DNA of 64,000 nt, taken from NCBI GenBank assembly GCA_964016885.1, contig OZ024742.1, positions 374,418,001 through 374,482,000 of the forward strand, given 5' to 3'. This DNA is from Eledone cirrhosa (taxonomy: Eukaryota). The position numbers and the translations under genes are program-made. Positions within the stretch are counted from its first letter, which is position 1; each line of letters starts with the position of its first letter. Under the pieces are notes generated by a model, which was not told where the DNA came from, did not search any database, and was given only the letters and a program-made list of their open reading frames with translations. Below, piece by piece: positions 1 through 64,000 of the stretch.

Positions 1-3000
1 GAAACTGTTAGAAGATACAGTAATAGTAAGGGAGGGTCTGAGATAGAAACTGTGTTAGAAGATACAGTAATAGTAAGGGAGGGTCTGAAATAGAAACTGT
101 GTTTGAAGATACAGTAATAGTAAGGGAGGGTCTGAGATAGAAACTGTGTTAGAAGATACAGTAATAGTAAGGGAGGGTCTGAGATAGAAACTGTGTTAGA
201 AGATACAGTAATAGTAAGGGAGGCTCTTAGATAGAAACTGTGTTAGAAGATATATTAATAGTAAGGGAGGGTCTGAGATAGAAACTGTTAGAAGATACAG
301 TAATAGTAAGGGAGGGTCTGAGATAGAAACTGTGTTAGAAGATATATTAATAGTAAGCGAGGGTCTGAGAGAGAAACTGTTAGAAGATACAGTAATAGTA
401 AGGGCGGGTCTGAGATAGAAACTGTGTTAGAAGATATAGTAATAGTAAGGGAGGGTCTGACATAGAAACTGTTAGAAGATATATTAATAGTAAGGGAGGG
501 TCTGAGATAGAAACTGTGTTAGAAGATATATTAATAGTAAGGGAGTGTCTGAGATAGAAACTGTTAGAAGATATATTAATAGTAAGGGAGGGTCTGAAAC
601 TGCGTTAGAAGATATAGTAATAGTAAGGGAGCGTCTGAAACTGCGTTAGAAGATATATTAATAGTAAGGGAGGGTCTGAAACTGCATTAGAAGATATATT
701 AATAGTAAGGGAGGGTCTGAGATAGAAACTGTGTTAGAAGATTTATTAATAGTAAGGGAGGGTCTGAAACTGCGTTAGAAGATATCTTAATAGTAAGGGA
801 GTGTCTGAGATAGAAACTGTTAGAAGATACAGTAATAGTAAGGGAGGGTCTGAGATAGAAACGGTGTTAGAAGATATATTAATAGTAAGGGAGGGTCTGA
901 AATAGAAAATGTGTTAGACGATACAGTAATAGTAAGGGAGGGTCTGAGATAGAAACTGTGTTAGAAGATATCTTAATAGTAAGGGAGTGTCTGAGATAGA
1001 AACTGTTAGAAGATATATTAATAGTAAGGGAGGGTCTGAGATAGAAACTGTGTTAGAAGATACAGTAATAGTAAGGGAGGGTCTGAGATAGAAACTGTTA
1101 GAAGATACAGTAATAGTAAGGGAGGGTCTGAGATAGAAACTGTGTTAAAAGATATATTAATAGTAAGGGAGGGTCTGATATAGAAACTGCGTTAGAAGAT
1201 ACAGTAATAGTAAGGGAGGGTCTGAGATAGAAACTGTTAGTAGATATATTAATAGTAAGGGAGGGTCTCAGATAGAAACTGTGTTAGAAGATACAGTAAT
1301 AGTAAGGGAGGGTCTGAGATAGAAACTGTTAGAAGATACAGTAATAGTAAGGGAGGGTCTGAGATAGAAACTGTGTTAGAAGATATATTAATAGTAAGGG
1401 AGTGTCTGAGATAGAAACTGTGTTAGGAGATATATTAATAGTAAGGGAGGGTCTGAGATAGAAACTGTTAGACGATACAGTAATAGTAAGGGAGGGTCTG
1501 AGATAGAAACTGTTAGAAGATATATTAATAGTAAGGGAGGGTCTGAGATAGAAACTCTATGAGGAGATACAGTAATAGTAAGGGAGGGTCTGAGATAGAA
1601 ATGGTGTTAGAAGATATATTAATAGTAAGGCAGGGTCTGAGGTAGAAACTGTTAGAAGATACAGTAATAGTAAGGGAGGGTCTAAAATAGAAACTGTGTT
1701 AGACGATACAGTAATAGTAAGGGAGGGTCTGAAATAGAAACTGTGTTAGAAGGTATATTAATAGTAAGGGAGGGTCTGATATAGAAACTGTTAGAAGATA
1801 TATTAATAGTAAGTCAGTGTCTGAGATAGAAACTGTTAGACCCTCCCTTACTATTAATATATCTTCTAACAGTTTCTATCTCAGACACTGACTTACTATT
1901 AATATATCTTCTAACACAGTTTCTATCTCAGACCCTCCCTTACTATTAATATATCTTCTGAGATAGAAACTGTGTTAGAAGATACAGGAATAGTAAGGGA
2001 GGGTCTGAGATAGAAACTGTTAGAAGATATAGTAATAGTAAGGGAGGGTCTGAAATAGAAACTGTGTTAGACGATACAGTAATAGTTAGGGAGGGTCTGA
2101 GATAGAAACTGTTAGAAGATACAGTAATAGTAAGGGAGGGTCTAAGATATAAACTGTGTTAAAAGATATATTAATAGTAAGGGAGGGTCTGATATAGAAA
2201 CTGCGTTAGAAGATACAGTAATAGTAAGGGAGGGTCTGAGATAGAAACTGTTAGAAGATACAGTAATAGTAAGGGAGGGTCTGAGATAGAAACTGTTAGA
2301 AGATACAGTAATAGTAAGGGAGGGTCTGAGATAGAAACTGTGTTAGAAGATATATTAATAGTAAGCGAGGGTCTGAGAGAGAAACTGTTAGAAGATACAG
2401 TAATAGTAAGGGCGGGTCTGAGATAGAAACTGTGTTAGAAGATATAGTAATAGTAAGGGAGGGTCTGACATAGAAACTGTTAGAAGATATATTAATAGTA
2501 AGGGAGGGTCTGAGATAGAAACTGTGTTAGAAGATATATTAATAGTAAGGGAGTGTCTGAGATAGAAACTGTTAGAAGATATATTAATAGTAAGGGAGGG
2601 TCTGAAACTGCGTTAGAAGATATAGTAATAGTAAGGGAGCGTCTGAAACTGCGTTAGAAGATATATTAATAGTAAGGGAGGGTCTGAAACTGCATTAGAA
2701 GATATATTAATAGTAAGGGAGGGTCTGAGATAGAAACTGTGTTAGAAGATTTATTAATAGTAAGGGAGGGTCTGAAACTGCGTTAGAAGATATCTTAATA
2801 GTAAGGGAGTGTCTGAGATAGAAACTGTTAGAAGATACAGTAATAGTAAGGGAGGGTCTGAGATAGAAACTGTGTTAGAAGATATATTAATAGTAAGGGA
2901 GGGTCTGAAATAGAAAATGTGTTAGACGATACAGTAATAGTAAGGGAGGGTCTGAGATAGAAACTGTGTTAGAAGATATCTTAATAGTAAGGGAGTGTCT

Positions 3001-6000
3001 GAGATAGAAACTGTTAGAAGATATATTAATAGTAAGGGAGGGTCTGAGATAGAAACTGTGTTAGAAGATACAGTAATAGTAAGGGAGGGTCTGAGATAGA
3101 AACTGTTAGAAGATACAGTAATAGTAAGGGAGGGTCTGAGATAGAAACTGTGTTAAAAGATATATTAATAGTAAGGGAGGGTCTGATATAGAAACTGCGT
3201 TAGAAGATACAGTAATAGTAAGGGAGGGTCTGAGATAGAAACTGTTAGTAGATATATTAATAGTAAGGGAGGGTCTCAGATAGAAACTGTGTTAGAAGAT
3301 ACAGTAATAGTAAGGGAGGGTCTGAGATAGAAACTGTTAGAAGATACAGTAATAGTAAGGGAGGGTCTGAGATAGAAACTGTGTTAGAAGATATATTAAT
3401 AGTAAGGGAGTGTCTGAGATAGAAACTGTGTTAGGAGATATATTAATAGTAAGGGAGGGTCTGAGATAGAAACTGTTAGACGATACAGTAATAGTAAGGG
3501 AGGGTCTGAGATAGAAACTGTTAGAAGATATATTAATAGTAAGGGAGGGTCTGAGATAGAAACTCTATGAGGAGATACAGTAATAGTAAGGGAGGGTCTG
3601 AGATAGAAATGGTGTTAGAAGATATATTAATAGTAAGGCAGGGTCTGAGGTAGAAACTGTTAGAAGATACAGTAATAGTAAGGGAGGGTCTAAAATAGAA
3701 ACTGTGTTAGACGATACAGTAATAGTAAGGGAGGGTCTGAAATAGAAACTGTGTTAGAAGGTATATTAATAGTAAGGGAGGGTCTGATATAGAAACTGTT
3801 AGAAGATATATTAATAGTAAGTCAGTGTCTGAGATAGAAACTGTTAGACCCTCCCTTACTATTAATATATCTTCTAACAGTTTCTATCTCAGACACTGAC
3901 TTACTATTAATATATCTTCTAACACAGTTTCTATCTCAGACCCTCCCTTACTATTAATATATCTTCTGAGATAGAAACTGTGTTAGAAGATACAGGAATA
4001 GTAAGGGAGGGTCTGAGATAGAAACTGTTAGAAGATATAGTAATAGTAAGGGAGGGTCTGAAATAGAAACTGTGTTAGACGATACAGTAATAGTTAGGGA
4101 GGGTCTGAGATAGAAACTGTTAGAAGATACAGTAATAGTAAGGGAGGGTCTAAGATATAAACTGTGTTAAAAGATATATTAATAGTAAGGGAGGGTCTGA
4201 TATAGAAACTGCGTTAGAAGATACAGTAATAGTAAGGGAGGGTCTGAGATAGAAACTGTTAGAAGATACAGTAATAGTAAGGGACGGTCTGAGATAGAAA
4301 CTGTGTTAGAAGATATATTAATAGTAAGGGAGGGTCTGAGATAGAAACTGTGTTAGAAGATACAGTAATAGTAAGGGAGGGTCTGAGATAGAAACTGTGT
4401 TAGAAGATACAGTAATAGTAAGGGGGGGGGCTCTGAGATAGAAACTGTGTTAGAAGATATATTAATAGTAAGGGAGGGTCTGAGATAGAAACTGTGTTAG
4501 AAGATATATTAATAGTAAGGGAGGGTCTGAGATAGAAACTGTGTTAGAAGATATATTAATAGTAAGGGAGGGTCTGAGATAGAAACTGTGTTAGAAGATA
4601 CAGTAATAGTAAGGGAGGGACTGAGATAGAAACTGTTAGAAGATATATTAATAGTAAGGGAGGGTCTGAGATAGAAACTGTGTTAGAAGATAAAGTAATA
4701 GTAAGGGCGGGTCTGAGATAGAAACTGTGTTAGAAGATATATTAATAGTAAGGGAGGGTCTGAGATAGAAACTGTGTTAGAAGATATATTAATAGTAAGG
4801 GAGGGTCTGAGATAGAAACTGTGTTAGAAGATATATTAATAGTAAGGGAGGGTCTGAGATAGAAACTGTGTTAGAAGATAAAGTAATAGTAAGGGAGGGA
4901 CTGAGATAGAAACTGTTAGAAGATATATTAATAGTAAGGGAGGGTCTGAGATAGAAACTGTGTTAGAAGATACAGTAATAGTAAGGGAGGGTCTGAGATA
5001 GAAACTGTGTTAGAAGATATATTAATAGTAAGGGAGGGTCTGAGATAGAAACTGTGTTAGAAGATATATTAATAGTAAGGGAGGGTCTGAGATAGAAACT
5101 GTGTTAGAAGATACAGTAATAGTAAGGGCGGGTCTGAGATAGAAACTGTGTTAGAAGATATATTAATAGTAAGGGAGGGTCTGAGATAGAAACTGTGTTA
5201 GAAGATATATTAATAGTAAGGGAGGGACTGAGATAGAAACTGTTAGAAGATATATTAATAGTATGGGAGGGTCTGAGATAGAAACTGTGTTAGAAGATAT
5301 ATTAATCGTAAGGGAGGGTCTGAGGTAGAAACTGTTAGAAGATACAGGAATAGTAAGGGAGGGTCTGAGATAGAAACTGTTAGAAGATATATTAATAGTA
5401 AGGGAGTGTCTGAGATAGAAACTGTTAGAAGATATATTAATAGTAAGGGAGGGTCTGAAACTGCGTTAGAAGATATAGTAATAGTAAGGGAGCGTCTGAA
5501 ACTGCGTTAGAAGATATATTAATAGTAAGGGAGGGTCTGAAACTGCATTAGAAGATATATTAATAGTAAGGGAGGGTCTGAGATAGAAACTGTGTTAGAA
5601 GATTTATTAATAGTAAGGGAGGGTCTGAAACTGCGTTAGAAGATATCTTAATAGTAAGGGAGTGTCTGAGATAGAAACTGTTAGAAGATACAGTAATAGT
5701 AAGGGAGGGTCTGAGATAGAAACGGTGTTAGAAGATATATTAATAGTAAGGGAGGGTCTGAAATAGAAAATGTGTTAGACGATACAGTAATAGTAAGGGA
5801 GGGTCTGAGATAGAAACTGTGTTAGAAGATATCTTAATAGTAAGGGAGTGTCTGAGATAGAAACTGTTAGAAGATATATTAATAGTAAGGGAGGGTCTGA
5901 GATAGAAACTGTGTTAGAAGATACAGTAATAGTAAGGGAGGGTCTGAGATAGAAACTGTTAGAAGATACAGTAATAGTAAGGGAGGGTCTGAGATAGAAA

Positions 6001-9000
6001 CTGTGTTAAAAGATATATTAATAGTAAGGGAGGGTCTGATATAGAAACTGCGTTAGAAGATACAGTAATAGTAAGGGAGGGTCTGAGATAGAAACTGTTA
6101 GTAGATATATTAATAGTAAGGGAGGGTCTCAGATAGAAACTGTGTTAGAAGATACAGTAATAGTAAGGGAGGGTCTGAGATAGAAACTGTTAGAAGATAC
6201 AGTAATAGTAAGGGAGGGTCTGAGATAGAAACTGTGTTAGAAGATATATTAATAGTAAGGGAGTGTCTGAGATAGAAACTGTGTTAGGAGATATATTAAT
6301 AGTAAGGGAGGGTCTGAGATAGAAACTGTTAGACGATACAGTAATAGTAAGGGAGGGTCTGAGATAGAAACTGTTAGAAGATATATTAATAGTAAGGGAG
6401 GGTCTGAGATAGAAACTCTATGAGGAGATACAGTAATAGTAAGGGAGGGTCTGAGATAGAAATGGTGTTAGAAGATATATTAATAGTAAGGCAGGGTCTG
6501 AGGTAGAAACTGTTAGAAGATACAGTAATAGTAAGGGAGGGTCTAAAATAGAAACTGTGTTAGACGATACAGTAATAGTAAGGGAGGGTCTGAAATAGAA
6601 ACTGTGTTAGAAGGTATATTAATAGTAAGGGAGGGTCTGATATAGAAACTGTTAGAAGATATATTAATAGTAAGTCAGTGTCTGAGATAGAAACTGTTAG
6701 ACCCTCCCTTACTATTAATATATCTTCTAACAGTTTCTATCTCAGACACTGACTTACTATTAATATATCTTCTAACACAGTTTCTATCTCAGACCCTCCC
6801 TTACTATTAATATATCTTCTGAGATAGAAACTGTGTTAGAAGATACAGGAATAGTAAGGGAGGGTCTGAGATAGAAACTGTTAGAAGATATAGTAATAGT
6901 AAGGGAGGGTCTGAAATAGAAACTGTGTTAGACGATACAGTAATAGTAACGGAGGGTCTGAGATAGAAACTGTGTTAGAAGATATATTAATAGTAAGGGA
7001 GGGTCTGAGATAGAAACTATTAGAAGATATATTAATAGTAAGGGAGTGTGTGAGATAGAAACTGTTAGAAGATATATTAATAGTAAGGGAGGGTCTGAGA
7101 TAGAAACTGTGTTAGAAGATACAGTAATAGTAAGGGAGGGTCTGAGATAGAAACTGTTAGAAGATACAGTAATAGTAAGGGAGGGTCTGAGATAGAAACG
7201 GTGTTAGAAGATATATTAATAGTAAGGGAGGGTCTGAAATAGAAACTGTGTTAGACGATACAGTAATAGTAAGGGAGGGTCTGAAATAGAAACTGTGTTA
7301 GAAGGTATATTAATAGTAAGGGAGGGTCTGATATAGAAACTGTTAGAAGATATATTAATAGTAAGTCAGTGTCTGAGATAGAAACTGTTAGACCCTCCCT
7401 TACTATTAATATATCTTCTAACAGTTTCTATCTCAGACACTGACTTACTATTAATATATCTTCTAACACAGTTTCTATCTCAGACCCTCCCTTACTATTA
7501 ATATATCTTCTGAGATAGAAACTGTGTTAGAAGATACAGGAATAGTAAGGGAGGGTCTGAGATAGAAACTGTTAGAAGATATAGTAATAGTAAGGGAGGG
7601 TCTGAAATAGAAACTGTGTTAGACGATACAGTAATAGTAACGGAGGGTCTGAGATAGAAACTGTGTTAGAAGATATATTAATAGTAAGGGAGGGTCTGAG
7701 ATAGAAACTATTAGAAGATATATTAATAGTAAGGGAGTGTGTGAGATAGAAACTGTTAGAAGATATATTAATAGTAAGGGAGGGTCTGAGATAGAAAGTG
7801 TTAGAAGATACAGTAATAGTAAGGGACGGTCTGAGATAGAAACTGTGTTAGAAGATATATTAATAGTAAGGGAGGGTCTGAGATAGAAACTGTTAGAAGA
7901 TACAGTAATAGTAAGGGACGGTCTGAGATAGAAACTGTGTTAGAAGATATATTAATAGTAAGGGAGGGTCTGAGATAGAAACTGTGTTAGAAGATACAGT
8001 AATAGTAAGGGAGGGTCTGAGATAGAAACTGTTAGAAGATACAGTAATAGTAAGGGGGGCTCTGAGATAGAAACTGTGTTAGAAGATATATTAATAGTAA
8101 GGGAGGGTCTGTGTTAGAAGATACAGTAATAGTAAGGGCGGGTCTTAGATAGAAACTGTGTTAGAAGATATATTAATAGTAAGGGAGGGTCTGAGATAGA
8201 AACTGTGTTAGAAGATATATTAATAGTAAGGGAGGGTCTGAGATAGAAACTGTGTTAGAAGATACAGTAATAGTAAGGGACGGTGTGAGATAGAAACTGT
8301 GTTAGAAGATATATTAATAGTAAGGGAGGGTCTGAGATAGAAACTGTTAGAAGATACAGTAATAGTAAGGGACGGTCTGAGATAGAAACTGTGTTAGAAG
8401 ATATATTAATAGTAAGGGAGGGTCTGAGATAGAAACTGTGTTAGAAGATACAGTAATAGTAAGGGAGGGTCTGAGATAGAAACTGTGTTAGAAGATACAG
8501 TAATAGTAAGGGGGGCTCTGAGATAGAAACTGTGTTAGAAGATACAGGAATTGTAAGGGAGGGTCTGAGATAGAAACTGTAAGAAGATACAGTAATAGTA
8601 AGGGAGGGTCTGAGATAGAAACTGTGTTAGAAGATATATTAATAGTAAGGGAGGCTCTGAGATAGAAACTGCGTTAGAAGATACAGTAATAGTAAGGGAG
8701 GGACTGAGATAGAAACTGTTAGAAGATACAGTAATAGTAAGGGAGGGTCTGAGATAGAAACTGTGTTAGAAGATCTATTAATAGTAAGGGAGGATCTGAG
8801 ATAGAAACTGTTAGAAGATACAGTAATAGTAAGGGAGGGTCTGAGATAGAAACTGTTAGAAGATACAGTAATAGTAAGGGAGGCTCTTAGATAGAAACTG
8901 TGTTAGAAGATATATTAATAGTAAGGGAGTGTCTGAGATAGAAACTGTTAGAAGATATATTAATAGTAAGGGAGGGTCTGTGTTAGAAGATATATTAATA

Positions 9001-12000
9001 GTAAGGGAGGGTCTGAGATAGAAACTGTTAGAAGATACAGTAATAGTAAGGGAGGGTCTGAGATAGAAACTGTTAGACGATACAGTAATAGTAAGGGAGG
9101 GTCTGAGATAGAAACTGTTAGAAGATATATTAATAGTAAGGGAGGGTCTGAGATAGAAACTCTATGAGGAGATACAGTAATAGTAAGGGAGTGTCTGAGA
9201 TAGAAATGGTGTTAGAAGATATATTAATAGTAAGGCAGGGTCTGAGGTAGAAGCTGTTAGAAGATACAGTAATAGTAAGGGAGGGTCTAAAATAGAAACT
9301 GTGTTAGACGATACAGTAATAGTAAGGGAGGGTCTGAGATAGAAACTGTGTTAGAAGATATATTAATAGTAAGGGAGTGTCTGAGATAGAAACTGTTAGA
9401 AGATATATTAATAGTAAGTCAGTGTCTGAGATAGAAACTGTTAGAAGATATATTAATAATAAGGGAGGGTCTGAGATAGAAACTGTGTTAGAAGATACAG
9501 GAATAGTAAGGGAGGGTCTCAGGTAGAAACTGTTAGAAGATATAGTAATAGTAAGGGAGGGTCTGAAATAGAAACTGTGTTAGACGATACAGTAATAGTA
9601 AGGGAGGGTCTGAGATAGAAACTGTGTTAGAAGATACAGTAATAGTAAGGGAGGGTCTAAGATATAAACTGTGTTAGAAGATACAGTAATAGTAAAGGCG
9701 GGTCTGAGATAAAAACTGTGTTAGAAGATATATTAATAGTAAAGGAGGGTCTGTGTTAGAAGATATATTAATAGTAAGGGAGGGTCTGAGATAGAAACTG
9801 TGTTAGAAGATATATTAATAGTAAGGGCGGCTCTGAGATAGAAACTGTGTTAGAAGATATATTAATAGTAAGGGAGGGTCTGAGATAGAAACTGTTAGAA
9901 GATACAGTAATAGTAAGGGAGGGTCTGAGATAGAAACTGTGTTAGAAGATATATTAATAGTAAGCGAGGGTCTGAGAGAGAAACTGTTAGAAGATACAGT
10001 AATAGTAAGGGCGGGTCTGAGATAGAAACTGTGTTAGAAGATATAGTAATAGTAAGGGAGGGTCTGACATAGAAACTGTTAGAAGATATATTAATAGTAA
10101 GGGAGGGTCTGAGATAGAAACTGTGTTAGAAGATATATTAATAGTAAGGGAGTGTCTGAGATAGAAACTGTTAGAAGATATATTAATAGTAAGGGAGGGT
10201 CTGAAACTGCGTTAGAAGATATAGTAATAGTAAGGGAGCGTCTGAAACTGCGTTAGAAGATATATTAATAGTAAGGGAGGGTCTGAAACTGCATTAGAAG
10301 ATATATTAATAGTAAGGGAGGGTCTGAGATAGAAACTGTGTTAGAAGATTTATTAATAGTAAGGGAGGGTCTGAAACTGCGTTAGAAGATATCTTAATAG
10401 TAAGGGAGTGTCTGAGATAGAAACTGTTAGAAGATACAGTAATAGTAAGGGAGGGTCTGAGATAGAAACGGTGTTAGAAGATATATTAATAGTAAGGGAG
10501 GGTCTGAAATAGAAAATGTGTTAGACGATACAGTAATAGTAAGGGAGGGTCTGAGATAGAAACTGTGTTAGAAGATATCTTAATAGTAAGGGAGTGTCTG
10601 AGATAGAAACTGTTAGAAGATATATTAATAGTAAGGGAGGGTCTGAGATAGAAACTGTGTTAGAAGATACAGTAATAGTAAGGGAGGGTCTGAGATAGAA
10701 ACTGTTAGAAGATACAGTAATAGTAAGGGAGGGTCTGAGATAGAAACTGTGTTAAAAGATATATTAATAGTAAGGGAGGGTCTGACATAGAAACTGCGTT
10801 AGAAGATACAGTAATAGTAAGGGAGGGTCTGAGATAGAAACTGTTAGTAGATATATTAATAGTAAGGGAGGGTCTCAGATAGAAACTGTGTTAGAAGATA
10901 CAGTAATAGTAAGGGAGGGTCTGAGATAGAAACTGTTAGAAGATACAGTAATAGTAAGGGAGGGTCTGAGATAGAAACTGTGTTAGAAGATATATTAATA
11001 GTAAGGGAGTGTCTGAGATAGAAACTGTGTTAGGAGATATATTAATAGTAAGGGAGGGTCTGAGATAGAAACTGTTAGACGATACAGTAATAGTAAGGGA
11101 GGGTCTGAGATAGAAACTGTTAGAAGATATATTAATAGTAAGGGAGGGTCTGAGATAGAAACTCTATGAGGAGATACAGTAATAGTAAGGGAGGGTCTGA
11201 GATAGAAATGGTGTTAGAAGATATATTAATAGTAAGGCAGGGTCTGAGGTAGAAACTGTTAGAAGATACAGTAATAGTAAGGGAGGGTCTAAAATAGAAA
11301 CTGTGTTAGACGATACAGTAATAGTAAGGGAGGGTCTGAAATAGAAACTGTGTTAGAAGGTATATTAATAGTAAGGGAGGGTCTGATATAGAAACTGTTA
11401 GAAGATATATTAATAGTAAGTCAGTGTCTGAGATAGAAACTGTTAGACCCTCCCTTACTATTAATATATCTTCTAACAGTTTCTATCTCAGACACTGACT
11501 TACTATTAATATATCTTCTAACACAGTTTCTATCTCAGACCCTCCCTTACTATTAATATATCTTCTGAGATAGAAACTGTGTTAGAAGATACAGGAATAG
11601 TAAGGGAGGGTCTGAGATAGAAACTGTTAGAAGATATAGTAATAGTAAGGGAGGGTCTGAAATAGAAACTGTGTTAGACGATACAGTAATAGTTAGGGAG
11701 GGTCTGAGATAGAAACTGTTAGAAGATACAGTAATAGTAAGGGAGGGTCTAAGATATAAACTGTGTTAAAAGATATATTAATAGTAAGGGAGGGTCTGAT
11801 ATAGAAACTGCGTTAGAAGATACAGTAATAGTAAGGGAGGGTCTGAGATAGAAACTGTTAGAAGATACAGTAATAGTAAGGGAGGGTCTGAGATAGAAAC
11901 TGTTAGAAGATACAGTAATAGTAAGGGAGGGTCTGAGATAGAAACTGTGTTAGAAGATATATTAATAGTAAGCGAGGGTCTGAGAGAGAAACTGTTAGAA

Positions 12001-15000
12001 GATACAGTAATAGTAAGGGCGGGTCTGAGATAGAAACTGTGTTAGAAGATATAGTAATAGTAAGGGAGGGTCTGACATAGAAACTGTTAGAAGATATATT
12101 AATAGTAAGGGAGGGTCTGAGATAGAAACTGTGTTAGAAGATATATTAATAGTAAGGGAGTGTCTGAGATAGAAACTGTTAGAAGATATATTAATAGTAA
12201 GGGAGGGTCTGAAACTGCGTTAGAAGATATAGTAATAGTAAGGGAGCGTCTGAAACTGCGTTAGAAGATATATTAATAGTAAGGGAGGGTCTGAAACTGC
12301 ATTAGAAGATATATTAATAGTAAGGGAGGGTCTGAGATAGAAACTGTGTTAGAAGATTTATTAATAGTAAGGGAGGGTCTGAAACTGCGTTAGAAGATAT
12401 CTTAATAGTAAGGGAGTGTCTGAGATAGAAACTGTTAGAAGATACAGTAATAGTAAGGGAGGGTCTGAGATAGAAACTGTGTTAGAAGATATATTAATAG
12501 TAAGGGAGGCTCTGAGATAGAAACTGCGTTAGAAGATACAGTAATAGTAAGGGAGGGACTGAGATAGAAACTGTTAGAAGATACAGTAATAGTAAGGGAG
12601 GCTCTGAGATAGAAACTGTGTTAGAAGATATATTAATAGTAAAGGAGGGTCTGAGATAGAAACTGTTAGAAGATAAAGTAATAGTAAGGGGGGCTCTGAC
12701 ATAGAAACTGTGTTAGAAGATATATTAATAGTAAGGGAGGGTCTGAGATAGAAACTGCGTTAGAAGATACAGTAATAGTAAGGGAGGGACTGAGATAGAA
12801 ACTGTTAGAAGATACAGTAATAGTAAGGGAGGGTCTGAGATAGAAACTGTGTTAGAAGATATATTAATAGTAAGGGAGGGTCTGAGATAGAAACTGTTAG
12901 AAGATATATTAATAGTAAGGGAGGGTCTGAGATAGAAAGTGTTAGAAGATACAGTAATAGTAAGGGACGGTCTGAGATAGAAACTGTGTTAGAAGATATA
13001 TTAATAGTAAGGGAGGGTCTGAGATAGAAACTGTTAGAAGATACAGTAATAGTAAGGGACGGTCTGAGATAGAAACTGTGTTAGAAGATATATTAATAGT
13101 AAGGGAGGGTCTGAGATAGAAACTGTGTTAGAAGATACAGTAATAGTAAGGGAGGGTCTGAGATAGAAACTGTTAGAAGATACAGTAATAGTAAGGGGGG
13201 CTCTGAGATAGAAACTGTGTTAGAAGATATATTAATAGTAAGGGAGGGTCTGTGTTAGAAGATACAGTAATAGTAAGGGCGGGTCTTAGATAGAAACTGT
13301 GTTAGAAGATATATTAATAGTAAGGGAGGGTCTGAGATAGAAACTGTGTTAGAAGATATATTAATAGTAAGGGAGGGTCTGAGATAGAAACTGTGTTAGA
13401 AGATACAGTAATAGTAAGGGACGGTGTGAGATAGAAACTGTGTTAGAAGATATATTAATAGTAAGGGAGGGTCTGAGATAGAAACTGTTAGAAGATACAG
13501 TAATAGTAAGGGACGGTCTGAGATAGAAACTGTGTTAGAAGATATATTAATAGTAAGGGAGGGTCTGAGATAGAAACTGTGTTAGAAGATACAGTAATAG
13601 TAAGGGAGGGTCTGAGATAGAAACTGTGTTAGAAGATACAGTAATAGTAAGGGGGGCTCTGAGATAGAAACTGTGTTAGAAGATATATTAATAGTAAGGG
13701 AGGGTCTGAGATAGAAACTGTGTTAGAAGATATATTAATAGTAAGGGAGGGTCTGAGATAGAAACTGTGTTAGAAGATATATTAATAGTAAGGGAGGGTC
13801 TGAGATAGAAACTGTGTTAGAAGATACAGTAATAGTAAGGGAGGGACTGAGATAGAAACTGTTAGAAGATATATTAATAGTAAGGGAGGGTCTGAGATAG
13901 AAACTGTGTTAGAAGATAAAGTAATAGTAAGGGCGGGTCTGAGATAGAAACTGTGTTAGAAGATATATTAATAGTAAGGGAGGGTCTGAGATAGAAACTG
14001 TGTTAGAAGATATATTAATAGTAAGGGAGGGACTGAGATAGAAACTGTTAGAAGATATATTAATAGTATGGGAGGGTCTGAGATAGAAACTGTGTTAGAA
14101 GATATATTAATCGTAAGGGAGGGTCTGAGGTAGAAACTGTTAGAAGATACAGGAATAGTAAGGGAGGGTCTGAGATAGAAACTGTTAGAAGATATATTAA
14201 TAGTAAGGGAGTGTCTGAGATAGAAACTGTTAGAAGATATATTAATAGTAAGGGAGGGTCTGAGATAGAAACTGTGTTAGAAGATACAGTAATAGTAAGG
14301 GAGGGTCTGAGATAGAAACTGTGTTAGAAGATATATTAATAGTAAGGGAGGGTCTGAGATAGAAACTGTGTTAGACGATACAGTAATAGTAAGGGATGGT
14401 CTTAAATAGAAACTGTGTTAGAAGATACAGTAATAGTAAGGGAGCGTCTGAAATAGAAACTGTGTTAGACGATACAGTAATAGTAAGGGAGGGTCTGAGA
14501 TAGAAACTCTGTTAGAAGATACAGTAATAGTAAGGGAGGGTCTGAGATAGAAACTGTGTTAGAAGATACAGTAATAGTAAGGGAGGGTCTGAGATAGAAA
14601 CTGTTAGACGATACAGTAATAGTAAGGGAGGGTCTGAGATATAAACTGTGTTAGAAGATATATTAATAGTAAGGGAGGGTCTGAGATAGAAACTGTGTTA
14701 GAAGATACAGTAAGAGTAGGGGAGGCTCTGAGATAGAAACTGTGTTAGAAGATACAGTAATAGTAAGGGGGGCTCTGAGATAGAAACTGTGTTAGAAGAT
14801 ACAGGAATTGTAAGGGAGGGTCTGAGATAGAAACTGTAAGAAGATACAGTAATAGTAAGGGAGGGTCTGAGATAGAAACTGTGTTAGAAGATATATTAAT
14901 AGTAAGGGAGGCTCTGAGATAGAAACTGCGTTAGAAGATACAGTAATAGTAAGGGAGGGACTGAGATAGAAACTGTTAGAAGATACAGTAATAGTAAGGG

Positions 15001-18000
15001 AGGGTCTGAGATAGAAACTGTGTTAGAAGATCTATTAATAGTAAGGGAGGATCTGAGATAGAAACTGTTAGAAGATACAGTAATAGTAAGGGAGGGTCTG
15101 AGATAGAAACTGTTAGAAGATACAGTAATAGTAAGGGAGGCTCTTAGATAGAAACTGTGTTAGAAGATATATTAATAGTAAGGGAGTGTCTGAGATAGAA
15201 ACTGTTAGAAGATATATTAATAGTAAGGGAGGGTCTGTGTTAGAAGATATATTAATAGTAAGGGAGGGTCTGAGATAGAAACTGTTAGAAGATACAGTAA
15301 TAGTAAGGGAGGGTCTGAGATAGAAACTGTTAGACGATACAGTAATAGTAAGGGAGGGTCTGAGATAGAAACTGTTAGAAGATATATTAATAGTAAGGGA
15401 GGGTCTGAGATAGAAACTCTATGAGGAGATACAGTAATAGTAAGGGAGGGTCTGAGATAGAAATGGTGTTAGAAGATATATTAATAGTAAGGCAGGGTCT
15501 GAGGTAGAAACTGTTAGAAGATACAGTAATAGTAAGGGAGGGTCTAAAATAGAAACTGTGTTAGACGATACAGTAATAGTAAGGGAGGGTCTGAAATAGA
15601 AACTGTGTTAGAAGGTATATTAATAGTAAGGGAGGGTCTGATATAGAAACTGTTAGAAGATATATTAATAGTAAGTCAGTGTCTGAGATAGAAACTGTTA
15701 GACCCTCCCTTACTATTAATATATCTTCTAACAGTTTCTATCTCAGACACTGACTTACTATTAATATATCTTCTAACACAGTTTCTATCTCAGACCCTCC
15801 CTTACTATTAATATATCTTCTGAGATAGAAACTGTGTTAGAAGATACAGGAATAGTAAGGGAGGGTCTGAGATAGAAACTGTTAGAAGATATAGTAATAG
15901 TAAGGGAGGGTCTGAAATAGAAACTGTGTTAGACGATACAGTAATAGTAACGGAGGGTCTGAGATAGAAACTGTGTTAGAAGATATATTAATAGTAAGGG
16001 AGGGTCTGAGATAGAAACTATTAGAAGATATATTAATAGTAAGGGAGTGTGTGAGATAGAAACTGTTAGAAGATATATTAATAGTAAGGGAGGGTCTGAG
16101 ATAGAAACTGTGTTAGAAGATACAGTAATAGTAAGGGAGGGTCTGAGATAGAAACTGTTAGAAGATACAGTAATAGTAAGGGAGGGTCTGAGATAGAAAC
16201 TGTGTTAGCAGATATATTAATAGTAAGGGAGGGTCTGAGATAGAAACTGTTAGACGATACAGTAATAGTAAGGGAGGGTCTGAGATAGAAACTGTGTTAG
16301 AAGATACAGTAATAGTAAGGGAGGCTCTGAGATAGAAACTGTGTTAGAAGATATATTAATAGTAAAGGAGGGTCTGAGATAGAAACTGTTAGAAGATAAA
16401 GTAATAGTAAGGGGGGCTCTGACATAGAAACTGTGTTAGAAGATATATTAATAGTAAGGGAGGGTCTGAGATAGAAACTGCGTTAGAAGATACAGTAATA
16501 GTAAGGGAGGGACTGAGATAGAAACTGTTAGAAGATACAGTAATAGTAAGGGAGGGTCTGAGATAGAAACTGTGTTAGAAGATATATTAATAGTAAGGGA
16601 GGGTCTGAGATAGAAACTGTTAGAAGATATATTAATAGTAAGGGAGGGTCTGAGATAGAAAGTGTTAGAAGATACAGTAATAGTAAGGGACGGTCTGAGA
16701 TAGAAACTGTGTTAGAAGATATATTAATAGTAAGGGAGGGTCTGAGATAGAAACTGTTAGAAGATACAGTAATAGTAAGGGACGGTCTGAGATAGAAACT
16801 GTGTTAGAAGATATATTAATAGTAAGGGAGGGTCTGAGATAGAAACTGTGTTAGAAGATACAGTAATAGTAAGGGAGGGTCTGAGATAGAAACTGTTAGA
16901 AGATACAGTAATAGTAAGGGGGGCTCTGAGATAGAAACTGTGTTAGAAGATATATTAATAGTAAGGGAGGGTCTGTGTTAGAAGATACAGTAATAGTAAG
17001 GGCGGGTCTTAGATAGAAACTGTGTTAGAAGATATATTAATAGTAAGGGAGGGTCTGAGATAGAAACTGTGTTAGAAGATATATTAATAGTAAGGGAGGG
17101 TCTGAGATAGAAACTGTGTTAGAAGATACAGTAATAGTAAGGGACGGTGTGAGATAGAAACTGTGTTAGAAGATATATTAATAGTAAGGGAGGGTCTGAG
17201 ATAGAAACTGTTAGAAGATACAGTAATAGTAAGGGACGGTCTGAGATAGAAACTGTGTTAGAAGATATATTAATAGTAAGGGAGGGTCTGAGATAGAAAC
17301 TGTGTTAGAAGATACAGTAATAGTAAGGGAGGGTCTGAGATAGAAACTGTGTTAGAAGATACAGTAATAGTAAGGGGGGCTCTGAGATAGAAACTGTGTT
17401 AGAAGATATATTAATAGTAAGGGAGGGTCTGAGATAGAAACTGTGTTAGAAGATATATTAATAGTAAGGGAGGGTCTGAGATAGAAACTGTGTTAGAAGA
17501 TATATTAATAGTAAGGGAGGGTCTGAGATAGAAACTGTGTTAGAAGATACAGTAATAGTAAGGGAGGGACTGAGATAGAAACTGTTAGAAGATATATTAA
17601 TAGTAAGGGAGGGTCTGAGATAGAAACTGTGTTAGAAGATAAAGTAATAGTAAGGGCGGGTCTGAGATAGAAACTGTGTTAGAAGATATATTAATAGTAA
17701 GGGAGGGTCTGAGATAGAAACTGTGTTAGAAGATACAGTAATAGTAAGGGCGGGTCTGAGATAGAAACTGTGTTAGAAGATATATTAATAGTAAGGGAGG
17801 GTCTGAGATAGAAACTGTGTTAGAAGATATATTAATAGTAAGGGAGGGACTGAGATAGAAACTGTTAGAAGATATATTAATAGTATGGGAGGGTCTGAGA
17901 TAGAAACTGTGTTAGAAGATATATTAATCGTAAGGGAGGGTCTGAGGTAGAAACTGTTAGAAGATACAGGAATAGTAAGGGAGGGTCTGAGATAGAAACT

Positions 18001-18478
18001 GTTAGAAGATATATTAATAGTAATGGAGTGTCTGAGATAGAAACTGTTAGAAGATATATTAATAGTAAGGGAGGGTCTGAGATAGAAACTGTGTTAGAAG
18101 ATACAGTAATAGTAAGGGAGGGTCTGAGATAGAAACTGTGTTAGAAGATATATTAATAGTAAGAGGAGGGGGGAGGGTCTGAGATAGAAACTGTGTTAGA
18201 AGATATATTAATAGTAAGGGAGGGTCTGAGATAGAAACTGTTAGACGATACAGTAATAGTAAGGGAGGGTCTGAGATAGAAACTGTGTTAGAAGATACAG
18301 TAATAGTAAGGGAGGGTCTGAGTTAGAAACTGTGTTAGAAGATACAGTAATAGTAAGGGAGGGTCTGAGATAGAAACTGTGTTAGATGATATATTAATAG
18401 TAAGGGAGGGTCTGAGGTAGAAACTGTTAGAAGATACAGTAATAGTAAGGGAGGCTCCGAGATAGAAACTGTTAGAAG
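1..18478 (+). repeat. Large tandem satellite, 45/47-bp unit GAGATAGAAACT(GT)GTTAGAAGATA(TATT/CAGT)AATAGTAAGGGAGGGTCT, about 400 copies, runs off the left edge
   Basis: Unit read directly (GAAAC at 1, 46, 93 gives periods 45 and 47); shorter variants lack GAGATAGA; copy number estimated as length divided by unit. Confidence 0.98.
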
Positions 18479-19790
18479 GTGACATAAATAAACTTGAGAG
18501 AACTTGAAAACCTTTGAAAGATGGTTTGTTAAGAACTGTTAGTGGTGTGTAGATGATAAAAAGGACGACCAAGACTCTTGGAAACATGTTGGTGGGATGA
18601 TGAAGTTGGAAATATGATCGATGAGAAGAGGGAAAGATTCAGCGAGTAAGTGGTATAGTAACAGAAGGGGCTACTTATCAGGATACATGGCAGTCAAGAG
18701 GGTGTAAAGAAGTGGCAAGGACACAGGAGATACATAGAAAAATGTTTAGACCATGTATGGATAGGGAGTAAGGTGAGAGAGGTATTTAAGATTGTAAGAC
18801 AGCCAGAGAGAGTGATGTGATTGAAAGATGAAGATGGATAAATTGTTGTAGACTTGTGTGGAATTAAAGAATGGTGGAAGAGGTATATGGAGAGATTGTT
18901 GAATGTGGAGAATGAATGGGATGGCAACATAGAGAGCAATTTAAGTCTCAGACTGGCTGAGGAAGTAGTGAGAAATATGAAGAGTAGAAGAGCAGCAAAG
19001 GTGGTGGGTATCTGACGAAAGCTTTTGATCGGGTACCACATGAAGTAGTGACATGGGCACTGAAGAGTGTTGGTGGTGGGGAAATGGTTGGTTAAAGTAG
19101 TAATGACATGTAGTGTTGTAAAGAGGAAGGACAGGAACAGTGAGGAGTTTGAAGTGAAAGTTGGGGTACATCAGGGATCAGTATTAAACCCACTACTATT
19201 TGTAGTTGTGATGGAGGTACTGGTCTGAAGTTTAAAGGAGGGTTTACCATGGGAGTTGGTGTATATAAATGTGTGAAAGGATTATTAAATAATGTGGCAG
19301 CTACATTTAAGTGTAAATGTGTATGGAGGGAGCTATAGATGGAAGATGTGGAATAAACAAGGTGGATCAGACTGTGAGACAGTATCTAGAGTGAAATGTG
19401 CATGGAGGTAGTCTGCTAATGAGGAGAGAACTGGAGGGAATGGTATATGCTGCATGTTTGAGAAGTATCAGGATTTATGGGAGTAAGACAGAATAATGGA
19501 AAGAGTGGCAATAAGAATGGTCCAGTGGATGAGTGGAATATCACTGAGAGGAAAACAATGAATTGCAGTAAATGATATAGAAGCAGTGATAGAATGAGAA
19601 GTGACTGGGTGAGAGGAGTGATGGAAATGAATGTGGAAGGAAGTAGAGGAAGAGGAAGACCAAGAAAGACATGGCTAAAGATGATAATGATGGAGGAAAC
19701 GAAAGCCCAGGGAGAGTTGGTGAGGTGAAATGCAGACAATAGGGAAGCTTGTCATGGGACCTGCAAGGCTAGCTCCTGCTTTAGCAGGGA
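18479..19790 (+). mobile_element. Decayed RTE-clade LINE fragment (ORF2 linker, RT and 3' region)
   Basis: Broken frames give KGRPRLLETCWWDDEV, KAFDRVP, KVGVHQGSVLNPLLF and VEGSRGRGRPRKTW, typical RTE ORF2 motifs; many stops and frameshifts. Confidence 0.8.
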
Positions 19791-20101
19791 AGGTGACAGG
19801 CTTGTCATATTTAACTCAGTCCTGGAATATCTCTCAATAGTTCTGCCACCAGTGATAGCCTAGCTTCTTGTTCAGCCATATTAAATCTTTCCAACATAAT
19901 TTTACTTTAGTTATGTTACTATTACCATTTTAGTAATTAAATAATGAATAATTTTATAGTAAATCCCTCCAAATTCTTCAATAACTAGTTCAAATACAGT
20001 GTATTTCATTAGAAATAAGGTAATGAAAGGTCTAAAGGTTTTTCATGTTGTTCTGAAATAGTGCAGTTTAGATAACTTTTAAAAATGTATGCTTTTTCTT
20101 G

Positions 20102-20262
20102 TAACCCTTTGGTTACCATATTTCTAGTGAACTGCCTATGCGTTTTATATTAATATTTAACCTTTTGGTTACCATATTTCTAATGAAATATACTGCCTAT
20201 GTTTTAATATTAATATTTAAACCTTTGGTTACCATATTTCTAATGAAATATACTGCCTACAT
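20102..20262 (+). repeat. Three tandem ~60-bp copies of a MITE terminus (AACCCTTTGGTTACCATATTTCT...)
   Basis: Direct repeats at about 20102, 20158 and 20218; the same sequence begins the TTAA-CCCTT MITEs elsewhere in the window. Confidence 0.7.
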
Positions 20263-20471
20263 GTTTCAATTTTGAAAATAATAAAACAAATTTGAAGCAT
20301 TTAATAAAGTAATTAGTTTTTTCATTAGTAAACTGATTTTTGGAACATTACTTAACAAAAATTACCTTAAAGAACATTTAAAAGAATATTTTAGCTTATT
20401 AATTAAAATGTTAATAGTTTCTTTACTAGTGGCTATATTTTCTTTATAGTGATCAACTATTAATATTATAG

Positions 20472-20685
20472 TCATGAGCAGTGGATTGGCAGAATCAGTG
20501 GAGCGTCGGACATGCTTTATGGCATAGTTATGCCCCTTTACAATTTGAGTTCAAATCACGCCGAGGTCAGCTTTCCGTTTCATCCTTTGAGGTTGATAGA
20601 ATGAAGTACCAGTAAGGCACTGGGGTTCATTTAATTGACATTCTCCTCCTCCCAAATTGTTGGCCTTGTGTCTAAATCAGAAAAC
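20472..20685 (+). mobile_element. tRNA-derived SINE with Nin-like central domain
   Basis: B-box-like GAGTTCAAATC followed by GAGGTCAGCTTT...TTTCATCCTTT...AAGTACCAGT; dispersed copies at 22536, 32777, 33545 (-), 41325, 54870 and 56575. Confidence 0.7.
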
Positions 20686-20902
20686 AATGAGTATACATCT
20701 GTAGAAACCAAGGCAAAATCAGTTGTGTATGAGCAAGACATGGTCACCTTACCTGGCATTTCTCACAAGACAACTCATCTAACTCATGTTGGCGTGGAAA
20801 ACAGTGATGATGATTTGAATTGGGACAACTTCAGTCCAGTAAATGATTTTTTGTGTGTGATGTTACTTTTACTTGATTTTTCAAACTGTCTTCTCTTTCT
20901 AG

Positions 20903-21181
<279 letters not shown>

Positions 21182-21379
21182 TAGGTTTAATAGGTCTGCA
21201 GCACATGTAGAGCGATGAATATGCTGTTCTTTTTTGGTTGGTTAGTAAATCAAGTATAGCCTTCTCTCTTAATTGATGTTACACACACATACATGCATGG
21301 CCCAACCTGCTTCAAATGGAACAACCCGTCTAACCCATGCTAGCATGGAAGGTGGACATTAAACAATGATCATATATAT

Positions 21380-21660
21380 ACGCGGAGGCTAGAAAGAAAT
21401 GAGTTGAGTATGCTCTGATGGATGTGCAATGTTAGTGTGCATGAGTGACATAGCATAAGAAGAATTAGTTGTAGCGTTCAAGAGAGAAGACTGCGGTGGT
21501 ATGGACATATGGTGTATGTGGAAGATAACAGCTGCATAAAGACATGGAAGAGATAGACCCAGGAAGACATGGGATGAGGTTATAAGGACTGACCTTAGAA
21601 AGCTAAACCTTACAACAGAAAGGACTAAAGACTGCGAGGGGTGGCACTACTCAGTACTTA
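21380..21660 (+). mobile_element. RTE LINE 3' fragment
   Basis: VQERRLRWYGH motif and RPRKTWDEVI motif, decayed. Confidence 0.7.
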
Positions 21661-22535
21661 CAATGTGACATTACCTGCCCTCCCCCCTTCCACTAGCACT
21701 CCCTAACAGTCAAGGGTCTTGTTTCAGAGGGGTATCGGGACAAGTCCCCCCCCCCCCCACACACACACACACTTTTTCAAACGTCTATGTTTTATTTTTT
21801 GTTTATTTGATGTAATAAATTCTTTTTAAGCTTATTTTTTTATATATAAAATTTAATTAGCGTAAAATTTTCCTTATGTGATAGGGTCCGGGAGAGGCAC
21901 CATAAGCAATTTATGCTCCTTTAAGAATCAACAAATGTTGGTTTGTCCCCCTCACATTTTAAAGGCAAATGAGGCCCCTGCTAACAGTTATTCTCAACAT
22001 CACTACTTCAACCCCACACACATTCCTGTGAAGTGGTTGGTGATAGGAAGGGCTTCCAGCCATGGAGAGCTTGCCAAGCAAACAAAGAGTCAGGAGGACT
22101 CTTCAGTCATGTCAAAGGACATGACAACTTACTTAGTGTTGGTGATTTACATGATAAATGCACCCAGTACACTCTGTAAAGTTGGTGATAGGAAGTACAT
22201 CCAGCTGTAGAAAACTTGCCAAACAAAGGGTTGGGAAGACCCTCAATTGTGTCAAAGGCTAGCAGGGAAAGTGGACATTAGAACTACAACAATGATGATT
22301 ATAAATTCATAATCTCTTTACGCCGACATTTTATTTTTCTTGGTGCAATACTTGTTTATATACCGTCCCACCCTTGCAAACAGGGAAAGGTGGACGTAAA
22401 ATGATGATGATATTGCTATGGACTTTAATCGATGATATATATATATATGTCACACCCAAACTTTTTTTAAAAGGTTAGTGTCACATAAGATATGTCCTCT
22501 TGCTCTCTGGTTTTGATAAAATAAGAACTAACTAA

Positions 22536-22740
22536 GGTGGTGGCTTGACGGTAATCGGTAGAGTGTCGAACAATGTGCTTTGTGGCATAGTTATATTCTG
22601 AGTTCAAATCCCACCGAGGTTAACTTTATCTTTCCTCCTTACGAGGTTGATAAAATAAAGTACCAGTAATGCACTGGGGTCTGTTTAATCGACTTTCTCT
22701 TCCCCTTCAAATTGCTGGCCTTGTGCCTAAAGAACCATTA
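22536..22740 (+). mobile_element. Nin-like tRNA-derived SINE
   Basis: Same A/B-box head and central domain as the 20472 copy. Confidence 0.7.
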
Positions 22741-22869
22741 TTAGTTTTATTTTTCTTGTATCATGTTACTATTGTATTAAGAGTATTCTCTGTAATATAT
22801 TTGCAGTGTCTAGTAGTGCTATTTTCTGTATGTTATATATATTAATTATTATTTTGATTATAATTACTG

Positions 22870-24430
22870 AAGCATAAAACTTGTGGACCAAATGATGGGA
22901 ACAGTGATAGGTCAACTAATTAAGGAAAGAGTCAAATTGGTTTTGAGCCAGGGAGGAGCACTACAGATGCTCTCTTCCTAGTGAGAACAAGAAAAATTAC
23001 AAGCCATGTGTAAACCAATATATCCAGCTTTTGTTGACATAGAGAAGGCCTTAGACAGAGTTCCACCATCTGTTATCTTGTGATCTCAAGGAAATGGAGG
23101 TAGATGAGTGGCTTGAGAAAGCAGTGCAAGTTGCATACATAGGTACTATCAGTAAAGTGAGAGTGGGTTATGAATTTAGGGAGTAATTCATTCCCTTCCT
23201 GTTTATTACAGTTCTTCAGGCCATAGTAGAGCTGTTTTAGACCGGGTGTCAATGGGAACTTTATGCTGATTACCTGGTTCTTATAACTGAATTTGTGGAA
23301 GAACTAGAGAAGGGATTCCTACTGTGGAAACAGAACTGAGTAAACTTAGCAAAGACCGAAATTTTTGTAAGTAGGAAAGAAAGCATAATTCTGGTCCCCT
23401 GCTCAATATATAAGAAAGGAATAGGTAGAAACTTTATACAATGTACGCATTGTAAAATGTGGGTACACAAAATGTAGTTGAATTGTAGAGAGACCAACAG
23501 AAGACATACACAAGGAGAATTATAAGAACCTTAGTGTAATAAACATCCCCCTATTACAGGAAAGCTCCATAGAAATAATAGATAGCTTCTATTACCTAGG
23601 TGACTGAATTAGCAGTAAAGAGGCGGCTCAGTGGAGCAGCTAGAATAAGAACATGCTGAGTTAAGAAAAATATTGCCTGTGTTGAAACGAAAGGTTTTTC
23701 TCTATGAATGAAAGGCCAGCTGTGTGAAGTGGGATGGTGCGTGGAAGTGGAAGGTGGGCAGCAAATGCAGAGACTGGGTAGAAATGAAGCAAGTATGCTT
23801 CAATGGCTGTGCAATGTAACTATGCATGGATGGGCTGTGAGAGAAACTGGGTATAAGAGGAATCTGATGTAGTGTGTAAGAGGGAAGACTGCACTGGTAT
23901 GGACATGTGATGTGTATGAATGAACTGAGAGAAACTGGGTATAAGAGGAATCAGATGTGTTTAAGAGGGAAGACTGCACTGGTATGGACATGTGATAAAC
24001 TGAGAGAAAAACTGGTTGAGAGGAGTCAGATGTAGTAAGAAGGAAGACTGCTGGTATGGACATGTGATAAACAGAGAAACTGGGTATAAGAGGAATCTGA
24101 TGTGTGTGAGAGGGAAGACTGCTCTGGTGTGGACATGTGATGAACTGAGAGAAAAACTGGGTATAAGAGGAATCTGATGTAGTGTGTAAGAAAGAAGACT
24201 GTGTTGGTATGAACATGTGATGTGTATGAATGAGAACGCTAAGTAAAGACATGCAAAAAAAATTCCAGCAGAGGGAAGCTGCAGTAGCAGTAGACCAAAG
24301 ATGTGGGCAGATGAGAATTGATCTCATATTGTTGAAGTTCACAGAGATGACATAAGATTATGATAAATGGAGGGAGGCGGTACTGGAAAAGGCTCATCAA
24401 AGCCATACATAAATGGAGAAGTGGATGTAT
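22870..24430 (+). mobile_element. Decayed RTE LINE (RT to 3' end) with an internal tandem amplification
   Basis: AFVDIEKALDRVP, ELYAD, FYYLGD remnants; the LHWYGHVM segment is repeated five times at 23839-24232. Confidence 0.75.
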
Positions 24431-24615
24431 AATGATGATAGCTTGCAGTGCTAAACTAAAATCCATTTGTGTAATATAAGTGAGTCTGAGAGACTAAGGG
24501 GAATTGACAAGAGTTTGTGTAAAGATGGAAATGGTCAGTTTTTACATGGTTTTGTGTCCTTCGTTGTAATTTTTCAATTTCATGTTTAGTTTCTGAGAAA
24601 TATTTTCATATTTAG

Positions 24616-24689
24616 CTTCAGAGATTCCAGAACATTGTGTCATCCTGTGAAAGGGCCTTAAAATCAGTTTCTGACCAAATTGCAGAAGC
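24616..24689 (+). CDS. ZFR: ZFR-like exon B: LQRFQNIVSSCERALKSVSDQIAE(A)
   Basis: TTTAG acceptor at 24614-5, GTAAGT donor at 24690; 74 nt, phase 0 to 2; continues exon A in frame and resembles [20 protein letters not shown]. Not in the ORF track. Confidence 0.92.
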
Positions 24690-24754
24690 GTAAGTGTTCC
24701 TTGCTTAAATCATATAATTGCTTTGATATGTGTATGTATTTGAGTAGTGGTAAT

Positions 24755-24794
<40 letters not shown>

Positions 24795-24927
24795 TACTTG
24801 GGGAGTTATATATCACAGTGAGTGGGTTCTGTTATTATTTCTGGCAATATTATTACAACAATATGACCCTCCCCAAGTATAACAATATTTGTTTCGACAC
24901 GATTTCATATCAAAAACGTTGCAAAAC

Positions 24928-24973
<46 letters not shown>

Positions 24974-25239
24974 TTGCGAGGTTTTTGATATGAAATCGTG
25001 TCGAAACAAATATTGTTATACTTGGGGAGAGTCATATTGTTGTAATAATATTGCCAGAAATAATAACAGAACACACTCACTGTTTGGTTGGTTTTCGCTT
25101 CTGTATCTTTTATATCAGTTAATTTATTCGGTCCTCAAACACGCGTATGTGCAGAGAAGACATAAATAAATAAATAAATAAATAAATAGATTAAATAAAG
25201 ATGGCGTAGACATACAATACAACAAGAGGAAACATAATA

Positions 25240-25285
25240 GCACCACTGACGATGTTGCAGATGTGCAACGAAAGAACTGTGTTAG
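25240..25285 (+). ncRNA. Hammerhead-ribozyme-like core 1 (probably degenerate)
   Basis: CTGACGA (25246-52), T, stem GTTGCA/GATG/TGCAAC, GAAA (25270-73); the putative cleavage triplet reads CTG, which is non-permissive. Confidence 0.55.
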
Positions 25286-25656
25286 ACTATATATATGTGT
25301 TTGTGTCTATATTATATCTGTATTTTTTACCGTTGGTCAGTCAATGGTAAACATTGAGGACCGAATAAATTAACTGATATAAAAGATACAGAAGCGAAAA
25401 CCAACCAAACAGTGAGTGTGTTCTGTTATTAATTCTGGCAATATTATTACAACAATATGAACCTCCCCAAGTATAACAATATATATATATAACGAAGGAG
25501 TTGGCGTAAGGAACCAGATGGACCATAACGCACCAGAGTACTCAATACTTAGGGTAGTAGAGTGGGTAATAGGAAAAAGTATGACTTCGACGGCTATTTT
25601 TGTCCAGAAATAGCCGTCGAAACGGCTTGAGCTCTGCCGTTGGGGTCATACTTTTT

Positions 25657-25698
<42 letters not shown>

Positions 25699-25918
25699 TT
25701 GCAAGGTTTTTGATATAAAATAGTGTTTGCTGAAACAAATATTGTTATAATATTGCCAGAAATAATAACAGAACACACTCACTGTCTGGTTTCGATTGGT
25801 TTTCGCTTCTGTATCTTTTATATCTCTATAGTTAATTTATTTGGCAATCAATGTTTATCATTGATTAACCAACGGTTAAAAGTATAGGTATAAATAAATA
25901 AATATATATATATATAGT

Positions 25919-25964
25919 CTATCAAAGTTCTTTCATCACACACCTGTGACATCATCAGTGGTAC
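25919..25964 (-). ncRNA. Hammerhead-ribozyme-like core 2
   Basis: Reverse complement reads GTACCA-CTGATGA-T-GTCACA-GGTG-TGTGAT-GAAA-GAACTT-TGATAG. Confidence 0.55.
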
Positions 25965-26017
25965 TATTGTTTCCTCCAATTGTATTGTAATGTTTAAGCC
26001 ATGGTGTAGACATTAAT

Positions 26018-26064
26018 GTACCACTGATGATGTCACAAGGTGTGTGATGAAAGAACTTTGATAG
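26018..26064 (+). ncRNA. Hammerhead-ribozyme-like core 3
   Basis: GTACCA-CTGATGA(26024-30)-T-GTCACA-AGGTG-TGTGAT-GAAA(26049-52)-GAACTT-TGATAG; stem I TACCA/TGATA pairs at 4 of 5 positions. Confidence 0.55.
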
Positions 26065-26713
26065 ACTATATATATCTGTATTTTTAACCATTGGTCATCG
26101 TTCATCATTGTTTAACGTCCATCTTCCACGCTAGCTTGGGTAGGACAGGCTGTCCCTTTGAGAGAGATCAGGTCGGGAGACTGTGATTTGCTCACACACA
26201 ATTGATTTCAGCTTGGTTTCTATGGCTGGATGCCCTTCCTAACGCCAACCACATTTGTGCGCTGGACTCTCTCTATATATATATATAATTCAAATTTAAG
26301 ATATATTTAGCGAGAGAAGAATCATATCATTTGAGAAAAATAGTATTTTCTACATATATATATAATACAAATAATTTTGATACCTTAACATTCTGTGTGT
26401 ATGTGTATATATATATATATATCATCATCATCATCGTTTAATAATCTTCCACGCTAGCATGCGTTAGCTATATATATATATAAATAATAGAAATAGAAAT
26501 GAACACACAAAGAAGTGTTTTGAATTACATGGGCTGAAAACTACTATGGTGCAATGCATATAATCTACAAAAAACGGAAAATATATAATAACTGGAAAAA
26601 GTGAATTAAAATGTACTAATCATTTAAACTCCGGTTTTTCATTTGATATATATATGCACACACACACACACACACATAATTTTAAAGAAATATACTTCCA
26701 TATATTTATATAG

Positions 26714-26788
26714 TGATTCCCTGAAGAAGAAAAGTGGTGGGAAAGTGTCTGCAGGATCTGCTGAAGCTGATGGGGAATCAAAAGAAAG
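26714..26788 (+). CDS. ZFR: ZFR-like exon C (charged linker): DSLKKKSGGKVSAGSAEADGESKE
   Basis: TAG acceptor at 26712-3, GTAAAA donor at 26789; 75 nt, phase 2 to 2, open frame fits exons B and D; lies where DZF proteins have a variable charged loop. Confidence 0.75.
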
Positions 26789-26826
26789 GTAAAATATCAT
26801 GTTTACATACAAATTGTAGTTTGTGT

Positions 26827-27066
26827 TTAACCCTTTAGTTACCAAACTGCCTGAAACGACTCCTGCTACTTCAGTACAAAGCTGTTTGTTTTAAAGTGCT
26901 TATATTTATCTGAAAATCTTCCATCATAATTTTATCTAAGAACGTTTGTTGTGTTCCAAACACCAGCTAAATATTAAGTTAGATTACTAAATCCCTAAAA
27001 CTTTTTTGAGTATTTAAAAATCATAAGCAGTGTCTTTCATTAGAAGTATGGAAATGAAGGGGTTAA
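26827..27066. mobile_element. piggyBac-like MITE (family B), TTAA-CCC...GGG-TTAA
   Basis: TTAA flanks and short CCCTT/AAGGG termini; related copies at 38174-38397, 56815-57060, 41203-41600 and about 31700-31878. Confidence 0.6.
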
Positions 27067-27399
27067 TTAGTAAATTTTATGGTTACAGTAAGAAAATTAG
27101 TTCATGTATCAGATTCATTTTATCAGGATACACTCAGGGGGTTGTTGTCTCTTCAACACAGTTGAAGGGTCCTCTTCATTGCAGCATCATCATCATATAT
27201 CCATTTTTCCATGCTAGCATGGGTTAGACGAATTATCCTGTTGTGAGACAAACCAGGACAGATGACCCTGTTCATAGAAATATCACATGTAGTTTAAAAC
27301 TCTCCTAACTCCTCTTCATTTCAATAAACAGCTGTTTTCTGTTACTTTAAGATCTGACTATCAAGGAAATAACTCTACAAATTAATTCTTTCATCTTCA

Positions 27400-27715
27400 C
27401 CCTCTTATTATTGGTTATGGGGGCAGAGTCCTCAAACACTCCTTCCAGTGAGTCTGTCAGAAGCAACCGTGTCCAGCTGGATCCTCAAGTGAGACCAGCC
27501 AAACTCATAGATGTTATTTTAACAATCTTGCTCAGGGTCTACCCTGGGTCTCCTGCCAATTAGTTTTGCCTGTAAAATTTGTCCAGTGATTCTTTCCTGA
27601 GAGATTCTAACCACGTCCATAGTATCGGAATTGTGATCTCCCAATTCAGAGAAATAACGGCCCTACCTGGATCTCCGAGTTACACACTATATCGCGTAAC
27701 ATTATGAGAATTACC
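27400..27715 (-). mobile_element. RTE-like LINE 3' fragment (second family)
   Basis: Minus strand RSQ.RYYG..VR.SQERITGQILQAK..GRRPRV; homologous copies at 36155-36430 and 43720-44150. Confidence 0.65.
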
Positions 27716-27847
27716 TGCTTGATCTAGTTTATATTTAATTTCAATTTGATATTTCGCATTATCACTAATTTAGTATCTTTGCTAATTTCTACATTGGATT
27801 CACTACAAATCCTAATTATTTTACCTGTAAATTTTGTTACCTTTCAG

Positions 27848-28025
27848 TGGCAAGAAAGAAGAGCCAACACCACGTGCTTTAAAAGGTGTGATGCGTGTTG
27901 GTGTTTTAGCTAAAAGTTTATTACTCCAAGGAGACACAGATGTCCAACTTGTAGTTTTGTGTTCTGATAAACCAACAAAAAGTTTATTAAAGAAAGTACA
28001 TAATTTACTATCAAAGACGATGCCT
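27848..28025 (+). CDS. ZFR: ZFR-like exon D: (S)[59 protein letters not shown]
   Basis: TTTCAG acceptor at 27846-7, GTAAGT donor at 28026; 178 nt, phase 2 to 0; DZF signature RALKGVxRVGVLAKxLLLxGDxxVxLVxLCSxKP. Confidence 0.95.
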
Positions 28026-29166
28026 GTAAGTAGATTTATCATAATCATTATATTATGTTTGTTATTTGATAACCTTATTTTACAGACATGTAGTCTTTGA
28101 CATTTTATATAGATGACTATTGGAAAATTCAGACTAAAAATACAACTTTTATTTCTATATTGCATTTTTGTGGAATCCTTAGCTTTCTGTATAAATTTAA
28201 TTCTAACTTCTGTTTTGAAATTTGATGTGTTGGTGAAAAGATTAGTCAACTCAGCCATTGAACTTCTAATGTCCTGTACCACATCAAACTGTATTAGCCA
28301 AGCATTTTTGAAGTATAAAATACCAATATGACTGCATCACATTAAAAATTAAGGTTTTTACTCTGATAATACAAGTTTTCACAATAATCTGTCCTAGTAA
28401 AGACACAATAAACATTTAAATTAATGCACATAATTTTAAAGATATTTTCTGCTAAATCATTGCATATTGTTAAGATTTAATGACTGTGTAACACTCCACA
28501 TGTATTAAAATTTTAATATAAGAAGCTTCAAAATAAAGAACATAGCAAGCATTTTCAAACAATGGAAAAATATGTTTGAAGGGCCCATTGATATTTTTGC
28601 TATTATAATTCATAGGCCCCTTTTGGTCTCAAATGACTATGGGTTTGCACCTAAAAAGTTCTCTAAAGCACAGGCCTGTGCAAAGTGTTTTTGTGGAAGA
28701 CCATCAGACGCATACCAGTCTCTTCCTCTTCACACCACCAATGTAGTCCAAGGGAAAGGCGAAGGTCAATACAACTTGGCACCAGTGATGTTGCAACTCA
28801 TTTTTTCCAGCTGATTGAACTGGAGCAACATGAAATAAAGTTTCTTGCTCAAGGACACAATTCACTGCCCAGTCCAGAAATCAAACTCACAACCTTCACA
28901 TATAATCCATTTTTTTTTTTTTTATATATAACAATTGCAATTATGGAAAAAATATTTTTTTATAGGTGAGAAAAATGAAAATTTTATTTAACTCTTTCAG
29001 TACCTACCTGCCTGATTCTTTGATATAAAATCTTATTTAACTCTTTCGATACCAAACCTGCCTAAACATGTCCATTATTCAATGATATAAAATCTCGTTT
29101 TACATCATCTAGATTTAATTTAAAACCTTCCATCATAGTTTTATGTACGAACCTTTTGTACTAGTG

Positions 29167-29382
29167 TAACCCTTTACTATTTACATTACTCTATATATAC
29201 TATTGTATTTTCACAGTAAAGGCTTTATCTTACATAATTATCTCACATGATATCGAAACTACGAGATTTTGATATTATTTATTTTGAGAATAATACCTTA
29301 ACGTCAGTATGAGTGGCCAGTTTGAACAGAAAGAGGTGAGCATTCTGGCTAGATACGGCCTGTTTAAATGCTAAAGGGTTAA
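29167..29382. mobile_element. piggyBac-like MITE (family A, about 200 bp)
   Basis: TAACCCTTTA...TAAAGGGTTAA inverted termini; copies at 32212-32402, 41655-41848 (opposite orientation) and 56108-56322. Confidence 0.65.
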
Positions 29383-30689
29383 ACAAGTATGAAAATGAGT
29401 CTTTCTAATGATTACTGTTTCATCTTTAATTAAATTTTCCACTTTTTCCCCACACTTCTTACATATTGTTTATTTTGAAAAACATGAAAAACAACAGTGG
29501 GGAGTCAATTGTTATATTTCAAATGATAAAAACAACAGGAAGGAATTCATTCATTGTTATTTTTCAAACCATCAAAGCGGGGAATCCATTGACAACTGTG
29601 CTTGAAAATGTTTTATTTTTCAATTACAGATATATTTATTGTAGCTTCTTGTATTGTCATATTTTTTTAGTGGTTGTTTTATATCACTATAAATTTTCAA
29701 ATTTTCTCACATGAGTCTTCTCTATAAACCTAGCACTATCCCTAAAGACTTTCAGTGTAACAATTATTGCCAGATGTCTTCCTCTGTAAAATTGGGATGA
29801 TAGCAGCTCATCAGAGGAAGGAGCCCTGTGGGTGTCACTGGCCATTGTCCACAGAGCACAGCTGAAACACTGCTCTGACCAAAGTGTAGTCTGTCACCCT
29901 CTCCTTTTCCTCCTTCCATTGCTTTATAGTCCCTCCTTTTCCTCTCATTTATGGCATTTATAGTCCTTTCCAATGCTACTTTCTTTTTCTGTGTGTTTGA
30001 CTAAATGTTTCTAAACTATTACTAAGACTATATTGAGAAAAGTCGGAACAAAGAAGTATAATCTTAGATCTACTAAAAGTAAAGGAAAAAAAACCCAGAG
30101 CTATCATTGAAAACATTTGTACATTTTCTATTCATATTTTCTTATTTGGAAATGGTATAAACACTTATTACTTATCATTTTACTTTTGTTTTTCCATGCT
30201 GGCAGGTGTTGAATGGATCACCATAGCTTGAGTCAGTTCACAGAGTTCACATCTAGCTTATGTTTAATTTTTGCCATGGTTTCTATTGCTAACCACTTTT
30301 ATGAGCCTACCATGTGTATTGTGGCACCAACACTAAAGTGGATGTCCTGTCTCCAGCAAGACAAAAGAGTCTTACTACTCATGCTTCTCTCTGTTCACCA
30401 GTGACTGTCTCTCTTTCTTGTCATCATGTTACTTTCTTTCCCACTCAACTGTCATGGTTAGAAAGCATTCATTGAATAAACTGAAATCATCGTCCTCGCC
30501 ATCATCACTGTTTTACATCTATTTTCCATGTCTGCATGGGATAGGTAGGTTGTCATGTACTGAGGCTAGATTGATCTGGTGACTACATCTTTTGGCTTGG
30601 TTTTCATGTCTGGATGCCCTTCCTAAGGCCAACCACTTTACAGCAAGAGTGTACTGGGAACATTTTATCATAACTCTGGTGCCTCCACC

Positions 30690-30865
30690 TTACAGGGTGA
30701 ATTGGGTGCATTTTGTCATGTCACCAGCACTATCACCTACCAGGGTGAATTGGGTGCTTTTTGTCATGTCACCAGCACTATCCCCTACCAGGGTGAATTG
30801 GGTGCTTTTTGTCATGTCACCAGCACTATCACCTACCAGAGTGAATTGGGTGCTATTTTTTCATG
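30690..30865 (-). repeat. 48-bp tandem repeat (about 3.5 copies) inside a SINE-like element
   Basis: Unit CAGGGTGAATTGGGTGCTTTTTGTCATGTCACCAGCACTATCACCTAC; reverse-strand relative of the 48955-51100 unit. Confidence 0.8.
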
Positions 30866-33800
30866 ATAGCAGTTTGACCCTCTATATGCTTCACACAATA
30901 TAGGTATTGTGCTATCCACAAATGGAGGTACAAAAGAGGGAGGAAGCTGAAGCAAGATATCTGGAAAAGCAAATAAAACCTGCCTGGAGGCAAATGCTCT
31001 TCCCAGAAGTATTTAAACTGAGAATTTTTAATAGCAACATCAAATTTGTTTTGCTATATGGTGTTGTCGAGGTAAATCTACATCAATATCCTCATAAAGC
31101 ATCATCCATTCAAGAATAGAGGTACTTCAGAAATATCCTAAATATTGGTGAGGGCTGGTTGGTAGAGCTGGTGGGGGCTGATGAGAGCTGATGGAGGAGA
31201 TGATGAAGGAAGGCAATGGAGAGATGCTGTGCTGGAAAAGACCCATCCAACTCATGCAAGCATGGAAAAACAGACATGATGATGATGAGTTGAATAATTA
31301 TGAGGAACAAAGTCCTTTGGGTCAAAGACAAACAAGAGATCATCAACTAAGAAATAGGAAAACCTAAATGAACAGGAGTAGGGGACATATGCTTAGAAGA
31401 CCAGAGAGATGTTTGGTAATACAAGCCATGGATTTGAACTCCGGAGGAGGGGGAAGAAGGCTTGAATCTGGAGGATGGCCTTATAGAGATCAGCAAAAGA
31501 TGGCAGTGATGGCATGGAACCAAGTATATGGAACATGTTAGAAGATGGATGTGGAGATCCTGTTTTACCAAGAATTCAAGCAGTTTATCATGATGATATA
31601 TTGCTATCTCAGTTCTTCTTATTGTATGACATATGTACAGTAGCTAGAGAGGCAGGTCAAGACCAGTGAGGTAGACCAGGCCATCATTTGCAGTATTATG
31701 GATTGCCTCTAGACTTAAATTGTTATGTAAGAAATTTTGTTAAGTTATGTTCCAAACTCCAACTTAATAATGAGAAAGTTAGTTATATTACTAAATCCAT
31801 CTAAATTCTTGATTTTCAAAATTATTTGAAAATCATTAGCAGTGTCTTTCATTAGAAATATAGTAATGCACGGTTAACCCTTTTATCATATTGCTAATCT
31901 TGTCGTATGACATGTACAGTATTATAGATAGCTTCCTGGCTGTTGGGAACACGTCTGATGAGGCAATCCTGAACAACATGCAGTACTGTCTGGTCAGGAT
32001 CCCCACAGTCACATGCTGGGCTGTCCTGGCATGTGTGGATCAGATTAAGGGATACCTACTGCTTTCTGAGAAGGTCAAAGAAAGATAATCATTGCTATCT
32101 CAGTAATTATCTTAGATGAACTAAAGTTGTATAGCTTAGGTTTGTGTACTGTATATTTTCAAGTGTGTATTTTCCCAGTAGAGCACTCTGAAGGTATTTT
32201 TTACAACACTTTTAACCCTTTAGCAGTTACATTACTCTATATTTACTATTATATTTTCATGGTAAAGGCTTTACCTCACATAATGTTGAATCTATGAGAT
32301 TTTGATTATTATTTATTTTGAGAACAATACCTTAACATCAGTATGAGTGGCCAGTTACAGCCGGTGAGTGGATTCTGGCTGGTTTAGATGTTAATGGGTT
32401 AAGACAGTTATTTTTTTGTTGATAAAATTTCTTTTGTTCTTGCTGAATTGATATACCAACCAGTCATGATGTGAACTACTGTTGTATACTGTGTTGCTAA
32501 ATAAGTGTTTGTCTTTAGTTTAACACCAGCTGATGAAGTGAATAGTCATTGAAATATCTAAATGTCCCACAAGTAACTTACATTAAATGTTCCATGATTC
32601 TCTGTGGTGTATTTGAGGCCCATTATTCTTATTTGTTTAATTCGCTTATATATAGTCATAGCACTGACTACCTGTTGAGTTGTGCACTCTCTCATTAAAT
32701 ATCTCATATAGATAAACTAAAATTATACAGCTTAGTCATGTGCATCTGCTGTATATATGTATGTAGATATATATTAGGTGGCCAATTGGCAATTGTTAAG
32801 ACGTCGGAAAGAATGCTTTAAGGTATTTGTCCCACCTCTTCACTCTCTGAGTTCAAATCCAGCCATGGGCAACTTTGCCTTTCATCCTTTCGAGGTCAAT
32901 AAAAAAGTACCAGTCCAGTACTGGGGTCGATTCTTCCTCTTTAGAAAAAATTGACTGTGTTCAGACCTGGTGAGGGTTGGGCTCCACCAGGTTTAAAAGT
33001 ACCCTAGACACACCGTATGATGGTGCCTTTACGACTCCACAAGGAGTTATGAGGTCTTTATTTATATATAGGTGAGAAATTGGCAGTCATTAGAACATTG
33101 GATAGAATGATTTGTGGTATTTAGTACCAGTCTAGTACTGGGGTCAGTTCTTCCTCTCTATCTCTCCCTCACTCCCTCTCTATCTCTCTCTCCTTCTCGG
33201 GAAGAAATGAGCTGTGTTCAAACATGGAGAGTGACACACCATATGTCACTTCAATGCTCCTATGATTCTGTCAGGAGTTACAGGTCCATACATACACTTG
33301 ATAGAACAAAAGTAAGATGCAGACCCCCTTGGCTTGTCTTGGACGTCAGTAGCCCTGCTTCAGTACAGACTTGGTCTATATAGACCTGTCCAACCCTTGC
33401 TAACAGGTGACCTGAAGGTGCATGTGATTCACTGTTAGAAAACCTTATATATTCATATTGAGACACTCAGGAAGGTGGTTTGATTATTCTTTATATTTGG
33501 TTTTCTTGTCAGATCTGTCGTAGCTTTTCAAATTTGTTCTTTGATGGGTAAAAATGATTTCTACTTTAAGCACAAGGCCAGAAATTTGGGGAAAATCTGT
33601 TCTATCGACCCCAATACTTGACTGGTATATTTTTATTGACCTGAGATTGTTGAAAGGCAAAGTTAACCCACATGGCACGATTTGAACTCAGAAAGCACAG
33701 AGCTGGAACAAAAGCCGTTCAGTGATCTAACAAATGTCTTTTTAACATTAATGATAATAATGTCAGTCTCTTCAATTGTGTTATTAATCTATGGCAAGTT

Positions 33801-34573
33801 TATCTTCAATTCCTCTGAAGTTGGTTATAAGGAGTTCTTTTTGTTTTATTTTGTTTGTACATTGGACTATTTTGGAAGATCTTGTAATTGGAATCTAGAA
33901 CCATAGCTACTGTTTATCTGATATGACAACCGATGTATGTATGTATGCACACAGACATTCTTTGTCTCTGTCAAGTATGTATGTGTATGTATGCACACAG
34001 ACATCTTTTGTCTGTCAAGTGTATGTATGTACATAAACATCATTTATCTATCTGTCAAGTGTATGTATACTGACATCTTATGTATATCTTGTCTATCTGT
34101 TGAAAGTTTGGATGATTTATTGGGAGGTCGAAGGGTTGGGTTGTTTTATTCTAAAACTGTTGTTGATCTTGTCTAATATTGGTTTGTTTATATTTCCTCT
34201 AAAATATTTAAACATCTTTGGAGCGAGAAAAAAAATGAAAACCCAACTATGTTAATTTTATAAATTTTTCTTGTACTTCTACAATTTTATATGCTATTTA
34301 AAATGTTTTATAAACCTATTTAAAATTGTTGCCTTTTCAGTTATCTTAAATAATGAATTTGGTTTGGGGTTTTTTTTTGTATTTTTTTGTATTTTTTTTT
34401 TTTTTTCATTTTAATTTTAGAAATAATTTAAAAGTACTTTTTTTAAGGATAGAATATTGGCCCAGATCTAGAGTTGTAGTTTAGTTGACAAGGATCCAGC
34501 ATTTGTGAGCAAACTGGGGTTTTGTTAACAGCTTAGAAGAGTGTGTAAATAGTAGTGATGTGTTCCATTTCAG

Positions 34574-34724
34574 AGTGTGACCGAAGAGAAGTATGAACTA
34601 AAGCAGTCAATCAGCGATGCCTCGATCATTGTTTCCAGTATGGACAAGGAACCAGTGATTTCCTGCACCATAATGCTCACCTCTCCTGTCATTAGGGAAC
34701 CACCTACTGTAAAACCAGAACCAG
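34574..34724 (+). CDS. ZFR: ZFR-like exon E: SVTEEKYELKQSISDASIIVSSMDKEPVISCTIMLTSPVIREPPTVKPEP
   Basis: TTTCAG acceptor at 34572-3, GTAATT donor at 34725; 151 nt, phase 0 to 1; matches EKY...SEAAII...EP...TITLTSPIIRE of ZFR. Not in the ORF track. Confidence 0.93.
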
Positions 34725-34785
34725 GTAATTATTGATCAGATTGGCTCTAATGTGGCGTTAGACTCTTACTGGCATTCCTTTACTT

Positions 34786-35127
34786 TACAAATATCTCTCA
34801 CTAGCATTCCTCTACAAATATCTCTCACTAGCATTCCTCTACAAATATCTCTCACTAGCATTCCTCTACAAATATCTCTCACTAGCATTCCTCTACAAAT
34901 ATCTCTCACTAGCATTCCTCTACAAATATCTCTCACTAGCATTCCTCTACAAATATCTCTCACTAGCATTCCTCTACAAATATCTCTCACTAGCATTCCT
35001 CTACAAATATCTCTCACTAGCATTCCTCTACAAATATCTCTCACTAGCATTCCTCTACAAATATCTCTCACTAGCATTTCTCTACAAATATCTCTCACTA
35101 GCATTTCTCTACTCTACAAATATCTCA
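34786..35127 (+). repeat. 27-bp minisatellite, about 12 copies (TACAAATATCTCTCACTAGCATTCCTC)
   Basis: Near-perfect tandem units read directly. Confidence 0.95.
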
Positions 35128-37894
35128 ACATTTTCTGTCTTTTCAAACTGTTTAGTTGAGTCAGTTAAACTGGCAAGTTGTTAATTAATAAATTATATAG
35201 CTAAGTAAATTATAACTAGTATATATTTAAGAGTAAAATTAAGCAATTTTTTAAATGATTAAAATCAAATTAAAAATTCGTTTTTAATTTCTTGGTGAGA
35301 ATAAAGATTAAAAAATAACATTACCATCCCCAGGAGCTTATTTTGAACAAACTGAATCTCCCTGAAAATTAAGGCTCAGCCACCTGCATCTACATTTGAC
35401 AAGCAGCCTTTGATCAAACAACCGAAAGAGTCATCATTAAAACTGATAGTGATTCATTCCATTTTAAAAATGACTTAGTAGTTAAATTATAATTTAGTAA
35501 AGGGAATTCTTGGTTCAATTCCAGTGTAATATATACTCTGGCTTACCAATACCTTGTGTGTTGAATTTACTATATGGAGACTGTGTAGGTACTAGTCATA
35601 TATATATATATATATATGATTATCATCGTTGTCCATCTAACTCATGCTGGCATGGGTTAGATGGGTTGTCCCATTGTGAGACAAATCAGGTCAAATGACT
35701 GTCTTACTCATACAGAACTATTTCTGTCTTGGTTTCTACAGCTGGATGCCCTTCCTAATGCCAACTACACTTACTGTGCTTTTTATCATGACACCTACAC
35801 AACCACTTTACAACGTGGACTGGGTGCTTTTTGTCATGTCACCAACACAACAGTGTGGATATATATGTGTGTGTGTGTGTTTGTATGTATGTATATATAT
35901 ATATATATATAGACACATTTATGTGTGTGTGTGTGTGTGTGTGTCTACATTCATGTTTACATTGGTGCGTAACTCAGTGTTGTTGCTTAATTTGTGTTCC
36001 TTTATGTTCACCTCACATTTCAACAGCAATAAGTAATGCATATTTGTGTATGTATATTGGTCTGTTTTTGTTTTGCCTTTTTTTGAATTCTCACCAATAG
36101 AGAGCCATTTTATATCACAGAAACAAGACTTTCTTTGGAATTTAGACAATCTCTTCTTTGTCCACTTATTCCTGAGATGGTTGTGGGGGCAGAGTCCTCA
36201 AACACTCCCTCCAGCAGGTCCTGTCAAGCAACTGATCTGACTGGATTCCCAAACGAGACCAGCTGAAGTCATGGATGTTATCCAACCATCTTGCTCAGGG
36301 TCTACCTCTGTGTCTCCTGCCGATTGGTTTTACCCATAAAATCAGTCCAGAGATTCTTTCCTGTGACATTCTAACCACATGTCCATAGTATTGGAGTTGT
36401 GATCTCTCAGAAGTAGCAGCTCTACCTGGTAATTATGTATGTGTGCTGGTATGGACCTCACTGCCTGTCTGGATATGTATGTTGTGAATTGTATGTACAC
36501 ATTTACATATGTTTCTATGTATGTTTGTGCAGTTATTACATGATAAACTTGTGGAAGGTTTTATTAATAGATTAATCTTGTTATTTCCTTATCTATTCCA
36601 CGGTATCTCTTTCCTTTATTTTAATAACCTGGTTTACCAGTTTGGTTCCTCTTTAGTTACTACATTCAAGGGTGTCAACTTTGCTCTTTTAGCAGCTGAC
36701 AATGATATTATTGGGTATGATACCTTCTTGTCTTACCTTGTTACCTGTATTATATATATATCATCATTTTACGTCTGCTTTTCCCTGCTTGCAAGGGTAT
36801 ATATATGTAGTGTATGTGATTCAGTGAATTACTGGGGGTGGTACCAAAACAAGCACTCAATGCATAGGCAGAGTGTATATATTAATAACAATGTTTATTA
36901 ATAAATATTAAGTTTCGTTTACATGTACTTAGATTTTTATTGTGTATCAACCTTTTACATGTGTTTCACAGAGGATTGGCTCAAGGTCACTCATAGAAGT
37001 TATGGACCTGACTCTATTATCAATCTGCTCTTCAGACTGGAGATCCAACAAAAAAATATAGTGTTTGTTGTGATTTGTGAGATGATGGATGTATATATAT
37101 AAGCATCGGTCCTATTTTTTTGTACGTGGATGTTGGAGTGCAATAGGTAAGGCAATATCCCTGCTAGCAAGGGTTGAATGGGTTTCACAGATCGAATCTG
37201 TACTGAAGCTGGGTGTCTGCATTTCGCTTACATATGGGCCCAGGTTCTACCTAGTGCATTTTATCATGTATTAGAGAGGTTGTCATGTCTGTAACACGTT
37301 TGAATGACTTTCTGCCCTACAGTTGAACTTTTGCTATTTCAATAGCAAATGAAACAGTAAAAGCTTGACCATAGAGCAGAAAATCCTTGTAATGTTCTCT
37401 CCTTTCCTTAAGTACAGAAGTCCTAAGTTGAATAATGGTCTTACTGGTCATAACTACTAACATCTGACATACGAGTTGAATAGTAGACTCTTGCAGTTAT
37501 TTATTACAAGACTATATAATGTCAACTGAGCAATCACTCGGCAGATGTAGAATACCAAGTGTTGTGGGAGGGGTCATCTCCATGGCAGCTGATAATAGAG
37601 TAAGAAACTATCATCTCATAAGATAAACATATAGGCTTATATAGTCAGCATTAGCTCCTTAGCTTTCTATGGTTGGCTCTATTGACTAAATTAACCCTTA
37701 ATATCCTGTACCTCATGAAACCACTTCAGCAAGACATTCTAGAAAAGTGTAAGACAGCTGTGACTGTATCACATAAAAAATTAAAGTATTTACTCTAATT
37801 CTATTAATTTTTACAAAGATATGTTCAGTAGTAAAGATACTATAATATTTGAGTTAACAAACCTGTTTTTAGATATTTTCTGTTAAATCATTAC

Positions 37895-38160
37895 AGGATG
37901 TTAAAAGTTGACAGATCACAGGCAACAGAATTAAACATTTTTTTCAACTGTTAAACTGGGAGCCTGTTGTAGATGAGGCAGTAATTGACTAAATTACAAA
38001 GACCTGTTGACACCTCATTAAGCCCTGCACCCTCAATAAATGAGATAGAAATAAGTTATAAACTGAGTCTTGCTAAAGCCTCTGTAAAGATGGAACCAGC
38101 ACTGAGCTCTTACACTGTTGGCTGGAGAGATGATGTTGCCATTGATTGAAAATATGCAGT
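37895..38160 (+). mobile_element. Old RTE LINE internal fragment
   Basis: EPVVDEAVID...PSINEIE...KAS/KDG..TELL remnants resembling the pre-RT region. Confidence 0.45.
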
Positions 38161-39199
38161 ATTCCTCCTCTTTTTAACCCTTTCATTACCACATTTCTTA
38201 TGAAATATACTTTATTTTAGTTAATTAATGAAGAATTTTGAGGGATTTACTAAAATTATTAAGATAGTAACTCAATATAAGTTTCTTATCTAAAATTATG
38301 CTGGAATTTTTTAATTTAAATTGGAAACCTTAAAAATGGGTGGTTTATTTCATAGAACCAAAGTTGGTTTTGGCTGGGTTGGTAACTAACGGTTTAAAGG
38401 AAAGACTATCAGAATAAAGTGTAGCAACCATACAAACATTTCTTACACTGTCAGCTGTTGGCAAGGTTCTGGTAAATCGTCTTATTTGCCCAAGTGTGAA
38501 GGTACCTGGCTTAGTGGTTAGAGCATTGCATTCACAATTGGGAAGTTGTGTGTTTGATTCCTTAATGATGATTATCATCATTTAACATCTATTTTCCATG
38601 CATGGGTTTGACAGGTTGTCCCATTTGAGGCATGTCGAGTCAGGTGACTGTGTCTTTATATATGTGTGTGTGTGTGTGTGTGATATATATACACACACAC
38701 ACTCACACTCTCACACACGCGTTAGTACAGGTTTGTTGATGGATAAACCCTTTTGTCAATCGCATGCATTTTCTTGCATCAACATATTTCAGAGATAATG
38801 CCATGGGGTTGTTTTTTAACCTTATATATAACAATAAGCATTTGAAGGCCAGTTTCCTCTGCCTTGCAGTCCTCATCACTGACTTCATATCCATTATGAG
38901 GTCCTTTTTGAGGTAATGTTTTATAGCTGGATACCAAACCTTTTAGTTGCCTCTTACGGCATCTTTAAGACTACTTTTTAAAACTATTCTTCAGATTGCT
39001 AGACTTGAAGAACCACTTTCTAACTTCCTTATAAGTTCCAGTTTTTGGTTCACAAATAAGGTGACCGGTTTCTTTAGCTTATTTCTCTCCTTTAAGGTCA
39101 AGATATAAAGTACAAGACTGGAAGATATCTAGCATAGACACTAAGTAAACTGAGAAATATGTGACAAAAAGAAATCAATAATGAAATGTCTAAAAGAAA

Positions 39200-39492
39200 G
39201 GTGTAAAGTCTGTCTTGTGCCCAGAGGTTCATTAGGCCGGTGTTTATCCCACTTTCTATGACATGAAGCAACTGAGAATACGAGACTTCCCCCTGGACAG
39301 GACACCAGTCCACTGCAGGGGTAAATCCCCAGCTACTGCTGGTACACATTTTCGGTTGAGTATACTGGAGCAATGTGAAATAGTGATTTGCTCAAGAATA
39401 TATATATAACACACAACCCAGTCCACGAATTGAACCCATGATATTATGATTGTAAGTCCAACACTCTTACCACTAGGCCATGCACCTCCACT
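39200..39492 (-). mobile_element. tRNA-derived SINE with CORE-like domain
   Basis: Minus strand GGAGGTGCATGGCCTAGTGGTAAGAG...GGTTCAATTC...TTCTTGAGCAA; + strand relative at 55016-55270. Confidence 0.7.
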
Positions 39493-40011
39493 TCAATAGC
39501 AAAATTGGGTGTGAGATATTCGAGGTCAATATTTTGCTGATTTTCGCCAACTTCAAAATTCTATGTAAATGAGGTGCTAAAATACTTTTACTTGAGAGGT
39601 GAATATTACATCAGTTTCACTTTCAACAGGAAATTCATATTTCCTACTCTATTTGATAAGTTTTGAATGAATATGGCTTTGAAAAGAGTCTGAAATTGAT
39701 AAAATATCATTACGTAATGGAGTTGTGAAGCAAAAACATACTCTAAACAACACTTAGAACATTTTAAATATCGAAATATTAAAACTTTATAAAAATGTCA
39801 AAGCTGCACCATTTAAACATATTGTGTTAACTGCCTCGACTTATAAATGGGGTTTGGTATTTTGTATATTTCTCAGACATAAAATAGGGAGTCAGCTTAT
39901 ATTTAGATTGGATTATAAGTATATACAGTAATTACTAAAATATCTATGATAATTGCAGGGAAACGCAAGTTGTTGTATATAGTGGCTATTGTTACAGTGA
40001 GAAGTTACTAG

Positions 40012-40350
40012 TCTATCTTCCCATTCTGCAGTGGTAAACCCTTCATATGGGATGCCACATGCAGTAATACATTCTCCAGTGGCAACCTGGAGCAGACTGC
40101 GACTAATCCAGGCTCTGCTGCACTTCGGGCCGAGGAGAGTAAACTCTTCAAATACCGGTCGTGCTCTGACAGGTTTGTGGTCAAACCCATAGCAATGGAG
40201 ACTTGTGGTGTCCTTGGTCCTAGGGCCACCTCCCTACTCACCACCATTGGTATAGAGTTGGCTACTCGCAGGTGTGAGATTCGCTAGTTGGAATGATTCT
40301 TCCAATGCATCTCCCTCACCATCCTCCGGGGAAACGCTTATTCTGTCCAC
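40012..40350 (+). mobile_element. CRE-like non-LTR retrotransposon C-terminal (restriction-like endonuclease) relic
   Basis: One frame from 40018: FPFCSGKPFIWDATCSNTF...GSAALRAEESKLFKY...PIAMETCGVLGP...IG...*LE*FFQCISLTILRGNAYSV; two stops. Confidence 0.7.
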
Positions 40351-40492
40351 TGCAGCACGGCCAGCGGATGGCTCCCAATTGCTCATAATAGTGAGAGATG
40401 GAGAGAGTGGGATAGACGGAGGCAGTGACAGTGGGAGTTTGGTTCCTTTGTGTTCGGACCTGGTGTATATATAGATATATATATATATATAT

Positions 40493-41105
40493 GAAGACTA
40501 CATTGGGATGGTCACGTGATGCGCATGAAAGACGACAGTTGTATAAAAAAGTGCAGGGCGATCAAAATTGATGAAAGTTACGGAGTAGGCAGACCCAGAA
40601 AAACCTGGGACGATTTGATAAATTCCGACCTTACACACTTGCACCTCTCTAAGACAATGTCACTGGACCGAGATCTTTGGCACTATGCAGTAATACAGAA
40701 GACCCACCTTGCCTATGTACATTGCGAAACCTACTACAGTCAGTAGGCGCCTCTTAACCACATATACACCCCCATCACACTACCTCTACCCCACTCCCAC
40801 CAACACCACCCATTTCTCTGTAAAGTTATGTTGGTACCACAACATCCAGTCCTAAATAAATGAGGTCGTGTAGGTGTCACAACAAAAAAACACAGTCCAC
40901 ACTGTAATGTGGTCATATAGGTAACACGGTAAAAACCACCCAGTCCATACTGTAAACGTGGTTGGTGTTAGGAAGGGCATCCAGCCATAGAAAACCTGCC
41001 AGACAGTCCTATATGAGCGAGACTACCAATCCTGCTCAAGTGGGACAACTCCCGTCTAAACCCATGCTAGCGTGGAAGATAGATGTTAAACGATGATGAT
41101 GATAT
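40493..41105 (+). mobile_element. RTE 3' end fused to a SINE-like tail ending in (GAT)n
   Basis: RLHWDGHVMRMKDDSCIKKC...GRPRKTW; the downstream part recurs inverted at 60566-60960. Confidence 0.75.
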
Positions 41106-41324
41106 ATATATATATCACAGACATTCTCACAGTATTAGATATAAAAGGAAATTATGACCAGATTATATCATGATTCTGCAAGAACAGAAAATTAGATTCA
41201 GTCAACCCTTTTGTTACCATATTTCTAACCAAATACGATGTGTTTGTGTTTCAAATGATTTTGAAAATTATAAAGAATTTGGAGGGATTTAGTAATATAA
41301 CTAACGTTTTCATTATTTATCTAG

Positions 41325-41526
41325 AGTGGTAGTCAGTAGAGCGTTAGGCACCATGCTTTGCAGCATATAGTTACAGCCCTTCATGCTCTGAGTTCAAATC
41401 CCACTGAAGTTAGCTTTGCCTTTCATCCTTACGGGGTCGATAAAATAAAGCACCAGTAATGCACTAGTCGATTTAATCAACTTTCCCCTTCTCCAAAATT
41501 GTTGACCATGTGTCTAAATCAGAAAG
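41325..41526 (+). mobile_element. Nin-like SINE nested in a family B MITE, with a perfect 14-bp TSD
   Basis: CATTATTTATCTAG at 41311-41324 and 41527-41540. Confidence 0.85.
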
Positions 41527-42204
41527 CATTATTTATCTAGTTTTTTTTAAAACAAACAGGTATTGTTAAACCAAAGCAATTTGGTATCAAAAAGGTTAAT
41601 AGGTTTTCAATGAATTTATATATACAGATTCTGACTACAGAAGCTTAATGTTTATTAACCCTTTAGCATTTAAACTGGCCATATCCAGCCAGAATTCCCT
41701 TACCTCTTTCTGTTCAGACTGGCTATAACTGGCCACTCATACTGATGTTAAGGTATTGTTCTCAAAATAAATATCAAAATCTCATAGATTTGATATTGTG
41801 TGAGATAATAATAGTAAATATAGAGTAATGTAAATGCTAAAGAGTTAAAGTGGAGTTTGAAAACAAATTGAGAAGAGGAACTTTGATATAAGGAACAAAT
41901 TCAATACTGATGGAAAGAAGCAGAGGGTAGAAGTGGTTGAATTATTTAGAATTATTGAACAACTCAAGGGGTGGTTATTGGAAGGGGATGTGGAGTACTA
42001 GGAAGAAAAGGAATATTTTTTAGAGGACTGTCATTGCAAATAAAATGTCACTTTGCGGTATTGAAAGTAGTATGTAAGAGAGGTGATTGCCAAGTGCTTA
42101 AAGTGCATAGAATCTGTGGAAGAGGAAGATATGGGATGAAGTTGAAAGGAATTACCTCAAAAGACTGGATTTCATGAAGGAGATGACAATGACTGAGCAG
42201 GTTG

Positions 42205-42547
42205 GCGATGTCATAATACAAAAGACCTGTCCACTAATACCAGCACTGTGATAGGGATGACACGGGATTGATCTGACTGGTGATTTATCATAATACAAGA
42301 GACTTGTCCACCTCTCTAACCACTGTGACAGAGATGGCACAGGACTGATCTGACTGGTGTAATGTCATAATAGAAAAGACTTGTCCTTGTCCTCCAGTAC
42401 AAACTCTGTGACAGGGATAACACAGGACTGATCTGATTCCTGGTATGTCATTATAGAAAAGACCTGTCCTCCAGTACAAACACTATGACAGAGATGACAC
42501 AGGACTGATCTGACTGGTGATATATCATAATACAAAAGACCTGTCCT
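42205..42547 (+). repeat. Diverged 77-bp tandem repeat, about 4.5 copies
   Basis: CATAATA-type anchor at 42212, 42289, 42366, 42449 and 42526. Confidence 0.85.
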
Positions 42548-44364
42548 CGAGTGTGAACAATCTAGCAAAATAGTTCTAAAATGTTTTCATTCAAACCAGA
42601 ATTTACTATTTTCTATCAATTGTGTTATCTGCCTGACTTTCTCCCTATATGTATATATATTTGTGTGTGTGTGTGTATATATTATGAGGTACCTTTTGTC
42701 ATTGGGATGTCAGTTAATTTTCTCTATGTTAAAGCATTGAAGTTTTTACATATATTGTATCTGTGAGTGTAGCTAGGGAAGCGGATATTAGATGATGACA
42801 GTGATATGTATATGTGTGTGTATATATATACCTTTAATAGTTTGTCATTGAACTGGTGCCATGCTGGGGCACCACCTTCAAGTGTTTAGTAAATCATATC
42901 AATCCCGGTACTTATATTAAGTCTGGCTTGGTGAACATCATCATTGTTTAACATCTATTTTCCACGCTAGTATGGGTTAAACGGGTTTGGCCCATTCCAG
43001 GTAAGATGGGTCATAGACTGGCCTCTCAAATTGGCTGGGGTCTCCATCTTATTTATAATCTCACACTCCACTGGGTGTTCCAGCAGACCAGGCACCTGAT
43101 CTCACTTACAAAACATTCCCAAATTCTACCAAGTGTATTTTATCATGGCACCAGCACTATGAAGGTTGTCATGTCTTTGACGCAACCCAAAAGTCTTCCT
43201 GACACCTTTTTGGGGAGGTTTTCCACTGCTGGATGCCCTTCACGTTACTAACCACTTTACAGCGTGTATTGAGTGTGTTTATCGTGTAAATCACCAACAC
43301 TAGGGATGATGTTTAAAATAACATGACATACCAGCAACTTTAGTAATGTTCTATGACATAGATATAGCAAAGACTGAGCAAGAGATGAAGAAATCAATTT
43401 ATCATCATCATTTTACGTCAGCTTTTCCCTGCCCTGTTTGCAAGGGTGGGACAATTATTATTTTATAATTTAATCTTTACATTCAATAATGAAGATAGTT
43501 GACTTAGTCTATGAAAACCCATCAAACTCTTATTAGCAAGGAATACAGACATTAAATAATGATGATGACTTCATTGCCATAAGTATATATGTTTGTATTG
43601 AAGAATGAAAGTATTTGCTGTTGAATGTGTAGTTGTTAAAATGGATATATTTACATTGTCAATTATATCTTTGACACCCTGTTATATATTGAACTTTGAG
43701 GAGTTAATGCAACTAGTTCTTCTTCACCCACTTATTCCTGAGAGGGTCGTCGCTGCAGAGTCCTCAAACACTCCTTCCAGTGGCTCCTATTAAAAGTAAC
43801 CATCTCCAACTGATCCAGCTGGATCCCCAAGCGAGACCAGCCAAGCTCGTGGATGTTATCCAACTATCTTGCTCAGGGTCTACCTCTGGGTCTCCTACCG
43901 GTTGGTTTTGCTTGTAAAATCTGTCCAGTGATTCTTTCCTGAGACATTCTAACCACATTCCTTACAGTATCGGAGCTGTGATCTCTCAATTCGGAGAAGT
44001 AGCGGCTCTACCTGGAGTAACTCTCTGATCTCCCAGCTACGCACTTTGAGTAACGTTACTTCAATGACTCTTCGGAGGAACCCCATTTTGGCCGCTTGTA
44101 TTCGCAATCGTATTCTTAGTCATTTCCCAAGATTCATGACCATAGGTACTAGTTACAGGACACAAACAAACAGAACCAGTTATTGTGTTGTAAGCATAAA
44201 TACATAAATATAGGCACACACACACATATTTATATAATCCACTAACATCGCTTTGTTACAGTTTGGTGAAGAAACAAAAGGATGAGGCAATGTTACTTAT
44301 AATGTCTGAAAAACAACAGGTTATGTACTATGTATGTGTATATATAATTGTGTGTGTGTGTATG

Positions 44365-44458
44365 CGGGGTGTCCCCAAAAATGTATACAAACTTTATCTG
44401 TTCAGGCAATATTTATTAGAATACTGTTGAAGTGTGTATATATTTTTTGGACACCCTG
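44365..44458. mobile_element. Tc1/mariner-type MITE
   Basis: TIRs CGGGGTGTCCCCAAAAA / TTTTTTGGACACCCTG followed by TA; partial copy at about 61700-61772. Confidence 0.65.
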
Positions 44459-44477
44459 TATGTATGTATGTATGTAT

Positions 44478-44922
44478 GGAGCTCTTAAGAGTCAATGGTC
44501 ATCCAAAATCACCGGGAGAGATGACCCCTTAGCCTTTGTCAAGGCAGAATTCGAGGAGAAGGAAGACTCTGATATAACACCTGCAACTCTGATGGTATCC
44601 AATGATGTTGACTTGTTCTTCTTTTTGGTAAATATCATCTTGGTTAAGAGAGTGGGACTGGCTTTGTGCAGTGCCTTTGCTCACTATAAAAGCTTCACGG
44701 CACAGGCATTGCTTTATATCTGGAGATCTCTCTGCACTTGCCGTCACATGGTACCATGGGCCCAGCACTATGTGTCAGTAATTGTCACAGGTGTAGTGTT
44801 TGTACCAGAGTTTTCAGGTGGCTGGCTGGACTAAAAAGTTACACTCATTCAGCGCATCGGTAGGGGTTCTCCTACATGGATATAAAGTAGTGGCCGTACT
44901 CGAAAGCGAGTTGGCAGCCACC
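44478..44922 (+). mobile_element. GC-richer insertion resembling an RTE 5' UTR
   Basis: GGAGAAGGAAGACTCTGAT..AAC..CC resembles a recalled conserved RTE 5'-UTR block; flanked by (ATGT)n on both sides. Confidence 0.4.
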
Positions 44923-44939
44923 ATGTATGTATATATATA

Positions 44940-45280
44940 TCATCATCATCATTTCATTTTACGTCCGCTTTTCCCTGCTTGCAAGGGTGGGATGGGAACT
45001 GATTCTGGCTTGATTTCTACAGCTGGATGCCCTTCCTAACACCAACCTCATTTACAGTGAGGGCTGGGTGCTTTTTTGCCGTGGCACCTCCACGACCACT
45101 TTACAGTGGAATGATAGGGACCTCAGTCCCTATCATCTCATTTCTACAGCTGAGTAAACTGGAACAATGTGAAATAAAGTGTCTTGCTCAAGGAAACAAC
45201 ACATCACCCGGTCTGAGAAATGAACTCACAACCTTTCGATTGCAAGGCCAATGCTCTAACCACTAAGCCATGTGCCTCCA
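44940..45280 (-). mobile_element. Young tRNA/CORE-like SINE with RTE-type (GAT)n tail
   Basis: Nearly identical inverted copy at 60981-61315; 3' piece at 63823-63890. Confidence 0.85.
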
Positions 45281-45297
45281 TATATATATAGATAGAT

Positions 45298-48200
45298 TTC
45301 TTTATTTACCATAAAGGCATAAAAAGAAGGGACAAATACAAAGGGGGAGTTTACATATAATCGAGTAAAAAGGGTGTAACATGAAAATAATCGAAAATAA
45401 CCTCAAAAGGGAGGGGACGTGATGGGGGTTGCACACACCCCCGAAAAAGTGTGCAATCCTTTGCCCGGGGAGCACATGGAGAAGGTGCTCCCTTCTTTAC
45501 TTCTTTACCTACAGGATGGTATACAGAGAAGGCCCATTTAACACGAGCCATTCTCGCCACTATCACCCACCTTTCATAAAACTGCCTGTGGCCAAGTACC
45601 TCTCTCTCCATTCTTATCCTTCTTCCGAAGTGATATCGGAAGAAGTAGACCAGACTATGGCCAGTGAGGAAGTTGCCTGACCTCAGACCTTTCAATCGTG
45701 TCCACCAAACAACCTCTTTCAACATGGCTATTACGCACAGAAAAACCGCCTTTGCTTCCTTTGTGAAGAGGGGAGGCGGTTTGATTGTCATCACGGACTC
45801 GGCGGTCAATTTAATCGGCGCCACCCGCGACAGCAGTCGATCGACGTAGCCCCACAGATCAGCCACGCCCGGACATTGCACCAATGCGTGCGCAACGGTT
45901 TCTTCGTGACGCACGCATCTAGGGCAAATCTTTTTTGAGGGATCCCTGCCCGGGCGCCCGTGTCTGTAGAGCCTCTCTCGAACGGGTAGAGCCCCCCGGT
46001 AGCACTGCCAGGCCAGTGACTTCTGGAAGTTGTCCATTGGTCCTGGGCCGAAAGTCCTACCGAACAGGCTGGCCAGTTCGTCTTCTTCCATGTCCAGCGA
46101 CTCTCCAAGGGTGTCATCGCCCCTGCTAGCCACCAGCCCTCTATAGAATGATGAGGTGGATTCTCCACCGATGGCCTGGCCCGCTTGCCAGAGAGCCCTG
46201 AGCGCCTGAGCACACTCAGTGTGCCAGTCTCCCAGTTTTCCGGATCTTTGCTTGACTCAGGACTGTAGTTCGGTGAGCGAGACGAGTCTCGGAAAGGCTC
46301 GTTTCACGAACGGAGCCCACACCGGTTGACCAGTGAGGAATACCTGTAGGTGCCGTAGCCTTAATGCGTGCCTACGCATCATCAACCACGGCATCCCCAG
46401 CCCTCCTTTCGAAGGTTGTTGGCAGCAGATGGATCTTCTCACCATAGGAGGGCGCTTCTTCCAAAGAAATTGGAAGAGCATGCGTTCCATGGTGGTGAGC
46501 GTTTCCTTAGGGCAAGGCACGACAGTCAGGCGGTAGTAAGTGACGGACGCTATGTAAATGTTCGCCACCTCCGCCCGGCCTTTTAGGGACAGCTTACACT
46601 TGGCCCATTTCTGGGTTAGTGCAAACACCTTGTTCGTAACCTCGTTCCAGTTCTTTTCCACCTGGAGGTCCGGTCCAAACCAGACCCCAAGCAACTTTAC
46701 CGGGCCCTCCGTCCAGTGTCCGACGACACCGTCAGGAGGCATCGGTCTGCCTCTCCACGTTCCGAGTTGCAGCCCGATGGATTTTTCCCGGTTCAGTTTC
46801 GCTCCTGACAACCTTTCGTACTCCTCCAGTAAGGTACCGATCGCCTCGATCTCCGAGTCGGTCGATACCATTACTGTTACGTCATCGGCGTAGGCCGACA
46901 CCGCTTTGCTCAATCCTGGTTCCAGGGGGATACCCTGCAACAACTCCAACTTCCTCAGTAAAGGCTCGAGAGTCAATACGTACAGAAGGGAGGAGAGAGG
47001 GCACCCCTGTCGAATGGATCGTGATTTCGAACGGCTTCGAAAGGTAGCCGTTCACCTTGATCCTAGAACAGATGTGGTTGCTATGTAAGGCAGTGATCCA
47101 GCCTCTGAAAACAGGACCGAACCCAGCCGCCGCTAGCACCGCATCCAGTTAACCATGGTCGACCCTATCGAACGCCTTAGACTGATCCAAGTTGATCAGG
47201 GCCCCACCGAAGCCGGGTTTGTTGCCAACCCTCTCTATGATGTATCGCATGAGGTGGAGGTTATCGTGAATGGACCTGGATGGGATAGCACATGTCTGCG
47301 CATCTCCCACCAGGCCACCCACGACAAGCGCCAACCTCTTTGCTAACACCTTGGCCAAAATCTTTAACTCTGTGTTTAGCAGGGTTATGGGCCGAAAATT
47401 ATTTATACTATCTCCCTTGTTCTCGTCCTTCCTCACCAGCGTGACTACGCCCTTGGCTACAGAATAAGGAATTCTCCCGTTCTGCTGCCAATTGCAGTAG
47501 ACCGCTTCGAGGAGTTCGGAGAAGAAGACCGGCATTGCTAAATAAAGTTCGTAAGGTATACCATCGAGACCTGGAGATTTGCGTCTGCTGCATTGGCTCA
47601 GCGCATCTCCGATCTCATCAGCCGAGATTGGTCCCTCGCAGGACTCTGCCTCTTCGCTCGAGAGACGCGGCAGGCCGTCGAGGTATGGACCGAAATCCAC
47701 GCCCCCGCCCGGACCCTCGCCTCCCCCGAACAATCGGGCAAAGTGCCTTTGAAAGGCCTCGCACATCTGCTTAGGCTCCCGGATCACCCGTCCATCTTCG
47801 TCTTGCAACGACCGGATGGTGGATCGATTTCCACTCTTAGCTTCTGTCACGCGGGCCCAGCCAACGGCTTTGGCCCCTCATTACCTAGAGCACGTATTTT
47901 ACTTCGAATGACGCAGCCTTCGTGCTTTGCATCGAAAAACTGGTTCAAGGCCGTCCTCGATGCCAGCACTCTGGCCACATCTTCGCTCTTGCCTCTTCTA
48001 ATTTACCTGTTAATTCTTTCTCGTTTCTATTCCTATCGGCAGCTAACATCTTGCTATAACTTATTGATTCTGTTCTAATCTCTCTTTTGAGAGATGCCCA
48101 CCATCGGTTGTTGACGATTGCACCCGTCAACCTCTCCTTAACTAATCTGCTAATCCGGTTTCTGTAAGTCTCTTTTGCCGGTAAAGACAAATTAAGTTTC

Positions 48201-48463
48201 CAGTAACCGGGACCCTGTTTATGTGTTTTCTCGAGATTGACTACGCAGGTCACTAATTTGTGATCCGTGTAGCCAACCGTGCGCATTTCTGGACAGCTTA
48301 ATATGTCCCTATCCTTACTTCTAACTAAGAATCTATCTAAGTACGATCTAGATTGACCACTGTGGTTTCTCCAAGTCCAGGTAGGCACAGTTGGAAAATC
48401 TAGTCGATATCTATCGACCAAGTTAAAACGGTCGAGTAACCCCTTGAGGATGTTACACCCCCC
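45298..48463 (-). mobile_element. 5'-truncated L1/Tx1-clade LINE (partial APE endonuclease, RT, C-terminal CCHC zinc finger), frameshifted
   Basis: TW...SYLDRFLV, TDHKLV, GYWKLN; KSPGLDGIPYELY, NFRPITLLNTELKILAK, DQSKAFDRVDH; AYADDVT; CPRC...ETVAHALVQC; AATAAA near the 3' end; GC-rich relative to the flanks; ORF2 broken into several pieces. Confidence 0.93.
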
Positions 48464-48954
48464 TATAGATAGATAGATAGATATGTGTGTATGTGTAAGG
48501 TGGTAGTGTCAGTCACAATAAAATGCTCTAAGTACACGCTGTGAATTGGTTGATGTTAAGAAGAGCATCTAGCCATAGAAACCAAGGCCAAACATGGAGC
48601 ATAGGAACAACCCATGTCTCTCATGTAAACATGGAGAGTAGGAACAACCCATAATCTATATACAGTTTACAGTGCTATATATAATCTACATAGTCTACAG
48701 TGATGGACGTTCCCTTCAATTGTCAACTAAAAATGTTTCCACCACCTCCCAACTGTGTCACTCCTACTAGAAGTACCAAGCAATGTTAATACTAACGGGA
48801 AATATCGAGGTTTTGACTTAATCTATAGCATACCACAAGCTTGGTGCTTCTGTAACCACACCAGTGATTCAGATGTGTGTTAGCACTTGATAGTTGTTGG
48901 AAGAATAATACAAATAACACTAAGAAAATTACATAGACCATCACTATCACAATA

Positions 48955-51100
48955 TGTGGTTGTGTAGGTGTCATGAGAAAAAGCACCCAGCCCACACTGT
49001 AAAGTGGTTGTGTAGGTGTCATGAGAAAAAGCACTCAGCCCACACTGTAAAGTGGTTGTGTAGGTGTCATGAAAAAAAGCACCCAGCCCACACTGTAAAG
49101 TGGTTGTGTAGGTGTCATGAGAAAAAGCACTCAGCCCACACTGTAAAGTGGTTGTGTAGGTGTCATGAAAAAAAGCACCCAGCCCACACTGTAAAGTGGT
49201 TGTGTAGGTGTCATGAGAAAAAGCACTCAGCCCACACTGTAAAGTGGTTGTGTAGGTGTCATGAGAAAAAGCACCCAGCCCACACTGTAAAGTGGTTGTG
49301 TAGATGTCATGAGAAAAAGCACTCAGCCCACACTGTAAAGTGGTTGTGTAGGTGTCATGAAAAAAAGCACTCAGCCCACACTGTAAAGTGGTTGTGTAGG
49401 TGTCATGAGAAAAAGCACTCAGCCCACACTGTAAAGTGGTTGTGTAGGTGTCATGAGAAAAAGCACTCAGCCCACACTGTAAAGTGGTTGTGTAGGTGTC
49501 ATGAGAAAAAGCACCCAGCCCACACTGTAAAGTGGTTGTGTAGGTGTCATGAGAAAAAGCACTCAGCCCACACTGTAAAGTGGTTGTGTAGGTGTCATGA
49601 AAAAAAGCACCCAGCCCACACTGTAAAGTGGTTGTGTAGGTGTCATGAGAAAAAGCACTCAGCCCACACTGTAAAGTGGTTGTGTAGGTGTCATGAGAAA
49701 AAGCACCCAGCCCACACTGTAAAGTGGTTGTGTAGGTGTCATGAGAAAAAGCACTCAGCCCACACTGTAAAGTGGTCTTGTAGGTGTCATGACAAAAAGT
49801 ACCCAGTCCTCACTGTAAAGTGGTCTTGTAGGTGTCATGATAAAAAGTACCCAGCCCACACTGTAAAGTGGTTGTGTAGGTGTCATGAAAAAAAGCACCC
49901 AGCCCACACTGTAAAGTGGTTGTGTAGGTGTCATGAGAAAAAGCACTCAGCCCACACTGTAAAGTGGTTGTGTAGGTGTCATGAGAAAAAGCACTCGGCC
50001 CACACTGTAAAGTGGTCATGTAGGTGTCACAATAAAAAGCACCCAGCCTACACTGTAAAGTGGTCATATAGGTCATAAAAAGCACCCAGTCCACACTGTA
50101 AAGTGGTCATATAGGTCATAAAAAGCACCCAGTCCTCACTGTAAAGTGGTCATGTAGGTGTCATGATAAAAAGCACCCAGTTCACACTGTAAAGTGGTCA
50201 TGTAGGTGTCATGATCAAAAGCACCCAGTCCACACTGTAAAGTGGTCGTGTAGGTGTCACAATAAAAAGTACCCAGTTCACACTGTAAGTGGTCATGTAG
50301 GTGTCATGATAAAAAGTACCCAGTCCACACTGTAAAGTGGTCATGTAGGTGTCATGATAAAAAGTACCCAGTCCACACTGTAAAGTGGTCTTGTAGGTGT
50401 CATGACAAAAAGTACCCAGTCCACACTGTAAAGTGGTCTTGTAGGTGTCATGATAAAAAGTACCCAGTCCTCACTGTAAAGTGGTCTTGTAGGTGTCATG
50501 ACAAAAAGTACCCAGTCCTCACTGTAAAGTGGTCTTGTAGGTGTCATGATAAAAAGTACCCAGTCCTCACTGTAAAGTGGTCTTGTAGGTGTCATGACAA
50601 AAAGTACCCAGTCCTCACTGTAAAGTGGTCTTGTAGGTGTCATGATAAAAAGTACCCAGTCCACACTGTAAAGTGGTCTTGTAGGTGTCATGACAAAAGT
50701 ACCCAGTCCTCACTGTAAAGTGGTCTTGTAGGTGTCATGATAAAAAGTACCCAGTCCTCACTGTAAAGTGGTCTTGTAGGTGTCATGATAAAAAGTACCC
50801 AGTCCTCACTGTAAAGTGGTCTTGTAGGTGTCATGATAAAAAGTACCCAGTCCTCACTGTAAAGTGGTCTTGTAGGTGTCATGATAAAAAGTACCCAGTC
50901 CACACTGTAAAGTGGTCTTGTAGGTGTCATGACAAAAAGTACCCAGTCCTCACTGTAAAGTGGTCTTGTAGGTGTCATGATAAAAAGTACCCAGTCCTCA
51001 CTGTAAAGTGGTCTTGTAGGTGTCATAAAAAACTCAGCATACACTGTAACTGGCCGTGTAGGTGTTAGGATAAAAATCACTCAGTCCACACTGTAAATGG
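48955..51100 (+). repeat. 48-bp minisatellite, about 44 copies, derived from a SINE internal segment
   Basis: Unit TGTAAAGTGGTTGTGTAGGTGTCATGAGAAAAAGCACCCAGCCCACAC; runs directly into the SINE tail AGGAAGGGCATCCAGCTGTAGAAACC at about 51111. Confidence 0.95.
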
Positions 51101-52362
51101 GGTTGGCTTTAGGAAGGGCATCCAGCTGTAGAAACCAAGCCAGAAGCAGTTCTGTATGAGCAAGACAGGGTCATCTGATTTGGCTTGTCTCAATGGAACC
51201 ACCCATGGAGGAATGAATGTTAAATGATGTGGGAGGCCAGTCTCCAACATGTAGGACCCTAAGAACATGTCACCACAGACAATATAGAAAGCCTTATTGT
51301 GGAAGATAGCAAGATAATCATTTCAACTCTCAGGGGATCCCTCTAATAGCAGCCAGGTACAACATATTGGATCTAATTACAACATTTCACCTGAAGCATG
51401 TTTATATTTTTATAATCAAATTAATTTATATTTTTAATTTTGATTTAATCTAAAATTTGCACATGGTAATAGGACTAAATAAATAAATAAATAAATAAAA
51501 AACGACTGATAATTTTATTTTTTTATGCAATTTAGAAAAGAATAAAAATAAAGGTTATTTAGTCTTTCACGTTAGTATGGAATTAAGAAACTATTTTCAG
51601 TTGTGTTTGGTATAACTAATGATGAGGATGAATCATAAACTCAGTTAATTTCATAGTCTGTTCCAGCAATCAGTACACACTAGTGCAAGGTTGTTTGGGG
51701 GGTGTACAATCTATATATAAATTTGAGAGACTTCCGTCCATCACATAATGTGTTTGTGTCAATGTATGTGTGTAGAAGGAAGGGAATGGTGAAAAGGCTA
51801 TAGCAAAACTGCAGCCGGTGTTCCATTTGCTATGCTGTGTGTGTATTTGTGTGAATGTATGTCTGTGAGTGTGTACTTTTGTACAGTGTCTATTTGCTTG
51901 TTTATATTTATATACTCATACATATAAATGTATGCCATATGTACACACACACACACACCTACATATACACACTTGTTGAAAAAACTCCTAGTTGTTTTAA
52001 ACTGCTAGATATTTCTAAAGTAAAAGAACTATGCCTTAGACCTGCCATCACACTAGAGTCAAATGATCTATACCAGGTCTCCTTCAGGAACATCTCAGCC
52101 ACATTCATTAACAATGTTTCACATATTTTTTCTCTTTTAGATTTGTTTTTTTTTTTCCTCTTTTCAGCTGTTCCATTTCCAACTTCCTTTTTTCTATTCT
52201 TTTGCTGGTTTCAGTCATCAGGTTATGGCCATGCTGGGGCTCTACCTTGATTCGTCGATCACTCGACTCTAGTACTTATTTTATCAATTTTTTAAAAATT
52301 TTATTTTAGTCGAACTGCTAAGTTATAGAACATAAACACAGGCACTCACACACACATACCCA

Positions 52363-52493
52363 CATCAAGTTTAATATAGAAATGGCTTCTTACAGGACTA
52401 GAACTGTTTCATACAAAATAAATAATCAGAACGATTTCTTTTGAATGAAACGGTTCTAGTCTTGTAGAAGCCATTTCTATATTAAACTTGATG
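52363..52493. repeat. Fold-back inverted repeat, ~50-bp arms, ~32-bp spacer
   Basis: CATCAAGTTTAATATAGAAATGGCTTCT...TTTCAT / ATGAAACGG...AGAAGCCATTTCTATATTAAACTTGATG. Confidence 0.9.
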
Positions 52494-52619
52494 CCTACAC
52501 TCTACTAATGTATTGAGTACTTTACTCTGGTCACCCTCGATTGAACCCAGGACACACACGTATAGTTATACTTTGGGAGGGTCATGCTGCCAATAAAAAC
52601 ACAGCAATGTTGCCAATAA

Positions 52620-53335
52620 AAACACAACAATGTTGCATGGTAGTGAGACCTGGGCACTGAAGGTGGAAGACTTGTGTAGATTAGAGAGAAACGAAGCCTG
52701 CATGCTCCGATGGATGTGTAACAGTAATATACGTGAATGACAAAGCATAAATGAATTGAGAGAGAGACTGAGCATAAGAGGAATCAAATGCTGCGTGCAG
52801 GAGAGGCAGTTGCGCTGGTATGGACATGTGATGCGTATGAAGGATGACAGCTGCATAAAAAGGTGCAGAGCACTAGAAGTTGATGGAAACCGCGGAGTGG
52901 GGAGACCCAAGAAGACCTGGGATGAGGTGATAAAAGCCGACCTTACCCAATTACACCTCTCAAAGGCAATGACACACGACCGTGACTTCTGGCGTCACTC
53001 AGTAATACAGGGTACCCGACCTCCCATGGGTACAAGCTGAAGCATATAGACAATATGCCCCCACACCGCAAGGTGGTCGTGGAGGTGCCACGGCAAAAAA
53101 GCGCCCAGCCCACACTGTAAAGTGGACGTGTAGGCGACACGAAAAAGCACCCAGCACTCACTGTAAATGAGGTTGGTGTTAGGAAGGGCATCCAGCTGTA
53201 GAAATCAAGCCAAATCAGTTCCTGTATGAGCAAGGCATGGTCAGCCGACCAGACACTGCCCACAACAGGACAACCCGTCTAACCCATGCTAGCGTGGAAG
53301 AACGGACGTAAAACGGTGATGATGATGATGATGAC
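52620..53335 (+). mobile_element. Well-preserved RTE LINE 3' end plus SINE-shared tail
   Basis: MLHGSETWAL...LERNEACMLRWMC...QERQLRWYGHVMRM...GRPKKTWDEVIK; ends in (GAT)n. Confidence 0.88.
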
Positions 53336-53583
53336 ACCTGTTGGTTTTCACTTCAATTTATTATAAATTTTCGGTTGGTTGGTTTGATAACTGGATGGTT
53401 GTTTATATATTGTCAAAACTCTTTTGTCACACATTCTGTGACCTCCTCAATGACTGGGTTTTTATTGTGTCTCTCCTGCGGTCTGTCCTACACCATCTTG
53501 TTTTTGTGACCCTCACACAGTATAATAAAATCTGTTTCAACGCACATTTTCAGATAAGAAATCTTGCAAAGCAAATTCAAAAG

Positions 53584-54218
<635 letters not shown>

Positions 54219-54869
54219 GACAAGCTTCTGCAGTTTCCACCTACTAAATTCCATTGATAAGGCATTGGCCAATCTAGGGTCGCAATAAAAGGCCCTTGCC
54301 CAAGGTGCTCTGTAGTTGGGCTGAACCCAGAACCCCTACTTGCAGAGTTTGTGTAATTCTTGGTATTTGATTGTAGCAGAATTACAAAAATAAAAATAAA
54401 AACATAATAGTTTAATTTTCTAGGACACCTCCCTACTCCCCACCATCGGCCCGGAGTTGGATACCCAGAGGTGTGAGCCTTGCAAGCTGGAATAGCTCTT
54501 CCAGCATGTCTCCTTCACTATCCTTCTCTGTTTTGTCTGCCAGGACCGTGGGGTGACCAGCGTGTGGGTGAGAGGCAGTAAGAGAAAGAGAGAGAACATC
54601 AATTGACACACACAGTTGATAAGACAGCGATATATGTTATTTTGAGGGGGAGATTCAAATGAAACAGTTCTAGTCCTGTAGAGGTCATCTCTTTCTATTA
54701 CTCTCTCATTTGTGATTTTCTAAACATAACAAAAAACAAAATATTATTGAATTAGTTTACTCTGTTACATGTTCCGGCCAACGGGTTGAAGCCATGCTGG
54801 GGCACCACATATGATTTTATTATGTATAATATTGCCGCCTTCTTACATATGTGACTGTCATTTTTGTTG

Positions 54870-55350
54870 GGGTGTTGGGTAGATTGTCAGTTGTTAGTGT
54901 CAGACAAATGCTAAGTAGTATTTGTTCTGGTTCTTTACATTCTGAATTCAAATCCTGCTGAGGTCAACTTTGCCTTTTGTTCTCCTGGGGTTGATAAAGT
55001 ACCAGTACAGTAGTAGGGTGTAGAGGTGTGTGCCCTAGTGGTAAGGGTGTTGGACTTACGATCATAATGTTGTGGGTTCCATTCCTGGACTGGGTTGTGT
55101 TGTGTTCTTAAGCAAAAAAACTTCATTTCCCGTTGCTTCGGTATACTTACCTGAAAATGAGTACCAGAAATAACGGGTGTTTTACCTGTTGTCCTGTCCA
55201 GGAGGGTGTCTTGTACACTCAGTTGGGATAAGTACCAGCTTGATGAGCCACCAGGCTCGGGTCAGACTTTAGATAGTACTAAGGTTGATTTAATCGACTT
55301 CTCCTCCCCTAAAATTGCTGGCCTTGTGCTGAAACTAGAAATGATTAAAT
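54870..55350 (+). mobile_element. Nin-like SINE interrupted by a CORE-like SINE (about 55016-55270)
   Basis: Nin-like domain breaks after AAGTACCAGTACAGTA and resumes at CTAAGGTTGATTTAATCGAC. Confidence 0.65.
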
Positions 55351-57762
55351 AAATGAAATGGGCTTCAGTAATGTTACGCTCTGCTAAATTAGGGTTGACC
55401 TTTATAATGCTTAATATTTTAGTATACATGATGTCATGCCATACTCCTGCAGAACCCTTCACAGCAGGTCCTGTGGAATGTAGTCATATGCCTTTTCATG
55501 GTCTCTAAAGCAAGAATAAACCTCTTAGCAGTACTCCCATGATTTCTCAAAGACCTGTCGCAGTGTGAATATTTGGTCAGCTGTGCTGTATCCAAGGTAA
55601 AAACCCCACTTCATCAGCTCGCTTGGATTCAACAATCTCCCTACTTCTCTTTGCCAGACACTTAATATAGACTTTAGCAATCTCTTAGTTGGTACTGTTG
55701 GTGGGGCTGATTTTTTAAAAGAAATGTATGAAGCAGCAGATATTCATTAAAACAATATTTTGTTATATAATGCATCAGTATCTCTTGTTTCTATCAAAGA
55801 GAAATTCTGAATTTAAACCATGTTATGGTTATTTAAGTTTGAAGAGAAACTGAATTTAATCTAGCAATTCTTCAAATCAGTTTTTGGGGATGTCACATTT
55901 TGTATTGAATTTGTGATAGAATTTGTGTATTTTTTTATATACTTAGCCATGCATTATGCGTGTTCATGCAATCAGAGTATATATTTTATAAGAGTGTGAC
56001 ATTACTAAAGCCCATTTCATTTTTTAACCCAAATCATTAAAGTTGTTAATACATATCTTGGAGGGGAAGTATTAGTTGTGGGTGTAAATGTTGGTATAAC
56101 TAAATATTTAGCCCTTTATCGTTTACATTACTCTATATGTACTATTGTATTTTCACAGTAAAGACTTTATCTTACATAATTATTTCACATAATATCGAAT
56201 CTATGAGATTTTGATATTATTTATTTTGAGAACAATACCTTAACATCAGTATGAGCGGCTGGCTACAGCTGGTTTAAACAGAGAGGTGACAGTTATGGCT
56301 GGTTTAAATGCTAAACATTTAAATCCATGTTGTGGTTTCTATACTCACAAGCCTTCACTCAGGTACATGGCTTAGTGGTTAAAGAGTTAGGTTGACTATC
56401 GTGAGGTTGTGAGTTCGATTCTAGAGCTGAACGATGAGTCCTTCAGCAAGACACTTTATTTCACGTTCCTCCTTCTTCCAGTTGTGACCAATATTGGAAA
56501 GACTAATGTTCCACCTCACTCTGTGATTAAGGTCTGGGATCTTGTCAGTTTGGATCAATACATACTGGGGCCACAAATTGGTCGAGCAGTTAGTGCCAGA
56601 TTGAATGTTTAGTGTTATTCATTCTGGCACTCAGTTCAAATCCTGTCAAAGTCAACTTTTTTTTTCTTTCTTTTTTCAAGGTTGATAAAAAATTTAAAAA
56701 ACATACCATGACATGCCATGTATCACAATTGTGCCCCTGACTCCATTAAAATTAAATTGTCTGTTTTTTATAGGTAGTAGTAGTAGTAGTACTGATCTAC
56801 CAATTCTGGTTTTACCTGTTCTTTCATGGCTGTATTTCTAATGAAATATACTCTATTTTAATTAATTACTGAAGAATTTTTATGTCATCATCATCACTTA
56901 CTAAAATTATTATTTCATTACTAAGATAGTAACTTAATGTAAGGTTCTTATATAAAATTATGTTGGAAGATTTTGATTTAAATTGGAAACTTTTAGAAGA
57001 GGTAGTTGTATTTCATAGAACCAGAGCTGGTTTTGGCCAGGTTGGTAACTAAAGGGTTAATGTCTGTTTTCCCTGCTAGCAAGGGCTGGACATTCCATCA
57101 CAGGCAAGTCAGTACTCAAGTGGAACCTCTGACCTCCAAATGGGTCAGGGAGGAGGGGAGGTGACACATGACCCTGTGCTCTACCGAGTCCACTTTATCA
57201 TGGCAACAACACTATGAAGATTGTCATGTCTTTGGCTATAGTGAATAAATAGATATTCAGTATTTGGTAGGTGCAGAGTTTTACACCTCAACTCTAACAT
57301 TCCATTTCTATCAGCAAGTATGTGGCTGCTAATGACTAAATCACTACAATTAACTACCTGAAATTCTAGGTAAGAATATAAACAACAGTTTTGATGATGG
57401 TGGTGATGTTAGTAGTAAAGTCTGTCTGAAGCCAGAAGAATCGTAAGGCCGGTACTTATCCCGGTTTTGTGGCGTGAAGCGGCTAAGAGTACGTGACTAC
57501 CCCCTGGACAAGATGCTAGTCCATCACAGGGTTAAAGTCTGTCTCAAGCCAGAATTTCTTGGCATATTTTAAAAAATTTATTTCATTCAATTCAGTGTTT
57601 TATTTAGATTCCTGCTCGCCTTCTTGAGTTTCATATTTATGGTAAATTGTTAAATTGGAATATGTAATAGTCAAGCAATGCATCAAATGTGTCTGGCACC
57701 AAAACCTACACAAGCAGGGAAATTGGATGTTGACAATGATGATGATTTATATATATATATAT

Positions 57763-57844
57763 GTTAGAATTTGCTTACAGACCAAAAATTAAAAGTTCAA
57801 GGCATTTAATCACTTCAATTTTTGGTCTGTAAACAAATTGTAAC
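57763..57844. repeat. Fold-back inverted repeat (~33-bp arms) flanked by TA
   Basis: GTTAGAATTTGCTTACAGACCAAAAATT / AATTTTTGGTCTGTAAACAAATTGTAAC. Confidence 0.85.
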
Positions 57845-59033
57845 TATATAACGCCTCTGCATGATCCTTTCATTGCATTGTGCTAAAATACACCTAGTAA
57901 ATGAGTAAAATTTACTCTCAATAATATTACTATATCTTCAAATATATATATATATATATATTGGCTGGGTAGTTTGTCACAGTTGAAGGCTAGACAGGCT
58001 AGAGAACCACATATTACTCATACATTCCATTTTGTGGCCTGCTCTCTCCAAGGTCAATTATTTTACTGTCTGTACTTGGTCCATTTTACCATGGTGCCAT
58101 CCCTAGTGAGGTTGTTGTTCTCTCAACAGGGCAAGATGGAACCTCTCAATCCTATGACATATCCGTTTAAATGCCAACCACTTTATAAAGCGTGCTAGGT
58201 ACATTTTATCATGGCACCAACACTAGAAAGTTTGCTTTGAATCCTGAAAGATTAAGGGAATACTCACTCCCTAAACAGACCCTGTACAATGCAGTGGAAT
58301 GCAATCAAGGGACTGGAAGAGAGCAATGACAAGGAAGATAGGGTGAGGGAATGAGGTGAGAGAGACATACTGAATTGGTCTCATGGGGTGAGGGAGACAT
58401 GTAATAGTAGAGAGGGAAGCACCGGTAGCTGCATGTTTGTTGAGAGAGAGCAAGTGTTGGGCAGTGGATATTGTTAGAAGTGGCCTTCATGTCAGAACAT
58501 TATGGCTGCAATCTCAGAACATTATGGCTGCAATCTCAAAAGGTTCTGTTCAAAGAACAACTTAAGCTTACACCACATATGTCTAGTGTTTTAGAAAAAT
58601 CCGTTTCTTGTTAGATGTCGGGACACTGCATCCTTCAAAACCTCCATGCTTCCTGATATTACCTGATATTCCCCCTCCATACACACGCACACATGTGTGG
58701 TGTGTGTGCCTGTGTATGACTCAGACACTGTTCACTTTCCTCACATTTGTACATTGTTCTATGCACCTTTGATGAGTTGTAGTGCACCTGAGCACTGTGC
58801 ACAATAATTTTCATTATTATAAATTTAATTCATAAAAAGTATTTCTGTCTTTAACTCCAATATTATTGTGTATTTAGAACATATTCCTCCTGCTTATTTT
58901 CATTCCATTTTGTTCTGTTGTGTGGGTCTCTCATTAGACCCAGTAAAGTGACCTGAAGGACAATATATATGACAGGTCAGATTCAAAAGATTGTCATAGG
59001 TGATTATGATGAGTGATGTTTTTGTGCCATCAG

Positions 59034-59170
59034 GTTGCCGTCAAGACCTCAGGTGTACTTGGACCCCATACTGCCGAGCTCCTCCACAAGATGGGAGCAT
59101 CAGCAGCTTGTCTGAGGATGGTGGCTGCTGCAGCGGGTGTTGCTGGCCATTGTCTGCGAAAGTGCAGCCC
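59034..59170 (+). mobile_element. Second, more decayed CRE-like C-terminal relic
   Basis: VAVKTSGVLGPHTAELLHKMG, then after a frameshift WLLQRVLLAIVCESAA; collinear with the 40012 relic. Confidence 0.5.
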
Positions 59171-60980
59171 CAACACCGCCGCACCTTAGGGCCATCACCC
59201 TCTCCCCTCCTTCTGTGGTCCTAAAATCCTTGCTTTTCCTCTACTTTCCCATACAGCCAGATCTGCCCTTCTTTACCCCTTCCCCATTTTCTCATTACTT
59301 AATTTTGCTTTTATCTTTCTTTTTCGTACTTATTTATAACTATAACATTAAATAAAAAATAAATTAAGAGTTCATGTCATGACTAGCCTGTGATGTACTA
59401 TACCAGATATTTTCAGGATCTCACTGATTATTCCTAATGGTCCAGCTGTATTTCCTGCTTTTATATCCTTCATCTACTGTAGTACTGTCCAACTCGTTAA
59501 ATTTCACGCTCTAAACTTTTGAAGTTTCATGAGTAATCTCCCCTGCACCATTCAATTTTTTTTTCTCTTATTCTTATTAAAATATAGTGTAGCCCCGGCA
59601 TTCAAGGTCCCGGTTATTCACGGAATTTTCCTTAGAACCTAATTAATAATTGCTCATGGAAACCACCGCATATTCGCAGGATCGAAGATATCTTCCGCAA
59701 TTTTTTTGTGGGTTTTTTCTTGGCAATATTTTTTCAAACCTTTTAATGCTAAATTATTAACAATATACCGTATTTGCCCTATTGGGCCTATATCTTACGT
59801 TATAACGTTTAGAGACATTTTTTATGGACCACGTCCAATATTCGCGGGTGCTCTAGGAGCGTAACCGAGGCGATAGTATATAGATTTTATCAGTCAGTTG
59901 CTCGATTTATGCATTTTTTTAGTCTGTTAACAGCTATATTTGATAATTCTATTATATTCTTTTATATTTCATTTACATGTTTTATGATGGGGGAAAATGG
60001 CTGGCTTTCGTTTGCACATAGTTTTTCTATCATTACTTTCAACAAATCACTATGAGCATGTTTTCACAATATTTGTATAAATTCACAGCCCCTGTACTTC
60101 TTTTTCCTAATAAATTGTTAAGCTTTATCTTTTAACAAATATGTATACTCTTAGGTCCTAAATAATAGGAGGGGGTGGAATAAGTGGGGGCATGTTGGAA
60201 AATCAGTATTTTTCTAGGTTGTCGCCGTTGATTTAAAAAAAAAAACAGAATTAGTTGTTTAGTTTACATATTGAGACTCCAACCCATCCTATTTATTTTA
60301 TAACATATGGGATTTCTAGTAATGTACTTTTTTTTGTCGTGTATAATGTTTTTTTTATGTCTAAAAGAAAATTAATTGTTCCAGGGATGCTACTACTTAA
60401 AATAAAATTTTGCTGGAGATAGATCAGCAAACTTTAATAAGCAGGTGGGTGGGTGGTCTGAAAAATCAATAAGTTGGAGAAGGGGGTGATTATGTGAGAG
60501 TATGTATGTATATATATATATATCATCATTTTACGTTCGCTTTTCCCTGCTTACAAGGGTGGGATCATCATCATCATCATCATTTAACATCTATCTTCCA
60601 CGCTAGTATGGGTTAGACGGGAGTTGTTCCACTTGAGGCAAGGTTGGTCGGCTGACCATGTCTCACTTGTATAGGACTGTCTGGCAGGTTTTCTACTGCT
60701 GGATGCTCTTCCTAACACCAACCACATTTACAGTGTAGAACTGGGAACTTTTTACCGTGTTACCTACACGGCCACATTACAGCGTGGACTGTGTTTTTTT
60801 TTGTTGTGACACCTACACGATCTCGATCTCATTTATTTGGACTGGATGTTATGGTACCAACTTTACAGAGAGAGGGTGGTGTTAGTGGGAGGATAGGGTA
60901 GGGGTAGTGGTTTGGGGTGTATATTTGGTTAAGAGGTGCCTACTGACTGTAGGTTTCGCTTTGGATATATATATGTGACT

Positions 60981-61315
60981 GGAGGCACATGGCTTAGTGG
61001 TTAGAGCGTTGGCCTTGCAATCGAAAGGTTGTGAGTTCAATTCTCAGACCGGGTGATGTGTTGTTTCCTTGAGCAAGACACTTTAGTTCACATTGCTCCA
61101 GTTTACTCAGCTGTAGAAATGAGATGATAGGACTGGGGTCCATATCATTCCACTGAAAAGTGGTCGTGGAGGTGCCACGGCAAAAAAGCACCCAGCACTC
61201 ACTGTAAATGAGGTTGGTGTTAGGAAGGGCATCCAGCTGTAGAAATCATGCCAGAATCAGTTCGCGTCCCACCCTTGCAAGCAGGGAAAAGCGGACGTAA
61301 AATGATGATGATGAT
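60981..61315 (+). mobile_element. Young tRNA/CORE-like SINE
   Basis: TGGCTTAGTGG (A box), GAGTTCAATTC (B box), CCTTGAGCAAGACACTT, (GAT)n tail. Confidence 0.85.
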
Positions 61316-62203
61316 AATGCATCTCCAGTTTGGATATTACTAATCAAAGTAGAATTCAATGCATACTTTAGTGCAGAGTAGATATGGAGAGAAAACATCT
61401 GAAAGTGGTTCCTCTCCATTTTGGCAGAATTGCCGGCTATGGCTAATGTCTCCAAGAAATCCCTTCAGGGTCAATGACTGTTACAGTTTAACTTCAGCTA
61501 AGGGTAGCTATATTTACACACTGATAAGTTACTTCCATTGCCTGGGTAAACACGCCACTCTGCTCCTCACCGCACTCCTACAATTTGAGAGACTCTTAAT
61601 TACCAACCTTGAGACTGTGCTATATAATTATTGATGTTGCTATTGTTGTCATTGATGTTGTAGTTATTAGTAACACTGATCACACACACACATACTTTGA
61701 TTACCTGTACAGGCATTATTTATTAGAATGCTGTTAAAGTGAAGGGTGTATACATTTTTTGTGGACACCCTGTGTATATATATGTATGTGTATGTACATG
61801 TGTGTGTGTGTGTATGAAAATGGTATAATTTATAGAGCATTATGAGATATGTAGGTACAATGGTAATAGAAACCTAGAGATAGAAGGGGGGGGGGGGCAA
61901 AGGAATGACAAAACAATGTTTCTATATTTCCCATAGTATTTCAAGGTGAAGACTTTCTTTCCAAACGACACATGAAGAAAAATGAATTGTCCTGTTCACA
62001 TGAACTTTTCCTGTATCGTGTGTGAGAGTGACAGTTGCCTGATGTGTGCAAACTGGTTGTAACAGTCAGTCTGTTCCAATTTACTGTGGATGTGTGTGTA
62101 TATATATATATATATATATAAAAGGTAAACAAAAGTAACAACACAACAGTGCAGTATTTGGAAGGAATATACTAGGTTCACGCTTGAAATAGCAAGAAGA
62201 GGG

Positions 62204-62239
62204 TCTTAATGTTTCGAAGACTAGTCCTTCATCAGAAGA
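62204..62239 (-). ncRNA. Minimal Penelope-type hammerhead-like motif
   Basis: Reverse complement TCTT-CTGATGA-AGGACTAGTCTTC-GAAAC-ATT-AAGA. Confidence 0.45.
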
Positions 62240-62620
62240 AAGAATGTGAAATTGGAAACATATTTATTATATATATATGTGTGTATACACTTACAGAAAA
62301 TATTGATGCAATTCAATTGAAGCACTCGGCATTGTGTTACTTCTTCCAAATAAGATGGACGGAATATAATTAAATTGAGTCCATTATTAATAAAGCTGTG
62401 ATATATATTTTAATGACGATGGTGGCCACTTCATTTTAAGTAACCATTCACGTGATCTCATTAGACAGCAACATTAAGTAAAAGGTTACGTTTTCGAGTA
62501 ATCCAGACCAAGATGCAAGGGAGAAGACAAAAATTTGTTTTTGTTGGGATTATCATCTACAACTTCGCATTTAAACGAAGATGATGATGATATATCATAT
62601 ATATATATATATATATATAT

Positions 62621-63090
62621 ACTAGCAGAAAAACCACCCTTCGGGTGGTTTTCTGCTAGCATGTGTAGTGTGTATATTGATATTATACGCAAGTATATAT
62701 ACATGTAGATATGATACATCAAATGAAATCGTAATTGACAATATACACAGAAATTGAAGGGAGACTTTCTTCTGTAATCAGTAAAGTAATCCATGATACA
62801 TTTAAAATAGATGATATTATATATAAACTGCATTAGGAGAAATTTGGTGACAGAAATATATGAATGTTTATTTAAACGATTGCTAACCAGAAGTGTTGAC
62901 ATTTGAACATTTTAAAGAAATGAATCTTTAAATAAGTAATAAAATATATTTAATGAACAGCCATGAAATTTAGTAGATAAATTATGTAATTTTCATTCAT
63001 TATTTATTTAAAAGTAATCCACCTTGTTTTACTAAGGGGATAAAAAATTATAAACCGTACGCAGTCCCGCGCTCCTTGCTTTATTATAGT
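62621..63090 (+). mobile_element. DINE-1/Helitron-like non-autonomous element
   Basis: Starts ACTAG plus a hairpin after (TA)n and ends GCTTTATTATAG before (TA)n. Confidence 0.4.
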
Positions 63091-63106
63091 TTATATATAT
63101 ATATAG

Positions 63107-63776
63107 ACTAGCTAAACTACCCGTTCCTTTGGACGGTTCAAGTAGCTTTCGATGTAGCTCATTAAACTAAACAAAGTAAATTTGAATATGTAGAAGAAAA
63201 ACGTACTTTATGTAAACATGAAAACCTTTGGCACTATTCCAGCGAAATAATTAATGTGAGCTCGGTGTCTTTTTTTACTACAGTAAAAGCACATCATGAA
63301 ATAGAGAAGTGAAGTGAATAACAGACACTATTATGTACAAAGCATAATATTGTATAAGTTATGACATCACTTAATGTATGAACATCAAGCTTGAAACGAT
63401 AAATTATACAATGTCAAATCTATAACTTAACTTAGTAATCTGTTAGAAATTGCTGGTTGTGAAATATACAAAATGGCATTGTTAGTCTCAAGGAAGCGTA
63501 CCTTTTGTTTCAAGTACAAAGAGTAAATTAAAATCTGAATGAGCGGAATTACGAAAGATAACTCTTGTCTTACCTAATCACAAACATTCACACAAATAAC
63601 CAAAATTTTGTTATGTCTCCAAAGGCCCGAATATCGATTTTTGAAAGCCTTTGTAGATCATGTACAGGTTTTGTGCAAGAAGCTGCTCTAAAAAATTTCT
63701 AAGAGATTGCATGAATGGTTTAGAAGATATGAATCCTCATTAAAAATTGTCCACATACACATACAGAAAACTTCAT

Positions 63777-63785
<9 letters not shown>
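63107..63785 (+). mobile_element. Second DINE-1/Helitron-like element
   Basis: ACTAGC...ACCCGT..ACGG head; ACATAC..ACATACAGAAAACTTCATCTTTATATAT tail. Confidence 0.45.
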
Positions 63786-63825
<40 letters not shown>

Positions 63826-63908
63826 TTCCCGTCCCACCCTTGCAAGCAGGGAAAAGCGGACGTAAAATGAAATGATGAATGATGATGATATATATATCGT
63901 ATATATAT

Positions 63909-63943
<35 letters not shown>

Positions 63944-64000
63944 TATACTCTTTTACTCTTTTGCCTGTATCAGCCATCCGGCTGAGGCCATGCTGGGGCA

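What the first reader, a model, noticed from the sequence alone, without database searches (positions are those of the whole stretch)
25240..26064. Three hammerhead-like cores with compensatory changes in stem II
Seen: CTGANGA-T-[6-bp stem]-GAAA occurs three times within copies of one repeat. Stem II is GTTGCA/TGCAAC in copy 1 and GTCACA/TGTGAT in copies 2 and 3. Two pairs are switched on both sides (T-A to C-G, G-C to A-T) and one C becomes T, leaving a G-U pair. Known: minimal type I hammerheads with a very short stem III mark Penelope-like element termini and animal non-LTR retrozymes, and are thought to cleave as dimers. Inference: this is a ribozyme-bearing non-autonomous element family, possibly undescribed, and two of its cores lie on the sense strand of the ZFR intron. 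The stem III region (GAAAGAACTT) is non-palindromic and stem I has a mismatch, so these copies may be dead.
Basis: partly seen in the sequence, partly recalled or inferred. Interest (0 to 1): 0.72.

Follow-up and report, generated by a model that had tools for sequence, protein, structure and literature searches.

The report
Penelope hammerhead with mismatched dimer helix
The three motifs are leftover ends of a common protein-coding jumping gene whose hammerhead-shaped RNA is a known feature of such elements, but this group lacks the usual self-matching loop, so it is predicted to cut weakly at best, and these three copies are likely inactive.

Summary
The three cores are real. They are minimal type I hammerheads in the pseudo-LTRs (pLTRs) of truncated copies of a protein-coding Penelope-like element, not of a non-autonomous family: genomic copies run upstream into an RT plus GIY-YIG ORF, with 4.1-kb units, 30-40-nt tails and (TA)n targets. 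About 17,000 exact motif matches fall into nine subfamilies. Core (11 of 11), stem II and a 2-bp helix I are kept while flanks diverge. The departure from the published motif is helix III: no subfamily found is palindromic (A-G-AA-C-U, A-G-AG-C-U, A-G-GA-C-U, one wobble A-G-AU-U-U), against 54 of 56 palindromes in Cervera and de la Pena 2014. A dimer would need tandem purine mismatches; cleavage is untested, and 0 of 77 truncation ends fall at the cut site. The stem II switch is one lineage event, reachable through CpG. Copy 1 has G at position 17; copy 3 is predicted to pair fully with copy 2. Earlier scan notes report other Penelope hammerheads on other DNA of this genome; none listed describes this helix III. 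Known kind, modest variant.

The parts
25242..25283 (+). Hammerhead copy 1 (subfamily A1): helix I ACCA/TGTT, core CTGACGA 25246-25252, stem II 25254-25259/25264-25269, GAAA 25270-25273, loop GAAC, U16.1 at 25278, G (not H) at position 17 = 25279
   Evidence: 257 of 260 identical to the A1 consensus
25921..25962 (-). Hammerhead copy 2 (subfamily B2): helix I ACCA/TGAT, stem II GTCACA/TGTGAT with G10.1-U11.1, loop GAAC, UU at 16.1/17; antisense to the host gene
   Evidence: 244 of 256 identical to B2
26020..26062 (+). Hammerhead copy 3 (B2); predicted to be fully paired with copy 2 in the pre-mRNA
   Evidence: 96 of 107 identical to B2
25139..25482 (+). 5'-truncated PLE copy 1: piece of the 3' UTR plus whole pLTR, ending in (TA)n after the first codons of the ORF, no tail
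24969..25138 (-). Inverted, shorter copy (pLTR 3' part plus tail) joined head-to-head to copy 1; stops before the hammerhead
   Evidence: (I1)
24815..24927 (+). pLTR 3' end plus tail, mirror image of the previous piece across a (TA)n tract
   Evidence: (I2)
25696..26002 (-). PLE copy 2 (B2): pLTR with tail, ending in (TA)n; older insertion than copy 1
26003..26100 (+). PLE copy 3: inverted partner of copy 2, short deletion upstream of the core, similarity ends near 26100 where other sequence begins
   Evidence: (I7)
24622..24689 (+). Upstream exon of the DZF-domain host gene; the intron 24690-26713 holds all three cores
   Evidence: splice sites and phase read from the sequence; DZF_N match in the exon at 27848-28026

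Best explanation
The three cores are minimal type I hammerhead motifs in the pseudo-LTRs of truncated copies of a protein-coding Penelope-like retrotransposon, likely of the Neptune/Nematis type; in full-length elements the motif would cut weakly, if at all, as a dimer held by a mismatched helix III, and the three window copies are likely inactive. Shown: copies continue upstream into one RT + Cys-linker + GIY-YIG ORF; units repeat at about 4.1 kb; the tail is the start of the ORF; core, stem II, a 2-bp helix I, G15.2-Y16.2 and UH are kept in nine subfamilies. Inferred: a transcript from the upstream pLTR holds two hammerheads 4.1 kb apart that pair through A-G-R-R-C-U (2+2 pairs around tandem purine mismatches); most templates are copied uncut or re-joined, because copies run through the cut site; truncated and inverted pieces land in (TA)n. 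The window holds at least two such insertions (young A1, older B2), passengers in the intron. Odds by step: PLE pLTR hammerhead 0.95; window copies inactive 0.85; consensus of at least one subfamily cleaves as a dimer in vitro 0.5.
For: RT (YSRYVDD; RVT_1 E 4e-5, under the curated cut-off) and NVVY..C..C..YIGET endonuclease directly upstream of copy-1-type pLTRs and of 8 of 30 copy-2-type loci; pLTR-ORF-pLTR unit in L118 (4137 bp) and tandem units of 4147/4145 bp in L213; homologues match Pfam GIY-YIG at E 2.5e-4 and 9e-3, under the cut-off, Atlas neighbour with GIY-YIG in 15% of members; CX4CxxC linker and (TA)n targets as described for Neptune/Nematis. Core 11 of 11 invariant over 7 consensuses against 62 of 218 flank positions (Fisher p 2e-6); the variable sites are 7 (A,C,G,U), 9.1, loop II, loop III and 17 (U or A). 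Helix I is GTCA/TGAC in C, D, E, F (5 bp in F), and pair 4 is G-C there but A-U in A1, A2, B1, B2. No subfamily with a changed G15.2 among the first 100 of 1054 matches. Copy 3 stem II probability 0.0, paired to copy 2 at about 1.0.
Against: No cleavage data. Rfam finds no hammerhead in the window (38 other hits) or in a subfamily F copy. Subfamilies C, D, E, F, A3 were fetched with patterns that contain the core, which inflates core conservation; the ORF-start pattern recovered the same types in 13 of 30 loci but reached no more distant family. Helix I in A and B is only 2 bp before a mismatch. 0 of 77 truncation ends lie within 3 nt of the predicted cut. No fully intact ORF in the 10 long units inspected; breaks fall at different places in different copies. 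Clade assignment rests on one motif, not a tree with named references. Individual copies show no clear extra core conservation (135 of 143 core against about 91% flank), as expected after insertion.
Confidence: 0.8

Rival explanations
1. The motif is a hammerhead by descent but no longer cuts in this clade (at least in A and B); core and stem II are kept as a folded signal for the element's protein or its promoter.
For: A/B helix I has a fixed mismatch at pair 3 and A3 keeps 2 bp only, yet A3 has about 5,700 matches and 1.5% median divergence; predicted dimer helix III +2.4 kcal/mol; B2 fixed G10.1-U11.1; no ends at the cut site; in the Anolis PLE, hammerhead mutants still insert in vitro and no reads end at the cut site (PMC11167929, passages).
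Against: Position 17 is never G in a consensus and went U to A twice; G15.2-Y16.2 is kept; F gained a fifth helix I pair; published PLE hammerheads with 2-bp helix I (D. virilis) or an AUAU helix III (+1.6 kcal/mol) exist.
Confidence: 0.35
2. A non-autonomous hammerhead repeat (metazoan non-LTR retrozyme) that spreads through a 300-nt circular RNA.
For: Most copies are short and non-coding; PLE-derived retrozymes are described (10.64898/2026.07.22.740005, part 1 of 5 read).
Against: No head-to-tail array of the 282-nt unit in 30 loci; partner copies are inverted; 5' ends are scattered and run into the ORF; the only head-to-tail arrays seen have a 4.1-kb period and carry the ORF.
Confidence: 0.04
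3. The stem II compensation and the loop III changes come from mutation bias (CpG decay, A-to-G excess, hairpin correction), not from selection on RNA structure.
For: The switch is CA/TG to TG/CA, reachable through CG/CG; GTCGCA/TGTGAC is in 3 of 35 B copies; 12 of 16 lineage changes at A are A>G, which by itself favours AG and GA loops; one copy carries 32 A>G among 35 differences (L087).
Against: Does not explain invariance of 11 core sites against 53-58% identity in aligned flanks between A1 and C, D, E, the G-C to A-U switch in helix I, or U17A and the helix I gain in F. With the observed spectrum the three loop III changes all lowering the predicted energy has joint p 0.022, but post hoc and n = 3.
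Confidence: 0.25
4. The sense cores cut or regulate the host pre-mRNA (co-opted intronic ribozyme).
For: Two sense cores 779 nt apart in one intron could in principle form a dimer; copy 1 stem II is predicted to form (p about 0.96).
Against: Copy 1 has G17 and a predicted shifted helix I; copy 3 is predicted to be buried in a duplex with copy 2; both are ordinary members of repeats with thousands of copies.
Confidence: 0.04

Closest known systems
Minimal hammerheads (min-HHR) of metazoan Penelope-like elements (Cervera and de la Pena 2014, PMC4209133; main text parts 1-2 of 4 and supplement file 2 parts 1-2 of 3 read; supplement file 1 not available)
   Same: Type I, CUGANGA plus one bulged base, 6-bp stem II with G10.1-C11.1, short helix I, UH, located in both pLTRs, thousands of single and opposite-strand copies.
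   Different: Helix III is not palindromic (G-AA-C, G-AG-C, G-GA-C, G-AU-U); in their Fig. S3 I read 54 of 56 as exact palindromes and none with a purine-purine loop. A/B helix I is 2 bp plus a fixed mismatch.
Drosophila virilis Penelope hammerhead (same paper)
   Same: 2-nt loop III closed by one extra pair, 2-bp helix I, 6-bp stem II.
   Different: Its helix III (AUAUAU) is palindromic and helix I is CC/GG; Penelope/Poseidon lacks the CX2-5CxxC linker found here.
Neptune/Nematis C-terminal EN+ PLEs (Craig et al. 2021, PMC8557442; passages read)
   Same: RT, CX2-5CxxC linker, C-terminal GIY-YIG with two internal Cys, pLTRs, inverted 5'-truncated partners, 30-40-nt tail, (TA)n targets.
   Different: An Asn-rich low-complexity stretch in the N-terminal half (ORF about 1,200 aa); no named reference was aligned, so Neptune against Nematis is open.
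PAc Poseidon element of Anolis (PMC11167929; passages read)
   Same: Tail lies in the first part of the ORF; hammerhead in the pLTR.
   Different: There the ORF starts in stem II; here the ATG is about 150-185 nt downstream of the predicted cut.
Short-stem-III hammerheads that cleave as dimers (Lunse, Weinberg and Breaker, RNA Biol 14:1499; not held, seen only as cited in PMC6765202)
   Same: PLE-associated type I, short stem III, dimer cleavage.
   Different: The citing review calls the loop palindromic; whether the paper lists purine-purine loops could not be checked.
Metazoan non-LTR retrozymes (Li, Clavereau and Pollet 2026, part 1 of 5 read; PMC7229834, search listing only)
   Same: Type I hammerhead related to PLE pLTRs.
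   Different: Retrozymes are non-coding head-to-tail arrays; this is the coding element and its truncations.

Membership tests
EN+ Penelope-like element | Single ORF with RT and C-terminal GIY-YIG endonuclease | tested here: met
   (motifs in order; all 10 long units broken, at different places); Pfam RVT_1 and GIY-YIG matches are under the curated cut-offs; Atlas lead
EN+ Penelope-like element | pLTRs from partial tandems; inverted 5'-truncated partner copies | tested here: met
   window
EN+ Penelope-like element | Optional 30-40-nt tail | tested here: met
   (9 of 30 best matches continue into the tail); window 24969-25009, 24889-24927, 25696-25740
Neptune/Nematis clades | CX2-5CxxC linker and (TA)n targeting | tested here: met
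   CTNRKCIIC; 3' flanks
Neptune/Nematis clades | RT phylogeny with named members | not tested
   no named reference proteins were fetched; nearest named hit is an Octopus vulgaris hypothetical protein at 60%
PLE minimal hammerhead | CUGANGA and GAAA core, G10.1-C11.1, stem II | tested here: met
   B2 (window copies 2, 3) has G-U at 10.1/11.1
PLE minimal hammerhead | UH at the cleavage site | tested here: met
   UU or UA in all nine consensuses; not met in window copy 1 (UG)
PLE minimal hammerhead | Helix I of 2-5 bp | tested here: met
   4-5 bp in C, D, E, F; 2 bp plus mismatch in A, B
PLE minimal hammerhead | Palindromic helix III/loop 3 | tested here: not met
   GAAC, GAGC, GGAC, GAUU; exact palindromes occur only as scattered single-copy mutants in the listed matches
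PLE minimal hammerhead | Self-cleavage as a dimer | not testable with these tools
   needs in vitro assay; genomic ends show no pile-up at the cut site
Rfam hammerhead families | Covariance-model match | tested here: not met
   (E up to 10)
Metazoan non-LTR retrozyme | Non-coding head-to-tail units, each with a hammerhead | tested here: not met

The most novel reading that the evidence does not exclude
This clade uses a dimeric hammerhead whose helix III is closed by tandem purine-purine pairs (A-A, A-G, sheared G-A) instead of a palindrome, kept weak so that most templates stay uncut; its young subfamilies form a natural series (AA, AG, GA, wobble AU; U17 to A17 twice; helix I of 2 to 5 bp) in which every fixed loop change strengthens the predicted dimer but none reaches a full palindrome that is one substitution away.
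Probability: 0.3. Interest if true: 0.55.

Novelty: new variant of a known kind. Interest (0 to 1): 0.3.

Why it matters
As a locus it is ordinary: broken ends of an abundant retrotransposon in an intron. The clade matters a little more. Whether PLE hammerheads cut in vivo and whether cutting helps transposition is open (PMC8557442 and PMC11167929, passages). Here nine related subfamilies, several with 1-3% median divergence, differ in exactly the positions that set dimer strength and cleavage, so one set of assays could tell whether spreading needs cleavage. Searches that require a palindromic or absent loop 3 would miss more than 17,000 such motifs in this genome.

Tried and rejected
Rfam: no hammerhead match in the window or in an F copy. 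Expression: no RNA holder listed; the four runs laid were contigs of unrecorded kind, so they show no ends, strand or level; no splice-like joint stood out there. Cleavage footprint in DNA: 0 of 77 truncated 5' ends within 3 nt of the cut, 171 of 248 copies span the pLTR (many loci were fetched with hammerhead-containing queries). Intact ORF: none in 10 long units. Palindromic sister subfamily: none among the first 100 listed matches (only the start of contig C1 is listed, so small subfamilies can be missed). Retrozyme arrays: not seen. Longer helix I in A/B: predicted extensions are weak and differ between subfamilies. Literature: 'hammerhead + non-palindromic + stem III' 0 papers; 'hammerhead ribozyme + octopus' 5 papers (4 listed), none on this motif by title and abstract start; the O. 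vulgaris repeat paper PMC13282606 has 0 occurrences of ribozyme or hammerhead; Lunse et al. not held, and supplement file 1 of PMC4209133 could not be searched, so the claim that the mismatched loop is undescribed is provisional. Search of earlier findings by sequence: nothing. Subfamily E (5 copies) was left out because its consensus 5' end is unreliable; L176 and L194 were dropped from the count as alignments running into unrelated DNA.

Full report
Observation. The pattern CTGA-N-GA ... GAAA with a 6-bp stem is present at 25246-25273 (+), 25958-25931 (-) and 26024-26052 (+). Alone it is weak evidence (10 matches against 4.4 expected in the window), and Rfam lists no hammerhead among 38 hits in 23000-28000. 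The cores lie in a nest of direct and inverted repeats bounded by (TA)n, inside intron 24690-26713 of a + strand gene with a DZF domain. Orthology to ZFR was not tested. The genome has 3.0 Gb; an octopod host is my inference, from the nearest named protein (Octopus vulgaris, 60%).

What the repeat is. The 282-nt copy 1 has 3066 candidate matches; the 40 scored are 97-99% identical apart from itself. Copy 2 has 2719 candidates, best 87-91%. Of 30 copy-1 loci I printed the upstream DNA of 14; 13 run into endonuclease-coding sequence, and four longer fetches run on through an RT. Eight of 30 copy-2 loci do the same. An RT segment has 1709 candidates. L118 holds pLTR-ORF-pLTR with 4137 bp between hammerheads, and L213 holds tandem units of 4147 and 4145 bp without a mismatch. 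The ORF starts MTLPKY inside the pLTR, has an Asn-rich stretch, DKSG, YSRYVDD, a CX4CxxC linker and NVVY..C..C..YIGET. All 10 long units inspected are broken, at different places, so an ORF of about 1,200 aa is inferred and no intact copy was seen. Pfam gives RVT_1 for the RT and GIY-YIG for two homologues, all under the curated cut-offs; the Atlas adds a lead. Copies end either after the first codons or after a further 30-40-nt tail. pLTRs, inverted truncated partners, tail, linker and (TA)n targets match the description of Neptune/Nematis PLEs (PMC8557442, passages). The window therefore holds at least two insertions of truncated ends: a young A1 group at 24815-25482 and an older B2 pair at 25696-26100.

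Is the hammerhead real? Pattern searches gave 7095, 1234, 3837 and 5738 exact matches, each with 0 for the reversed control; overlaps are small and one older type (A at position 7 with loop GAAC) is not counted. The copies sort into nine subfamilies (A1, A2, A3, B1, B2, C, D, E, F) with median divergence 0.8-8.6% (not computed for E). C also carries the ORF, at 45-71% protein identity to A. Across seven consensuses the 11 core positions are invariant against 62 of 218 flank positions (p 2e-6); A3 and F keep them too. Variation falls where hammerheads tolerate it (established knowledge): position 7, the bulge at 9.1, loop II, and 17 (U or A). Helix I is GTCA/TGAC in C, D, E, F, with a fifth pair in F; in A1, A2, B1, B2 pair 4 is A-U instead of G-C but pair 3 is a fixed mismatch, and A3 keeps only 2 bp. 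Caveat: C, D, E, F and A3 were fetched by patterns holding the core. A pattern on the ORF start alone (544 matches) gave 30 loci; 15 alignments reached the motif, two of them spurious, and the other 13 carried the same types. This eases the bias but reached no more distant family.

The stem II compensation. It is one event, on the branch to A: B, C, D, E, F have GTCACA/TGTGAC. CA/TG to TG/CA can pass through CG/CG with every step paired, and an intermediate is seen in 3 of 35 B copies. It supports a stem but is cheap mutationally. The G-U pair of copies 2 and 3 is a C-to-T change at a CpG site (11.1), common in B2.

What differs from the published motif. Cervera and de la Pena define the PLE motif with a palindromic helix III. 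In the machine-read Fig. S3 I count 54 of 56 exact palindromes; the exceptions are one Latimeria row (C A) and Hydra (3 bp with a triloop). The same genome has such a textbook family (GAAA-CG-UU, 4173 matches). This clade has none: A-G-AA-C-U in six subfamilies, A-G-AG-C-U in D, A-G-GA-C-U in F, A-G-AU-U-U in A3. Predicted symmetric duplex energies are +2.4, -0.4, -1.7 and +0.2 kcal/mol, against -5.0 for AGAUCU, -1.7 for ACGU and +1.6 for AUAU; so AA is weak but near published cases. Copies with a changed G15.2 (1054) are spread over all backgrounds in the first 100 listed, as decay would give; among changes at 16.2 only A3 forms a subfamily in the first 100 of 6746. All three fixed loop changes lower the predicted energy (joint p 0.014-0.022), but the test is post hoc, n is 3, and A>G makes up 12 of 16 lineage changes at A; the two single changes alone have p about 0.2. 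The A3-type loop also shows in contigs of two other coded organisms (X5, X6 at low depth).

How it most likely works. Shown: anatomy and conservation above. Inferred: RNA started in an upstream pLTR holds two hammerheads 4.1 kb apart; they could pair through helix III and cut after U16.1-H17. Known from others: such motifs are inactive as monomers and weak as dimers (PMC4209133), and in an Anolis PLE cutting is not needed for insertion in vitro (PMC11167929). Here 171 of 248 copies span the pLTR and 0 of 77 truncation ends lie within 3 nt of the cut, so the templates copied were uncut or re-joined. I put in vitro dimer cleavage of at least one consensus at 0.5; the main rival is a non-cutting structural relic.

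The window copies. Copy 1 has G at 17 (T in 65 of 68 A copies), which breaks the UH rule (consensus NUH; that G blocks cleavage is recalled), and is predicted to shift helix I. Copy 2 is antisense to the host gene. Copy 3 is predicted to pair completely with copy 2 (stem II probability 0.0). An effect on the host pre-mRNA through cleavage is unlikely; long double-stranded RNA is the more likely product.

Earlier scan notes list other Penelope-linked hammerheads and retrozymes in this genome; none of the eight shown describes this helix III, and a search by sequence found nothing. One note on ADAR-type editing of Penelope hairpins prompted my substitution-spectrum test.

Verdict. The mismatched helix III across a young clade is a variant not found in the papers I could read, with the key paper by Lunse et al. 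unseen. Interest 0.3.

Noticed in passing
window 62235-62212 (-): Decayed copy of an unrelated textbook minimal hammerhead family (TCTT CTGATGA ... GAAA CG TT AAGA; 4173 exact matches); its parent element was not traced.
   Followed up: partly
L087, - strand positions 200-520 (G000:C1 near 18.41 Mb): pLTR copy with 32 A>G among 35 differences from the C consensus, the pattern expected of an A-to-I hyper-edited RNA copied back into DNA.
   Followed up: partly
pLTR, 25 nt before to 8 nt after the predicted cut: No 5' truncation end falls in this 33-nt stretch, while four fall at the 5' arm of stem II (-28 to -25); small sample, biased fetching, unexplained.
   Followed up: no
window 25197-25209 and 25411-25416 (+): Two short motifs kept between the A/B and C/D/F groups outside the hammerhead: AARATGGCG (resembles a YY1 site, recalled) about 45 nt upstream of the core, and GTGMGT (resembles a splice donor) upstream of the ATG.
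   Followed up: no
run X4 laid on L002:1501-1826: B2-type letters plus A>T in loop III (which would give the palindrome AGAUCU) at depth about 2000 of 5300 in 3 contigs; linkage is inferred from equal depths and the run kind is not on record.
   Followed up: no
L021, L048, L081, L089, L091, L143: At least four further hammerhead types with palindromic helix III (ACGCGU, AUGCAU, ACUAGU and others) lie by chance in the fetched loci.
   Followed up: no
window 45351-48508 (-): Broken L1/Tx1-like ORF2 pieces (endonuclease, RT, C-terminal part) by their motifs (label recalled).
   Followed up: no
window 1-19000: Long stretch with GC skew 0.5-0.7, probably a tandem array.
   Followed up: no
L115-L119, L213-L215: The PLE ORF has an in-frame Asn-rich low-complexity region of variable length upstream of the RT; 'asparagine' and 'N-rich' do not occur in PMC8557442.
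   Followed up: no
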